Source of the DNA: Botryllus schlosseri
Lineage: Eukaryota
Length of the DNA: 64,000 nucleotides
Assembly: GCA_051294905.1 (NCBI GenBank)
Contig: CM119371.1
Coordinates: 32,862,001 to 32,926,000, forward strand
Direction: 5' to 3'
The notes under the pieces: generated by a model
What the model saw: only the letters and a program-made list of their open reading frames with translations
Databases searched by the model: none
What the model was told of the DNA's origin: nothing
Part shown: positions 1 to 64,000 of the stretch, one piece after another
How the letters are laid out: each line of letters opens with the position of its first letter
How positions within the stretch are numbered: position 1 is the first letter of the stretch
Position numbers and translations under genes: made by a program

Positions 1-892
1 CAAAGTTCTGATATTGTTATGCGGGGTATCGACATAATAATATACTAAATTATGCAACGCATCAGTTATTTGCGCGGCGATTCCGCGAAGTCAGCTGAGT
101 TTCCGCGGGAACCACATTCTCAAGGGAAACCCCGTTCAACCATCGAGTTTCATAAACACCGGTGAGCTTATGGTTCAACTTACATCTTACTACCCTATTC
201 AGTAAATTTTTAGTCTGTACTCAATAATGATAGTTATAATATTTATTTGGTGTACTAAGTAGTAAGTCGAACACAAAAAGCGAATATAATGATATCTCAT
301 GCTGACTGATCAGCCATGTCGGTTACGCTTTAGTTAATCAGAGGCCGAGCCTCGAAGCAGACAGATCGGAGAGACCGCGTTGGCGTCGCATGTCTTCTCC
401 TCTTGAAGTTCGTTGTGAAGCGAATTCTTATGACTTGTACTTATTCTTACTACACAGGAAATAGTTGTACGTTTTTTAATATGAACCGTTTCTTCCTGTT
501 AAGGAATGCGGTATGAACGCATTCGGTTCTTGCTAGCATAAACCCGTATATATAGTTGCTCAACTGTTCCTGTCGTTGTCGGCTGTCTGACGACCGGCCG
601 CCATATTGGAGAATGCAGATTACATTACGCCACGTGAAGAAATGGAAGGTGAGGCGGTAATGGACTAATGAATGAATTTTGCATGCTTCAAACTTGCCTT
701 TTCAAATTTACATGCTTAAGTCAGAGACAGATTTGTTCAGTTCAGTTGAATTAATTGTTTGAAAATTTCAGAAGTAACTGCAATTTATGGTTATTTTCTA
801 ATATGAAACCATGCTATATAGTATATCCAGTAGGGAATTGGTGTATACGCAAGCACACTTAAGCGACTGGCAGGCTGACTATCACTAGTAGC

Positions 893-1422
893 TGGGGCTG
901 GGCACAATGATTCGAGTACTCGAACCTGAATCGAGTATTGATTCTTATGATTCGAGTCGAGTAGGAAAATACGATATTTTCGAGTACCGGTACTGATATT
1001 ACGCTTCTCTCCACTGAATGACTGAAAGTTACTTTATACCCGAAAATTATAGTTTCGATACTAATTTTCACAGTTGAAGCCTTGAAACCTTGATTGGCGG
1101 TATCGTAGCATACGAAACCTATAGTACAAAAGCTACCAAGGTTACTGGACGTAGCATATTTCCGAAGTCATGATCATCCAACAGCATTGTCACCAAGTGG
1201 GATGAAATCGGTGAAGTCGAAAAAATACCAAAGCATCTTTTATGTGATGGATAAAAGGCATTAAATTCTTGGTGGTGGCATAAACGGTACATATTTCAAC
1301 TTTGACATCTTACATTCTGTTATGACGTCATAATGAGTGATACTTGATTACTTGACTCGACTCGAAGCATATTACGTGATTCAGAATTGAATCACTCAGG
1401 TACTCGATTTTGCCCAGCCCTA
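893..1422. mobile_element. Old hAT-type MITE
   Basis: Imperfect TIRs TGGGGCTGGGCACAA / TTTTGCCCAGCCCTA with subterminal (T)CGAGTAC motifs. Flanking 8-mers CTAGTAGC/CTTACAGC match only partly. A related internal segment occurs at ~4860-5130. Confidence 0.6.
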
Positions 1423-2078
1423 CTTACAGCATGAAAAGTTCGACTGGCTCACCAAGGCAAAGTAAAGCCTATAAATTCAAATCTGCTCATTTTTGCTGCT
1501 TCACCTGTTGAAAAAATGATTGGGGCTCGGTTTCACAAATTTAATCTCCCAATGAAATTTTTATTCTGTTTCACTGCATATTTCAAATTTCGGCTGCTTT
1601 GCAGAAAACGGTTTCGTCTTCTGTCCATGAAGACGAGATGAGCATGATTTCCCATCAAAGCGGAATTGGTTGAAAATATGATTGATAGGATGAAGCGCAG
1701 AAGCTGACATCGTCGTCCCGAAGACAAAATGATGGATTGTGATCGGTATGTTTTTCTCTTTCTGCTATTTTATCTATTACCTTTGTTGGAATAAAGCTGT
1801 TGATTTTGACATAAGCAGTGATCTCTTCAAATATTTGTATTGAGTAGGTAATTTCCATCTATTAATTGCCTCTCATGATATAGGCCTATATAGCTTTCTT
1901 CAGTCATGTTGCAATTGCACGGCATCAATTTTTGCACTGTTTTTAATCTATACTAATACGTCATTACGAAGCGACGTGTTGACGCACTCCACTTTGTTGT
2001 CTTGTAATGAGTTAATGTTGACCTGTATGTATTCAGTGAAGTGATCAACTTGGACTTATAATATATTTTGTTTTACAG

Positions 2079-2158
2079 CATCTCAAAATCTAGATCGGAT
2101 TGTTTCTATACCTACAATTTTTCATAAAGGATATGGCAACTTCTTCCAGGTTGAACAG
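2079..2158 (+). pseudogene. Candidate exon (SQNLDRIVSIPTIFHKGYGNFFQVEQ), probably of the EnSpm-like accessory gene
   Basis: Acceptor TTTTGTTTTACAG, donor CAG|GTACGG, open frame. Confidence 0.45.
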
Positions 2159-2200
2159 GTACGGATTTTTATCAATATTATAAGTAGGCCAACCTGTTTG

Positions 2201-3253
2201 CAGTGTTGGGATGACTCGAGTCATGACTTGACTCGAGTCAGACTCGAGTCACCTTTTTCGCATGACTTGTCTTGACTCGAGTCACTTTGCTGAAATGACT
2301 TGACTTGACTTGACTCGGCGTATCAGAAATGTGGATTGACTCGCGACTCGGATCAAAATTCACGAGTCAATTTCAAGTCATCAAGTAATCGGTGTGGATA
2401 AAATCACTGTATCTTGCATATATTCGGATTGTTCGCGAAACGCTGGTGTAACCCGTGAGAGCAAATAATCATTCAAATATTGTGCGTTTCACTGAGTCTC
2501 GATGGTTCTCTCACAAATAAATTGACCGCAAACGAAGTGATCGAAGCTTACAGCTTACGTTGTCGTAACTCGAGTAGTAAAGTAATAAAATAGCGAAATG
2601 TCTATTTCTGTTCTCTGTTCTTACCTTGACCAAACCTCTTGTCTTATTGAAATGGTCTATAGTTAATATAGTTCTCAACCATTGGCGCAGGCTCGAATTG
2701 TATCATCAATTGGTAAATGGGTAACGTGTTATATCTTATCAATTCGTTTGTCTATTTTCTATTTTGGCTGGTAACTTTAAACTGAGGCTATGCAAATACG
2801 AGGTTCAACAGTTCTGCGTATATGTGAGAGATACAGCGTCTTCTTGCGAGTATATTCAACTCTATATATTCGTTCATCGATTAGGAATTAATGACCACTC
2901 AATCTGTATTTCAGACATCTAGCAAATTGCAATGTCGTAATCATGCCTCATACTTCGAAAAGGCAACTTGACTTGAAATGTGACTTGACTCGTGACTTGA
3001 CTTGACTTGACTCGACTTGACTCGACTTGACTCGACTTGACTCGACTTGACTCGACTTGACTCGACTTGACTCGACTTGACTCGACTTGACTCGACTTGA
3101 CTCGACTTGACTCAAGTCACCTCCAAAAATCGAATGACTTGACTTGACTCGAGTCACTTTTGAAAATCGATTGACTTGACTTGACTCGAGTCAAAATGTG
3201 CAATGACTCGAAATGACTCGTGACTCGAAGGTAGTGACTTGATCCCAACACTG
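2201..3253. mobile_element. hAT MITE with GACTT/GACTC pentamer arrays
   Basis: TIR CAGTGTTGGGAT / ATCCCAACACTG. Perfect 8-bp TSD CCTGTTTG (2193-2200, 3254-3261). Confidence 0.9.
2994..3113. repeat. (GACTTGACTC)n 10-bp tandem array inside the MITE
   Basis: About 11 consecutive CTCGACTTGA units read directly. Confidence 0.95.
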
Positions 3254-4189
3254 CCTGTTTGCTTAAAATTTGGAATGGGAAAAACTATTCCACTACTGGC
3301 ACCAAATCGAACTTCAACTGTAGTTGAGTCGTGGAGATTCGGAGACGATTTCAAATACTGAAAATTACGTTTAATAATATTAATTATTGAATTATAAGTA
3401 TCTCTCAACGTGGTATATTGAACCTTTTTTAGTGAGGTGCAAACCTAAAACCGGTGTTACAAGCACATGCTCTCTTTCAGCTCGGTCCCACAACCCGCAG
3501 TTCTAACTCTGGGTCCGTGAAGCACATCTTTATGGTGTTTGCAGACCTCTAAAATTTTAACCTGAATGATAATATAATTTGTGATTTTCTTAGCTCGGGT
3601 AAAGCATCACTTCGGATATTTCTAGGCTAGTACAGTGTAGATGTAGTAATTTCAAATCCATGTCAAAGCTACTTCAACCAAGTAGGAAATGAAGGGCTGC
3701 AAAGTACTCAAGTAGTTTCAAAAAGTAGATATCAGCAGTTATCCGAGGTTGCTACTTCGAACTCGCCAAGATGTACCTTTGCAACTTGCAAAAAAAGGAC
3801 TATTGACAAGAGGTGGATGGCGGTTGCACTATTATTGAGCATGATTTGAACTAAAACTTTAGGGGTGTCTGTACGGATGCCTTTCCTTGATGGTTAAGAA
3901 AAATGGTCCGCGCCGACAAAAAATTGAGAGCCACTCTACTAAAGGTTACTGTTCACGTTAGCTGATGACTCAAAATGGTCATCACTTCCACCTGGCCAAG
4001 TCCGCATATACATTGGCCTATTTGCTATTTGATATCATATGTTGACTGAAAATAGGATCCGCAGTGCCCTGCTGCCGGTATATTTCATAAGCTGATTACT
4101 GAAATAACATCAATGTGTGTCTGTGTGTGTGTGTTAAGTGTATGTTTGACCTGATGCTTCTTTCACATAATAATATATTTCTTTGAGAC

Positions 4190-4433
4190 ACCCAAATCCG
4201 CGTGTCCTACAATTTGCTACGATACAATGAAGAAAGAGTTGAGCGTCTGGTTTGATGTTGAAAAGGTGAAGAATATCGAGAGCTTCCATGAGGCATTTGC
4301 AGTGATGCTAGAAATTCATTGGGTCTTCGAAATGCAGTTTCTGACTGTCGTGTCAGTTTTTCTGGCGCGTTTGCCAGGTGTAAAAGACATCAGTACTGCA
4401 GCTTATGCCAAACTGGATCACATTCGTGACTAA
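4190..4433 (+). pseudogene. Last-exon remnant resembling the C-terminus of CACTA/EnSpm accessory (SAMD3-like) proteins
   Basis: ...SVWFDVEKVKNIESFHEAFAVMLEIHWVFEMQF resembles the recalled 'F..A...L...YWVFNL.YP' motif, and lies just inside the EnSpm-like terminus. Confidence 0.4.
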
Positions 4434-5496
4434 TTTGCAAATAAAGGCATTGGAATGAAGGTGATTTAGTGTTTTGTGAAAGCTTAAAGTGTGGTTATAT
4501 GCTGTACCTCGAGGATATCCGGGTAGGATGAAGCGGAATCCGGATAGGACAAGGTGGAAAGTTGCCCACCTTATGATGAGGTGGGAAAATAACCACCAGG
4601 TGAAATAAGGTAGAAAATTTCCCTCCTCTTCTGAAGGTTTTTTTTGGAACACCTTAAAAGGTGGGCCCAGTTTTTAGAGTGTATATTGATAGTATTAATC
4701 AAATAGCACAGAGATCGCCGAAAAAGGACGTTGATTATTATGTGCGTTGGCTCGAACGCTGCTCTTCGGAGCCGAGTATTAAGAACTGATGTTTCAGAAT
4801 GCTAAAGTCCTACGCCCATTACCATGAATATCCAATCTTTAGTTCCTATATTCTCCAATGGAAGCTTTGAAACCTCGACTGGTTCGTGTCGCAGCATACG
4901 AAACATGCAGTGCAATATATCTATATCTATATCTATATCTATGAAGTCGTTACTCGTGATCAGCCCACACAATTGTCATAAAGTTTAATGAAATAGGCTT
5001 GCTAGGAAAATTACAAAATGATCTGTGATGTAGAACAGGTATGGTATTATTTGTGGTAGCGTAAATGGTACATATTCATACTGATATAAGGTCAGAATTG
5101 AATCTCTCAGGTTTCACTCAACTTTCTCCAGTCATAGTTGTAAGTCACGTGTGGTAAATAAGGTTATCTGGCAAAACGATAGTGGAGATAAGAAGTAAGA
5201 GCCGTAACATAGTTGACACTGGCAGCTTTGTGTGTTCTGAAGTGTAAGCTTAAGTATCAACACATCTATTGCTCACATCGGCACAAGGACTTTCAGCGTT
5301 AATTTTGACGAATTGGTCCTTGATGAAGACCACCTTATAAAATCCCGTATGTGTTTCCGACGCGTGTACGTTACCGTCAAATCAATAACTGATTTATTTT
5401 GACGACACATTATCCCTATGTCGTCGGTCACTATATATTCAAGTAAAAGATTGAGGTTTGGCTTATTTTAATTTTACCACGAGTGGAATAGATTAA

Positions 5497-5647
5497 GATG
5501 TCGAATGCGGCCCAAAAGAGCTAAAAAGTTTGCCCAATGCCCACCCCTGGGTGGATTGAAGATGTGGCGGATTTACGAATGCATCAACGACCCGCACAGT
5601 TTTGAAGTGGACTGTGAAACGATTGAGAGAATCCCGTAATGCTATGA
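5497..5647 (+). pseudogene. 5' part of orphan gene copy A (continues at ~22200-22430 beyond the insertions)
   Basis: GATTTACGAATGCATCAACGACCCGCACAGTTTTGAAGTGGACTGTGAAACG...AATCCCGT (5570-5638) aligns with 24085-24152 of copy C. Confidence 0.7.
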
Positions 5648-5733
5648 TAGGGTTCCAATACGTCCGGAATTTCCGGGACATGTCCGGAATTTCACGGTTC
5701 AAGCTTGCGCCCGGGAGGAATTCCTAAGATATG
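5648..5733. mobile_element. Left end of a hAT-like MITE (TAGGGTTCCAATACGTCCGG...) split by element 1
   Basis: TAGGG terminus and GTCCGGAATTT repeats. The motif resumes as ATGTCCAGAATTT at ~22180 after the TSD. Confidence 0.55.
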
Positions 5734-8700
5734 AGTAGTATATATGATCGCTCGTGATTTGCCTGGGGTTCTTATGGGCCCGCTCGACCGGTGCCGCGGA
5801 ACTCGTGTTGAACCGGGGACCCTTTTGACCCCCCCTTGCGGTGATGACTCGTACTTTCAGACCCCCCTTCCGCTTGACCGGTGCCTGGGTTGGTATAGGC
5901 ATCTCTCGACCGGTAACCCTTTTCGGTATAGGGATCGCTCGACCGGTGTTGAAGAAGTATCAAGTAAATAGTCACGTGATTGGTCCTTAGTTAATGTGTA
6001 TATCCCAAATTATTTTATATGACCGATTCGGGTTAATCCTAACGTTTACGGTGAATGCGACTTCAATATATCGTTATTCTTATGGATGCGGCGATGATTG
6101 GTACTTTCGGGTATAGGCGGCGGCGGCGGCATGCTAACGTGAAAACCGGGGGTGGCATGCTAATGTTTTTAGGTATACGTGCGGCGACATGCTAACGACG
6201 ATAATGTGTCTGTCATGTATTCTTACGGGATCTCTGGTGATGTGCCATTGTTTCTTATGGGTGCGACGGCATATCGTACTCATGGATATAGGAATCTATC
6301 ACACGGTGTTGAATATGTATCAAGTAAATAATCACGAGTATCACTAAACAGGAAATTCACTAAACCCCAGTGCAATGTACGATTTTGAAAAACAGATATT
6401 CGCGACCGCGTTTTGACATTTGTGACCCACTAAATACATCCGTTTTGGAAACGCGTCCTGTTGTGCAAGAGGATTTCGAGCGCGCACTATCGTATCGATT
6501 ATTACACTAATCCAGTCAGTACTATTACATGCAGGAGTATTCCGTATTCAGCAGCGACACGAAAAGCGACCAACAAATAACCGCACTCGTAAATTAACAT
6601 CTCAAAAAGTGTAAAATAGATTGCAAATCCCGCGATCGCTAACAAGATAATGTCTCGGGCCTAACCATTTTTAGTGACTTGGTGTTAAAGACATACCGAT
6701 CGCTCACAAGGTAATATTTCGGTAATTAGTTTACCACAGAGCCGGCGTAGACGGTGATTCGAAAACCAACAATTTGACGCTTTCTGGTGCTTGCTATATG
6801 TTTTGACACTTCGGAAAGTGGTTGAATTTAGTTGTATGATAAGAATCATGTGAATATACAAGTAATGTGTCAATTTGTCAACTTGAAATGAAACTTACTA
6901 CACAAACCAAGTTGATTCGTATGTGTCAATTCGGTACAATTCTAATTATTTTGAGAAATCTTTTTAACGTGATCTTTTGATTCGACCGTAACCTGAATAT
7001 TACTGACGCCGACTTTCAGCCACATCGAATTATTCGCACATTCCGCGCCGCTGTTTTCACAATCATAGAATCAATACCAACTATAACTCTACAAGAATCA
7101 AGAATCACAAGTATGTGCATTATACAGTTATTGTCTTTATTAACTTGAAATCAAACTCTTAACAAAAACACACATCTTATCACTCGTCAACTCTATCATG
7201 AAAATCCTCGAGTCCTTATTATCACAAATGTTATAGCGCGGTGTCGGAATCCATTCGCGGGATGTACTAAAGGTAAATCCAGATAATCCAAAATGAAATA
7301 TTTGGACTTTGACATAATCTGAATTGAAATATATTGACAAACATGACTACCAACTTTGATCCAGTCACATTTCAAGATCATACTTTGAAACAATCCTTGA
7401 AACTTACAACTCTATTCACGACTGAGTTTTCCGTTTATCAAATAGAGTTTCAGTAAATACTATCGCGAAATTTTAATGTGTTACTACACACAATAGAATC
7501 AATCAATGAAATAACACCTGTTGTAAATATTTCTAACTTGACAACCACTTGTGCATACCGCGATCGACTTGTGACGCGATGAGTTAAATCGGAATATTTC
7601 AATCTATTTGTCGATACCTTGAACAAACTATCAGGTTATTTTTTGTTGCAATCGAGTGAACGGAAATAGTATTACGTCTCAACATTTTAACATCTTCCCA
7701 TACACAAAAGAGTAAAATACAAAAAAACCTTGTCAAGTAAATCCGTTTGTAACTTACCCGACCAACTCAAGCAGTTAGCCAAGCATACACGAGTAATCAC
7801 CACAATCCAAAATCCATAACAAGTTCGGTTGTACTCATAGTCCACCAACTCGTATTTTATTCAACTTCAAAAGTCGTTACTATTCTGTAAGAAAGAGGAA
7901 TTACTACGCGGTATATTCTGCAAGACAAAGTAATTATTACTCGATATATTTTGTAAGACAAAAGTAATTACTACCCGCTGCAGGTGACTTGAGATTAACA
8001 TAATATGTTCGAGTATACGAGATTTGAAAGTCTGATCAACGTAGTCGCGACTTCATTTCTTACAATCGAACGTTGGTGTTATATTCAAAGTTATCATACT
8101 ATAAACATAAGGATTGACACATTGATTCGACATATGAGATTTTGTAATAGTTGATCACGACTTGACTATTAAATTATTCGCGTTAATTAGACCCGGCGTT
8201 GTGTTGAAAGTTATGACAGCAACAAACTTTTCGGAAACATTGTTATTAAAATATCGATTTGTAAATCTATACTTGTCTGAAATGTTCGTGATTTGAAAGA
8301 TATTCCGTGTTGGTACAAATCACTCTGCGTATTACGGATATCAGAAAATATTTCCAGTACCCAAGACTAAAGATGAAACAACAATTTCGTTTGCTGATTA
8401 ACAACCGGTGCAATACTTTACTGTCGGGATCTGCGGTGAGAATTGAAACTTACACACATTACGCAGTACGAAAATATCACTTTGGGCTCCGGAAGGAGTC
8501 ATTTAATCCGTGTTAAACTCGGTTCACACTCTCTGTTGAAAATGTGCGAAATTTAAAAACATTACGAGGTCACACTCTAAGACTTTGATCATCAAAAAGT
8601 AAATAGAGCTATCTTTACTGGACGGCTTCTATTCAACCGGTCTTGATTAATACAAAACCCATAACAATAATATCGAAGTACGTGCTACACTGAAATCTAC

Positions 8701-10699
8701 AAAAATGTGTTTGAGAAATTAAAAATTTTCCCATTGTCATTCGTCAAAGTAAATGTCGTCACAATACTCTATCACTAAAAAACCATATACTTGTATGTGA
8801 TTGAATCACCAGCAATTAACTAGCTAAATCAAACCCCTAAGAAATTTCACTCACTCATTGGATATTAAACAACGTTGCTTAATCGGTGTGAGTCGTTTTT
8901 TCTAAATATAAATCATATCTGTCCATCAGAAAACAATTTTCACTCACTTGGGTAATGAAATCAGTGTGCAATATCAATACAAGATATTTCCGTCACACAA
9001 TAAATAATCAACTTCACTCGAAATTTCCATACGACGAAACTGTACAAAGGTTTCATGTTTTTTTGTATGAAATGGAATTAATACCGATCGAAGTAACAGT
9101 ATTAGAAATGACTTTCAAACAAAGACACTATATGTGGTTAACATTCTCATCGATTCTATTGTGATCAATGTATATTTCATGTGATCTGGATTCATTTCGA
9201 TATGGTTAAACATTCAACCTCAACGGATACGAATCGTCACACACTCAAGTAATATCATACCAAATAGGTATTTACAACAACCAAGACACAGAAAATTTGT
9301 TTGGTCGTTTCGATTTTATTACTGGAGGTACTCATCACTTCGCTTAATACAATCTAGATTTAAACTCCATCGAACCTTTGGAGCCTATCGTTTTGCTGGA
9401 TACGAATTATGTTAGTCTAACAGTACACAATTTTCACTATCTTGGGTTATGAACTCAGTATGTTAGCGATCATTCAATATTTTGTAGTATCAACTAGTTA
9501 CTTCGTAGGATACGAATGATCATCCTCACAACTCTTACAAAAGTACGAAGGATATTTACATCACACAAAGTAATCGACTTTACTCGATATCCTCACACTA
9601 CGAAACTGAATGGTTGGTTTGACTCTACAAACTGTTTTTGATGTCACAAGAACTTTTTTTTTCACGAATGGTCACGCATCTAAATATTCAAATATTCCAA
9701 CACACACAACTATAGTACTTAGAGAAATATCATAGTTCTTGTAACAAAGTTGTATATGTACAATGCTTATCGTAGGTCCTACACATTTACGATAGCCGTC
9801 AGAGTTTGACTTTTAGAAACATTATACCGACATCGTGACATCTTTCAAAATTAGAACCACGGTGACTACTTGAGAGACTTATCAATGATATCGCAGTAAT
9901 AGAGTTACTTCCACAAAAGAGTATGTATTCGACTTACGTTCCACAAATCTAACGCGTAAAACAATTTACTTTGCTAACGAAAAGCGCTGAGTCATCACAT
10001 GGTTGTCTTCACAACAATACAACTAAAACATACTATCATACAAAATGATCGTTATAGTTTGCACACCAATGGTACATCGTACAAGTAACAAGTCTCGAGA
10101 ATCCAGTTACTCAAAAAACGTGAAAGTATTTTTACGCCAAGTCGTTATGTTGACGAAAGCGTATATTGTAATATCATGATCGATTTGCATTCGTTGGCTG
10201 CAAAATGTCACTACTCCAAATAATCATATCTCACTCAAAAGCATACTTGTCACCATTCGTTTTCATCAAGCACGAGTTCAAGAAACTTACTACGATATCA
10301 ATTGTTATTTTTATGTTGTGTAAATAGGTAATAATTAATTTTAGTAACACTATATCAACATCACGGAGTTGTGCGAATAGATTTACACGTAGTCTTGTGG
10401 TTTTAATCGAAGTACACAGCACGGTCTAATGTAGAGTCATCTCTATTGTGCAGCAACTCGGTAATCGAAATGCATTAACATTTGAACAGCGATCTTGTTT
10501 CGTCACACCAAAAATATGTTCACTGTCGCGATACTCTACACAAGACGTGCAAATCCTTTTCACACTCGTAATAGTATAACAACAGCTACCGGTGATAACG
10601 TTTAACAATACCAACGACACTAAACATACGATACCTACCCAAGTAAAATTATCATTTTCACCTGGAGGTCAGTCGTTACCCGAGTAGAAATACCGTTGT

Positions 10700-11250
10700 C
10701 CTTTGACGATTTATCGTTTACCCAGTGTAACAAACCCCTTTTCCTTTGGAAATCTATTTTTTCTCTGGGTAACAAACCTTTTTCACTTGGAAATATATTT
10801 TTTTCTCTGGGTAACAAACCTTTTTTACTTGGAAATATATTTTTCCCTGAGCAACAAACCATTTTCACTGAGCAACAAACCATTTTCACTGAGCAACAAA
10901 TCATTTTCACTTCGCGGGTCGTCGTTTACCTGAGTAAAAATATCATTTACCTTTGGAGATCTGGCGTTTCCCCAGTGTAACAATACATTTTTTCATGGAA
11001 ATCTACCTTTTCCCTGAACAACAAACCCTTTTCGTTTGCAAATCTATTTTTTTCCTACAACAACAAACCATTTTCACTTGGAAAAATACTTTTACCTAGG
11101 GTAACTAATCATTTTATTTTGGAAATATATTTTCTCCCTGGGCAACAAACCCTTTTCGTTTGGAAAACTATCATTTACCTGAGTACCAATACCGTTTTCA
11201 CTTGGAAATCTATCTTTTCCCTGGGTAACAATACCATTTTCGTTTTGAAA
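10700..11250. repeat. Minisatellite (~39-40 bp unit, ~20 bp subunit) in element 1 spacer
   Basis: Repeated CTGGGTAACAAACCTTTTCACTTGGAAATATATTTTTT and CTGAGCAACAAACCATTTTCA. Confidence 0.9.
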
Positions 11251-13867
11251 ACTGACAACTACACCGGTCAATTCTGATATTTTTTGTATATTGTTACAAC
11301 AGACAGTGACAAAATATACACCAACAACGACTCCGATACATTTGTGTAATCACATATTCACTTGTTCTGGTGCATCCCATCAAAACCCTCAGTTACCCAC
11401 ATGTAATGCGCTGTATATCGATGTGTATGTTTTGGAAATTGGACAATAGGTTTCGACATGTCCGCGATGTCCGGGTTCGCGCTTTGGATTTTCCAGAGTC
11501 AAAATGTCTGAATAAAACACCTCCTCGACGATGGTTGGTATGTGGATAACGGTGTTCGGTAAACGGTTGGATTTATGTCACCCATCGCGATAACAATTCC
11601 AGGTCGAGTTTTCCCCCCGCATGTTTACTATATTGTATCTTTATTGGTCAATGTATGTCCCGACATTCAGTTTGAAATCGGAAAGCCTGATAAAGTATGT
11701 AACCGGATCCGGATATCAACTCTGAATCGATAAACCAATGAACAATATTCAAAGTAAACATGTTACACCCTGTGTTTCCACGAAAAAATACCATCCAGAC
11801 ATACGTCACGCTTGTTTGCCCACACCAGTATACGCGTAAATGGAGGTGTGTGACATTGCATCCAATGTGTTGGTATACAAACATCGGGGAGTAAGCCTTC
11901 GATCCACAGACATTATCATAGCCGGTAGTTTTGATGTAGATCGAATGCCATCAAGCACACCCGATAACAATGTCAGACCAATAAGCCACATTGCAATGAC
12001 TCTGAGTCCGCGCTATTACATCGATATTTCGACACCGTTCACTGATTTACTCGATCAGTCTTTCACTAAATCACGATGCATGGATGTCGCTACTCCCACA
12101 TAACGACTCCGGATAAATATCGCGAAGAGTGATTCTGAAAACAACTTTGTTACAAGAACTATGATATTTCTGTAAGTACTATAGTTGTGTGTGTTGGATT
12201 ATTTGGATATTTAGATGCGTGACCATTCCTGAAAAAAAAGTTCTTGTGACATCAAAAACAGTTTGTAGAGTCAAACCAACCATTCAGTTTCGTAGTGTGA
12301 GGATATCGAGTAAAGTCGATTACTTTGTGTGATGTAAATATCCTTCGTACTTTTGTAAGAGTTGTGAGGATGATCATTCGTATCCTACGAAGTAACTAGT
12401 TGATACTACAAAATATTGAATGATCGCTAACATACTGAGTTCATAACCCAAGATAGTGAAAACTGTGTACTGTTAGACTAACATAATTCGTATCCAGCAA
12501 AACGATAGGTACCAAAGGTTCGATGGAGTTTTAATCTAGATTGTATTAAGCGAAGTGATGAGTACCTCCAGTAATAAAATCGAAACGACCAAACAAATTT
12601 TCTGTGTCTTGGTTGTTGTAAATACCTATTTGGTATGATAATACTTGAGTGTGTGACGATTCGTATCCGTTGAGGTTGAATGTTTAACCATATCGAAATG
12701 AATCCAGATCACATGAAATATACATTGATCACAATAGAATCGATGAGAATGTTAACCACATATAGTGTCTTTGTTTGAAAGTCATTTCTAATACGGTTAC
12801 TTCGATCGGTATTAATTCCATGTCATACAAAAAAACATGAAACCTTTGTACAGTTTCGTCGTATGGAAATTTCGAGTGAAGTTGATTATTTTTTGTGTGA
12901 CGGAAATATCTTGTATTGATATTGCACACTGATTTCATTACCCAAGTGAGTGAAAATTGTTTTCTGATGGACAGATATGATTTATATTTAGAAAAAACGA
13001 CTCACACCGATTAAGCGACGTTGTTTAATATCCAATGAGTGAGTGAAATTTCTTAGGGGTTTGATTTAGCTAGTTAATTGCTGGTGATTCAATCACATAC
13101 AAGTATATGTTTTTTTAGTGATAGAGTATTGTGACGACATTTACTTTGACGAATGACAATGGGAAAATTTTTAATTTCTCAAACACATTTTTGTAGATTT
13201 CAGTGTAGCACGTACTTCGATATTATTGTTATGGGTTTTGTATTAATCAAGACCGGTCGAATAGAAGCCGTCCAGTAAAGATAGCTCTATTTACTTTTTG
13301 ATGATCAAAGTCTTAGAGTGTGACCTCGTAATGTTTTTAAATTTCGCACATTTTCAACAGAGAGTGTGAACCGAGTTTAACACGGATTAAATGACTCCTT
13401 CCGGAGCCCAAAGTGATATTTTCGTACTGCGTATTGTGTGTAAGTTTCAATTCTCACCGCAGATCCCGACAATAAAGTATTGCACCGGTTGTTAATCAGC
13501 AAACGAAATTGTTGTTTCATCTTTAGTCTTGGGTACTGGAAATATTTTCTGATATCCGTAATACGCAGAGTGATTTGTACCAACACGGAATACCTTTCAA
13601 ATCAAGAACATTTCAGACAAGTATAGATTTACAAATCAATATTTTAATAACAATGTTTCCGAAAAGTTTGTTGCTGTCATAACTTTCAACACAACGCCGG
13701 GTCTAATTAACGCGAATAATTTAATACCCAAGTCGTGATCAACTATTACAAAATCTCATATGTAGGTAGGTAGGTATTAGGGGGGGTATGGGGCTTAGCT
13801 ACGTGGCTTTTTTCCCCATGACGATAACTAGCGATTATTCGCGACTATACCAATGGGTTACGACTGT

Positions 13868-16800
13868 TCATATAGCCCTTCCACTTGCTATCGTGAATTC
13901 GATGACTTGCCGTATAGTATGCTCAACTGTTAGCAGAGACTTGGGCGTTAATGATACTTTATTCCGCTCTGCGGTCTGTAGTAGATTCGTCCCGGCATGG
14001 TCATACTTAGGGCAGCGAAGGAGAAAGTGTTCCACGTTTTCTTCGATCCCGCACAAATCACAAAGGCCATTTTGGTCACATTTCATCCTGTGGAGATGGC
14101 CGTTCAGCCTAGAATGGCCAGTCTGCAATCGAATTAGAATTCCGGCTTCTCTGCGAGACAAATTCATGATTGGTTTCACGTCCCTGATAACTCCGATAAT
14201 ATTTTTATATTGCGAGTCGTCTTCATTTGCATTCGTGTGAGCGATCCACTTTTCCCGACATTTACCGGCAATGTGAGATTTTATTTCCTTCGCAGTTAAT
14301 TTTTGTTGGAGGGTTTCATCGCGTGTGGGAGGCCTCACGGCTGCCCGCCTTGCGATTTCATCAGCTTTTTCGTTACTGCGGATGCCCTTATGGCCGGGGA
14401 TCCAGGCCAGAACCAGTCCGATATCTAATGCATGTATATCCGATCCTAGGAGGTGGATATCGGCGATGATTTCGTTGTCTGGAGAGCAGTTTCGGATCGC
14501 CATTAGGCTGCTCTGGCTGTCTGAAAAAATAGCCACTCGACTTTCTGGCGTACCATTACGTTTGACCCAATACAGACTATTCCGGATGGCTATCAACTCT
14601 GTCGAGAGGACTGATAACTGACCGTCAAGGGTAAAACCGGAACATGCGTCTCTATTCTCCACGAAGAAACTGGCCCCGCACCCTGAGGAGGTTTTCGAGC
14701 CATCAGTATATATTCTGATGCTCTCTGCGTATTGCTCGTGTATGAATTCTTCGGCGATATATTTCGCCAGATCGGGATGGTCATCTTTCGATATTACCGA
14801 AGCCAGGCGTAAGTCAACGCCTATCTTCGGCCGTGACCATGGTGGCAACGGGAACTGTTTGTAGGTTTGGACGATAGGGCCTTCGAACATATCCTGTCCC
14901 GTCACCATGTTGAAGGTTCGGAATGAGTGTTTGTCCGGAAATATTTCATGCCACGAGCCGGTTATCAACTACATTTGCCACTATCCTAGACCGCGAGTTT
15001 AGGCAAAGTTGCAAGTGACGCAACCACATGGGAGGCTCCCCACTCGAAAGTTGCAATGCATGCAAGGGCGTGCTCCTCATTGCTCCGCAGCAAATGCGAA
15101 GTGCAGTATTCTGAATTTTCTGTATTTCATCAATTACGTATTTTGGGGAAAGTAGGTATGCTTCGGAACCATATTCCATTATTGATCTTATGGCGGATCT
15201 GTAAAGCGTCAATAAACTCGATTTTGATGCCCCCCAAGATGTTCCCGAAAGAAGACGTAACAAATTCATCCGTTTACTACATTTCGCAGTAACGGCGCGG
15301 GCGTGGCTTTGGTAGTTTAGTCGATAGTCGAATAGGATTCCGAGGTACTTGAATTCCTTAACGACTGGCAAGACAGATTCTCCGAGACTTAAGCGAATCG
15401 TAGGGATTTTGAGGCGCCTCGTGAACAATACGGCGGCGGATTTGGATATATTGATTTTGAAACCCCAATCCTTGCACCATATCCTGATTTTATCAAGAGA
15501 ATTCTGAATAACGCTCTGCACATCGCTTAGGATCAAACTAGAGTCCCATATGCAGACATCGTCGGCGAACAGATTGATATTGGTTGCTATTACTTCGGGC
15601 AGGTCGTTCATCATGATTGAGAAAAGCAAAGGGCTGATAACACTTCCCTGCTGCACGATTCCGTTTGTAAGTTCATGGACGTCTGATAGGGTGTTGTTTA
15701 TACGAACTTGAAATGTCCTTTGTGCCAAGAAGGAGTGCAGCCAGTGGATAATGTTACCTGCGAGACCGAGGCGTTGAAGCTTTAGAATGACCCCGTTTCT
15801 CCATACCATGTCGTACGCCTTTTCTATATCTGAGAAAACTGCTATGGCATCTCGCTTGTTCCAGACAGCTTTATACACATGGTCATGTAACGCGAGAATG
15901 CAATCGCTCGTGGACCATATCGACGAAACCCAATTTGTTGGTGGTTTAACAGATTTTTCTGAGTAAGCCACCATTCCAAACGATTTGCGATCATACGCTC
16001 CATTGTTTTACACATGTTGCTTGTGAGCGAGATAGGACGATAGGAGGATGTCTTGGTTTCGTCTTTGCCTTGCTTAAGTATGGGAACAATATTTGAATGC
16101 TGCCACGATTCAGGACAAGAACCCAATGCCCAGATGTCATTGATGGCCGATAGCATGATCAACTGACTTTCCTCGTCCAGGTGCTGCAGCATCTGGTAAC
16201 AGATTCTGTCAGCTCCCGGGGACGTGCTTTTGTTACGGTTCCAGATTACACACTTCATTTCCATCATATTGAATGGCGCATTTATTCCGAGTGTTTGTGT
16301 GTTATTTCCAATAGGGTGTAACGATAAATTAGTTTCCATTAAAGCACGCCTTTGCAGGAAAGAACAGTCTAACTTGTTGTTGCTGCTAAACTCAGCAAAA
16401 CTATTTGCGAGAGCATTGGCCTTTTCCTTGTTGTCAGTCAGATGAATGTCAAGATCATCGAGTACATTGATCTGGTTCCAGGACCTGCCGCAACCGTTAA
16501 TCGATCGCACGACGCGCCACACTCGGCTCAATTTTGAATTGTGATCAAGAGAAGTACAAAAGTCGTCCCAATAGGATTTTTTGGCCGAAAGTATTATCCT
16601 TCTCGCATCGGCTCGTCTTTGCTTAAAGACTATGATATCTGCCATTCTGAATGATCGTTTCAGTTTGCAGAAGGCAGCACGTTTGCGGCGGACAGCCCGG
16701 GAGCAACTATCGTTCCACCATGGGACGGAACTTTTACCTGCGATATGTTGTGTGAGGGGTATGCTCTCGGTCGCGGCTTTGATTATCGAATTGCTGACTG

Positions 16801-17575
16801 TTTCTATGGTTTTCTCGTCTAGATCTCTCAGGTATTGCGAACATAGCTTCTGAAATTCGTTCCAGTTAGCTTTTTTAAAGGACCACGACCGGTAATGGAA
16901 ATCGTCTCGGTGCCTTGGTAGCTGTAGGTCGTTCATTACAACAAAACGGTCACTCCCTAATAGTTCGTCTGTAACCTAGGTTATAACATTTGGAGCGATA
17001 TCTCTTGACGCAATGCATAGGTCCAGGAGTGAAGTCCTGGTGGTACTCGATACGGAAATATCAATACGAGTTGGCTTTGTTGTATTGACAACTACCAAGT
17101 CATTTGCATCAATTATTGAGTGAAGATGGCGGCCATTGCTATTTCTTGCGCCACTACTCCATATTGGATGGTGGGAATTGAAATCACCCAAAAGAATCGT
17201 TCTCGTGTTGCACTGCGCAAAGCATCGCTCGAAGAGGGTGCGTGAAATTGCTCGATTTGGTGGGATGTACACGTTTACTATCTGCAAGTCGTGAAATTTG
17301 ATAATCTGGGCCTCTATCGGATAGATGTTGTCTATGGGAACTTCAAAGAATGGTAGGTCTTGTCTGACGAAGATACAGACACCACCTCCGTGTTGGTCGC
17401 GATCTTTCCTATTAAGTTTGTAATTTGAAAGTCTGGGCGTGTATTTGTCGATCAAGTGTGTCTCCTGAAGGGCGATGACGTCGGGCATTGCGTCGAGTTT
17501 TTCCAAAAAATATTTTAATTCGTGAATTTTTCGATATATCCCTCTACAATTCCATTGCATGATCCTTATCGGCAT
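13868..17575 (-). pseudogene. LINE ORF2: AP endonuclease, reverse transcriptase, RNase H, C-terminal Zn knuckle
   Basis: APE: QWNCRG, LQET, GDFNSHH. RT: YRPISLTS, DIEKAYD, QGSVISP, LFADD, KYLG. RNase H: YTDGSK, FSDSQS, WIPGHKGIRSNEKAD. Knuckle: CDLCGIEENVEHFLLRC. Broken by a stop at 16976 and frameshifts near 15920 and 14960. Confidence 0.95.
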
Positions 17576-19577
17576 TGGGTACCGTAACTCGATACGAGAG
17601 AGTCAGGAATAGATGGAGTAACGTGCGTTGTCGTGGCGCTCGGGTTGGCAATAGAGGAGCTCATTTGTGTTGCCGAGTAGGTGCCATGTGGCTCGAACCG
17701 TTGCACTTCAGGTACGGAAATGACCGGTTCTACACTGGAATTTGTAGTGTTTGGTGTAGGTACGCTGTTGGAGGATAAGTCCATTGCTACCTCGTTATTG
17801 AGTCTAGGAATCGGTACAGATATACCAAGGTTTTCACCCGCGGACTTCGCGATGATCGATTCGATATCAACTGTCTTGTTCTCCGCAAACGAAAGAAGGG
17901 TATTCTTGATAACTTCCGCAATAAAGGTGAAAAACGATTCAGTTGGGATTGTTATATTGCCATTCATTTGAGTAAGGCATGTACAGTAGGGCTATTCAAA
18001 AATAACTTTTTTTTCAGATTCCAGCCATTCACTGATTAAATTGTCAGGTTACCCTAAAAAACACTGCACACCAAATTTGGTTCGATTCTAACAAGTATCG
18101 GACTCCGTAGATCCAATTAAAATTTTTAATTTATTATGGAAAATGAAAAAAAAAATTCCAAATTTTTCTGCCAACCCCATGAAGTTGTTGAGCTGTCTTC
18201 AAAGACGTTGCAAAACAAATTTGAGTCAATTCCGACCAGTAGAAGCGGAGTTATGTAAGTTTTTCGTTGATCAATCGCGGATTATCACCGATCAAGGATA
18301 ATCCGAGGATTATCATCGAAAAACTCACATAACTCCGCTTCTACTGGTCGGAATTGACTCAAATTTGTTTTGCAACGTCTTTGAAGACAGCTCAACAATT
18401 TCATGGGGTTGGCAGTAAAATTTGGAATTTTTTTTTTTTCATTTTTCATAATAAATTAAAAATTTTAATTGGGTCTGCGGATGCCTTTACTGGTTGGAAT
18501 CGAGTGAAATTTGGTGAGCAAGGTTTTCTACTGCAACCTGACGATTTAAGAGGTGAGCGGCTTGAATCGGGAAAAAAAAGTTATTTTTGAACAGCCCTAA
18601 TGTACAGCTCGAAGATTTGCTTGACATGGGAGCGGCGTTCGACTTCGCAACGGGTTGTGACGCCCTTTCTGTAGATGTATGGCCCTTTGTGCTGAGCTGC
18701 ACAGAGCATTCCGAACGTGTCTCGACTACTACGGCTTCTTTCGGGGCGGTTTTCTGTTCTTCCAATTTACGCGCGTCCCAATAATTTATCTTATCATTAG
18801 CCATAATAGATTGAATTCGCGCCTTTTTCTTAAACCGGGAGCATCCTGCATAGCCTGCAGAGTGGGCTAAGCCACAATTTACACAATAAGGGTCCTTATT
18901 GCAGTTGTCGTATGTATGTTTGTTTCCACATTTCGTACATCTCTGCGCGCTCCTGCAATACTTAGATTTATGCCCGAAACGGTTACAATTGAAACACCGA
19001 GTTGGTGGCGGATTATAGACCCTGGTACGGAATCGAAGAAAACCTATTTGTACCACAGTTGGTAGAGTGGGAGACGCAAAACATAAGAGAACAGAGGTAC
19101 TCTTCGCTAGACCTTTTACACCACGATACGGAAAGCGACGCACGAACGCGACACGAGCGAGTTTTCAAGAGCTTCAAGTATTTCCTGGTCGGATAGATCG
19201 ATAGGAACATCCGATATGACGCCTCGACTTTCCAATGGTTTACTACGATATAGCTCTGCCTTGATTTCAATATTAATTTTCCCCTCACCAAGATCGGTGC
19301 ACGCCAAGAGTTTCGTCACCTGATTTGAGTTAGAACAAACTGCACAAAGGTTTCCCGAGGGAAGAACCTTAATCTCCTTGTACGAACCGCCTATGACTCG
19401 CACTAAACTGCGATTGATAGTAATCGGATTGTACCGTCGCAGAGGTTTAGCGATTCCTGAAATAACTACCGAGGTGTCATCCGGGCAGAGGATAACAGAT
19501 CCGCTACTCCTGCCTTTTGATGCCGGACCTTCGGCTTCCTCACTAGCTGGGCGCTTATGCCCGCCAGATCCGCTCAT
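17566..19577 (-). pseudogene. LINE ORF1 gag-like protein with three CCHC knuckles
   Basis: MSGSGGHKRPAS... start. Knuckles CFNCNRFGHKSKYC, CTKCGNKHTYDNC, CVNCGLAHSAGYAGC. Frameshift near 19140 and interrupted by MITE 17987-18599. Confidence 0.9.
17987..18599. mobile_element. hAT MITE, almost entirely palindromic
   Basis: TIR TAGGGCT(A/G)TTCAAAAATAACTTTTTTTT. Perfect 8-bp TSD ATGTACAG (17979-86, 18600-07). Internal inverted symmetry centred ~18295. Confidence 0.95.
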
Positions 19578-22199
19578 CTTAGAACGTCTGGCTACAACTA
19601 TAGCAATGGACAAACAGTATCGCTGTAAGGCGAGACAAATGCCCCTAGAACTAATTACAAAGGCTTTCTCCGGACTAATTCGCAAACGTAATGATCGCGC
19701 TGAAGGCACGTCCTATCGCTACGACGTTCACCGAGAGAGAAATCTCATATGTCGAATCAATGTGTCAATCCTTATGTTTATAGTATGATAACTTTGAATA
19801 TAACACCAACGTTCGATTGTAAGAAATGAAGTCGCGACTACGTTGATCAGACTTTCAAATCTCGTATACTCGAACATATTATGTTAATCTCAAGTCACCT
19901 GCAGCGGGTAGTAATTACTTTTGTCTTACAAAATATATCGAGTAATAATTACTTTGTCTTGCAGAATATACCGCGTAGTAATTCCTCTTCCTTACAGAAT
20001 AGTAACGACTTTTGAAGTTGAATAAAAATACGAGTTGGTGGACTATGAGTACAACCGAACTTGTTATGGATTTTGGATTGTGGTGATTACTCGTGTATGC
20101 TTGGCTAACTGCTTGAGTTGGTCGGGTAAGTTACAAACGGATTTACTTGACAAGGTTTTTTTTTGTATTTTACTCTTTTGTGTATGGGAAGATGTTAAAA
20201 TGTTGAGACATTATACTATTTCCGTTCACTCGATTGCAACAAAAAAATAACCTGATAGTTTGTTCAAGGTTTCGACAAATAGATTGAAATATTCCGATTT
20301 AACTCATCGCGTCACAAGTCGATCGCGGTATGCACAACTGGTTGTCAAGTTAGAAATATTTACAACAGGTGTTATTTCATTGATTGATTCTATTGTGTGT
20401 AGTAACACATCAAAATATCGCGATAGTATTTACTGAAACTCTATTTGATAAACGGAAAACTCAGTCGTGAATAGAGTTGTAAGTTTCAAGGATTGTTTCA
20501 AAGTATGATCTTGAAATGTGACTGGATCAAAGTTGGTAGTCATGTTTGTCAATATATTTCAATTCAGATTATGTCAAAGTCCAAATATTTCATTTTGGAT
20601 TATCTGGATTTACCTTTAGTACATCCCGCGAATGGATTCCGACATCGCGCTATAACATTTGTGATAATAAGGACTCGAGGATTTTCATGATAGAGTTGAC
20701 GAGTGATAAGATGTGTGTTTTTGTTAAGAGTTTGATTTCAAGAGTTTGATTTCAAGTTAATAAAGACAATAACTGTATAATGCACATACTTGTGATTCTT
20801 GATTCTTGTAGAGTTATAGTTGGTATTGATTCTATGATTGTGAAAACAGCGGCGCGGAATGTGCGAATAATTCGATGTGGCTGAAAGTCGGCGTCAGTAA
20901 TATTCAGGTTACGGTCGAATCAAAAGATCACGTTAAAAAGATTTCTCAAAATAATTAGAATTGTACCGAATTAACACATTCAAATACGAATCAACTTGGT
21001 TTGTGTAGTAAGTTTCATTTCAAGTTGACAAATTGACACATTACTTGTATATTCACATGATTCTTATCATAGAACTAAAGTCAACCACGTTCCGAAGTGT
21101 CAAAACATATAGCAAGCACCAGAAAGCGTCAAATTGTTGGTTTTCGAATCACCGTCTACGCCTGCTCTGTGGTAAACTAATTACCGAAATATTACCTTGT
21201 GAGCGATCGGTATGTCTTTAACACCAAGTCACTAAAATGGTTATGCCCGAGACATTATCTTGTTAGCGATCGCGGGATTTGCAATCTATTTTACACTTTT
21301 TGAGGTGTTAATTTACGAGTGCGGTTATTTGTTGGTCGCTTTTCGTGTCGCTGCTGAATACGGAATACTCCTGCATGTAATAGTACTGACTGGATTAGTG
21401 TAATAATCGATACGATAGTGCGCGCTCGAAATCCTCTTGCACAACAGGACGCGTTTCCAAAACGGATGTATTTAGTTGGTCACAAATGTCAAAACGCGGT
21501 CGCGAACATCTGTTTTTCAAAATCGTACATTGCACTGGGGTTTAGTGAATTTCCTGTTTAGTGATACTCGTGACTATTTACTTGATACATATTCAACACC
21601 GTGTGAGAGATTCCTATATCCGAAAGTACGATATGCCGTCGCACCCATAAGAAACAATGGCACATCACCAGAGATCCCGTAAGAATACATGACAGACACA
21701 TTATCGTCGTTAGCATGTCGCCGCACGTATACCTAAAAACATTAGCATGCCACCCCCGGTTTTCACGTTAGCATGCCGCCGCCGCCTATACCCGAAAGTA
21801 CGAATCATCGCCGCATCCATAATAATAACGATATATTGAAGTCGCATTCGCCGTAAACGTTAGGATTAACCCGAATCGTTCATATAAAATAATTTGGGAT
21901 ATACACATTAACTAAGAACCAATCACGTGAGTATTTACTTGATACTTCTTCAACACCGGTCGAGCGATCCCTATACCGAAAAGGGTTACTGGTCGAGAGA
22001 TGCCTATACCAACCCAGGCACCGGTCGAGCGGAAGGGGGGTCTGAAAGTACGAGTCACCACCGCAAGGAGGGGGTCAAAAGGGTCACCGGTTCAACACGA
22101 GTTTCGCGGCACCGGTCGAGCGGGTCCATAAGAACCCCAGGCAAATCACGAGCGATCATATATCCTACTGATTTGCCTAAATGTCCAGAATTTGAGGCT

Positions 22200-22430
22200 T
22201 GACGTAGGCTTATAATTTGTTCGTAAATCATCATTGTACACGCTGTTAGCAGGTACAGACTCCTGTTGCGAAAAGATGCTACGCTGGAAAGTGTTGTCGA
22301 TCTACTTGTGAGATTTATGACAGAGGTGTAGCGAGCCGAATTTCATGAGCTGGACAAGTGGACACCAGTCACGAAGTCAGTCAGTTGGCCACCCTGCTTC
22401 GCCGGCTTGAAGGTTTCACAAGAATAGTCG
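22200..22430 (+). pseudogene. 3' part of orphan gene copy A
   Basis: 22248+: SRYRLLLRKDATLESVVDLLVRFMTEV*RAEFHELDK aligns with copies B and C and has an in-frame stop. Confidence 0.75.
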
Positions 22431-22872
22431 GGATCATTCTTGCCCGAGATATTATTAAATTTTATGCGCCTCGATCAACAGTCTTTATTCGGACGATTAG
22501 CATTCTCCCGGGTGAGATAACATTATGATATTCGCCCTTAATGCGCCACGATTAGGGCCTACCAGTTTTCAATCACGTGATTATAGAATTCTCCTGGATT
22601 ACCTAACCTAATAATTTCCGCCCAAACTTAATTCAAACTTTCGTACCGCTTCGGTAAACAACATTCGGTGGCATCACTATCAACCAACTCTTGAGCGTTC
22701 CAACTGCGCAAGCCTGATATTCATACGCAATTTGATTGGTTGATAACACTGCCGCCAATTTGCCTATGGTCGACGGTGCGATCGCATATCTTTTCGCACT
22801 TTCTTCGCCTGTTGGTTCGGCATTGAATTTGCACAGCACACCTTTGTTGACTGTTGGCCGTTCTTTGCTTGC

Positions 22873-23475
22873 ATGGATCGATTCCTGCAGTCGTCTGCAA
22901 AATCAATTTACCGCAATAGAGAACTGGATGTTCGCGGTATAATACGACATTTGCGGGATTACAAAACAACCGATGATCCGATAAGATTCGAGGTGAATGA
23001 CAAAGCGATTTATAAGGATCCAGTCAAATCAGCGTTGTCGTACATTCTTGCTGCACTCATGCATAGAAGGGTTAATGAAGTTAAGCCCAAAGATGCAATG
23101 TATTGCTTCCACAAGATATTCCTGGCTATTTACAACCTCCAAAAACACGAATACCACAAACGCTTGCGAAACGGTGCAACAGCAGGTGGTGTAACTGACA
23201 TCCTGATCAAACTTGTTATAGAGACTTACGAATCGGAATTCAAGAAAATAGATACCACAAATCCTGAGAATGCCGCCGCAATAAGTTTTGCTGCCGCGTG
23301 GATAACTGAAGCCTGTTTGAATATTCGTTGGGAAAAAGAGGCTAATCGATTTTATGAGATTGAAGTGCCATTAGCTAAAGAGGTCCAGAGGTATGAAAAT
23401 CTTGCTAGGCTACATCACTCGCATGCGAAATATTTGGTCATGACCAATGGAAATGAAGAAAACATCGACGGCTGA
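22873..23475 (+). CDS. Orphan helical protein, copy B (200-aa ORF; possibly a large exon running to the GTGAGT donor at 23557 with a premature TGA)
   Basis: Longest non-TE ORF in the window. Two local paralogues share CFHKIFLAI and V.D.L..L....Y..EF..D motifs. Confidence 0.6.
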   Translation: MDRFLQSSAKSIYRNRELDVRGIIRHLRDYKTTDDPIRFEVNDKAIYKDPVKSALSYILAALMHRRVNEVKPKDAMYCFHKIFLAIYNLQKHEYHKRLRNGATAGGVTDILIKLVIETYESEFKKIDTTNPENAAAISFAAAWITEACLNIRWEKEANRFYEIEVPLAKEVQRYENLARLHHSHAKYLVMTNGNEENIDG

Positions 23476-24007
23476 TATGAGCTGGCTTTGGAAGCAGCCA
23501 ACCGGATAGCTAAAAGACATCCCTCGTCAGTCGCATATCACGTGATCGCGAACGATGTGAGTAATGAGTATAGAAATATGCGCTTTCGCAATTATTTGTG
23601 TAATAACCTCATAACCTCATGAGCTAGGCGAAATATAGCCTCTGCACTGATGCTTCGATCCCCTTCACGGAACTGAATGTAACTGTAATTGTATTCGTAT
23701 CCTCATTAAGTATGTCAAAGGGTAGAAAAGGGATAATTATATGGTACGTCCAAATACAAAAGTCAATATTTATGGATTGCAGTTGCAAATTGAATGATGG
23801 GTAATGTGTATTATATATAATTTTCGATTTTATAAAATGGAATACAAAATTGCAATGTCCTACTAATTGGTATAGAGCCCCCTATAGAGAATCGACCGAA
23901 TTAGTGTATACCTAAAGTGGTTATTTATCTATATTATGAGGGAACGCCTTATGTTCACAATAAATGTTAAATTCTATCACGAGTAAATAATATCGTTCTT
24001 CTGTAGA

Positions 24008-24399
24008 TGCGGATCAGTGCATATCAAAAATTACAAGATCAATATGCAACAACATGGAAATGGATATTCCTGATCTCGTGAAACGATTATGAATGCTTCA
24101 ACGACCCTCGCAGGTTTGAAGCGGACAGCGAATCTTTGAGGGAAAATCCCGTCTCCTACGCTATCTCCTACGTGCGCGCGGCGTTGTTACACTGTCAAAG
24201 TATGCCATCGAGAGCTGGCGATGCAACGAATTGCTTTCACAAGATTTTCTTGGCCATACACGTCATTCGAAACGAAGGTAGCAGGTATAAATACCTGCTG
24301 CTGGAAAATGTTACCGATCTACTTTTTAGACTTATGATAGACATGTACATAACCGAATTTCAAGAGCTTGATATCACTCTTTTGAATATCCAACCTTGA
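24008..24399 (+). pseudogene. Orphan gene copy C (frameshifted exon)
   Basis: Acceptor TTCTTCTGTAG. DQCISKITRSICNNMEMDIPDLVKRL / YECFNDPRRFEADSESLRENPVSYAISYVRAALLH...CFHKIFLAI aligns with copy B. Confidence 0.75.
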
Positions 24400-24658
24400 C
24401 CATCTTTCTCGGCGGGCAGGACAAACGCCAATACATAATTTACTATTCCGGAAATTCTGAATGATACCCTCGCTCATACACTAACAGCTTTGATGAACAC
24501 TATTATTGACACGTTAACATTACGTCGACAACACTAATTTCATGAACCTTTGACCCCTATATCTCTCTTATTTTTTCGCATCGCCACTTAATCAAGTTTT
24601 CGTTGGTAATTTTATCTCGTTATTCGACATATTTCATGCATTGAAATCAACTCAAGTA

Positions 24659-25620
24659 GGGGAGATGTGGTACCGATGGATCAAAAATTGCAAAATGATC
24701 TCTGGCCCTCAAATCTTCAGCCGAGAATAGCAGATCTTTTGCTGTCTCAACATTTCGCTACAAGCTCTACCCATCGTGCACATTTAGATGAATATCCGCC
24801 TTTTCAAAAAATATTTATTCACGTTTAAAATTTGTTGCCCGAACGTGTCATCGGTCCCCACCCGGTGGGTCCAAAGGCACACGACCATGGGACCTGTGAG
24901 ACATACGCTCAAAAACTCAAATTTGTTAACTTGTTTTTTTGTGTGCTATAAGCTAAGCTACAGCAAGCCAATGAGGAATGTTTCGTCGCGACCTTCAAGA
25001 ATAAAATAGATTATATCGACTCAAATGTGGGCATAAAATCAGGTTTTAATTTACGCACAAACTTACAAAATTAATGCCACATACATATTACCTGCAAATC
25101 GACATTTTGAATTTCAAATACCCCGTATTAGCGATAAAACACCACAGGTAACTGTGATATACAGCCTCTATAACTGTAGGCGTGTTTCTGTTGTTAAGTG
25201 ATGAGTTGGTCCATCTATTTTGCTTGTTTTGGCTATGGTACCATAGGTCCCCCACCCCATAAATATCGTAATTGAATTGAAAATAGTCCACTCGAGGATG
25301 GTATTGATTCAAAAAATATGTGCCATTATATACCCTGGTACAAGCCCTATACTTCACATCACAAATTATGGCAGGTTTGTTAGTCTGAAAGGTGATATAG
25401 AAAAATGCAAATGTTGATCCAAATTTACTTTACACCCCCTAAAACGTAAATCATTCGTCACAGACCCCATAACTCACGCAGGTCGAATTTTTTTGCATGT
25501 GAGGAAAGATTATGTCAGCATGTAATTGTAGACAAATTCACGGAGTGTAATCGTGGAATTATCATGAAGAATTTTTCAAGTATTTTCGGTCCCAGTGATC
25601 CATCGGTACCACATCTCCCC
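24659..25620. mobile_element. MITE with TA TSD (Tc1/mariner-pogo-like)
   Basis: Perfect 25-bp TIR GGGGAGATGTGGTACCGATGGATCA flanked by TA on both sides. Confidence 0.85.
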
Positions 25621-26047
25621 TACGACTTCTGTTTGAATTTTCGTTGCATGTTTTGTCATTCTATGTCATGTTTAAACAACTTATGGGTTGTTTGGTTTCT
25701 CTGTATAACACAACTTCGGGAACGTTCAAATTTAAAACATGGTTTCTAGTTCAAGATTTTCCGAGGTGAGTGGTCGTGGTGACATGAAGCAGCTTTGCTC
25801 CGTTTACTGCTACTATTTAAGGACTCACGTCAGCAGAATGGCCGTTTGAGACAATGTATCTGACTTTGAAAACTCATTTTACTCATATGTAAGGCATTTG
25901 GTGGACAAGTCATCATCATCATCAATAGTTCATTAGCAATTTGTATCTGTTCAATACATCACAAAAATACGATATAATGAAATGATAGGAAGGTGTCGAA
26001 GCGATTTGGTGTAGTCAATGGAATCTGGCCCCCACCTCGGCCTAGGC

Positions 26048-26757
26048 CAGTGGTTCCCAACCGGGGGGGGGGGATTCCCTCCTTGGGAGGAATTTCGAAA
26101 TTTTTCGGGGGGAATCTGGCTTAATTTTTTTAGGTGCAATCTGGTTTTGGCATTGTATCGGGTTTATATGTTTTTTAGATTTTTATGGTATAGAACTGTT
26201 AAGTGGAAATTAGTTCCTTACAATTGTATGTTTCTTTGGCGGATTTCAAGCTAGGTGTATGTTTAAATGCCTTCCGTAGATATTACACCCCTGACAAAGT
26301 GAGGTTCACGAGACGATTTCGTTGGGTCTGCGACAGTCTCTCGACCAAATTGCTACTAAGCAGAAAAACGTCAAGCCAAATTCAGCACAAGGCCGCTAGT
26401 GAAATTCTTTAACTTTTTCAGTCAACATATGAGCTATCGTGAAAAACATACCAAATTCATCGATTCAACTCAAGTCCATAGCACCATAGCGGACTTGGTG
26501 ATTTATTTTTCATCATCGGCTACCTGACCGGGCAAAAACATGTCAAATTTGACTGTACTTTACCAAAGTTTAGTGCGGTTCGCATTCGCCATAGTTCGGA
26601 CATACCTGAATATGTTTTGCCATTATTTGCTCAGTCAACAAATGGTTGCGCTTTAAAAGCACATTTTTTTAGTCACAGGCAACTTTTTCATAGGGGGGAA
26701 TTTTAGCTCAAATATCGGCCAAGGGGGGCACGAGACGAAAAAGGTTGGAAACCACTG
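26048..26757. mobile_element. hAT-Charlie-like MITE
   Basis: TIR CAGTGGTTCCCAACC / GGTTGGAAACCACTG. TSD GCCTAGGC/GCCTAGTC. Confidence 0.9.
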
Positions 26758-26949
26758 GCCTAGTCGATGTGACGAGGTGGCATGCACACTGAATGAAAAG
26801 TAAAGAAGATAGTATAGAAAAAGCAAGCGACAAGAAATGGGGTGGCATGTCATGGAAGGCGAGATCGATATGTCAGGTCCGGTAATCTTGAGGATGGACT
26901 AGTATTCATTCAGTAGTAAATTTTTGTATTTCGACTTGAATGTGGACAT

Positions 26950-27330
26950 CACCATCGTTTTGACGACGCTGTTTCAATTTCGTCGACTCATTTCCAGCAA
27001 ATCAATGTCAAATTAATTTGTCAATAATTAGCACTTTCATTATCTCAACTCTATCACAGCCCAGCATTAAGATGTAAACCCGTGAAAAAAGCTCCACTTT
27101 CTCTTCAGGCATGCCTGAAACACGATATTTCGTGATATAGAAGTGTCAAAATTAGCCACCGTAAATAGGTACTATGAATTCAGAAATGGTCGAAATTTCA
27201 ATTTTAGATTTCACGGCCTTTACTGACCGGAATTGACCAAAATTTGGTGTATAGCGTTTTTTAGGCAACCTGACGATTTTATCGCTAAGCGAATGAAATT
27301 AGGACAAAAAGTTATTTTTGAACAATCCTA
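26950..27330. mobile_element. hAT MITE related to 17987-18599, left TIR lost
   Basis: Right end AAAAAGTTATTTTTGAACAATCCTA. 8-bp TSD GTGGACAT (26942-49, 27331-38). The LINE reading frame rejoins across it. Confidence 0.8.
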
Positions 27331-28817
27331 GTGGACATGCTTGTCGGCTGTCGGATGGCCGACGGGATACTTTTCCACGCATCAGGTCCGGCTTATTCGA
27401 TAGAGCGATGATCTTTTCGGTCGGTCATATGATATTTGGACGACGTGGACGCACGTGTCTTGTGCACTTTTAATTCCGAGTTAAAGAAGTCATTGAAATA
27501 TTCAGGGCAATGGCCGCAGTGGAACTGATACATAAACTTGGCGATTTCTAGTTTCCACATATCTTCTATGTTTACGACACCGAATCTCTTCAGCAGCGAC
27601 TTGTTGGACGAACAACCAGGCCACTTTGGGGCCCTATAGCTGTGATACGGAGTACGTTATGTTGTAGTTTTTGCAGTGGCTTGAGTGCAGTTTTACTGGC
27701 AGCCCCCAACAGAGGATGCCATATTGTAACTTCGATTGGATTAAGGATTTAAAGAGTATCAGTAAAACCCAGGCTGACATGGCAACCAATCTAAGGCTGT
27801 AGAACATGCCGCACTTCTGTGATGATTTAGTGTCTAAGGACTGAATATGACTCTTCCGGGACATGTCCGAGTCCAGTAAAACCCCGAGATATTTGGCATT
27901 TTCTGTGTTGGAAGAGTACTGACCAGCGATGTCAACGTTTAAGATATGTTTGGAATTTATCGTCAACAATTGGGGTTTCGAGGCGTTTATGCAAAGGTTA
28001 TTTTAGGCCGTTTACTCATGCACTTTGAGGGCATCGAGGGCAGGGCATCGAGCTATGCCGTCGAAGATGCGGAAGAGAGGAGGTGGGTATCATCAGCGAA
28101 CAGTGTAGTGTTCAATGAGGAGGTTTCAAAAATCTCGTTGACATATAACGTGAAGAGGACCAGTCCAAGTATTGAGCCTTGGGGTACACCACAGGTCACC
28201 GTGAGGGGAGGTCAAAATGTTTGAGATTGCAACCATTTGTTGGCGTCCAGTGAGGTAACTTTTCATGAGCTCAAGTTGTGGGCCCCTAAATCCGTAACGT
28301 GCCAATTTCGAGATGAGAATTCTATGATCTATGCAGTCAAACGCTTTTTTTTAGATCCAGAAAAATGCTACATCCCACATATCATGAAGTTGAAAAAATG
28401 GGCGATATACTGTAGGCCTAAATTGTCGCGTGCCAATATGTCATAACTCGTACGCTGCGGCATCGACGTTTTAGCAGTTGCCTTACAAGCAGAGCTAATT
28501 CTTGTGGTCACCCCTTAGTAACACGATAGATACACTAACTAGTGAAAGTTTTTGTTGCACTCAAATCCGTAAAAAGTTGTACTTATTTTTCACAAAAGTT
28601 GCAGTAAAAAGTTGCATTTATGGACAAGTTCCTAAAACGTGCACGGATATGAGATATTCGAATCGATCAGTATCGAATAGGCACTGTAGTAAAGCTCAAT
28701 GTTGGCGACAAATCAATAGCCTGAAAAAATTGACCCACTGATAATGTAATACTCGGCGGTCTAGCCAGAATAATGTAGGCTACGTCAAGTAAGAAAGGAC
28801 GTCAAATTTTTACGACA

Positions 28818-29018
28818 GTGAAATAATCAAGCGATATATTTACATATAGTGCCGAATATTTCCAGTAAAAAGTTAGTTGCATAAAAAATCGAAATAACGT
28901 GCTCAAATATATCTAGGGACATTCTGATTTATGCGTTCCTGCAACGCTTTTATGCAACTGTAACTTTTTACTGGAAATATTCGGCACTATATGTAAATAG
29001 ATCGCTGGATTATTTCAC
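28818..29018. repeat. Inverted repeat / small fold-back, ~70-bp arms
   Basis: GTGAAATAATCAAGCGATATATTTACATATAGTGCCGAATATTTCCAGTAAAAAGTTA.. and its near-perfect reverse complement. Confidence 0.9.
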
Positions 29019-29609
29019 GTATCCACAATCACAGTGACACTCATATTCAGGGTTGTCATCGACATGAACCAAAAATAAGGACAGTCGCAAAATTAGATTA
29101 GTATTCAAAAGCTTTTAGGTTCATACTATGTATTTACGAGCCGTGGCATATCATTTTCCATAATTTTCGCCAGAAACAATCTGCTTCAGCAACTTCTTGT
29201 TATTAGAAAGTACTCTTCTGACAGCTCGGGGCCGAAACAGCACTTCTTCAGCCCCCCCCCCCAAAAAAAACGGTTGGTATCGGGCCTCCATTGGGTGATA
29301 AACGAAATTTCTTCACCTCGTTATGATTAGAGGCGTCAGCCAAGATGGAAAAGGGCTGTTCACCAAGTTTAGACAAAATATTTTTTCAGCGTATGGAGCA
29401 GCAAGAACTCCCGTAACAATGCTTGTAGTCTTGATCATGAATGAATCAAAGCAATCGAGTTGTGTCAAGAGAAAATTTATACGAGTGACGGTAGCCAGAC
29501 GATAGCCAGACTGGTCAAGCAAACAGCTAATCAAAACCACTTACGAACAACCAGTAGCCGCCTACGAATAAAAAAAGGGCAAAACTCGCGTCAAATCCAA
29601 ATTTTTCGA

Positions 29610-29905
29610 CGGTAATAACTCCGCTTCCACTGGTTGGAATTGAGTCAAATTTGGTGAACATCGTTTCTATAGACAACCGAACACTTTATTGGGGTGAACA
29701 GAAACTTTTGATTTTTTTAAAATAATTTTTACATAATAAATAGAAACTTTCCTCTCCTGTAGCAATGCGGCTACTGGTTGGAATTGATCCAAATTTGGTG
29801 TGTAGGCTTAAATTAGGTAACCTAACAATTTTATTAAGTAGCCTAACAATTTTATTAAGTAGCCAGTACAATATGAGAAAAATAAGTCATTTTTAAACAC
29901 CCCTA
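29610..29905. mobile_element. Right-half remnant of the same hAT MITE family as 17987-18599
   Basis: ATAACTCCGCTTCCACTGGTTGGAATTGAGTCAAATTTG matches 18329-18368; ends TTTTTAAACACCCCTA. Confidence 0.7.
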
Positions 29906-31297
29906 TTAGTCAAACTGGTGGTACAGTACTAACACGACCTTGGGCGGAATCGTCAAAGATATGGTGTGGCCAAAACTTGGTCAGATTGTATTGTAAGTCA
30001 AAATAGGAAAGGATATGCCTATTTTGCCAATACCGAGTCGGTAATGGAATCTATTGGTCGAATTACAAGCAAAGGGTCGTGAACGCATAATTTGCAAGCT
30101 AAGTAGCATACCTAGAAATGAAGAGACTTGTGGAGGCACAAAACTTCAGTACCGGTATACAATAGAATAGGCTACTCTGTTTATATTGAAATAAGCCCGC
30201 ATATTTTAGGGGGGTAGTTGTCAGAGATAATCGTCAGCAACTAGTAAAGAATTCAAATAAACTTTGTATATCAACAGTCGTGTCACCAATTATAACGGCA
30301 CGAGTTTATATCAAATATGGATATATTATTCAATTGTATAGTCAGAATTTCCCAATAAAACTAACTCATTACCCACAGTGCAAAGTTAGTATAAGTCTTG
30401 TATGTACAGTTAGAAAAAAATCGTGCATAAAGCACGTTCCCGTAAGATATCCGGATATGTTTGTATTGGAGATGCACAGATCATGTTTCTCGTCTATACG
30501 TTAGTATTACATTCGCCTCCGCCCATCTTTGTGGGAATGGATTTTCGGCGCCCGCTCATATATCAAACCGAAAGCTCGGATATTTAAGGCACTCACACAT
30601 TTCGTGAAATGCAGCTGCAGAATTCGCTTTCAAATATTAAAAGTCGGCCCAATTTCTACATATGGTAGCCTATGATGTTATTATTATAAAAAGCTCATCT
30701 TGTTGCCATCTACATGCAATATTTGAACAAGACAGATGACGGTTGCTCGATACTTGAGCTAAATTTAAACTAAAACACGAATGGGTCCGCGGGGGTCCTT
30801 GGCGGTCCAAAAGTAGTCCGCGACAACAGAAAAGTTGAGAACCACGGGTGTAGGACAGCTTATACGTGCTTCCAGTAGTTGATTTTCTGAAATTGATTGC
30901 CACTTTCAGCGATCCAGGGGACCCTGAGTTTATTGCCTAATGCTCTTCAGGGAGTTCCTGAATGGGAAAAGATTCGAATCGATCGATATACGCCTAGCCC
31001 AACACGAAAGAGTCGTACATTATTATTACTATAAAGTATAAATATCATGTGACATGAAAGTCGGCGAATCAGTGACTTTTTTGCAATGAATCGTGTTTCA
31101 TAAAACTGCGTTTCATACAACCGGTAGTCTCAACCATCTCCATTTCATACATGCCCGTGGAAACGTGTAGCATATTAACATTGAAAATGGACTCAATTCA
31201 ATGTCTGAGGCTTGGGTCGCGAGATATCGGTAGAATTCAAATTTAAGTCGCGCAATAAAAAGTTTAAGAACCACTGGTCTAAGTAGACCTACTATAA

Positions 31298-32351
31298 CAG
31301 GGGTTCTTAAAAAGTATGAGTCGCCACCCAAACATGGGTGATGAAGGGGATAAATTTAAGACGCGTCCGCTCCAAGGCTATATATTGTTAAACTTATTGC
31401 AACAAAATATTCTTCGCGCATGGTTTGTACATGTTCAAGGTCACTGGATTGGGTACTATATAGCCGAAATTCCAGATACATAGAAAAGCGGGCATTACTA
31501 TCATAATACGTGATGTAGGCTAACTACTGGAATTCTTTATAGGGCCAGATTTCGTTAAAATCAAGTTTTTTCATGAAAAAATTTGTCAGTTTTTGCGACA
31601 AAAAGTTTTTTTAGGGCGAACGACTTCGTAAGGACAGAAAAGTACGAACCAGAAATTATAAGAAGTATAATTCAAACATTATGTGGGAAAACACCTAATG
31701 TGCATACGTTAGGTCAACATTTGGTCAAAATTAAGTTTTTTAAGGTCAAAAAATGTCAAAATTCTGATTTTTAGGTCAAAATCTTCCGTTTTTTTCTCGG
31801 TTAAAAATAGTCCTACTTATCAATAAACAATCTAGCCGTTTCAAAAAGGTACTGATCCGGGTCTGTTCCATTCAGTTGGGGTGCTTTTGTCAAGGACTAT
31901 GCAACGGTATTTCGAGGCAGCCGATTCCGCGAGCGCTAGGACTTATGAAAACATGAAACATGCAATGCAAAAATACTCGGATAAATGTGATCACCTTGAC
32001 CCAGAATGATCGTTGCTGGTTGGCCAAAACCTTCAATAGTAATATGTTCGGTATTCGGAATGGTCTGCACTGAATCGTCTTGACCTTGCGATCTGAACCC
32101 CACAGTACATGTGTATAAGCCCGCATAGGAACATAATACATTGCTATTTGGAATCGCGTGCGTCACACATGTTTCAAAGAACCGCATAGCGTTCAACTGG
32201 TTATCTGCGCCTTCTCTATTTCATTTATACAGGCGCGAAAATAGGTAGCATACTGACATTAAATGTATTCATGTCGATGTATGAGGCTTGGGCCATGAGA
32301 TGAAATAAAACTCAGATTGGGGTCGTGGTCTAGAACGTTTAAGAACCACTG
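31298..32351. mobile_element. hAT-Charlie-like MITE
   Basis: TIR CAGGGGTTCTTAAA / TTTAAGAACCACTG. Perfect TSD TACTATAA. Confidence 0.9.
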
Positions 32352-33044
32352 TACTATAATTATTCAATCGCCAAACCTGGAAGGCCCATTGTCAAAAAAC
32401 ATACATCAGCAAAATGAGCGAGTTTTTTCGTTGTGGCAAAATTAATTGTACGTACATAATGCCAGCTACACTTTAAATTCCAAGCATTCCAATTTATCAC
32501 AAAATGATTTATTTTCCATCTCTCGAGATGCGTGATAGTGAAGTAAATAGACAAGCGGGAGAGTGAGAATGTTTTCGCGTGTGTGACATGAATCGAGCTC
32601 ATTCCTCATTTTCCTGTTATCTCCTAATATTAAGTCGCGCACTCGACGGTGTGTCACGAGCGGGAATTCAGAGAGCGTTGACCTCATTTGCACTGTTGAG
32701 TAGCGGGTGTCGAGTTGCCTGCGTTGCGAGTTGAGCTACTATATTATTCTTAATAGTTTGTGATGGATTGGATATCGAATTGGTTCGATTTTTGTTAGGA
32801 AGCGGTATAGAACAGAGTCACGTCGCTTTATTGAAAGGTAAGTGTTAAGTATATCCAACACCCACATCATGAGAAGCTATTGGTAGATTCTCTTTATTAA
32901 CGGTATGCCGAATATAGAGTGGTGTCTTCCATTGCAACAGCTTGACTATTATTTTTGTCGTGCAGCATCGCTTTTTGGTTCATTGTAAGCTTTCAGATGC
33001 AGATAGTACAGCTGTTCTTGAATTTTGCCTTATACTGGTAACAG

Positions 33045-33569
33045 CAGGTTTGCAATGACTCGACTCGAGTCAGTTTCTTAGAAATGAAAAATGACTCGAC
33101 TCGACTCGAGTCAATTTGTGTATTGACCCGACTTGGACTCGAGTCATTGCGCATGACTCGGACCAAGTCATATGACTCGAGACTGGGTCTACCAAGACAG
33201 GCATTGTATTGTGATTTCGAAGAATAGTAAAGTAGTCACACTATTAATATTACGTCTATCGGTACTGGTTCTTGAAAATGCTACCAGAAATAGTTAAAAG
33301 TGAGGAAATTTAGTATATTATGAATGCGAAGCATTCCATAGCACCGAGCAGAGTTGTAAAAAGTGGGTTGCACATGACATTACCTCGGAACTGAACAGTC
33401 AACACAATGATCTGGACTCGGACTCGAGTCGAAACACTTTGACTCGAACTCGACCCTCTATTCCATAACTTGGACAAATACTTGACTCGGTGGTGAATTG
33501 AAAATGACTCAACTTGACTCGAGTCAAAACTATAAAAGGGAGATTGACATGTGACTTGGTAACAACCTG
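33045..33569. mobile_element. GACTC/GACTT-rich hAT-like MITE; inverted partial copy at ~39600-39940
   Basis: CAGGTT...AACCTG ends and GACTCGAGTC motifs. CCAAGTCATATGACTCGAGACTGGG (33162) has its reverse complement at ~39916-39940. No TSD recognised. Confidence 0.6.
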
Positions 33570-33902
33570 TCCTTGTTATTGACACAATCAGTTCTTCACA
33601 GAGACTGATACAACTCGACGGCGAGTTGGACTGGAGCAATCGTTGCGAGTAATGACTGACTAACTATAATTAACTGGCTAATAAGTCCAGACACAGTAAG
33701 TTTCCCCTTGTGTGTATTGTAGAATGTCGAAATGTCGGCAACTTTTTCTGGGAAGTGAAGTAGGCCTACTTGGCGGGTCAGAAGCCAAAATCGATACATT
33801 AAACGCGTATTTATACATCTAGGAATAATCGTATTTAATGTAAACTTGTTTGAAGCATAAAGCCCCAAACAGTATTCAATGAATTTATCAACGTAATGCA
33901 GT

Positions 33903-34330
33903 TAGGGTTGCATTTAAAACAAAAATCAATTTAAAACAAACATGTTTAAAACAATACCCTAATTTAAAACATGTTTTTTTATTGTTTATTTTTCTGTTTT
34001 GCTTTTAGCCATGCCGTCACGAACATTCAATTGTGACGCCATAGTGGAATAACATTGTCGATTGAAAATATAGGGTAAATATAGATCCTTTGACGAAATA
34101 TCTGTACTATTAATGTTGAACCGACTATTTTTGGGGCTCCAACCATCCCATATCGATATATGTCGGCTACATCGGATGGTAATTGTCCGTAGGCCCATAC
34201 AGCATGTTTTTGGAAAGTATTTACACAACTTGAAAAAACACAATTTTTTTAAAAGTTTTTTTTCAAAACACTGTAAAACATGTTTGGAACAAAGTGTTTT
34301 AAAACACCGTTTGTTTGAAATGCAACCCTA
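33903..34330. mobile_element. hAT MITE
   Basis: TIR TAGGGTTGCATTT / AAATGCAACCCTA with AAAACA subterminal repeats. TSD not recognisable. Related ends near 38480-38545 and 42826. Confidence 0.75.
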
Positions 34331-34576
34331 AAGTATTTTAATAGCTGTTGAAGTAAATGAGGTCAATGTGGTCGATCAAAGTTGTCAACAAGTTCTTTGA
34401 ACGCTGGCTGCATGTAGGATACAAAGAAAACAAAGACTTGAAGAAAAATTCCCAATCACTAATACTTGTGTCAGAAAAAAAGAACGAATAACCCACTATA
34501 TCACTATATTTTGACGTGGAAGGTATTATGTACTGGAGAAATGCGGCAGACTGTGGCCATATTATTACTAAGAGTG

Positions 34577-34909
34577 TCTGTCTGTCCGCGGGCCGCTCAA
34601 AATCCCTTCGTGGACCGTATGTCACTTGCCTCTGGTTTGTTTGTGTTGGGGTATTCATGGTGTTTGTCGACTACTATGGTCATTCAAACCAGGCCGTTAT
34701 CATTCTTATTTTCCGTAACTGCCGACTTATAGCACGGCCCACCTCTAGGCTTTAGTAAGACACCCCTGACGCGGATGAGGTGTCGAGGAGGAGCCTAGGT
34801 AAACCTCCAACACTTAGGTATCGAAATTCGGAAGTTGACCTCGGTCGGACTCGAACCCGCACCCCCTGGTGTTGCAGCCGCGGATTATACCACTGCGCTA
34901 TCTCGCCAC
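34577..34909 (-). mobile_element. tRNA-derived SINE
   Basis: Minus strand GGCGAGATAGCGCAGTGGTATAA (A box)...GGTTCGAGTCC (B box) followed by a body shared with 37742-37915 and 39301-39596. Confidence 0.85.
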
Positions 34910-37741
34910 TCTTGCCTCTGGTACAATGTATTGTATCCGTAATAGGCTTGAGCTCATGCGTACATGCCAGTCACGCAGCTTCTCCGTGCTGACGAACGTA
35001 CGCGTAAGATCCATTCTTATACGATCTACACACACACGATAAGGAATAACATACAGTCACTGAAATTACACGCAGTAAATTAGTAGTGGGGGATTGCGGC
35101 AGAATGTGGCCGCGGACCACAATATAATGTACGACCGCGCGAAAACTGTTCGGCGGGCCGATCAAAATCACCTCGCGGGCCAAATCCGGCCTACGGGCCG
35201 TATCTTGCCCGTTCCTACCGTAGTGTATGTTGTCTTCAACTTTCGAATGTTATGACTGGATTTTTGAACAAAACATTCCTATATTCAATCGAAATAATAT
35301 TTATGTCGTATTCTATTGTGATATCGCATGGAGCATAACCGCAAGGCCGACAAATATTTATTGGTTTCCAAGATTATCCTTTTCGAAATGCCTTCTTTTT
35401 ACCAATAATTTTGAGCCGGGCTATCGAAATTACAGATATTACTACGTGTGTCCAAGATGCGTTAAAATATGGCTGGCTCTGATATTGCTGAAGAGATTTA
35501 CTATCAATTCGGATGCTTGAGTTTGGAGGGCATAAGGTGATTATTGTACTGTATATCACGATGATAACTCAGAATCATGTTAAACGCTGAATGATCTGGT
35601 TAACTATAAATTTTGTGAAGTCATCTACCTTAGCGCGAAACCAGGACCGTAACTGCCGCACCCCAAACCCCAAATGGGATGGGGCGTGGGGCAACTCAGA
35701 GAATGCTCAAAATTATTTCGTGAATGAATATAAATTATTGAGTCATTATTGAACATTTATTCAACTTTATTGAAATTACTTTCGGACTATAATTTTGCGC
35801 GATATAATATTGCTAAATATCTTGATCATTGGGTAACCTTCCGCAAAATAAAAGACACGTGATTTATAGAAATGGGCATTTCGTCGTCTGCCATTACCGC
35901 GCCACGACGCACCAGGACATATGAATGACCATTTAACTAGTAACATGCCACTCCAAGAAGTATCCAAACACGATTGGCAGGGCCTCAATGCCTGGCGCCG
36001 AAGGTTCTTGTCCTGGGCATCTGAACCCAACAAGACAAATGCCATCCCGCATGGAAAAATTATTTGCCAGTGAAGAAGTATCAACTTAAAATCGTGTGCG
36101 TCATGGGTTCAGTATGTTTGGACTATTTCAATATCCTTTGCCAGATAAGATCATTATACCATCAGGCCCGTCCGCCTAAATATGTTTAATTATTTTTTTA
36201 CGGGCCTACCATTTCCAAAACTACACCTCACTCAGTTCTACCGGTATATTGGATTGTGGGCAAAGAGATGGAAAAAATTATTGCAATATATATGAAATCC
36301 CAGATATTTGTCACCGATTCAATCATGAGTTACAGAAAATGTTCGCGATATAAACTATCTCAATAATAAAAATAATATATATATCGCTCACATGTATTGG
36401 TTAAAACGTAAATCCTATAATCCTATGATTTATTCCCCTATGGGTAACCAAGGCCAATGTTTTTCTATTTTTTTTGGGAGGGGGGTGATGGTAGGGAGGG
36501 TTGACGAAGTGCTGTTTCGGCCCTGGTCATACCTATACTAATAGTATTGGAAGCAGGACTGGACTTTATATATATATCATTAGTTGATTGTGTAAAGCAT
36601 ATTGTCTAGCAGGGGCCATATCATGAATCTCTGATCGCTATATAGGCAATACAGTGATTGATTCAATCCATCAGACGGCGGGAAATTATTAGCATACTTA
36701 ATTGAGTAGATTGAGCGAGATGCGTAACTTGAATTTTTCTATTTCAGCAACGACAGAGACAATAAATATGTAAACATTATGGAACAACTAAAAGAGGATG
36801 TAGGGGAAATACTAAAGAGGCATTATGAAGTGAAATCTCAAATTCAGCTGACTGGAAGTTCTGCACGTCTGATACTCTTTGTTTTCTAAGGGGCCTGATG
36901 AAGTTATCCTGTTCACACGCCCACCCAACAAGCTCGAGAAATACCATAACGGACGGAGACGACTAATTCGTATAAAACATATCTGCAACCCTCTCGAAGA
37001 TTATTGGAAATGCCACATAAGATACAAACCGAAATGTACCGTACAAATTAGCATTCTATTTGTGGGTATGAATCCGGCTCCTTCTGCTCCGTCCGGTGTA
37101 AGTATGGATTTCTTTGGTTGCCCAAATTGGAAACAAATCAGTACGTGGCTGCTACGTCATGGCCATGGTACAGCATTGAGTTGTGATTAGGGCGATTTTT
37201 TGACCTAGTAACGGAAGCCGTTGCACTAAAAGATGAAAATATCGACATTGTTTTACGTTAAAAAACTTCATTTTGACAAGACATTGCCCTCGTGTATGTA
37301 AATTAGACGCTTTCTCATGTAGCCCACTGTTAAAATTGTACTACTTTTCTTCATTTCTGGTTCGAACTGTCTGTCCTTGCGAAGTGGCTTGGCCTCAAAA
37401 TACGTTTAGACTTAAAAATGACACATCACATGAAAATACTTTATTTTAACGAAATCTGGACCTATGAAATATTCCAGTAGTCACATTATACGCATTATGA
37501 CACAAATAATTTGAATGTGTTGTAGTACAAGACAAGGAAAGATACTTTACTGCATGGTCACATATCGAACGGTTGGATTATAAAGTAGGCTACATGCTCT
37601 AAAATGTCAAATGATAAGTTCACCGACAGTGCAAACATCTACGATATCAGGTTGCAAAAATGTTTGACTTTGTAAGCAATATTGACAACTTTTGGACGTA
37701 ACGGTACAATTGCCTCAGTAATGATATTTTACGATCCCAGT

Positions 37742-37915
37742 TTCCTCCTCGCCATCTCATCCGCGTAAGTGGTGTCTTAAAAAAAGCCTAGATGTGGGAC
37801 GTGCTACAAGTCGGTAGATACGGAATAAAAAAATAAAGAATATCGGCCTGGTGTATACGACCAGTAAACACAGTAGTCGACAAACACCATGAGTATCACA
37901 AACACCGACACCAAC
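37742..37915 (+). mobile_element. 5'-truncated copy of the same SINE
   Basis: CTCATCCGCGTAAGTGGTGTCTTA..AGCCTAGATGTGGGACGTGCTACAAGTCGG..GTAGTCGACAAACACCATGA matches the reverse complement of 34650-34790. Confidence 0.8.
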
Positions 37916-39300
37916 GATCCCGGTTTCGTCGTGACGATGTAGTACAGACGTCCCCAACCAGGGGTTGGGAGGGATTGCTTACTATAGGTAAGAATTTGTT
38001 AATTTGTAGAGGTAATCTGTCTCTAGGAATGCCAACGCTTGTGGAAGGTACACTCGAACACCTTTTCACATTTGTGATTACCACCTTATCGGGGCCAAGC
38101 CATTACGTCACGAATATCTAATTGTGACGTCACAATTGATTGTCATTGACAATGGAAAATATTGGGTAAATATGGCTCTGTTGACGAAAAGGGCTTCCGA
38201 GTTCCGACCTTCATAAACAGATCAAAAATATTTTTAACCAGAACTACATCGTTACGGAGCATTTTTAGAGTCGGCAGTAATCTTCATTATAACTCATTCC
38301 GTACCAATTATCCATATATACTTGTTATAATTGTCGAACCAAGGACTGTATCGAGGGTTCTGTCGACTCCATATCGTATACGTCTACTAGATTAGACGCA
38401 AATCGTCCGTAGCTTCATACTACAAGTTTTTGCACAATTATAGCATAATTATACAACGTTTGAAAAAAATACAAATAAAAAGGCATTTGTTTGAAACATG
38501 TTTTGAACAAACTGTTTTAAAATACCGTTTGTTTTAAATGTAATATTGGGGTCAGCAATTTTGAAATAAGTTATATGGATAAGTGTATAGGCTACCTGAC
38601 ATTATTTACTTCGTGGTCGCTTAAAAAGTTCGTATTGGGAGCCGTAAATTACTCATACTGTTGTGGCGCCATAATTGTGGGTACTTGAAGTTTCATTCTC
38701 GCCCCGAAAACGAATAACTCGATACTCGATGTTTCCCAAACCTAATCTTAACGACTGTGTCCATGTTGTCATTCTTTTGTCGCCCAAGCGCTTAAATCTC
38801 AAATGTAAATCCTCAAATCGTATATGTGAGAGGGAAAGAGAGAGTCTTTATTTTCATTCAACCAAAATACATAACAAACGGCAGTGATGGTGTTACAGAA
38901 AATATGCATGCACAGTATATTCGGTAATAAATAGGAATTATCGATAAGGCCGTGAAGTTCATCTAGTCTGATCACAGCAGCATCAAACAGGTAGGCTACA
39001 CTTGACTCTGAACAGTCTGGTTGTGAAAATTGTTGGTTAGAAAAGGAAAATAGAAGAAAAATCAAACGATGGTAGCAAATGATCAATGAAGCAATGTCTG
39101 GGCGAGGTAGGGCAACAGTGTTAATGTGAATTTAGTTTCTCAGCTAGTAATGGCGTAGATGGCATTGCTTATTAGCTTCATAAGTCTTATTTTCGACAAT
39201 ATCCGATTATGATAAGTATGTAGAGTATTTCCCCGGCAATCGCTTTCACGATCCATGTTTGTCTGATTGATAGCCTCTACAAACAAGAACAAATTCCGTC

Positions 39301-39596
39301 GTGGCGAGGTAGCGTAAGTGGTATAGTTTCAACAGTTGCAACATCAATGGGTTTCGGGCTCGAGTACGACCGAGGTCGACACCAGAATTCCTTCCTTATT
39401 ATTGGAGGTTTTAGCAAGGCTTCTCTTCGTCATATCATCCGCGCAAACAGTCACTTGAATAAAATGACAGAAGCGGGCCTTCCTTAATGTCGGTAGTAAC
39501 GGAATCACAATAAAGAAAATTGGCCTGGTGATTAAATGACCATTGACGCCGACAAACACCATTAATACCACATACCAGAATCGCAACCAAGTCACA
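39301..39596 (+). mobile_element. Diverged full-length copy of the tRNA-derived SINE
   Basis: GTGGCGAGGTAGCGTAAGTGGTATA...GGGCTCGAGTACGACCGAGGTC...CGACAAACACCAT. Confidence 0.8.
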
Positions 39597-42500
39597 AGGT
39601 TCCGAGTCACAAGTCAATCTCACTTTTGTGGTGTTGACTCGAGTCAAGTCGATTCACTCTGAGTCCAAGTCGTCGAGCAGAGGGTCGAGTCCGAGTCCAT
39701 GTTGACTTTTCACTTTCTTGTTAAAGTCTTTGTGAACCTACTTTTCACAACTCTGCTTGGTGATCTCGAATGCTTTGCATTCATAATAAACTAATTGCCC
39801 TCGCTTTTTCCAGTCTCTAGTCACATTTACAAGTACCAGTACTAATAGACGAATTACCATTAGTGTACCGATTTACTATCCTCGAAATTTGCAATGAAAA
39901 GGTGGTCTTACCAGTCCCAGTCTCGAGTCATATGACTTGGTAAATACGGCTTACCCATCATACTGTATTGTTCTAGTCTCCATTGTCAAGCCACCGCAGT
40001 GGTACAAACCAAATTAATCTTCCTCTTGATAATCAAACGATAAATACTATGGAATTTCTGAAAACGAAAGATTCCGATTTGGCCATTTATTTATTGTTCA
40101 TGCCGACAAAACATTACAAAAAAAAACTTTTTGAACATCGCGCTATCTTTATATGACATGCGATTTATCATAATTGATAATTGCTAGACCTCGAGCACAA
40201 TGCAAACGAAAACCGCCGCCACTATCAGTTAAAGATTTACTCGTTTGGAACTATTTGCGGTACGCAAAGAAAGTATCGCAATTTAAATACTGTATCTGTA
40301 AAATAATATGACTTCCTGCAATCACACTCGGATGGTGAAAGAATAGACCGCAGCTACACGCGTGTTGGCAAGTTCGGATATCATATCTAAATACACGAAA
40401 ACAGACATGTTTCGGGCGATAGAACACTGAACAGTGATCACAGAACAGTTAGACCGCAAGAATTCAAAAGTCTTACGACAATGATATGTACCTTGCTATC
40501 TGCGCGAAAGTAATATTAATCATTGAGAGGACGCCACAGCGCAAACTCAAAACATCATACAATCTTTGCGAAATATGTGTGTCTACGACCTGTCTACGAC
40601 CCGTGACATGCGGATGTGAATATACACCGATGGTGCACGAAATCAGAACCTATTTCAGACTTACACCACGACATATATCATACATAACAGTTTGATCCGA
40701 ATGATAAGTGCACGTGAGGACGTAGGATTTATAACCGCGAATAATTCTGTGTTATGTTCTGTGGTTTCGTTCCGCACCTTTTGGTTTTCGATAAGAGTAT
40801 ATAATATATCAAAGCCAATAGTCTTTACTATATGCACGCGGGTCCGAAGACCTTAGTCGACAAAAGAGCCATATTTACCCGCAATTTTCAATTGTAATTC
40901 CAAAAGAGTCATACATCGATGTCCCTTGTTACATCACAATTGAAAATCTGTGACGTCATGTACACACGATATCAAAGTTAATTTTATGGGATTCGTCGTC
41001 CGCGCCTCATGTTCCGCGTATACACTGTTGCGCCCAAAACAATCAAGCCAGTTACGTTAAATTTGAGCATCCGACACAATGAAAAACGACAGCCATGCAC
41101 TCTCGCTACAGGGCAAGGCATCCTTTTGCAAGCTTCATACTATTAATCTCAATAACACCAGCATATCTCAAAAGCATTGTTGGCACCGGGGAAAATACGT
41201 CGCTTGAAATTGAATGGTAGATTTGCTATTGTTGACCCGTCTGCCGCCGTTATTTTATGGAAAAGATCGTATTGTCTATGTTAATTTTGACGGTGTTCCA
41301 TATTCAGATCAATGAGAGGATTTCATGCGGTATATTTAACACCTCAACAACTTCGTCAAGTTCCAAAGTTCACAGTCAATGATTGGGTAGCAATATTGCT
41401 GTCCAAGGCGAGTATAGATAGGTAAGCGGGAATCTGACATCCATAGCCTATACCGCACAAAAGATTTTATGCAGAAGCCGGCATTGTTATTCATTGATTT
41501 TGAGGGTGTTTCATACTGAGATGGGTGTCAAGATTTCACATTGTGTATCTCGATGATTTCGACTACCATTGTATCAAGTCTCAAGATCAACACTTGATAA
41601 CCACTCAAAATATCAATGAGCATTTTTAATCAGCTGCCTAAAATATGAATTTCATGGTAGATTCGTTGTTTCGAATTGTGCCGAATTAAATGTAGATTTC
41701 AGCCTTAAAATTATCCTCACGGATGATAAAATTAACCCATTCACCATTGAATTCGTGTTATCCTGCAACCATCATTTGTAAATAACATAACAATTATATC
41801 TTCCGACCGTGCTTTTCGCCATTTTTACCGTATTTTGTCGTACAATATGTCTTATCTCCACCGGCTTCGCAAATACCACCTGTAATTTGGCCAACGGAAA
41901 CCCAAAAACGTTGCGTTGCGCTACAGCCTTACATTTTAACGACGATGCGAGCAAGCTGTCTCATAATCGGGGTTTTGGAAAACTGTGTATTTTAAATTTG
42001 TAATTAGGAATGTCAGGTCCAAGGGAGTCCATTTCTCGCGGATTATCCGGGAGACAATGTGGATTTTATTGTCGCGTTGTGATAAAGGCATCGCCAAGTT
42101 TGCCTCTCTCTATGATAAGATTTCAAGACGTTGGATACAGCGAATAATGATGTTGCATGGTAGCCTGAGCGATAGCAACTTTGTTTTTGCAAATATACAA
42201 ATTTTATATCGGGTTCGATTCGACGGATTAGATTTGTTCGATAAATAGCCTGGTAAAAGGGGTTACCGTCATTATAGAAAAAACACTATTGTGCTGGACT
42301 GGTAAATGAGCAACTATCAGTCGGCAATATTTGACATAAATTATTACATTTTGAAAAGGGAATTCAAGCCCCGAGTACCCCCTAGATAAGCCACATTTTG
42401 TCCCTGCAAAGACTTGTCTCAGCTACAACAACCATAATGATTCCGATCATCATGAAAAGTTACCAACCCGTGCTATACACCTATACGGCTTACGCCTATA

Positions 42501-42944
42501 TACAAACTATTTATTTTAGATACCCTTTCCTGACGAATATGCATTGAGTTATTGGAATATTCGGGTGGGGTAAGTTTTGAGTTGGAATTATTTTTTAACG
42601 CAGCACAGCATGTTAATTTTATTTTAAGAGAAAGTTCAAGTGGGAAGCGGTTCTGGAAATTGATTGCAAAGCTCCTACGCGAAATTGATCGCGATATTGA
42701 ATATTTTCTTAAGCATTGCTTCGTAATTAACTGTTGTCCGCTATACTTCGTCGGAGACGTCAAGCCAGAAGGCCCGCGTTCCTACCCAGGTTTTGATTTA
42801 AATATTAGCATAAGAGGTGTTTTGGTAAGGTTGCATTTAAAAAAAATGGTGTTTTAAAACACTTTGTTTAAAACATTCCGAAAAAAATGCCATTTAGCAA
42901 AAATGGAACACTGTCGTAACACAGTGAAAATTAACGTGGATTTT

Positions 42945-43500
42945 GCGACAACGCAACAGCTCCCTTCAACACGTAAAGTCGTGCTTCCTGCACTTCAACA
43001 AAGTAATGTTGTGTACGAATTTAAGTGCCACTGTGATTGTCGTTACGTATGAAGAACATCCAGGCGTTTGCAGGAACGCATAAACCAGCATATCCCTAGA
43101 TTTATCAGATCGCGTGCATCACGCTCGGTGAAAAGCTCACCCTCGACTCATTCCCTTAAGTTTGACGCTGATCGTTCGAAGGCCATAAATTCTGCCATTG
43201 GCAAACATCTGTTGGATAATCCCACCTGTGCGCAAATTATGGAGACGACAGATTTCGTGTCATCGGTATGTATCAAAATACATCGGCCGAAGCTTTACCA
43301 ACAAAAGAAGTTCTTGCGCCATCTTAAAATAGTACATTGAACGCTCTCTTATCCTAGATCTCATTTCATACTGGTGAAGTCATATTTCGAGATACGATTG
43401 TTGATATACAATGTTCTTTCCAATTGCATACTAGTTGCTGACGATTACCCCTGACGAGTGTCAGCCGAAAATATTCGGGTTCATTTCAATATGAATTAAC
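42945..43500 (+). mobile_element. Penelope-like element 3' remnant (GIY-YIG endonuclease end plus pLTR)
   Basis: QQSNVVYEFKCHCDCRYV*RTSRRLQERINQHIP...SAIGKHLLDNPTCA: PLE GIY-YIG with CCHH motif; hammerhead downstream. Confidence 0.85.
43447..43480 (+). ncRNA. Minimal type I hammerhead ribozyme (stem II degenerate)
   Basis: ACCC-CTGACGA-GTGTCAGCC-GAA-AATATT-C-GGGT: core CUGANGA/GAAA/UC, stem I ACCC:GGGT, palindromic stem III AATATT. Confidence 0.75.
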
Positions 43501-44948
43501 TATTCAAAATAAGTTCAATCTCGAAATCTTACATCCAGATGCTCGCGACTTGAAAAGACTTTCGTCCTTTGAAGATCACGCACTTTTGATCTCGGCCATG
43601 CGTGACGGGGGCGTCATAATGGTCCCTTGCCGCAACTTTATAATATATGCTGACAATGTTTGCAACATGTTCCATGAATGCAGTGTATAATAATTCCTGT
43701 AAAATTAATTGCGCGTACTTTTAGATCGCCCATTGCCGCTTAAAATACTCCCGTCACGCTAGCTCGGGATATTTTCCACAAAATGTTTCGAACTAGGTAT
43801 TTTATTTTTCAGCGTACAGCGAGTCGAAATCTCGTAAACAACTTTTGAGAATTAGAGCTCTTTGTACAAGATGCTTGAAAGCTTTTGGGTCAAAATGATT
43901 AAAAAACATATACGTGTATCAAAAATACATGAAAAAGGTTCACAGTGCAGAACCTACTAAGGTTCGTTTGGGAAGATGAACCTCTAAATATCTGAGGTTC
44001 ACACACAGAACGCGAAGGTGAACCTCACGTTCATACCATCCCTACGAAATATCATTCAAAGTATGTGCAATCCTCAAGATGTTCGAAACTCATGCAACTA
44101 ATAAGCTGTCTTTGTCTTCGCATCATTGCTTCTGCATGAAATAAAAATTGTACTAGGAAAATGCATCAGATCTTCGCATGCAAAAAGCCCAGATGTTATA
44201 CGTCGAACGATGTTCGCAATAACAATTAGGAAATTTCTTATTTTTTTAAAGGAATAAATTAATACAACGCCTCGTCTAGAAATGTGGTAGCAAGTATCAG
44301 CAACTAACGCGAAATGCAGATAAAGGGACATTTTGACATTTTTGAGCGTCCTCGGTGGGCCATGCACCTTCCCTGAGAAAAGAGGACAAATCCTCCTACA
44401 TATGGTAATCCTACTCTCCATAATATCACACAGCAACACGAGACAACATGCGGGCAGATAGCGCTTTAATATCGCCGACACTCATAATTTTAATCACAGT
44501 CACGACATATAATCAAATCCCGCCGTGGTGATACAACAATAGCGCAGAACATTTTAGCAAGTTCAAAGTCATTCTGATTTTGTTGCAAGGATCGTTTTAG
44601 TTCCTTATTTATTGGAAAGCGCCTGCTGCGTCTTGACCGCTAAGTAATCGTCAACCAAGGTTTTTTCACGTCTCTCTCTATCTCTCCCTCTCTCTCTCCC
44701 TCTCCTCTCTCTCTTTGTTTGCCGTGTCTACTGAAATTAGTCCAGAAAAAATCTTATTGCGTGAGCAATTATGTCCACACTCCATTTCAAAGTATTCGCT
44801 GACGCTATTTGCGAGCTGTTGCAATGCTTGGACGTAGATTGTGTTCAATACTGAACCTCGAAATAAGTGAGCACTGTTGTGGAATATTTACAGTCAAACG
44901 TACTGGACCATTGACTTTATATATTTCAAAGAGTTTATTTGTTTACAT

Positions 44949-46734
44949 CAGTGTTTCTTAACCTTTTAGCCAGCGCCCCCAGGGGCGATTTGGATTTTGA
45001 AGGGGCAGAAACGCTCAGGGGCGATAAGACGGCGCTGGGCTCAAGGGGGCGATATGGGGGCGCTGAAGAAAAGTTGAGTAGCAGTAGAGGATTTAGTCGG
45101 ACATGTGATTATAAAGTAAAACAACAGTTCTATATATGCCCGAGTTCTCATTGCAAATTAACATTCGACACATTCGGGTTATTTTCCAGAAAATATTTCT
45201 GACTAGGTATTTCATCGCGCAGCGAACAGTGTGTCGAAATCGAAGAAAGAGGCACTGCACTACTTTTAACCCTTTTAATTAGGGGGGGGTCAGTTTTTGC
45301 AGAACTGACCATCACTTTTCAAATTCATACCGTGACCTCCCCAGGACTTCAATCTGAGCTGTTCCAGTTTAAAAGTGGCCGGAGTATATCCTTATACCGT
45401 TTCCGCCCTCGATCGACACCCCATGCCATGTCTAGAGTTTTTTATAAGACTAAATAAAAAAACTTATTTTCTGAAAAATCTCTTTCTCTCTCTCATTTTT
45501 CCAGACTGACCCCCAGGGTAGCGTCCGAGAGTCGAAGATGATGCCGCAGTGCGTTGCCACCGTTGCCTGGTTTCAAATAAGCCGTCAACCATAACCGTAA
45601 GCCTCGCGGCTCGCCAGATATCGAAAAATCAAAAATACATGAAAAATTTACATATGGGAGTGGTCAGTGAGTGGTCATAATGGTCAAATTCAAGATCAAT
45701 ACCGAATCGGACCCCTTACGCCCAGTTAATGGCATGAAACAACGTGGTGTGCTTTCTCCTGTCATATCCCACCATTTGCAGGCATAGTAAACCAGTTTAT
45801 GACTCATATCCCGTCGCGAACTTGGACTTGAACTTGACTATGTTCTTGAAAATCACCGAAGCGTTACCACAATTAACAAACCCCCTCACAAAACTCCCCA
45901 GAACAAGGTTTGATGTTCCAAACGGTGATAAATTACACATAATACCGTACAAGTCGACTTATGATGTTCTGGCAGAATTCTGACTATATTTCCCACTCGA
46001 AAAATATCTGGAAATTTTAGACATGGGTATTTTCAGCCGAACTCTTCATGTAAGATCGTCGGTATTCGAAAATTGTCATGCCCTATACCTTCAAATTAGG
46101 TATCATATAAATCGGAAGATAGCAGGCTTCCCTAGAAACCAAAAGCAGTCCGCTACGACATATATATTTGGAGATATTGAGAGATGAACTTGAACTTGAA
46201 CTGAACGCCAGTGACCCCCCCCCCTTTAAAAGGGTTAAGAGTGAGAGAGAGATGAGAGCCCTTTGAAGCTTTTTGGTCTAAAACATTGCCTGAATATATT
46301 TGTATTAGAGAGCTACAAAATTAAATCTTCAGCATATTTCTTCATCGTATCTTAAAAGTTAATACTGTTCAGTGTTTTGACCCGCAAGCTTACATGAACG
46401 TTATATAATATTGGCTGCTTTGTTTGGAATACATTCATGTTAAAGGTAATCGACCATCAGATGGTATGAGCCCGTTCCCGATGGTTGGTATAACAACTTT
46501 GATTTGATTCCGAATATAGCTCATACAAATATAATTGCGGTATTTGGTCAAGTGCTGGTCCTCTAGCACGATTCAAGCTATATCCGACAGTAAAGTCCCA
46601 ACCTGAAAAGACCGACAGGACTTCGAACTCTTGCCATATGCTTTTACTACTGTCTCTAATACATGGGAAGGGGGGCGCTAGACCCAGGCAAGTTTTGAAA
46701 AGGGGCGCTGCAAGAGATAGGTTAAGAACCACTG
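44949..46734. mobile_element. hAT-Charlie-like element containing a piggyBac MITE
   Basis: TIR CAGTGTTTCTTAACCT / AGGTTAAGAACCACTG. TSD GTTTACAT/GTTTACGT. GGGGCG subterminal repeats. Confidence 0.85.
45270..46234. mobile_element. Non-autonomous piggyBac element
   Basis: TTAA|CCCTTTTAA..GGGGGGGGTCA ... TGACCCCCCCCCCTTTAAAAGGG|TTAA. Confidence 0.9.
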
Positions 46735-46749
46735 GTTTACGTTGTACTG

Positions 46750-47488
46750 CAGGGGTTCTTAAAGTCCGGTTACCGATCCAAGCATGGATCGCAAATTTTT
46801 TTTGTGCGATATCCTGCGTTTGGTTTATTCCTACACACGATCACTGTATTAAGTTGACCCACCGGTAATAAGCGCGTCACGCAGAAAAGTTTACTACAAT
46901 GACGTGATACTGAAAATCTGCCGTCCTTTGTATTACAGAAATTGGTTTAATACCATGATAAGATTCGTCGGACATTGGCATGTATAGAAATCTCTAACTT
47001 AACTGGGTACTACTCGGGGAAGGTAAAAGGAAGGAAATCGCGCGGTGGTACCTCCCGCAGCCGATATGTCTTGGTACGCATAATAATACACGGAAACAAT
47101 TCGACTTTATTCGCAATTGTGAAAGAGAAGGATATCCGTAGTACTTCTTAACGCCGCCTGAGACCGTTGGGCTGCTTTTGTCTGGGTGTGTACAACGGTA
47201 TTTAAAGACCGACCTTTCCTCCCGCGCCGGGACAGTTGAAGGCATGAATTTTGGCCTACATGGGGTTGCGGTCAAATGCTGTGTTTAAACGCAGGATAAA
47301 TGCGATAAAACCATGGCTAAGAATATTGGTGCCAAAACCTTCAATATTGATACGCCCGGTCTTCGAAATGGTCGGCGTCGAATACTCTCATATTATAACG
47401 GCATTCATTTCGATGCGTGATGTTTGGGTCGCGATATGAAATATAACCAAGAGTTGGGTCGAGATCTAAAAAATTTTAAGAACCCCTG
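46750..47488. mobile_element. hAT-Charlie-like MITE
   Basis: TIR CAGGGGTTCTTAAA / TTTAAGAACCCCTG. TSD TTGTACTG/TTGTAGTG. Confidence 0.9.
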
Positions 47489-47606
47489 TTGTAGTGAGTA
47501 CTGTATGCATTAGCGTAACCCAGATGCAAAAGGAAGAGACATCGTGGATAAATTATCACATAGTGGCTACAAGTAGCGTCATAATGGACAAATGTGGTGC
47601 ATTAAG

Positions 47607-47686
47607 GTATCGCGGAACCAGGAGTTGAAAGAGATATTCTGTCATCAGACTTGGAAACAAAGCTAAAAACTTCGTTTGGCGCACCA
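47607..47686 (+). CDS. Tentative exon (GIAEPGVERDILSSDLETKLKTSFGAP) of the GIY-YIG-like gene
   Basis: Donor CCA|GTATGT in phase 0 matches the next exon; the acceptor is weak. Confidence 0.35.
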
Positions 47687-47914
47687 GTATGTTCTCATCA
47701 CGGCGGATCGATATGTTTTTGCAATCAGTTACGGAAAATCGTAGGGGACATACGACCCAATGATGATAACGACTGTATAACGGGTTACACGGGACATAGG
47801 CCTATTTCCCCGTAGAAGAAGGGATAGGAGTTTATCAATTCAGATTCAATTAAATAAAAAATCTATAGGACGTCAACCGTTACGTTTTTCTTTTGGAATA
47901 TTTATTCAACGTAG

Positions 47915-48090
47915 ACATTTCTTTCAGTTGGAAACAAAAATATATCATTAGACAATTTTATCGATTCGGACCTCGATCAAGATCATTATGTGATGCAACT
48001 ATTAAAGAAAAGTGATGAGGCTCTGACTGCTGCTATAAATCTCATCAATCCTGAGCTTATCATACCAATTGGCTGGTATGCTTGGAATAA
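47915..48090 (+). CDS. Exon of spliced gene (TFLSVGNKNISLDNFIDSDLDQDHYVMQLLKKSDEALTAAINLINPELIIPIGWYAWN)
   Basis: Acceptor ..CAACGTAG, donor AA|GTAGGT; phase 2 joins the next exon as Lys. Confidence 0.6.
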
Positions 48091-48737
48091 GTAGGTTCAA
48101 CTATTTTCAAGCATTCTTTCACCAGAGGTCGAGAACGAAACCAGCTACGGTTTTGGCAAAAAATAAATAATCTGTTGCTGACAAATAACAAACAGTTTGT
48201 ATTTGTGAAATTTGAACCATCAAACCTATTTCACAGCTCGTACTTCTATGTCCTAATCTACTGACAATCCATCGTTATAGTATATTTAGCATAGCCGCTT
48301 TGTCATACACACTCGGATATTTGAAATTATCATTCTGTATCTTATATGCTATTTCAGTTCGGATTTTATTTTGGTGCCGTTTGTTCATTCTTTGTTTATT
48401 TATTTGTTAAGAGGTTTGTTAAGATGTTCCTGCACGTCTCCACTTTTGTGACCATGTTATGTCGAGTCACCATTCTGCAACGTGTTTATTTTATTTGTTA
48501 TATTTCCTTCATCTGTTTTTTTTCTCTAGTATCTGACTATGACGGGTGACAATACAAAATTGTTTTTCTTCTGTAAAATCATTCCGTCCACAGTATAGCA
48601 GTGACATGATATCAAGAGCATTGATTTAGCTATGGATCCAACAACCGTTTTTAGAGATTTTGGTTCGGATCCAATCGTTTTCTTCACGATATCCTCGAAA
48701 TGGATTTGGACTTGGACTTGGAAATGGACATCTAAAC

Positions 48738-49321
48738 AAGTGGTTCTCAAACTTTTTTTTAGATGATAGTGAGATTTTCGGCGCTCCATTATTGTCACAG
48801 GAAACATATTATACTCATATTATTACTCACTGAATGCAATGAATACATGAAAATCCTTTTTAAATGTCTTCAGTATAGCCAACACATATTGAAAATATGC
48901 GGTGACATAAAACGACTTCGATACTTGCGAAATTGACAATATGTTTGACCAATTCAGCTACCACAGAAATTATTTTCTTTGTGCACAACAATGACGAAGG
49001 CTAACATAATAAAATATGTGATGAAAAAAAACTTGGCCTGATTGAAAGAAACGGGTTGCATTTTCAAGTTCATCGTAATAAATTGATTAATAAACAGGTA
49101 AACATCTCTGACATCTGCAAAATAGTTTTTAAACGCATTACAGTGATTGACGGTAGCAAGAAACAAATGAGTTATTTAAATGTAATTAACTGAACGTTCT
49201 AAAATTTCAGTGCTCTAAACTCCTGTGTACGTTTCACCTCCAATCGCACGTTGTTTTTTTCATCCTCTGAACCATGTGATGACTCTACATGGGGCGATGT
49301 CATCCAATTTGGGAACCACTT
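48738..49321. mobile_element. Degenerate hAT-Charlie-like MITE (intronic)
   Basis: AGTGGTTCTCAAA / TTTGGGAACCACT ends; TSD not recognised. Confidence 0.6.
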
Positions 49322-49341
49322 CATTTAGTTTGTCTTGACAG

Positions 49342-49488
49342 AGTCAAAGGCCCGGAAATCAATCGAGCTATTGATATCGGGAGTTACATTCCGCACCCTT
49401 CTGGCAAGAATATTGAAGATGAGAAAAAGTGGATGGACAGTGCAATGAGGATATTGACTGACAATGGTGTCGATGAAATGCTAGGAAA
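49342..49488 (+). CDS. Exon of spliced gene (VKGPEINRAIDIGSYIPHPSGKNIEDEKKWMDSAMRILTDNGVDEMLG)
   Basis: Acceptor GTTTGTCTTGACAG, donor AA|GTATGT, 147 bp, phase 2-2, open frame. Confidence 0.7.
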
Positions 49489-49805
49489 GTATGTTTATTC
49501 TCTCAACATAACAGCACCGAACTAGAGAATACTTTACAACGATATGCAACTGATAGAAGATGTCAAATGGCTTTTAACTACCATTTAGCACAGTGGTTCT
49601 CAAATTCGACCCCAGAGACCCCCTGGCTACGCCCCTGCCATTATTTATATTACTCTATTTATAAGCGTACGTCGGTGGCTTCCAGTTGAAAATGTCTGAG
49701 ATATCTTGGCAGACTCCTCGAGAATCATTATAAAGAGAGATGTCGCAAGCTGAACACATGTTAACACCAACCTGGAACCAATAAGTCGATCACCAACGGT
49801 TAAAT

Positions 49806-50092
49806 CAGTGGTTCCCAACCTGGGGAGGGTTCGTGAAAGCATCTGAAGAGGGGCGCGAAGAAGCGGTCTAATGAAGAAAAAAAAACGCTCCGCGCGATTT
49901 ACCTCCAATTCACGTTTGTTTCTCTGTATATAGACCGAATTTCATATTTTTGAATTCTCTCATCAACAGTCATAATAACCTTCCATGCCATCAAACCATC
50001 GGTTGGATTTTGTGATATGACGATAAGGGGTGCGCGAAATTTTTCACTATCATAAAGGGGGGCGTGTCTAAAAAAAACGTCGAGAACCACTG
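49806..50092. mobile_element. hAT-Charlie-like MITE (intronic)
   Basis: CAGTGGTTCCCAAC / GTCGAGAACCACTG. TSD GGTTAAAT/GCTTAAAT. Confidence 0.85.
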
Positions 50093-50378
50093 GCTTAAAT
50101 GACAATAATAACTATGACTGCAAGGAAAACGTTTAATAACAGGCTGTTACTGGTAGTAAAATACCCAATTGTAATTCACAAATTATAAAATCTCTACGTG
50201 ATTGAAAAAACGGCCTTATATTATTGATCATCGTTAGCAAATTATGTTGGTAATCACCATTATATCCAGCAAATAGAAATCATGTTGACCAGTGTTACGA
50301 TTCCACACTTCTCGAACCACTGCCATCATGATAAGAAAGCTCTTCAAACAACCAATACTAACACTATTCTTTATTAAG

Positions 50379-50642
50379 AAGTAAGAGAAAAGAAGACGGA
50401 TGGTCTGAATGGCAAACTATCGCTAGGCCAAGGTGGAAAAAGTTACCTGATGGTTACGAGCCAATGCCTGACTTCTACAATGGAATGCGAGCGACTCTCA
50501 CGGAAATGCGGAAGTGGTGGGCGCATTTTGATAATGGAGTATACGAGCTTGCAGTACCTGGACTCGGATCAGTTTATCTTGGAATGACCTCCACGAGAAA
50601 TAAACGGCAGTCACTCATAAGCAAAGTACGAGCTCATACCAG
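50379..50642 (+). CDS. Exon encoding a GIY-YIG-like nuclease motif
   Basis: TACTAAC branch point plus TTCTTTATTAAG acceptor, donor AG|GTTAGT, phase 2-2. SKRKEDGWSEWQTIARPRW...DNGVYELAVPGLGSVYLGMT...LISKVRAHT. Confidence 0.7.
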
Positions 50643-51291
50643 GTTAGTAGTAAATCCATATCTACGGACGGACATTGCCTAGAATTGACACCACCGAGAA
50701 TTATATTACCGAGAACTAGATATATATCTCAGTTTTACCACCGAATATTCACACGCAGGGATGGTTTGAATTTTCGATAAATTAGAGCTTCGCGCTTGCA
50801 AACGAAGTTTGATAGATTCTAACCTGTAAGCCTCCTAGACTCCAGAGTCTATTCTAGAGGAATGAAAGACAGTTTTGATAATGTCAGCATCTCAACATCA
50901 GAATTGCTTGAATTTCAACTAAGTATCTGTAACTGTGTCACGGTGGCATGTTCAGCACAAAACTAGGATGCACCCTGCATCGTCGACAATGGTAGGCCTA
51001 CTAATTTAGATGATTTTGCTTAAAATACCACGTCCGTCTGCCCGTGGATAATTGTAGGCCTAATGAATCCTTTTCATCAGGGCAGCGCCACGGACTTGGT
51101 GAGGAAACGGGTTGGGTTTAGCTAGAATTCTAGATCGTGAGCCTGTATTCCAGATTTAACATATTCTCCATAGAGATGCCTCAAACAGCGACTAATGTAA
51201 CATGTAATGCATCTTGCACCCTCTGCTTTGTTTGCTCGTTCTACAAATCGGTAGGATTTCATGCTATAAATTTTCGGCGCGCCTTGCCTAG

Positions 51292-51385
51292 TGGTTTAAT
51301 ACATCGTTGGCTGGATATTTGGATACAACAAAACGAGCGAATCGAAAGACACGCTAGATGGGATTTCACACCAGACATCATATAG
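51292..51385 (+). CDS. Tentative next exon (GLIHRWLDIWIQQNERIERHARWDFTPDII)
   Basis: Acceptor CCTTGCCTAG in matching phase 2; ends at TAG or an overlapping GTATGA donor. Confidence 0.4.
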
Positions 51386-53465
51386 TATGAATACATATAG
51401 TAGTGATCGCCACAGATTATTAGCGTCTTGCCTTTGTTTCTTTGAGGTTTTCAGTGTTCAACTGTATCTCAAAAATCAGACATGTGCTGCTAATTATCAC
51501 GAGGACATGTTTTCTATATTTCATTTGTCTGTTCTTGAGTCCACCATCATCACTATGAGTAAACCTAGTCTATGGCAACAGAAAGAATTTGTGTATCATT
51601 TGAAAATCATAATAAATATCAATATATTATTCAAATGTGTTATGATGTTATGTACTCCTAAGCGTCTCTTTATTATTGGGCTGTACTGATATTTCACGTT
51701 CATCACGGTGGAGTATTGATTTTATCGTAACGAAATTATTTGCATAGTCAGAATCGATGGTCCTCTTTGAATGGAGCTCTGTTATGCATTCCTGGCAAAA
51801 CTGTCTCATCTTTTAACTTTACAACACCGAGGCGGAACGATTGGGGGACTTGAAGATACTCCTATGTACGATTGGAGATCGTTTTTCTGAACGTAGGCCT
51901 ACCTATTGAACTGTGCGATCATGATGATTCTCCTGCAGATGTTTTGAAAATAGGGCATGACCGACTTTTGTAATACGCTACATGGCCATACCACAGCAAT
52001 GGTTGTTCAACCCGTCGACTGCGTGCCACTTTTGGCCAACGAGAAGGTGCTAAGGCGCAATTCTGAGCCCCTTCCTCCCCAAGCTTGGTAGGGTCGGTAT
52101 GATTAGTCCTAACGTCCATCAGCTCTACCAGTAAATCTGATGACGTGTAGGCTATGCAATATGAAAGTAACGATATTATTGACCAAATTAGTTCAATAAC
52201 TTGGAAAGATTTTTTCGCTCGACGCGACTACTAAATAAGTGCAAGTTGAATAATCATAATACTAATATTAGCGTTTTTTCGTATTTGTCGGTCGAAACGC
52301 AACAGTGTGATACCGATTGCTTTATTGTAAATGAGTTTGTAAATATTTGGGGTAGAGTTGGCATTTCAGAAGGACGGGGTTTCGATTTGAAACCCAACCG
52401 CGCCATCGTACTACAAAACATACGACGTACAATCACATCAATCATAATTTGACTGCTTTTCGAGTCATTGATTATGGAATTGTGGATTATTGTTTCGAGA
52501 AATCCAGATGCGATCAATTCACGGTGGTCCGAGCTCGGCTCTAATTACTATAGGCAATGCTGTACGCTCTTCAACAGGCACGAGTGCTTGTTGTAATAAC
52601 GCACCATGACTTTGATACGAAATGTAAATGCCGGAATGCATTCAGCAACCGTAAATGATTTTTGGAATGATTTATTGACAGATGTTGTGATGGTGTAGCC
52701 CTTAGCATACCGGCCAGTTCAAATTATCTAATGGCGTAGAACAGATGTTCCCAAACTTTTGTGACTTGTGGCAAACTAGAAAAATTATAAAATACACGCG
52801 GTATACGCTATCACAATTATGCGATGACTATATTTATTCATACGAACATATTATACGACTGAAACGATTTTAGCTTATTGACAAACATACCAACATTTTG
52901 CGTCAATTCCAAGCAGTCTCACTCGTTTACAGCTTTTAATTTCAGCCAAAACCACAAAGTCTGTGCACATAGTCATGTAGAAGCGCAATGTTCAATGCAT
53001 TACACATGGCAATAAAATTATGATTGCTTTTGCACCTATCATGATATAAGAATTGGAAGAAAACAGCCATAACTCATCCATTTTTATTGAAAGAGCGTTT
53101 GAAAAACGGGGCGTTTCGTAAATGAATGAGCTGTTCTTCTGCATAAAGATTGGCGGATTCACTGCTTTCAAGTAGACCAATTACAAATCTAAAGTTATGA
53201 ACATCAAATCCAGAGAAATAGATGTAAGTTGAAATCCAGGCAGTGTGCCTATGTTTTGCGGAGCAATGTTTTTTTTATGAGTTGACTAATTGGGAGCTTG
53301 AACCGAATTGAAGACTTTCTTCGGCACATAGGAGCCCAATTATTACGCGACAATTAGCCTACCAAACTATTCGGCAATGCCATGATTTGATCCATCGCAA
53401 TGTTCACATGTGCTTATTTATCAGCTATGAAACAGTTGAAACGCTTTCAAGACGCATATGCCAGC

Positions 53466-53770
53466 CTGCACACTAGGGATGGTGTGAATCTCTGAAAGGT
53501 TCAGGTTATTTTGAACGCGAACCTTTTTGAAAGGTTCTGTGTGAACGCGAACGCGAACATCATGACGTCAAGTGACGTCATATTGCTAATTCCAACCCTA
53601 CATTTCAGTGAAGTGCCATCCTTCACACTAGGGATGGTGTGAACCTCTGAAAGGTTCAGGTTATTTTGAACGCGAACCTTTTTGAAAGGTTCTGTGTGAA
53701 CGCGAACGCGAAAATCATGACGTCACGTGACGTCATATTGCTAATTCCAACCCTACATTTCAGTGAAGTG
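53466..53770. repeat. 155-bp tandem duplication of a hAT-like end (TAGGGATGG...)
   Basis: Two near-identical units starting 53466 and 53621. A matching opposite-type end ...CATACCATCCCTA with GAACC/GGTTC motifs lies at ~43930-44044. Confidence 0.85.
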
Positions 53771-53979
53771 ACAGCCAATATTAAAGTACAAGCACGATAT
53801 CTAGCGCAGACTCGGGCCACATAAAATGCCACAATGCTGAAGTATATATTGACGTTTTAACGTCCCCAAATGCATCAACTGGGGCAATCAAATGATATAA
53901 TAAACCCATAAAATCAATATCTTTCGTCGCTTTGCTAACAATTTCGACGAGGACTTGCAAGGGAATATAAGCGTACGCC

Positions 53980-56900
53980 AGTAGTTAAGTAGATCTCTCG
54001 TGAGGTGGCAGGGGCTCTTATGGGCGGGGTGGTGACCTGCCGCGAAACCCGGGGTGATGACCCCACCCTTTTAGACCCCCTATGTGGTGGTGACCTGCCA
54101 TTGTTTCTTATGGGCGCGGTGATGATACCACCCTTTCGGGTATAGGCTGCGGCGATGATATACCTTGAAAACTCGTGTTGGTGACCCCACCCTTTCGGTA
54201 TAGGCTGCGGTGATGACCTGCCGTCTCGTGTTCGAGGGAATCCCAACGTTTACGGTGAATGCGACTTCAATATATCGTTATTCTTATGGCCGCGGCGGTG
54301 ATTCGTACTTTCGGGTATAGACTGCGGGTGGCATGTCGTACTTTCAACAAAAAAGGCGTGAAAATAGTTTGCAAAATCTAGGAATAACTAGCAAGGTAAT
54401 ATTTGGTAATTAGTTTACCAGAGAGCCGGCGTAGACGGCGATTCCAATACCAACAATAGCCGCGTTCACATATTAACACTCCAAATAGGTGTGAAATAGT
54501 TTGCAAACCCTGCGATCGCTGACAAGATAATGTCTCAGACATACGCGACTTGATGTTACAGGCATATCGATCACTCACGCGGTGAAATTTTCGTAAGCAG
54601 TTTGGGACAGAGCTTGATTTCACTCGTAAGATTTAATAAGTAACGAATAACAGACCGCCAGGGTCGGTAACTTGAATAGCGACAAATTGCCACTTATTTC
54701 CGCTCTAACCCTAATCCTTTGTGAAGTGAACGCTTATTCAAAAAGGTGTGAAATATTGGTAAAATCTCGCGACCGCTCACAAGATAATACCTAAGACATA
54801 ACCATCGCTCGCGACTCGCTGTTACATACACGCCGATCGTTGACAATGTAATATTTTGGTAATTGGTTTGCCACATAACCGGCGTAGACGGTGATACCAA
54901 CAATAGCCGCGTTCACAAACTAACACTTCAAAAAGGTGTGAAATAGGTTGCAAACCCCGCGATCGCTGACAAGATATTGTCTCGGACATAACCATCTTTC
55001 GCGACTTGCTGTTACATACATTCCAAACACTCACAAGATACTATTTTGGTACTTAATTTGTCACAGAACCGGATTTCGCTGGTAAAATTTAATAAGTAAC
55101 GAATAACAGAGCCGGCGTAGACGGTGATTCGAATACCGACAAATTTTCACTTATTTCTGTCCCAACCCTAATCCTCTGTGAAGTTGACGCTTATTCAAAA
55201 AGGTGTGAAATAATTGTAAAAATCCTACGTCGCTGACACGATAATGCATCAAACATAGCGATCTAGTTATAGTACGGTGTCGGAATCCATTCGCGAGATG
55301 TTCTAGAGGTAAATTGAGATAATCCGAAACCGAATATTTTGACTTTGGCGTAGTGTGAATTGAAATAGGATTGACAAACATGACTACCAACTTTCCCACA
55401 GTCCCGTTTCGATATTATACACACATTGATTTGAAACAAGTAATGTAACATTGCAACTCTATTCACGGCCCCGCTTTCCGTTTGTCAAAGAGATATTTTA
55501 ACATCTTACCATACTGAAAAGAATTATTCACAACAATAACAATTGTTAAAAATCTAGTTTTCACTTACTTGATTATATCACTACAACTCATAAATTTGAA
55601 TTAATTCATCCTGGTTGTATTCGTATGATCGGTCTTTTTTTTTATTCGATTGTAAAGGTCGTTACTATTCTGAAGACAAAGTATTTACTAATCGGTGCAT
55701 ACACGATTCGACTTGAACATATTATATTTTGAGTATACGAGATTTCAATGTCTGAACAATAACTGAGAAATAATTTATCACAATTAAATCCGTAAAAGAT
55801 ATTTGAATGTCAGCAACTCGGTAAGGTCATAGTTACTACCACATTACCTAATTTACCCGACCAACTCGTCATGATCATTCCCGAAATCAACACAAACATG
55901 ACTACTGACTTGAGTCAACCACAAAACAGCATCAAGTTTTAAATCCGCTTGTAGCTTACGGCTTATTTGAATGCGGGTTATGTTTTGTTGTAATTGAGTG
56001 TACGGAAATAGTCTTACGTCTCGACATCTCACCATCTTGCCATCAACAAAAGAGTAAAATACACAAACCTTGTCAAGTCAATCCGTTTGTAACTCACCGA
56101 ACCAAAGCAAAAAGTGTCCATACGAAAAGTAGACAAGACTACGCAAGTAATCACTACAACCCACAAACATATCAAGTTCGGTTTTAGGCATATACCACCA
56201 ACTCGTCTTTTTTGTTCAACTGTAAAAGTCGTTACTATTTTGCAAGACAAAGTAATGACTACTCGATAGATTTTGTAAGACAAAAGTAACTACTACTCGA
56301 TGCAGGCGCCTTGAGATTAACCTAACATGTTTGAGTATACAAGATTTGAAAGTCTGGCCATCGTAGTTGAGAATTCATTTCTTACAATCGAACGTAGGTG
56401 TTATATCGAAAATTATCATGATGTAAACATAAGGATTGTCACATCGATTTGACATATGGGGTTTTGTAATGGTCTATCATGACTTGATTACTAATTTATT
56501 TGTGTTAATTAGACCCGCCGATGTGGTGAAGGTTATTATGACAGCAACAAACTTTTCACTATCATGGCTATTAACATATTGAGTTGTAAAACTATACGTG
56601 TCTGAAATGTTCTTGATTGACAAATCATTCCACCTTGGTACAAATCACTCTGGGTATCGCGGATATCAGAAAATACTTTACAAATGTAATCGTTTCAGTT
56701 ACCAAGACTAAAGATGAAACAACAATTCCGTTTGCTGGCTAACAACCGGGCAATACTTTATTGTCAGAATCTGTGACGGTGAATTGAAACATACTCATCT
56801 TACACAGTACGAGTAAATCACTTTGGACTCCGGGCGGCGTCGTTTAATCCGTGTTAAACTCTGTTCACACTCTCTGTCGAATGTGTGAAATGTAAAACAT

Positions 56901-59900
56901 TACGAGGTTACACTCTAAGACTTTGATCAACAGAGAAACAATTTTGAATATCTTTACTGGATGGATCCTATTCAACCGACCTTGGTTAATACAAAACTCA
57001 TAACAATAATAAAATCGAAGTATGTGCTACACTGAAATCTAGAAAAAATGTGTTTGTATTGTTGTTCATAGTAGTGATATCGATTTGAACCTGCGGAATA
57101 ATTGTCATCATCTAACCAAACTAATGAAAGTCGTTGTCAATTTGTATGATGTTCACTGAATGCATACTAGTACTATTTGTGCAACACACACGAGCAGAGA
57201 AATTGGAAATTTTCCCATTGCCATTTGTCAAAGTAAATGTCGTCACAATACTCAGTCACTAAAAGACCATATACTTGTATGTGATTGAATCACCAACAAT
57301 TAACTCGCTAAATCAAATCGTAAGGCAATTTCACGCACTCAGCGGATATTACACAACGTCGCTTTATCGGTGTGGGTCGTTTTTTCTAAATACAAATCAT
57401 ATCTGTCCAGTAGAAAACAATTTTCACGCACTTGGGTAATGAAACCAGTGTGCAATATCAATACAAGATATTTTCGTGACACAAAAAATAATCAACTTAC
57501 TCGATATTCTCGTAAAACGAAACTGTACACAGGTTTCATGTTTTTTGTATGACACGGAATTAATACCGATCGAAGTAACTGTGTTGGAAATGACTTTCAT
57601 ACAAATACACTCTATGTGGTTAACATTCTCATCGATTCTATTGTGATCAATGTATACTATATGTATTCTGGATTCATTTCGATATGGCTAAACATACAAC
57701 CTCGACAGATACGAATTGTCACACACTCAACTAATATCATACCAAATAGTTATTTACAACAACCAAGACACAGAAAATTTGTTTTGGCCGTTTCGATTTT
57801 ATTACTGGAGGTACTCATCACTTCGCTTAATACAATCTAGATTTAAACCCCATCGAACCTTTGGTGTCTATCGTTTTGCTGGATACGAATTATGTTAGTC
57901 TGTTGGTGTCTATCGTTTTGCTAGATACGAATTATGTTAGTCTAACAGTAAACAATTTTCACAATCTTGGGTTATGAATTCAATGTGTTGGCGGTCATTC
58001 ATTATTTTGTTTGTATCAACTAGTTACTTTGTAGGGTATGAATGAGCACCCTCCCACAACTCTTACAAAAGTACGAAGGATATTTACATCACACAAAGTA
58101 GTCGACTTTACTTCATATCCTCACACTACGAAACCAAATGGTTGTGTAGACTCTACAAACTTTTTTACACGAATGGTCACACATCTAAATATTAAAATAA
58201 TCCAACACACAACTATAGTACTTACAGAAATATCATAGTTCTTGTAACAAAGGTGTTTATCGTAAGTCCTACACAGCCATGATATCCGTCCGAGTTTGAC
58301 TTTTAGAAAACATTATACCGACATCGCGACATCTTTCAAAATTAAAACCACTGTGACTGCTTCAGAGACCTACCAATGATATTGCAGTAATACAGTTACT
58401 TCCACAAAAGAGTATGTATTCGACTTACTTACCACAAATCTAACGCACAAAACAATTTACTTTACTAACGAGAAGCGCCGAGCCTCACATCAAAACAACT
58501 AGAAAGTGGAACTATATTAAAAAACGTCGCTAACCTTTGTGCACCAGCTGTAAATCACACAAGCAACATGTTTCAAGATTCTGGTTATTGAAAAACGTTA
58601 AAGTGTTTCTACGCCAAGTCGTTATGTTGACGAAAGCGTATACCATGATCGATTTGCATTCGTTGGTCACAAACTGTCACTACTCTAAATAATTAATTTT
58701 CACTCAAACACAAAAGCATACTTGTCACCAATCGTTTTCATCAAGCACGAGTTCAAGAAGCTTACTTACTACGACATGAATTGTTATTTTTATGTTGTGT
58801 AAATAGGTAATAATTTATTTTAGTAACACTACATAAACATCATCGAGTTGTGCTAATAGATTTACATGTGGTTTTAATCGAAGTACACAGCACGGTCTAA
58901 TGTAGATTCATCTCTATTGTACAGCAACTCGGTAATCGAAATGCATTAACATTTAAACAACGATCTTGGTTCGTCACGCGAAAAATATCTTTACTGTCGC
59001 AACACTCTGATACTCTGCACAAGATGTGTAAATCCTTTTCACACTCATAATTATACACTAACGGGATACCGACGTCAAGCAACAACGTTTAACAACATCA
59101 CTGACACTGAACATACGATACCTACCCAAGTAAAAATATCATTTTCACCAGGAGGTCAGCCGTTACTTGTGTACAATTACCATTTTCCCTTGGGAGTTTA
59201 GCGTTACCCGAGTAACAAAACCATTTTCACTTGGAAATATATGTTTCCCCTCAACAACAAACGTTTTTTCACTTGGAAATATATTTTTTCCCTGGGTAAC
59301 AAACCCCTTTTCACTTGGAAATATATTTTTACCCTGGATAACAAACCTTTTTCACTTGGAAATATATTTTTTCTCTTGGTAACAAACCTTTTTCACTTGG
59401 AAATATATTTTTTCTCTGGGTAACAAACCTTTTTCACTGAGCAACAAACCCTTTTCTCCCCAGGCAACAAACCCTTTTCGTTTGGAAAACTATCATTTAC
59501 CTGAGTACCAATACCATTTTCGTTTTGAAAACTGACAACTACACCGGTCAATTTGATATTTTTTGTATATTGTTACAACAGACAGTGACAAAATATACAC
59601 CAACAACGACTCCGATACATTTGTGTAATCGCATATTCACTTGTTCTGGTGCATCCCATCAAAACCCTCAGTTACCCACATGTAATGCGCTGTACATCGA
59701 TGTGAATGCTTTGGAAAATTGGGCAATAGGCTTCGATAGTTCTGTGATGTCCGGGTTCGTGCTTTGGATTTTCCAGAGTCAAAATGTCTGAATAAAACAC
59801 CTCCTTGACGATGGTTGGTATGTGGATAACGGTGTTCGGAAAACGGTTGGATTTATGTCACCCATCGCGATAACAACTCCAGATCGAGTTTTCCTCCCGC

Positions 59901-62900
59901 ATGTTTACTATATTGTGTCTTTATTGGTAAATGTATGTCTCGACATTCAGTTTGAAATCGGAAACCCTGATAAAGTATGTAACCGGATCCGGATATCAAC
60001 TGTGAATCGATAAACCAATGGACAATATTCAAAGTAAACATGTTACACCCTGTGTTTCCACGAAAAAATACCATCCAGACATACGTCGCGCTTGTTTGCC
60101 CACCTCAGTATACGCGTAAATGGAGGTGTGTGACATTGCATGCAATGTGTTGGTATACAAACATCGATCCACAGACATTATCATAGCCGGTAGTTTTGAT
60201 GTAGATCGAATGTCACCCGATAACAATGTCATACCAATAAGCCACATTGCAATGACTCTGAGTCAATCTGAATCATGACATACAGACACACAAACATAGA
60301 AACCGTAACATGGGTATTCGCACGACGGTGAAAGTGAACTGTACAACATATACCAATTGGGCGTTCACAGTCGAATATGCGAACCATGCACAATCATATA
60401 CCCAGATTTTTGTTGGATATGTACGAAACCGATAAATCGATACATTTCTTTTCCTTCAACGTCAATAATACAATCGCCATTCAAATACATCGCTCGAATG
60501 TGAGGTTCGTCTGGTGTAAAATCCATGTCAAATAACACCAAAGTGTGCCTTCCGTGTTTTATCATTTCCACCGACGCTTCTTGTCTGTGTCGTAACACTA
60601 TGGTGCTGGGACTTGAAAAACGACAGATTGTGAAACGGATTGACATGACCAACTGAATCGATGTCAATAACCTTGTGGTGATGACAGTGTCAAAATGCTA
60701 CCGATATGACGAGACCAACCCGATCTCTTGTAGCGATGACCGTTTCGAAATGTCACCGGACGAAATGGACCCTTACGATGATGTGTTTTATGATTGTGTG
60801 TGAAATCACGAGGTAGTGTTCTATTTGTGGTGTACGATTGCGGTCTTCACAGAAACACACCTTATTGGATCACAGTATCAGTCCGAGATTTGCAGAATTA
60901 CTGTTTGCGATATTTATCTGGAGTCGTTATGTGGGAGTAGCGACATTCATGCATCGTGACTGAAAGACTGATCGCAATCATTTCGAACACCGTACTTCGA
61001 TAGTTCACATTGGTCAAACGCTGCAGTATCAGCAGAAAACTTCGGTGTCGACAACACGACGGATATTGGCCGATGTATCCAATTGGTCTGGGTGATCTGT
61101 CCGGAGATAGGGTCATGACTATCTTGCAATGTAACAACACGATAACACCATCGAGTAAATCAGTGAACGGTGTCGAAATATCGATGTAATAGCGCGGACT
61201 CAGAGTCATTGCAATGTGGCTTATTGGTATGACATTGTTATCGGGTGACATTCGATCTACATCAAAACTACCGGCTATGATAATGTCTGTGGATCGATGT
61301 TTGTATACCAACACATTGCATGCAATGTCACACACCTCCATTTACGCGTATACTGAGGTGGGCAAACAAGCGCGACGTATGTCTGGATGGTATTTTTTCG
61401 TGGAAACACAGGGTGTAACATGTTTACTTTGAATATTGTCCATTGGTTTATCGATTCACAGTTGATATCCGGATCCGGTTACATACTTTATCAGGGTTTC
61501 CGATTTCAAACTGAATGTCGAGACATACATTTACCAATAAAGACACAATATAGTAAACATGCGGGAGGAAAACTCGATCTGGAGTTGTTATCGCGATGGG
61601 TGACATAAATCCAACCGTTTTCCGAACACCGTTATCCACATACCAACCATCGTCAAGGAGGTGTTTTATTCAGACATTTTGACTCTGGAAAATCCAAAGC
61701 ACGAACCCGGACATCACAGAACTATCGAAGCCTATTGCCCAATTTTCCAAAGCATTCACATCGATGTACAGCGCATTACATGTGGGTAACTGAGGGTTTT
61801 GATGGGATGCACCAGAACAAGTGAATATGCGATTACACAAATGTATCGGAGTCGTTGTTGGTGTATATTTTGTCACTGTCTGTTGTAACAATATACAAAA
61901 AATATCAAATTGACCGGTGTAGTTGTCAGTTTTCAAAACGAAAATGGTATTGGTACTCAGGTAAATGATAGTTTTCCAAACGAAAAGGGTTTGTTGCCTG
62001 GGGAGAAAAGGGTTTGTTGCTCAGTGAAAAAGGTTTGTTACCCAGAGAAAAAATATATTTCCAAGTGAAAAAGGTTTGTTACCAAGAGAAAAAATATATT
62101 TCCAAGTGAAAAAGGTTTGTTATCCAGGGTAAAAATATATTTCCAAGTGAAAAGGGGTTTGTTACCCAGGGAAAAAATATATTTCCAAGTGAAAAAACGT
62201 TTGTTGTTGAGGGGAAACATATATTTCCAAGTGAAAATGGTTTTGTTACTCGGGTAACGCTAAACTCCCAAGGGAAAATGGTAATTGTACACAAGTAACG
62301 GCTGACCTCCTGGTGAAAATGATATTTTTACTTGGGTAGGTATCGTATGTTCAGTGTCAGTGATGTTGTTAAACGTTGTTGCTTGACGTCGGTATCCCGT
62401 TAGTGTATAATTATGAGTGTGAAAAGGATTTACACATCTTGTGCAGAGTATCAGAGTGTTGCGACAGTAAAGATATTTTTCGCGTGACGAACCAAGATCG
62501 TTGTTTAAATGTTAATGCATTTCGATTACCGAGTTGCTGTACAATAGAGATGAATCTACATTAGACCGTGCTGTGTACTTCGATTAAAACCACATGTAAA
62601 TCTATTAGCACAACTCGATGATGTTTATGTAGTGTTACTAAAATAAATTATTACCTATTTACACAACATAAAAATAACAATTCATGTCGTAGTAAGTAAG
62701 CTTCTTGAACTCGTGCTTGATGAAAACGATTGGTGACAAGTATGCTTTTGTGTTTGAGTGAAAATTAATTATTTAGAGTAGTGACAGTTTGTGACCAACG
62801 AATGCAAATCGATCATGGTATACGCTTTCGTCAACATAACGACTTGGCGTAGAAACACTTTAACGTTTTTCAATAACCAGAATCTTGAAACATGTTGCTT

Positions 62901-64000
62901 GTGTGATTTACAGCTGGTGCACAAAGGTTAGCGACGTTTTTTAATATAGTTCCACTTTCTAGTTGTTTTGATGTGAGGCTCGGCGCTTCTCGTTAGTAAA
63001 GTAAATTGTTTTGTGCGTTAGATTTGTGGTAAGTAAGTCGAATACATACTCTTTTGTGGAAGTAACTGTATTACTGCAATATCATTGGTAGGTCTCTGAA
63101 GCAGTCACAGTGGTTTTAATTTTGAAAGATGTCGCGATGTCGGTATAATGTTTTCTAAAAGTCAAACTCGGACGGATATCATGGCTGTGTAGGACTTACG
63201 ATAAACACCTTTGTTACAAGAACTATGATATTTCTGTAAGTACTATAGTTGTGTGTTGGATTATTTTAATATTTAGATGTGTGACCATTCGTGTAAAAAA
63301 GTTTGTAGAGTCTACACAACCATTTGGTTTCGTAGTGTGAGGATATGAAGTAAAGTCGACTACTTTGTGTGATGTAAATATCCTTCGTACTTTTGTAAGA
63401 GTTGTGGGAGGGTGCTCATTCATACCCTACAAAGTAACTAGTTGATACAAACAAAATAATGAATGACCGCCAACACATTGAATTCATAACCCAAGATTGT
63501 GAAAATTGTTTACTGTTAGACTAACATAATTCGTATCTAGCAAAACGATAGACACCAACAGACTAACATAATTCGTATCCAGCAAAACGATAGACACCAA
63601 AGGTTCGATGGGGTTTAAATCTAGATTGTATTAAGCGAAGTGATGAGTACCTCCAGTAATAAAATCGAAACGGCCAAAACAAATTTTCTGTGTCTTGGTT
63701 GTTGTAAATAACTATTTGGTATGATATTAGTTGAGTGTGTGACAATTCGTATCTGTCGAGGTTGTATGTTTAGCCATATCGAAATGAATCCAGAATACAT
63801 ATAGTATACATTGATCACAATAGAATCGATGAGAATGTTAACCACATAGAGTGTATTTGTATGAAAGTCATTTCCAACACAGTTACTTCGATCGGTATTA
63901 ATTCCGTGTCATACAAAAAACATGAAACCTGTGTACAGTTTCGTTTTACGAGAATATCGAGTAAGTTGATTATTTTTTGTGTCACGAAAATATCTTGTAT
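53980..64000. mobile_element. Element 2: second giant fold-back Polinton/Maverick-like element (right end beyond window)
   Basis: Starts AGTAGTTAAGTAGATCTCTCGTGA, homologous to the element 1 terminus and collinear with it over ~6 kb. 61197-64000 is the reverse complement of 57461-60264 (mirror ORF coordinates all sum to 121461). Spacer 60265-61196. Confidence 0.85.
59210..59530. repeat. ~40-bp minisatellite in element 2 left arm (mirror at 61931-62251)
   Basis: Same CTTGGAAATATATTTTTT..GGTAACAAACC unit as 10700-11250, but a shorter array. Confidence 0.9.

Follow-up and report, generated by a model that had tools for sequence, protein, structure and literature searches.

The window, i.e., the whole 64-kb stretch of DNA that was analyzed, contains two copies of a large palindromic element. 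We refer to them as W1 (positions 5734..22169) and W2. Their features and the insertions found in W1 are as follows.

5728..5733, + strand: W1 left TSD, GATATG
5734..9753, + strand: W1 left arm, 4,020-bp paired part
5734..6451, + strand: W1 terminal region in common with the coding Polinton TIR
9754..12008, + strand: W1 inner left arm, unpaired
12009..12140, + strand: W1 remnant of the family loop, ~130 bp (the family loop is 0.9 kb); loop gene gone
12141..13763, - strand: W1 right arm, inner piece, beginning at the junction of a ~2.9-kb deletion
13764..19739, - strand: LINE, a later insertion in the right arm only, with gag-like ORF1 (by motif), APE, RT and RNase H; frames broken
17980..18606: hairpin MITE-like insertion of 627 bp, nested in the LINE
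19740..22169, - strand: W1 right arm, outer piece with the right end CCTACT
22170..22175, + strand: W1 right TSD, GATTTG, one mismatch to the left copy
53974..53979: W2 left TSD, TACGCC
53980..60264, + strand: W2 left arm (6,285 bp; identity to the W2 right arm 100%)
60265..61196: W2 loop, 932 bp, complete
60365..60646, - strand: W2 loop gene of 93 aa; evolves under purifying selection and belongs to no known family
61197..64000, - strand: W2 right arm, which continues beyond the window to C1:32929481

W1 starts with AGTAGT at 5734 and ends with CCTACT, which differs by one change from ACTACT and whose last base is 22169. Its arms pair in two blocks, 5734-8142 with 19740-22169 and 8130-9753 with 12141-13763. 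There are 57 substitutions in 4,015 paired columns (1.42%) and nine indel events, and the mismatches occur along the entire arm length (3-13 per 500 bp). The AGTAGT...CTACT ends, the 6-bp GATATG/GATTTG TSD and the length of ~10.4 kb without the LINE (10,417 bases) given in the initial annotation are all confirmed. The same annotation placed 4020-bp arms around a 2387-bp spacer. The pairing is real and 2,387 bases between the arms are unpaired, but the “spacer” is mostly unpaired inner arm, a product of deletion. Segment 9754-12008 is inner arm, and its counterparts elsewhere in the family are paired; it contains, at about 10676-11250, an array of 42-bp repeats. In W1 this segment is unpaired because a private deletion of ~2.9 kb took away its mirror together with most of the loop, including the conserved loop gene.

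The LINE has the Pfam domains RT, AP-endonuclease and RNase H and is flanked by its own 13-bp TSD (13751-13763 and 19740-19752). Stop-to-stop frames of at least 120 aa in W1 are confined to the LINE stretch 13764-19739. The element had been called gene-less; this holds for W1, which has no long ORF outside the LINE, but not for the family, which carries the loop gene that W1 has lost. An Rfam search gave no match anywhere in the 64-kb window. No empty-site allele of W1 was seen in the one of four sequencing runs that provided coverage. W1 is an old, partly deleted, LINE-interrupted member of a large palindrome family.

The end pattern of this family has 2,148 matches in the genome and 11 for the reversed control, an excess well above chance. 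The family comprises roughly a thousand palindromes. A typical copy is 13-14 kb long and consists of arms of 6-7 kb, which make up more than 90% of the element, and a 0.9-kb loop; W2, for instance, has a total length of 13,502 bp. The copies were located via their ends, so the sample favors young ones; in the less selected list from C1, 24 of 42 non-coding end pairs measure 12.8-14.7 kb. The body and the loop are common to 29 of 34 palindromes. Ends of the (AGT)2//(ACT)2 type are present family-wide, and both ends are identical across 45 nt in 25 of 35 copies. The 6-bp TSD is exact in 33 of the 35 copies with both flanks and has one mismatch in the other two; none of the 35 has a TSD of 5 or 7-11 bp. 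These counts leave out C12b, whose ends could not be placed, and an outer copy on C1 for which only the left flank was available. The Polinton-type ends and 6-bp TSD proposed for W1 therefore hold for the family: the other copies share the TSD length and AGT termini, and the ends do not match a different superfamily.

Arm divergence within a copy is 0-1.7% in 30 copies, with a median of about 0.25% (C4b, 59 kb and not resolved, is excluded). Later insertions are confined to one arm in at least 12 copies. No coding signal was detected in the family arms, and ~5.5 kb of each arm is not traceable to a known source. The completely identical arms of some copies, such as W2, could suggest palindromes created in assembly from fold-back reads or collapsed repeats. 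We give this explanation a minimal probability, since every copy has two distinct unique flanks linked by a matching TSD, and the conserved loop, the one-sided insertions and the range of arm differences all speak against it. A 141-bp contig from run X1 also spans the right junction of W1 with zero differences, although this run may stem from the sample used for the assembly.

The initial annotation recommended a search for copies with pPolB, integrase, ATPase and capsid genes, and the genome does contain such a coding Polinton family, which shares its end sequences and target preference with the palindromes. It has at least about 90 copies: the ATPase gave 83 near-full matches at 94% or above and six partial ones, among 150 scored of 234 candidates. 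A genome search with the PF03175 profile gave no match, which was a false blank; pPolB was then located via the ATPase, and its PF03175 match is over the cut-off. The integrase is rve+chromo. The predicted structure of the capsid protein (pLDDT 92.8) matches double-jelly-roll capsids at E 5e-17. The protease is assigned by motif only, with no Pfam or PDB match. The TIRs are about 550-650 bp long, a 6-bp TSD is present in all four copies with both flanks, and the family terminus closes 18 of 20 further ATPase-bearing copies.

Ten of 31 terminal 21-mers, W1's included, are common to coding and palindromic copies; the other sampled Polinton families have different end sequences. In the terminal region of W1, bases 1-21, which include the (AGT)2 end, equal those of a coding copy on C12, and patches of 75-82% identity follow. 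Of 34 palindromes, 31 have a pyrimidine-purine step in the middle of the TSD, as do 21 of the 24 coding copies, against a background of 25%; the step is CG in 14 and 16 of them, respectively (background 4%). These ends and TSDs decide against a Foldback/MULE, hAT or other cut-and-paste element with Polinton-like ends by chance. Modular long inverted arms with internal repeats do resemble those of Foldback elements. However, Foldback/MULE elements have a 9-11-bp TSD, and a TSD of 8-11 bp is found in none of the 35 palindromes; in addition, the palindromes have terminal 21-mers and a target preference in common with coding Polintons. This reading, to which we assign a negligible probability, is refuted by the TSD length and the shared ends.

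Beyond the ends the two families have little in common. In most palindromes the homology to the helper is limited to the outer few hundred bases, and the remainder has no notable blastn or tblastx match. An origin of the palindrome interior from the helper by deletion is not supported for this reason. The view of the arm as a Polinton TIR grown to 4 kb likewise does not hold as stated: the family arm is ~6.3 kb long, the 4-kb paired arm of W1 is a private deletion product, and similarity to the helper stops after the first few hundred bases from the end. None of 34 palindromes examined has a tblastn match to the helper pPolB, integrase, ATPase or capsid; four of them hold helper end fragments only, and one more has short weak protease fragments. 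The shared ends and integration footprint make it very probable that the palindromes depend on the coding Polinton as a helper, and its enzymes are likely to mobilize them in trans.

The loop encodes the single conserved gene of the family, with a product of 91-93 aa and dN/dS of about 0.27. There are two subfamilies, ~60% alike. The dN/dS value points to retention of the gene through selection on the satellite. The protein has no match inside the sampled coding Polintons (one hit among 5,294 peptides lies outside a Polinton's end), in the metagenome and viral contigs searched, in Pfam or in PDB. The sole homolog found is 85% identical and lies on a 671-bp contig. An AlphaFold model (pLDDT 50) is all-beta, a fold search with it gave no meaningful match, and the Atlas matches, all scoring below 0.9, are leads only. 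RNA reads over the arm and loop number 62, 192 and 127 in three runs (3-6% of each sampled). They are few and scattered, may include read-through from host transcripts and do not suffice to call expression of the loop gene. Our guess is that the protein might modulate helper replication or packaging.

Each palindrome could in principle have arisen separately from the helper through a snap-back deletion, with no lineage of its own. The ends in common with the helper and the captured helper ends described below would fit this origin, and PMC13506859 describes snap-back defective genomes as palindromic. Against it stand the absence of notable helper homology past the outer few hundred bases, the body and loop common to most copies, and the loop gene with its two subfamilies, its dN/dS and its lack of a match inside the sampled coding Polintons. 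An independent snap-back origin is very improbable and already largely refuted.

The copies are mosaics. W1 and W2 are each 80-92% identical, patchwise, to 19 other copies. The outer 2.4 kb of the W1 left arm is mostly 94-100% identical to a C11 copy, the rest is 96-99% identical to a C5 copy, and the switch at ~2.4 kb occurs in both W1 arms. Four of 34 palindromes carry, mirrored across both arms, DNA of which the helper itself has just one copy; it comes from the protease side of the helper in three and from the opposite side in one. Such switches and captured helper DNA in both arms suggest that the arms are re-copied from one another during protein-primed replication, and we consider it rather probable that re-copying takes place at this stage.

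Alternatively, a plain non-autonomous element could be cut and pasted by the Polinton integrase, with its arms equalized later by host chromosomal gene conversion. Gene conversion between long, near-perfect inverted repeats is well established, as in sex-chromosome palindromes, and no extrachromosomal, terminal-protein-linked or packaged form of the palindromes was observed. A few copies have patches of arm mismatches close to the loop (a single 500-bp bin of C12a has 42, another copy 24); hence homogenization is sometimes incomplete, or ectopic conversion is also at work. Yet the one-sided LINE, LTR and nested insertions remain one-sided in at least 12 copies, and the arm-wide mismatches and altered TSD of W1 are what is expected from unchecked decay. 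Mirrored kilobase pieces of unrelated helper DNA are also not easily produced by short-tract conversion. We therefore regard this alternative as unlikely.

Overall, W1 is a deleted member of a palindrome family with the same ends and footprint as a coding Polinton, and this family is probably a satellite of that Polinton. Under the satellite model, the palindrome would be copied off the chromosome as linear DNA by the protein-primed polymerase of the helper, starting from the (AGT)2 ends. A hairpin with a stem of 6-7 kb and a loop of 0.9 kb would form from the displaced single strand, and annealing would exchange strands among different copies and with the helper. One arm would be trimmed and then re-copied off its partner, making each new molecule mosaic yet symmetric. 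Adenovirus terminal repeats are repaired via a panhandle, and copying of this kind would account for the identical arms of the palindromes. The helper integrase would insert the double strand at pyrimidine-purine steps, CG in most cases, with a stagger of six bases. After insertion the copy would decay, gathering point changes as well as insertions and deletions in one arm only, as exemplified by W1. In the 24 copies without large deletions (those with large one-sided ones are left out), the palindrome length is ~83-97% of that of the helper Polinton. The near-constant length would suit packaging in the helper capsid; this is the weakest step, and we propose packaging only tentatively. A more specific picture is conceivable, though somewhat doubtful: a Polinton virus satellite, self-complementary, 13-14 kb long and capsid-sized, which outnumbers its helper ~10:1 in the germ line, swaps ends, rebuilds its arms in each cycle and encodes a new-family protein acting on the helper.

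Non-autonomous Polinton derivatives are reportedly internal deletions or short elements (Kapitonov and Jurka in 2006 and Repbase are said to describe them so). They share with the palindromes helper-type ends and TSD without the core genes; judged by such descriptions, the palindromes differ in their helper-unrelated body, near-total palindromy, near-constant large size and selected gene. Transpovirons have a helicase gene and are not known to be near-total palindromes. They are ~7-kb DNA parasites of giant viruses of protists and are able to ride in their particles (PMC7031253, PMC11464507). The palindromes would likewise be DNA parasites of a DNA virus. Snap-back or copy-back defective viral genomes (PMC13506859) are transient by-products of the parent's own DNA. 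They too are palindromic and have two copies of one end, and the palindromes would share their helper dependence; in contrast to such genomes, the family forms a long-lived lineage that is integrated in the germ line and consists mostly of foreign DNA.

Autonomous Mavericks/Polintons have (AGT)2//(ACT)2 or (AG)3 ends (motif from PMC8097293). Intact vertebrate elements are 12.7-24.6 kb long, with TIRs of 46-1,447 bp and a median of eight copies per genome, as given in PMC8097293 and PMC6431247. Compared with these values, the palindromes are alike in the end motif, the 6-bp TSD and a length near the quoted range, but have long arms around a short loop instead of TIRs of ~50-1,500 bp around a coding interior, lack pPolB, integrase, ATPase and capsid, and number about a thousand against that median. 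Among the papers listed by our literature searches, none deals with a palindromic Polinton satellite. We designate the family a gene-poor palindromic Polinton satellite.

The replication of animal Polintons and the formation of their particles have so far been mostly inferred from gene content; a racket-shaped single-strand model of replication appears in PMC4196379. Symmetric mosaics and mirrored helper ends are the expected traces of hairpin-templated replication, so such a model becomes testable from sequence. Arm divergence provides an LTR-like clock for each insertion. About a thousand palindromes of 13 kb would add up to an estimated ~13 Mb, near 3% of the genome; they are likely to give rise to rearrangements and double-stranded RNA, a source that would escape repeat annotation and short-read assembly. 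If the satellite reading is true, every integrated copy would be a dated record of off-chromosome Polinton replication.

The palindromic element at 5734-22169 (W1) belongs to a family of Polinton-like elements in which two inverted arms surround a loop. The surrounding genome (496 Mb) also contains LINE and LTR elements. The features are listed in window positions unless prefixed with G000 and a contig.

5734-22169: W1, from AGTAGT to CCTACT, flanked by target-site duplications (TSDs) GATATG and GATTTG
13764-19739: LINE in the right arm of W1 only, with RT, AP-endonuclease and RNase H domains and a 13-bp TSD
53980-64000, on to G000:C1:32929481: W2, a complete second copy with 6,285-bp arms that are 100% identical; loop gene present
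G000:C1:32844841-32859018: third copy, 14.2 kb, ending 3 kb left of the window
G000:C11:4506703-4526063: separate Polinton, 19.4 kb, with 359-bp terminal inverted repeats (TIRs) whose first bases are not AGT

Re-measurement of W1 returned the ends, flanks, pairing and lengths of the initial annotation: the paired arms align over 4,015 columns, of which 1.42% are substitutions, 2,387 bases between them are unpaired, and the element minus the LINE comprises 10,417 bases. The description as 4020-bp arms around a 2387-bp spacer holds for the pairing. It does not hold for the anatomy, because 9754-12008 within this spacer is present twice, inverted, in other copies and is therefore arm sequence. 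After 12008, W1 retains a remnant of the family loop (about 130 bp) and then switches abruptly to the right arm at 12141; the lost sequence, about 2.9 kb, comprises 2.25 kb from the inner part of the right arm and the greater part of the loop. Copies on contigs C10 and C11 also have one-sided deletions. Their breakpoints differ from those of W1, and therefore these deletions look like decay following insertion. W1 is one of the two oldest copies among 30 measured for arm divergence. The LINE contains a hairpin MITE-like element (17980-18606) with relatives at 27216-27340 and 29615-29834, and immediately right of W1 (22747-23475, minus strand) lies a frame of 242 aa that matches nothing in Pfam.

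A pattern derived from the observed termini matched the genome 1,075 times forward and 1,073 times in reverse (4 and 7 for a reversed control). These end counts point to a family of about a thousand elements, coding copies included. A genome search with the loop protein gave 1,180 first-look candidates, 150 of which were scored. The usual copy has arms of 6-7 kb and a loop of about 0.9 kb; arm-to-arm difference is 0-1.7% (median about 0.25%, 30 copies with both arms measured). Length is 12.9-15.1 kb, with a median of 13.6, in 24 copies chosen for absence of large deletions. The 6-bp TSD proposed for W1 is general: it is exact in 33 of 35 copies with both flanks and off by one base in the other two. 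TSDs of 5 or 7-11 bp occur in none of these 35, and the Foldback/MULE alternative with its 9-bp TSD is rejected by this test. The first 45 bases are hypervariable among copies (mean 15.6 differences; one identical pair of 630); both ends of the same copy are identical over them in 25/35.

The third copy, W1 and W2 lie within 85 kb. Palindromes are nested in each other at G000:C1:97149-129104, 3275001-3303317 and 16768420-16810257, apparently three deep at 16.77 Mb. The copy at G000:C1:33469672-33483361 carries an additional terminus 153 bp inward, mirrored on both arms. DNA of this genome is present in seawater sequencing runs, which suggests a marine animal. Close family sequence is also present in run X10, which has a second organism label: 84 of 286 contigs match 59450-61196 at 99% or more, which may reflect either a related species or a label difference.

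Palindromes have no core genes, so an autonomous Polinton is ruled out. Their arms are also far longer than the TIRs of autonomous Polintons/Mavericks, for which PMC8097293 gives 46-1,447 bp. Copies with polymerase, integrase, ATPase and capsid genes, which the initial annotation suggested seeking, do exist as a coding family with the same ends (the helper). Coding Polintons on C11 were located through a Pox_A32 match; one of them ends with the family terminus, as do 18 of 20 further ATPase-bearing copies. Among 150 scored matches to its ATPase, at least 83 near-full and at least 6 partial ones reach 94%. Among the helpers sampled, those that retain both ends measure 15.4, 15.8 and 16.2 kb (13.2 kb in one internally deleted copy); their TIRs are about 550-650 bp long and their 6-bp TSDs are exact. 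They encode a protein-primed polymerase (pPolB; PF03175, E 1.4e-7), split or shortened in some copies, an integrase of the rve-chromo type, and a protease-like frame assigned from its motif. The predicted capsid model (pLDDT 92.8) matches double-jelly-roll capsids of iridovirus, PBCV-1, Sputnik and mavirus.

Coding and palindromic copies have 10 of 31 terminal 21-mers in common, including that of W1. The TSD centre is a pyrimidine-purine step in 31/34 palindromes and 21/24 coding copies (background 25%), and CG in 14 and 16, respectively (background 4%). Other Polinton groups sampled in the genome have ends unlike the family terminus. Among them are at least two whose ATPases are about 70% and 49% identical and which have their own AGTAGT-type ends; the 19.4-kb Polinton carries genes for a caspase-domain protein (PF00656) and a ubiquitin-conjugating enzyme (PF00179). 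A simple deletion derivative of the helper is rejected as an explanation of the palindromes; in most of them, helper similarity is absent beyond the outer few hundred bases.

Each of W1 and W2 shows 80-92% identity to 19 other copies; this identity is patchy, ranging from about 70 to 99%, yet the two arms within one copy are near-identical through all patches. In both arms of W1 the outer 2.4 kb is mostly 94-100% like a C11 copy, and further in the sequence is 96-99% like a C5 copy. Four of 34 palindromes carry, mirrored on their two arms, helper DNA that lies just inward of the TIR and occurs only once in the helper itself; in three it comes from the protease side and in one from the opposite side (1.1 kb, 94% identical). 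At least 12 copies have later insertions that are confined to a single arm. Therefore, arm symmetry was most likely established before insertion.

Adenovirus uses panhandle repair. By the simplest route, a Polinton single strand would fold on its terminal repeats and be copied by pPolB, and this, together with repair of the adenovirus type, may be the source of the symmetry. Such folding and copying has been proposed for Polintons (PMC4196379). Mismatch patches near the loop in a few copies speak against folded-strand copying, and so does the fact that no free form of the palindrome was seen.

The initial annotation called the element gene-less; the family nevertheless carries a conserved loop frame under constraint. 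When all ATG frames of at least 40 aa from 21 copies were clustered, the top cluster was a 91-93-aa frame in the loop, found in 29/34 copies. Its pS is 0.37 and pN 0.14 (dN/dS about 0.27), from 105 non-independent pairs among 15 intact copies; in all 15, every one of the five alternative frames is interrupted by a stop. Codon-phase scans gave 3/221 and 2/216 windows at p<0.01, a number attainable by chance, every one on this frame; the W1 arm gave 0/183. The predicted protein forms two subfamilies, about 60% alike, and matched no known family or reliable fold in Pfam, PDB, metagenome and viral contigs or a structure model. A putative short acidic frame at about 60650-60800 (plus strand) points away from the loop gene, with a same-frame end in 9 stretches.

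Palindrome length is 83-97% of a 15.6-kb helper (in a selected size set). For Mavericks, PMC8097293 describes a constraint on genome size and suggests capsid stability as the reason, and a gene-poor element holding 13 kb fits a size constraint from packaging. On C1, the distance between paired non-coding ends falls within 12.8-14.7 kb in only 24 of 42 cases, which counts against size constancy; we regard packaging in the helper capsid as a real but somewhat doubtful possibility.

The palindromes resemble a helper-dependent Polinton in their way of working and a snap-back genome (PMC13506859) in shape. No published account of such a family was found in the literature, a search separate from the repeat libraries Repbase and Dfam. 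New here are the deletion history of W1, the selection test of the loop gene, the target preference common to palindromes and helper, and the mosaic switch in both arms of W1.

What the first reader, a model, noticed from the sequence alone, without database searches (positions are those of the whole stretch)
47607..51385. Cryptic spliced gene encoding a GIY-YIG-like nuclease
Seen: exons 47915-48090, 49342-49488 and 50379-50642 join in frame via GT-AG sites, with a TACTAAC branch point before the last and MITEs confined to introns. The product has GVY-x10-YLG (50536-50583) preceded by WSEW and followed by LISKVRAH. Known: GIY-x9-11-YIG then LxxRxxxH defines GIY-YIG nucleases. The WSxW...GVYEL...VYLG layout recalls plant EFFECTOR OF TRANSCRIPTION/HRT-type domains. 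Inference: an uncharacterised animal GIY-YIG protein, with Lys at the usual Arg position, which the ORF track shows only as fragments.
Basis: partly seen in the sequence, partly recalled or inferred. Interest (0 to 1): 0.7.

Follow-up and report, generated by a model that had tools for sequence, protein, structure and literature searches.

The report
Plant-type nuclease gene with swapped halves
Three exons in what is probably an invertebrate genome encode a distant relative of a DNA-nicking domain best known from plants, but its back half appears to come before its front half and to lack the key cutting residue, so it may be part of a doubled gene, a rearranged non-cutting protein or a decaying copy.

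Summary
The three exons, GT-AG sites, branch point and motifs are as described. Exon 3 has no direct database hit. A profile built from ET-type GIY-YIG proteins (Pfam PF19239) fetched here ranks it first of 3,375 window frames (E 1.8e-4). The family folds like T4 endonuclease II (Z 10.7). [quoted passage not shown]

New here: exon 1 ends in YAWN, the family's C-terminal signature and the only YAWN in 105,334 window residues. The domain's back half thus seems to lie upstream of its front half, with Asn in the catalytic Glu column. No downstream back-half exon beat the null, but repeats fill most of the window from 53.9 kb.

Readings: middle of a tandem two-domain protein (0.37), circularly permuted dead nuclease (0.28), decaying gene (0.22). 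RNA reads were too sparse to show junctions. New variant of a known family; moderate interest.

The parts
47577..47606 (+). candidate 5' micro-exon (ATG at 47592, phase-0 donor at 47607 that fits the 47915 acceptor); speculative
   Evidence: sequence only; no reads
47915..48090 (+). exon 1: degenerate C-terminal half of an ET-type GIY-YIG domain (alternative acceptor at 47928)
   Evidence: weak profile support (5.5 bits; 5 of 3,000 shuffles as high)
48047..48049 (+). Asn codon in the column of the catalytic Glu (a Glu follows two residues later, out of register)
   Evidence: MAFFT and HMM alignments, low confidence; coordinates
48077..48088 (+). YAWN, the family's C-terminal signature; if the donor at 48091 is not used, a stop follows one codon later
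   Evidence: only YAWN in 105,334 residues of six-frame segments
49342..49488 (+). exon 2: phase 2-2 linker exon, 49 codons, purine-rich (0.62)
   Evidence: no family hit
49806..50092 (.). hAT-type MITE in intron 2 with 8-bp target-site duplication (one mismatch)
50356..50362 (+). TACTAAC branch-point consensus before exon 3
50379..50642 (+). exon 3: N-terminal half of an ET-type (PF19239) GIY-YIG domain: WSxW strand, GIY-YIG hairpin, arginine helix
   Evidence: rank 1 of 3,375 frames, E 1.8e-4, profile positions 12-102 of 105; hhalign prob. 61%, 24 columns
50536..50583 (+). GVY-x10-YLG hairpin; its Y, E, G and following T columns are invariant in the 22-row alignment
50623..50637 (+). Lys in the catalytic Arg column (50623-50625) and His in the second Tyr/His column (50635-50637)
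50643..50682 (+). strong donor at 50643; if unused, the frame runs 13 more codons to a stop at 50680-50682
46750..47488 (.). non-autonomous hAT-type element upstream of exon 1 (8-bp target duplication, one mismatch)

Best explanation
The three exons are the middle of a gene made by tandem duplication of an ET-type (PF19239) GIY-YIG unit. They encode the back half of domain 1 (exon 1), a linker (exon 2) and the front half of domain 2 (exon 3). The outer exons are too diverged to recognise or lie beyond the repeats. Domain 1 has lost the metal-binding Glu and would only bind or position DNA. Domain 2 keeps the general-base Tyr, the YxG motif, Lys for Arg and His for Tyr, and could nick one strand if its Glu helix is in an unseen exon. 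The chain would then act like a fused GIY-YIG pair with one dead and one possibly live site.

Shown: exon sequence, homology of exon 3, and the family fold. Weakly shown: homology of exon 1. Inferred: splicing, the outer exons, any activity.
For: Exon 3 ranks 1 of 3,375 frames (E 1.8e-4; next 0.2) with a profile of 19 members built without it. All 9 of 9 members tested pass the PF19239 cut-off. The family model has pLDDT 87 and matches T4 EndoII at Z 10.7, rmsd 2.6, 116 aligned.

YAWN ends exon 1: about 2e-4 by chance in 195 residues. The Y.WN pattern was set beforehand. The strongest donor of the three follows exon 3, which suggests a further exon. Only about 3.3 kb of non-repeat sequence follows it before repeats fill most of the window from about 53.9 kb.

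The family is prone to tandem copies: 5 contigs among the 80 loci listed carry two stand-alone copies. The exons stay open despite 18-34% identity of exon 3 to its relatives, which suggests selection (inference).
Against: No upstream N-half exon was found by profile or by motif in 24500-47914. No downstream C-half exon beat the null (best 23.4 bits of 221 candidates, versus 25.7 among 1,254 reverse-strand controls), so two halves must both be invisible. The exon-3 donor is phase 2 but exon 1's acceptors are phase 0 or 1, unlike a simple copy of one intron. Exon 1 is not among the listed hits of the C-half profile, and hhalign gives it only 6 columns, prob. 17%. No junction reads were displayed. 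No two-domain relative was retrieved (5 hits, up to 399 aa).
Confidence: 0.37

Rival explanations
1. Circularly permuted single domain. The whole protein is about 200-215 aa: a short 5' exon, back half, linker, front half. The halves fold into one GIY-YIG domain opened between the arginine helix and the next helix. With Asn for Glu and Lys for Arg it binds nucleic acid but does not cut. It would have arisen by gene duplication and loss of both outer ends.
For: The halves are complementary: re-ordered in a script, exon 3 then exon 1 align colinearly over profile positions 14-152 of 163. The break falls at the junction of helices 90-100 and 102-113 of the family model, where other members carry insertions. 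No outer halves were found. A phase-compatible ATG micro-exon exists. Duplication then truncation is described as a highly probable route to permutation (PMC13552848, one passage). In T4 EndoII, Glu-to-Ala abolishes catalysis but keeps binding (PMC2764454, passages).
Against: The re-ordered score gains only 0.7-1.9 bits over exon 3 alone. It is above the null median but below the 99th percentile for all three profiles (15.3 vs 17.6; 14.9 vs 16.4; 13.9 vs 15.4). The strong donor after exon 3 suggests more coding sequence. Natural permutations are rarer than tandem domains (own knowledge). The spliced product could not be folded with these tools.
Confidence: 0.28
2. Decaying gene or remains of a tandem array. 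Exon 1 is the last exon of one copy (it reads YAWNK-stop if unspliced), exons 2-3 are the start of the next, and transposon insertions removed the rest. No working protein is made.
For: Unspliced exon 1 stops right after the motif. The region is dense in hAT, LINE and other repeats. RNA depth over the two repeat-poor bins holding exon 1 and the start of exon 2 is at most 1.2 in four runs. Catalytic columns are altered. Tandem arrays are common in the family.
Against: There is no stop or frameshift in 195 codons despite great divergence from relatives. Exon 1's donor is in phase with exon 2, which separate genes would not need. One single-cell run shows one-strand depth (0 vs 1.01; 0.01 vs 1.22) in those two bins, in the direction expected for + strand RNA; this is only a handful of reads in one run.
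Confidence: 0.22
3. One reading: one ordinary GIY-YIG domain starting in exon 3 and finished by a downstream exon, with exons 1-2 an unrelated N-terminal region and YAWN a coincidence. It would be a plain nickase with Lys for Arg.
For: Exon 3 homology; strong donor; exon 1's support beyond the motif is weak.
Against: YAWN is unique in the window and lies in the same frame (about 2e-4). No downstream half was found.
Confidence: 0.08
4. Chance: the exons are not coding and the motifs are accidental.
For: No direct hit in Pfam, PHROGs, NCBIfam, PDB sequences or the protein collections. The single-sequence model has pLDDT 41. The family to test was chosen from recall after seeing the motif.
Against: E 1.8e-4 among all window frames; score above all 2,000 shuffles; two separate family signatures in one spliced frame.
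Confidence: 0.05

Closest known systems
Pfam PF19239 GIY_YIG_domain, stand-alone ~165-aa members (metagenome contigs, e.g. L098, L051, L058)
   Same: WSxW strand, GxYE and VYxGxT hairpin with a 5-7 residue loop before the arginine helix, and terminal YAWN.
   Different: Those are single open frames in normal order with Arg and Glu. Here the gene is spliced, exon 3 is 18-34% identical, the halves are in swapped order, and the Glu column holds Asn. From recall they resemble stony-coral genes; their origin was not tested.
Plant EFFECTOR OF TRANSCRIPTION (ET1/ET2, HRT)
   Same: Same Pfam domain (a plant-type member, L112, scores 192.5 bits). Exon 3 ranks first, weakly, with a plant profile (E 0.71). 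The ET2 domain is reported to nick single strands (PMC6585611, passages).
   Different: No Cys-His ET repeats in the three exons. The paper calls ET genes exclusive to plants. Order of halves and catalytic residues differ.
T4 endonuclease II (PDB 2wsh) and the GIY-YIG superfamily (UvrC, I-TevI, Hpy188I, Eco29kI)
   Same: Best structural match to the family model (Z 10.7, rmsd 2.6, 116 aligned). GIY Tyr, YIG Tyr/Gly and the Tyr/His shuttle position are kept in exon 3.
   Different: The match is for a relative (L098), not for this protein. Arg is Lys and no Glu is in register. A UvrC profile ranks exon 3 only 105th.
Animal GIY-YIG proteins: SLX1, ANKLE1/LEM-3, Penelope endonucleases
   Same: Same superfamily; ANKLE1 and SLX1 are given as the only two in mammals (PMC4888674, abstract).
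   Different: No ankyrin, LEM, RING or reverse-transcriptase domain in these exons; the signature here is PF19239-type.

Membership tests
GIY-YIG superfamily | GIY and YIG motifs on a beta-hairpin (PMC1564403; PMC3045582) | tested here: met
   GVY-x10-YLG; aligned to the family's invariant columns; hairpin also in the low-confidence single-sequence model
GIY-YIG superfamily | invariant Arg on the arginine helix | tested here: not met
   Lys at 50623-50625; family column R 28, K 1, gap 1 of 30
GIY-YIG superfamily | second Tyr or His of the proton shuttle | tested here: met
   His at 50635-50637; column Y 28, H 1, gap 1 of 30; His is allowed per PMC3045582
GIY-YIG superfamily | metal-binding Glu on a helix C-terminal to the Arg | tested here: inconclusive
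   no downstream exon found but little unique sequence was available; the upstream half has Asn in that column
GIY-YIG superfamily | GIY-YIG fold of this protein | tested here: inconclusive
   exon 3 alone: pLDDT 41, best Z 2.4; family member: Z 10.7; the spliced product could not be submitted
GIY-YIG superfamily | DNA nicking or cleavage | not testable with these tools
   needs an assay
Pfam PF19239 (ET-type GIY_YIG_domain) | score above the Pfam cut-off of 21.4 bits | tested here: inconclusive
   single exons give no PF19239 hit in hmmscan, but each is under 60% of the model; a profile of fetched members gives exon 3 19.4 bits, E 1.8e-4; the spliced product was not scanned against Pfam
Pfam PF19239 (ET-type GIY_YIG_domain) | C-terminal E-x-x-L-L-x-x-[YF]DYAWN motif after the hairpin | tested here: not met
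   YAWN is present but upstream of the hairpin and without the Glu in register; the motif is invariant in my set by construction
Plant ET/HRT proteins | Cys-His ET repeats and plant host (PMC6585611) | tested here: not met
   no Cys in the 195-residue frame; other exons unknown
UvrC-type GIY-YIG | match to a UvrC-domain profile | tested here: not met
   rank 105 of 3,375, 0.7 bits, with a profile of 33 domains
Penelope-like retroelement endonuclease | reverse transcriptase in the same frame | tested here: not met
   no RT hit in the exons; no long + strand ORF nearby

The most novel reading that the evidence does not exclude
A naturally circularly permuted, catalytically dead ET-type GIY-YIG domain encoded by a spliced animal gene, formed by tandem duplication and loss of the outer exons, and acting as a nucleic-acid-binding protein.
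Probability: 0.28. Interest if true: 0.65.

Novelty: new variant of a known kind. Interest (0 to 1): 0.45.

Why it matters
The ET-type GIY-YIG domain is discussed in the papers I found only as part of plant regulators. The 97 metagenome and 2 viral matches to its motif show it is wider, and this gene would extend it to a spliced, very divergent, probably animal lineage. If the swapped order is the real protein, it is a clean exon-level example of circular permutation by duplication and truncation, and a nuclease turned binder. If it is a tandem protein, it pairs a dead and a possibly live site in one chain. If it is a pseudogene it matters little.

Tried and rejected
Direct searches with exon 3 found nothing usable:
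- Pfam, PHROGs, NCBIfam: no GIY-YIG hit.
- PDB sequences: only E 0.4-1.2 matches to a MORC3 CW finger.
- Word-indexed protein searches, long and near lengths: 0 of 9 and 0 of 1 candidates.
- phmmer over 1.84 billion representatives: 3 hits, all repeat proteins summed over many weak stretches, rejected.
- Viral and metagenome contigs: none. Genome contigs: one 33-residue match in an unrelated large protein, rejected. Phages: E of 2 or more only.
- ESM Atlas: GIY-YIG-clan clusters at 0.80-0.85, below the 0.9 mark, a lead only.
- Single-sequence fold: pLDDT 41, no Z of 5 or more.

Other tests:
- Family search with alignment A2 returned only 5 proteins, no close relative of this gene.
- PF19239 in 401 genomes of one bacterial phylum: 4 weak partial matches; three gave UvrC-like domains.
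- Sequencing-run search: no RNA holder listed. Four of 24 listed runs were laid, 3-13% of each read; 15 of 27 joints were shown, none at the proposed junctions. Inconclusive.
- Complex prediction of exon-3 and exon-1 peptides: no verdict (score 0.01; my alignment was not used). Not evidence either way.
- Back-splicing of exon 3 onto exon 1 as a way to restore the normal order: rejected, phases do not match.
- A generic splice-site matrix was too crude to find further exons.
- No whole genome is held for the window, so paralogues and sequence beyond 64000 were not examined.
- Earlier findings by sequence, by place and by two other word searches: none.
Full report
Observation. The three exons have the stated coordinates and GT-AG ends and join into one open frame of 195 codons. 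The branch point, the motifs and the intronic hAT MITE are as described. Exons 2 and 3 are both phase 2-2 and more purine-rich than the introns (0.62 and 0.59 versus 0.47-0.51). Exon 1 begins directly after an in-frame stop, so a further 5' exon is needed. A candidate micro-exon with ATG at 47592 and a phase-0 donor at 47607 fits, on sequence alone. The host is a eukaryote with spliceosomal introns, LINEs and hAT elements, and has single-cell RNA runs; that it is an invertebrate animal is my inference.

Expression. Four of 24 listed runs were laid on 39500-58000, reading 3-13% of each. Nearly all reads were partial matches to repeats. None of the 15 joints displayed (of 27) is a proposed junction. 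In one single-cell run the bins holding exon 1 and the start of exon 2 have depth on one strand only (0 vs 1.01 and 0.01 vs 1.22), in the direction expected for + strand RNA; this is a handful of reads. Splicing is neither shown nor refuted.

Finding the family. Direct searches with exon 3 failed. The Atlas gave only sub-threshold GIY-YIG leads. I then scanned for a short C-terminal motif that I recalled from ET-type proteins, which gave 2 viral and 97 metagenome matches. Their frames include plant-type ET exons and many stand-alone ~165-aa genes. All 9 of 9 tested pass the cut-off of Pfam PF19239. Because the set was chosen by that motif, invariance of its Glu and YAWN is by construction. The N-terminal half was not selected on, so the exon-3 test is independent of that choice. 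For the profiles I kept 33 rows with at least 90 residues before the motif and a GIY-like motif, or 19 hand-picked diverse rows; shorter and exon-only rows were dropped.

Exon 3. A profile of the N-half of the 19 members, built without exon 3, ranks it 1 of 3,375 six-frame segments of the window (19.4 bits, E 1.8e-4; next E 0.2), over positions 12-102 of 105. A plant-only profile of 16 rows also ranks it first, weakly (E 0.71), and a UvrC profile ranks it 105th. The spliced product scores 13.4 bits against at most 6.0 in 2,000 shuffles. Profile-profile support is modest (prob. 61%, 24 columns). A family member folds confidently (pLDDT 87). Its best structural matches are T4 EndoII (Z 10.7, rmsd 2.6, 116 aligned), then UvrC, 9u75, I-TevI, a plant glutaredoxin N-domain, Eco29kI and Hpy188I; Foldseek agrees at weak E-values. 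Exon 3 alone gives no usable model. By PMC3045582 (passages) the GIY Tyr is the general base, a second Tyr or His shuttles the proton, Arg is invariant and Glu anchors the metal. Exon 3 keeps the Tyr, YxG and His and has Lys for Arg, as does 1 of 30 family rows.

Exon 1. It ends in YAWN, the family's terminal signature and the only YAWN in 105,334 residues of window frames; chance in 195 residues is about 2e-4. Against the C-half profile it scores 5.5 bits, matched by 5 of 3,000 shuffles, almost all of it from the motif. It was not among the listed hits of the window-wide C-half search, and hhalign aligns only 6 columns. Placed after exon 3 in a script, it aligns colinearly to profile position 152 of 163, with Asn in the Glu column and Leu in the invariant linker-strand Arg column. 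The score gain is small and below the 99th percentile of the nulls. So exon 1 is probably, not certainly, a degenerate back half. The point where exon 3 ends and exon 1 begins is the junction of two helices in the family model, a site of insertions in other members.

Missing halves. None of 221 candidate downstream exons beat reverse-strand controls. Motif scans found no convincing back half in 50643-54000 and no front half in 24500-47914. Repeats fill most of the window from about 53.9 kb and no genome is held, so an exon further on cannot be excluded.

How it most likely works. A duplicated ET-type unit explains the order back half, linker, front half. I put 0.37 on a tandem two-domain protein with unseen outer exons (one dead site, one possibly nicking). 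These odds are judgement, not computed. Earlier unchecked notes of this scan report a permuted GIY-YIG family (e1-2149819) and a double PF19239-like viral nuclease (e1-5650248) in other genomes; they are leads only and were not tested here.

Compared with what is known. It is built like a GIY-YIG protein of the PF19239 kind. It fails the invariant-Arg test, has no Glu in register and lacks ET repeats in the exons seen, so I do not file it as an active nuclease or as an ET protein. PMC6585611 (passages) calls ET genes plant-exclusive. PMC1564403 (passages) defines the superfamily and has no occurrence of 'HRT'. PMC4888674 (abstract) names ANKLE1 and SLX1 as the only mammalian members. PMC2764454 (passages) shows that loss of the Glu stops catalysis but not binding. 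PMC13552848 (one passage) has no mention of GIY. PMC8715426 and PMC8876498 (passages) added nothing. Nine literature searches (listings only unless named above) showed no description of animal PF19239 genes or of a permuted one. The library lacks most subscription papers, and no supplements were examined. From recall, public databases already hold uncharacterised animal members, so the family's presence in animals is probably not new in itself.

Verdict. Observation confirmed; interpretation partly supported; new variant of a known kind; interest 0.45. The swapped order is the feature worth testing, and one full-length cDNA would settle it.

Noticed in passing
window 13868-19712 (-): LINE with gag-like ORF, APE endonuclease, reverse transcriptase and RNase H, broken into several frames.
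   Followed up: partly
window 57461-60264 and 61197-64000: Inverted repeat of 2,804 bp at 100% identity, part of a repeat family also at about 5.7-13.8 kb and 19.7-22.2 kb; a palindromic element or an assembly artefact.
   Followed up: no
window 42960-43320 (+): Broken frame that from recall resembles a Penelope-type GIY-YIG endonuclease remnant; no relevant Pfam hit; many partly matching RNA reads lie nearby.
   Followed up: partly
window 22747-23475 and 24082-24399 (+): Two similar-looking helical ORFs of unknown family, no Pfam hit.
   Followed up: no
window 32757-32838 and about 36749-36885 (+): Exon-like open stretches with good splice signals; from recall SAM-like and nucleotidyltransferase-like; no relevant Pfam support.
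   Followed up: partly
window 50670-50701: RNA reads in three of four runs show this 32-nt stretch repeated head to tail with a few changes; probably a repeat from elsewhere.
   Followed up: no
L043/L044, L061/L062, L071/L072, L077/L078, L103/L104: Stand-alone PF19239 genes in tandem on the same contigs; 9 loci checked have 20-35% coding density, so they look eukaryotic.
   Followed up: partly
L120:1-375; L093:118-1182 (like P0007): A natural member with Lys in the Arg column (L120), and a member fused to CCHC zinc knuckles (L093, P0007).
   Followed up: no

Follow-up and report, generated by a model that had tools for sequence, protein, structure and literature searches.

To our knowledge, non-autonomous Mavericks/Polintons have been little described. 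Foldback (FB) transposons of Drosophila have long inverted arms with internal tandem arrays, are mostly geneless and are prone to internal deletion; their arms are built mainly of tandem repeats and their target duplication is 9 bp long. Snap-back/copy-back defective viral genomes, of which adenovirus incomplete particles are an example, consist of an arm, a unique segment and the inverted arm. The same plan is found in chimeras formed during phi29 amplification, where 406 of 475 (85%) were inverted with an intervening segment according to the figures given in PMC1855051; a polymerase of the strand-displacing kind thus favours inverted joins. Vertebrate Mavericks, as characterised in PMC8097293, have a length of 12.7-24.6 kb, inverted repeats of 46-1447 bp and, as their signature, (AGT)2//(ACT)2 ends together with a 6-bp duplication. 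In that work, the repeated end motif is linked with 'jumping-back' during protein-primed replication. For butterfly polintons, gene-bearing inverted repeats of ~2 kb are reported (bioRxiv 10.1101/2025.02.07.637071).

The window analysed here, a stretch of 64,000 nucleotides from Botryllus schlosseri, contains two palindromic elements, designated E1 and E2 (Table 1). In all likelihood they are two insertions of one high-copy palindromic family related to Mavericks/Polintons. A canonical member measures ~13.3-14.9 kb, with a centre of ~0.9 kb that ranged from 0.66 to 0.95 kb among the canonical copies examined. The arms account for ~93% of the element and are without a detected domain or long ORF. 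With autonomous Mavericks/Polintons, as far as these are covered by PMC8097293, the family shares the (AGT)2//(ACT)2 ends, the 6-bp duplication, terminal inverted repeats and a length within the published range. In contrast to them, it lacks genes for polymerase, integrase, capsid, ATPase and protease and has only one gene of ~92 aa, and its inverted repeats reach 6.2-6.8 kb (8.8 kb in one subfamily) instead of the 46-1447 bp given there. A palindromic one-gene Maverick derivative of nearly genome length was not found in the literature searched, although Repbase or Dfam may already have an entry for the family in this species.

Table 1. Features of E1 and E2 in window coordinates.
Feature	Position	Strand	Remarks
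E1 left arm, full length	5734..12008	+	mirror partner survives for 5734-9753 only
E1 centre remnants	12009..12140		12009-12055 = E2 61196-61150; 12052-12141 = E2 60974-60889
E1 right arm, inner surviving part	12141..13763	-	
LINE (non-LTR retrotransposon) in E1 right arm	13764..19739	-	RNase H, RVT_1 and Exo_endo_phos domains
E1 right arm, outer part	19740..22169	-	ends ACTACT
E2 left target-site duplication (TACGCC)	53974..53979		right copy just past the window, after 67481
E2 left arm, 6285 bp	53980..60264	+	begins AGTAGT
41-bp tandem array, E2 inner arm	59212..59438		mirror ~62023-62249; E1 counterpart ~10700-11240
E2 unique centre, 932 bp	60265..61196		end-to-end alignment with the centres of 15 other copies
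Conserved small gene, 93 aa in E2	60368..60646	-	stop codon 60365-60367; reads toward the left arm
E2 right arm, part within the window	61197..64000	-	runs on to 67481 = C1:32929481, ends ACTACT

E2 is an intact and very recent insertion, as its arms are identical and its target duplication is perfect. The outer part of the right arm was read from the next 10 kb of the contig beyond the window. Over this combined sequence the arms (53980-60264 and 61197-67481) show 100.000% identity across 6285 bp, and the inverted repeat contained in the window itself (57461-60264 and 61197-64000) is 100% identical. The mirror points of E2 in the original prediction, 60264 and 61197, are exact to the base. 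On its face such identity is suspicious and might point to fold-back chimeric long reads or to polishing that equalised the arms; the read assembly, composed of short unitigs, does not bridge the turn-points. The probability of an assembly artefact of this type is nevertheless close to negligible, since E2 lies on a 41.8-Mb contig, 8.9 Mb away from its end, and has a perfect 6-bp duplication (TACGCC) on its two sides, the palindromic plan is present in dozens of copies on many contigs with flanks differing copy by copy, and the same assembly retains arm differences of 1.4-4% in other copies.

The 41-bp array makes up only ~0.4 kb of the E2 arm, the remainder being mostly unique sequence. Searches gave no Pfam match for the left arm and no Rfam match for arm and centre. 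None of the 27 ORFs of E2 reaches the Pfam cut-off, polymerase and integrase included, and the longest comprises 147 aa. Consequently, the family is at most a non-autonomous Maverick/Polinton relative and not a Polinton in the strict sense; most likely it depends on a helper. The 147-aa ORF (60898-61341) was dropped, because the other copies do not conserve it.

The size of the family was estimated from a 27-nt subterminal motif, which gave 347 forward and 337 reverse matches against 0 for the reversed-pattern control. These 684 terminal-motif matches correspond to ~340 copies, occupying ~4.6 Mb or ~0.9% of the genome. Among the first 100 listed motif sites, 21 of 39 adjacent +/- end pairs delimit elements of 13.3-14.9 kb, and the palindromic plan was found in at least 18 genomic copies besides those of the window. 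All five sequenced elements start with AGTAGT and end with ACTACT. Four of them have a perfect 6-bp duplication (TACGCC, AACGTT, GGAGTC and GACGAT), and the flanks of E1, GATATG (5728-5733) and GATTTG (22170-22175), agree in five of six positions. Together with the small gene that the family has in common with a resident Maverick-type element, end motif and duplication bear out the proposal of a large endogenous palindromic family with Polinton/Maverick ends.

Elements exceeding 16 kb were considered as autonomous forms and rejected. All four (E1, 16.4 kb; two C7 elements, 18.3 and 19.9 kb; a C11 element, 26.9 kb) are palindromes with inserted sequence, a nested copy or extended arms, and no family ORF of at least 200 aa is present in them. 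A parent carrying the arm sequence was not found among the best-scoring candidates either, arm-DNA searches giving only palindromic copies, and the terminal motif had 0 matches in viral_contigs. Perfect 6-kb inverted arms, if transcribed, would give double-stranded RNA; the host might hence have recruited the palindromes as a source of read-through hairpin RNA for silencing Mavericks through small RNAs. This is very unlikely, since ~340 dispersed copies with target duplications of their own and nested insertions indicate selfish spread.

E1 is an older member of the family with arms ~1.4% apart, two internal deletions and a LINE insertion acquired afterwards. Its arm pairs align at 97.4% (5734-8142 with 22169-19740) and 98.6% (8130-9753 with 13763-12141), and the LINE interrupting the right arm is 5976 bp long and encodes an endonuclease, a reverse transcriptase and RNase H. 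The differences between the arms are evenly spread, variance and mean per 100 bp being similar (2.08 vs 1.46 and 1.23 vs 1.38), which is the pattern expected from decay after insertion.

The mirror switch that had been proposed for E1, 9753/12141, is likewise exact to the base, and the E1 spacer (9754 to ~12008) is indeed collinear with the inner arm of E2, where it is duplicated. From these different mirror points, it had been concluded that E1 and E2 are separate copy-back defective genomes, each generated by its own template switch of a parent end and integrated thereafter. Inverted joins are readily made by strand-displacing polymerases of this class, and a second palindromic family folds elsewhere relative to the common gene. 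Independent switches are extremely improbable, however, because the turn-points of E2 are the same in all 15 other copies tested, including the subfamily of E1: the centre between the copy's own arms aligns from 1 to 932 with the E2 centre at 89-95% identity. Canonical copies of the E1 subfamily turn at the equivalent of E1 position 12008, with the mirror copy ~1.1 kb away. Thus a shared turn-point, named beforehand as the finding that refutes independent switches, was essentially observed.

The fold point of E1 is also not that of a template switch, since two pieces of the canonical centre have survived in their original order, separated by simple deletions. E1 extends 47 bp into the E2 centre (10926-12055 corresponding to 62257-61150, E2 minus strand), and a 175-bp deletion separates this piece from the second remnant. 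Furthermore, E1 lacks ~0.62 kb of the centre and the innermost ~2.0 kb of the right arm, which makes 2630 bp vs E2. In comparison with both E2 and a canonical copy of the E1 subfamily, the deletions amount to 175 bp and 2630-2667 bp, with an overlap of 3-4 bp at the joints. The joints of E1 were found in no other copy among the 40 scored of 2358 candidates. Hence, E1 and E2 mirror at different points because of internal deletions in E1 and not because of a separate fold-back. Whereas phi29 chimeras and copy-back genomes arise anew in each event and their junctions vary among molecules, the junction of this family is fixed and inherited, being identical in 15 of 15 copies. In contrast to both, its product is integrated, occurs in hundreds of copies and retains a gene under selection.

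This gene is located in the centre. The spacer had been described as simply continuing one arm, but it is not mere filler and the conserved gene inside it had been overlooked. According to ORF-by-ORF blastp and codon analysis, the central ORF is a single ORF in 16 of 20 regions tested, split in three and deleted in E1, and its ATG is conserved. The protein has 91-93 aa in other copies and 102 aa in one. All 12 pairs computed gave dN/dS values of 0.24-0.59 (0.27-0.34 where dS is ~1). The protein model has a pLDDT of 74 and is beta-rich with eight strands. With the beta-sandwich domain of the small heat-shock/alpha-crystallin (HSP20-like) fold as the candidate, the best Foldseek matches have E values of 0.011 (PDB) and 0.018 (viral), and the best VIA Z score, 5.5, is under the tool's own noise level of ~7-8; in neither search does the fold point to a function. 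Large protein searches gave one close match, and six matches at E <= 1e-3 among 1.84 billion representatives. The sequencing-run assembly contributed short high-depth unitigs only; one RNA run supplied 47 reads with a partial fit, which are uninformative on expression.

The relation to Mavericks is supported by the end motif, the 6-bp target duplication and the common small gene. A Maverick-type element resident in the same genome (C3:18967691-18984249; 16,559 bp) has AGTAGT/ACTACT ends, a perfect CATGGT duplication, terminal inverted repeats of ~293 bp and a capsid-like ORF. Approximately 0.3 kb from its right end, a 112-aa ORF matches the central ORFs of E2 and of one further copy (tblastn E 3e-5 and 4e-5, respectively). 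Identity to the central protein is 28% at the amino acid level, and the motifs HRFxWP and YRFVGV are common to both. Homologues of the small gene adjoin the termini of resident elements that carry a capsid gene and have the same ends. This small orphan protein occurs both in the palindromic elements and in several virus-like families of the genome. No element could be linked to the palindromic family as its helper: the C3 element has no more in common with it than the first 8-9 bases and the small gene, and further DNA similarity was not seen in the terminal 700 bp. The distance of the gene from the end is 6.4 kb in the family and 0.3 kb in the C3 element; hence, the arms are not simply the end of the latter.

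Pfam searches of the genome for pPolB (PF03175) and adenain (PF00770) were blank, a weak negative given that the controls were blank too and the capsid model missed real ORFs. The blank search with this double-jelly-roll (DJR) capsid model (PF21738) is a false negative, given that 97 capsid-like ORFs were obtained with a protein query. None of 150 scored rve matches fell within known Maverick intervals, in a search swamped by long retrotransposon-type ORFs. A 19.4-kb C11 element is not proposed as a helper, as it has no DNA in common with E2; three of its ORFs have no PDB sequence match at E <= 0.1.

The two arms of a copy resemble each other more than they resemble the arms of other copies. 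A tree was computed from the inner 720 bp of the left and right arms of 18 copies. The two arms of the same copy were the closest relatives in 17 cases, being identical in 11 and supported sisters in six, and the placement was ambiguous in one copy. Copies differ from one another by 6-18%; therefore, the arms have been re-matched within each lineage. The C7 copy is a mirrored mosaic: its similarity to E2 is 98.6% in the outer 3.4 kb and 84% in the inner arm, and it is so in both arms. Arm identity might alternatively stem from in-place gene conversion, close inverted repeats being known to convert each other. This would suit an ordinary cut-and-paste transposon of the foldback type, with a DDE transposase, gene-converted arms and coincidentally Maverick-like ends. 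Arms with tandem arrays and without a detected gene are reminiscent of foldback elements, and Pfam revealed no Maverick-type polymerase or protease. We regard such a transposon as unlikely, since the 6-bp duplication combined with exact (AGT)2//(ACT)2 ends is the Maverick signature and homologues of the central gene stand beside the ends of capsid-gene-bearing elements with the same ends. Moreover, arm identities from 100% down to ~95% and the even differences in E1 resemble a clock started by insertion rather than an equilibrium. The base length is also confined to 13.3-14.3 kb in five elements of subfamilies whose centres are only ~75% alike. With FB the family shares long inverted arms, internal tandem arrays and internal deletion, but it differs in its 6-bp duplication, its AGTAGT end and arms of mostly unique sequence, and on these features it is not an FB element.

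For the Maverick-related family, integration and replication may be supplied in trans by resident Mavericks, through a retroviral-type integrase and a protein-primed polymerase that initiates at the AGT repeats of the ends. A displaced single strand could then snap back, and its arms would be corrected against each other or re-copied in each round of replication, drifting apart only after integration. The narrow length range may reflect a size constraint on packaging or replication. Each palindromic family may have begun with one inverted template switch of a strand-displacing polymerase, and a copy-back event is plausible as such a one-time origin. Tentatively, we put forward a more far-reaching possibility, which is suggestive rather than probable: these could be endogenised, self-perpetuating 'defective-genome' Maverick lineages, which originated when a strand-displacing, protein-primed polymerase turned back close to one Maverick end, independently in two or more families, and which persist as one-gene satellites of near-packageable length, their arms re-matched via single-strand snap-back in every round.

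If the reading as a Maverick-related, helper-dependent family applies, virus-like transposons would be able to spawn satellite lineages that are comparable to defective-interfering genomes and may outnumber their helpers. The pattern of arm identity would be a natural test of Maverick replication, and the small orphan protein would be an easy target for expression and binding assays. Under the defective-genome possibility, the arm identities would moreover be genomic evidence for single-stranded intermediates, and the small protein would be the factor letting the satellite exploit its helper. Divergence of the arms may date insertions as LTR divergence does, provided that the arms are re-matched at transposition.

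The second palindromic family (C2:27214801-27218400) is unrelated in DNA sequence and has the same small gene, located inside its arms. Thus, fold points differ between families and not within one. With the small gene in both arms, this family resembles the butterfly polintons, in which the terminal repeats have expanded to kilobases, with genes duplicated in them; as presented in that preprint, however, the latter are full coding elements in which the repeats are a minority of the length. Read as defective genomes, the retained gene falls in the loop in one family and inside both arms in the other.

The two palindromic mobile elements in the window, E1 and E2, had been noted to mirror at different positions, and a self-comparison of the window recovered these mirror coordinates exactly (for E2, 57461-60264 against 64000-61197 with 100% identity). 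E2 comprises 13,502 bp in total with 932 unique bases between its arms. It starts with AGTAGT, finishes with ACTACT and has TACGCC at both flanks. E1 has the same ends and is flanked by GATATG and GATTTG. Its right arm is split by the insertion of a LINE of 5976 bp, the 5' part of which contains an inverted repeat at 17980-18606 (627 bp, 86.7%). As predicted, the segment 9754-12008, which is unique inside E1, aligns as the counterpart of the E2 inner arm. Beyond 12008, E1 continues for 47 bp into the E2 centre (minus-strand reading).

Features of E1, E2 and related elements (positions are those of the window unless a contig or locus is named)
Feature	Position	Length or identity	Strand	Remarks
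E2 arms	53980-60264 and 61197-67481	100.000% over 6285 bp		window plus next 10 kb of the contig
E2 small gene, CDS	60368-60646		minus	
E1 outer arm pair	5734-8142 vs 22169-19740	97.4%		
E1 inner arm pair	8130-9753 vs 13763-12141	98.6%		
LINE within E1 right arm	13764-19739	5976 bp	minus	encodes endonuclease, reverse transcriptase, RNase H
E1 segment	12009-12055			opening 47 bp of canonical centre; alignment to L037/E2
E1 segment	12052-12141			centre piece 175 bp further in; alignment to L037/E2
E1 segment	12139 onward			right-arm sequence ~2 kb outward of the turn; alignment to L037/E2
Maverick-type element	C3:18967691-18984249	16,559 bp		AGTAGT...ACTACT ends; carries 36%-class capsid-like ORF
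C11 virus-like element	C11:4506703-4526063 (L039+L038+L040)	19.4 kb		inverted ends 359 bp, 98.6%
L045 arms (second family)	locus 1-1367 / 2202-3568	100% over the 1367 bp available		arms run off the locus; centre 834 bp

In the original prediction, E1 and E2 were separate copy-back satellites of a Polinton, each arising from an independent fold-back event. The genome assembly (495.5 Mb, eukaryotic, 219 contigs; the window corresponds to C1:32862001-32926000) was searched with the E2 inner arm plus centre, and many copies were recovered on other contigs, in which the arm-plus-centre match adjoins an inverted arm-only match at the same base. For the turn-point test, the inverted repeat of each copy was mapped first and the resulting centre was then aligned to that of E2. 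Positions 1-932 of the E2 centre were covered end to end in 15 of 15 copies with 89-95% identity, the centres being 900-952 bp long (loci L002-L005, L007-L010, L012, L024, L027, L029, L030 and L037, and the inner C11 element). In two copies of greater divergence the centre is shorter (660 and 805 bp) and only partly homologous to that of E2. E1 11800-12400 served as genome query for E1-like fold points. The match of the nearest relatives (95-96%) is limited to 11800-12055, and a mirror match to 11800-12008 lies about 1.1 kb away. Since this mirror match stops at 12008, the E1 subfamily keeps the canonical turn-point at that base. The segment joins of E1 itself were found at no other place among the best 40 of 2358 candidates. 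Direct alignment of the E1 centre to L037, a canonical copy of the subfamily, and to E2 identifies E1 as a canonical palindrome with deletions of 175 bp and about 2.63-2.67 kb, overlaps of 4 and 3 bp at their joints, and a separate gain of the LINE. With the E2 turn common to all copies tested, the turn of the E1 subfamily canonical and the difference of E1 due to deletions, independent fold-backs of E1 and E2 have to be discarded. Two other parts of the prediction are supported, namely that the elements form a family of palindromic satellites and that this family is related to Polintons/Mavericks.

Complete end-to-end sequence was obtained for five elements: E1, E2, a C7 element and two from C11, of which one is nested within the other. 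All five start with AGTAGT and end with ACTACT; the target duplication is perfect in four and retained at 5 of 6 bases in E1. The same end motif and duplication are described for vertebrate Mavericks in PMC8097293, which gives terminal inverted repeats (TIRs) of 46-1447 bp and lengths of 12.7-24.6 kb and ties repeated Maverick ends to jumping-back, a step of protein-primed replication. A 27-nt subterminal motif had 347 forward and 337 reverse matches genome-wide (reversed-pattern control: 0), and the family therefore has about 340 elements. The first 100 sites listed form 39 adjacent +/- pairs and leave 22 sites unpaired; 21 of these pairs correspond to a length of 13.3-14.9 kb. Three terminus pairs span 9.28-9.34 kb (e.g. 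C4:12897500-12906780, C5:24847888-24857106, C6:9880854-9890133), which points to a class of shorter elements that might have spread in its own right, and three further pairs span 4.0, 6.0 and 6.8 kb.

All four elements above 16 kb that were examined are palindromes that owe their extra length to insertions, to a nested copy or to longer arms, and a family ORF of at least 200 aa was found in none of them (longest 199 aa). After removal of insertions and restoration of deletions, the five end-to-end elements are 13.3-14.3 kb long; their centres are down to about 75% alike despite the similar lengths. No match to Rfam was obtained for the E2 arm and centre, and all 27 E2 ORFs stayed below the Pfam cut-off. 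At C11:22902224-22929144 (L034-L036) a 13.4-kb palindrome with arms of 99.95% identity and the duplication GACGAT is nested in the right arm of a second member of the family; the arms of this host element are still 99.8-100% alike. A longer subfamily is represented at C7:24019801-24039720 (L041+L042; 19.9 kb in total, arms about 8.8 kb, centre 1063 bp), with an extra 1.1-kb piece in one arm and an intact central gene.

This gene came to light when the palindromes were compared with ORFs from virus-like elements resident in the genome. One of these ORFs has matches at E2 60380-60697 (E 3e-5) and in the 19.9-kb C7 copy, at its centre (E 4e-5). A single open frame with a conserved ATG spans the gene in 16 of 20 regions tested, encoding 91-93 aa (102 aa in one copy); three regions (L004, L009 and the inner C11 copy) carry a split gene, and E1 has lost it. 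In 12 of 12 pairs computed dN/dS was below 1 (0.24-0.59), with 0.27-0.34 in the deepest pairs (dS ~1). The protein is an orphan. Among 5.8 billion proteins it had one close, unnamed hit, and six hits at E <= 1e-3, only one of them strong, were obtained when 1.84 billion representatives were searched with a profile. Its predicted structure is eight-stranded beta (pLDDT 74); the nearest folds are alpha-crystallin-type sandwiches at non-significant scores (Foldseek E 0.011 and 0.018, VIA Z 5.5).

Genome Pfam searches for polymerase, protease and capsid domains were all blank. For the capsid this is a false negative, because the capsid-like ORF of the 19.4-kb C11 virus-like element (431 aa, placed by the protein atlas with DJR capsid-like clusters) has relatives at no fewer than 97 places. 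These form at least four divergence classes (about 93-100%, 85%, 69% and 34-36% identity), many with open frames. The 69% class has two in-frame stops (one TGA, one TAG) that are identical in all its copies. The C11 element also encodes a Pox_A32-type packaging ATPase, a caspase-domain ORF, a ubiquitin-conjugating enzyme and a 542-aa ORF resembling DUF5906/VapE helicase-primase; it has no DNA in common with E2. The C3 element has TIRs of ~293 bp (91%), is flanked by a perfect CATGGT duplication and represents a Maverick-type resident of the genome that shares the end motif of the palindromes. Its ORF matching the central gene reads outward about 0.3 kb inside the right end and is 28% identical to the palindrome protein, with the motifs HRFxWP and YRFVGV in common. 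Similarity between its terminal 700 bp and E1/E2 ends after the first 8-9 bases. A Maverick of this type may act as helper of the E2 family.

With the C3 ORF as genome query, at least 150 mostly open matches were obtained (best 150 of 1184 candidates). Many are outward-facing inverted pairs at both ends of 11-25-kb elements; hence the small gene is located within or next to the terminal repeats in several families of elements. The 37-39% class marks the midpoint of E2-family palindromes, e.g. inside the C1:17980996/17994256 pair. A second palindromic family at C2:27214801-27218400 (L045) is unrelated to E2 in its DNA outside the small gene. Each of its arms contains a copy of that gene, oriented outward at a distance of 127 bp from the centre. 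Similar close divergent gene pairs occur at C11:328864/331076 and C9:7243091/7245289. Because the gene is in the arms of L045 and in the centre of E2, the fold point relative to it differs between families; it is fixed within the E2 family.

Copies differ from each other by 6-18%, and the arms inside one copy are 95-100% alike. A maximum-likelihood tree was built from the inner 720 bp of the left and right arms of 18 copies. The arms of one copy were identical in 11 cases, supported sisters in six and unresolved in one; no arm grouped with that of another copy. A palindrome formed once and copied faithfully should have separated all "A" from all "B" arms. No such split was seen; the two arms have thus been re-matched in every lineage. 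The C7 copy resembles E2 by 98.6% in the outer 3.4 kb and by only 84% in the inner arm, and both C7 arms show the same mosaic. The 57 substitutions between the E1 arms are evenly spread (variance ~ mean per 100 bp) and comprise 26 transitions and 31 transversions without CpG excess; CpG is not depleted in these arms (5734-9753 vs 12141-22169; observed/expected >1). Arms kept alike by continuous conversion in place would be compatible with the data. We favour identity of the arms at the time of insertion, followed by drift, since arm identity spans 100% to about 95% and the E1 substitutions are evenly spread. For such identity at insertion, a displaced single strand might fold back during protein-primed replication, and the folded-back arms would then be mismatch-corrected or re-copied against each other.

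The E2 family is a palindromic Maverick derivative of near-genome length, with a single gene and arms that evolve in concert. An equivalent element was not found in the literature searched. According to PMC1855051, inverted joins with an intervening segment are the main error of strand-displacing polymerases of the phi29 type (406 of 475 chimeras); their product has exactly the arm-loop-arm plan of the E2 family. Each palindromic family could have been founded by a rare copy-back event. Copy-back remains a candidate for this founding role and is ruled out as cause of the difference between E1 and E2, because the fold point varies only from family to family.

Immediately left of E2, a 155-bp unit occurs twice (97%) at 53459-53770. 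RNA reads were few and located mostly at 53562-53842 in this repeat zone, where word depth was very high in three DNA runs. In runs X6, X9 and X13, labelled as three other organisms (B, C and D), 24-31% of the sampled 31-letter words from the E2 left flank and terminus were present. Judging from these words, either the flanking repeat or the E2 end is presumably nearly identical in other species.
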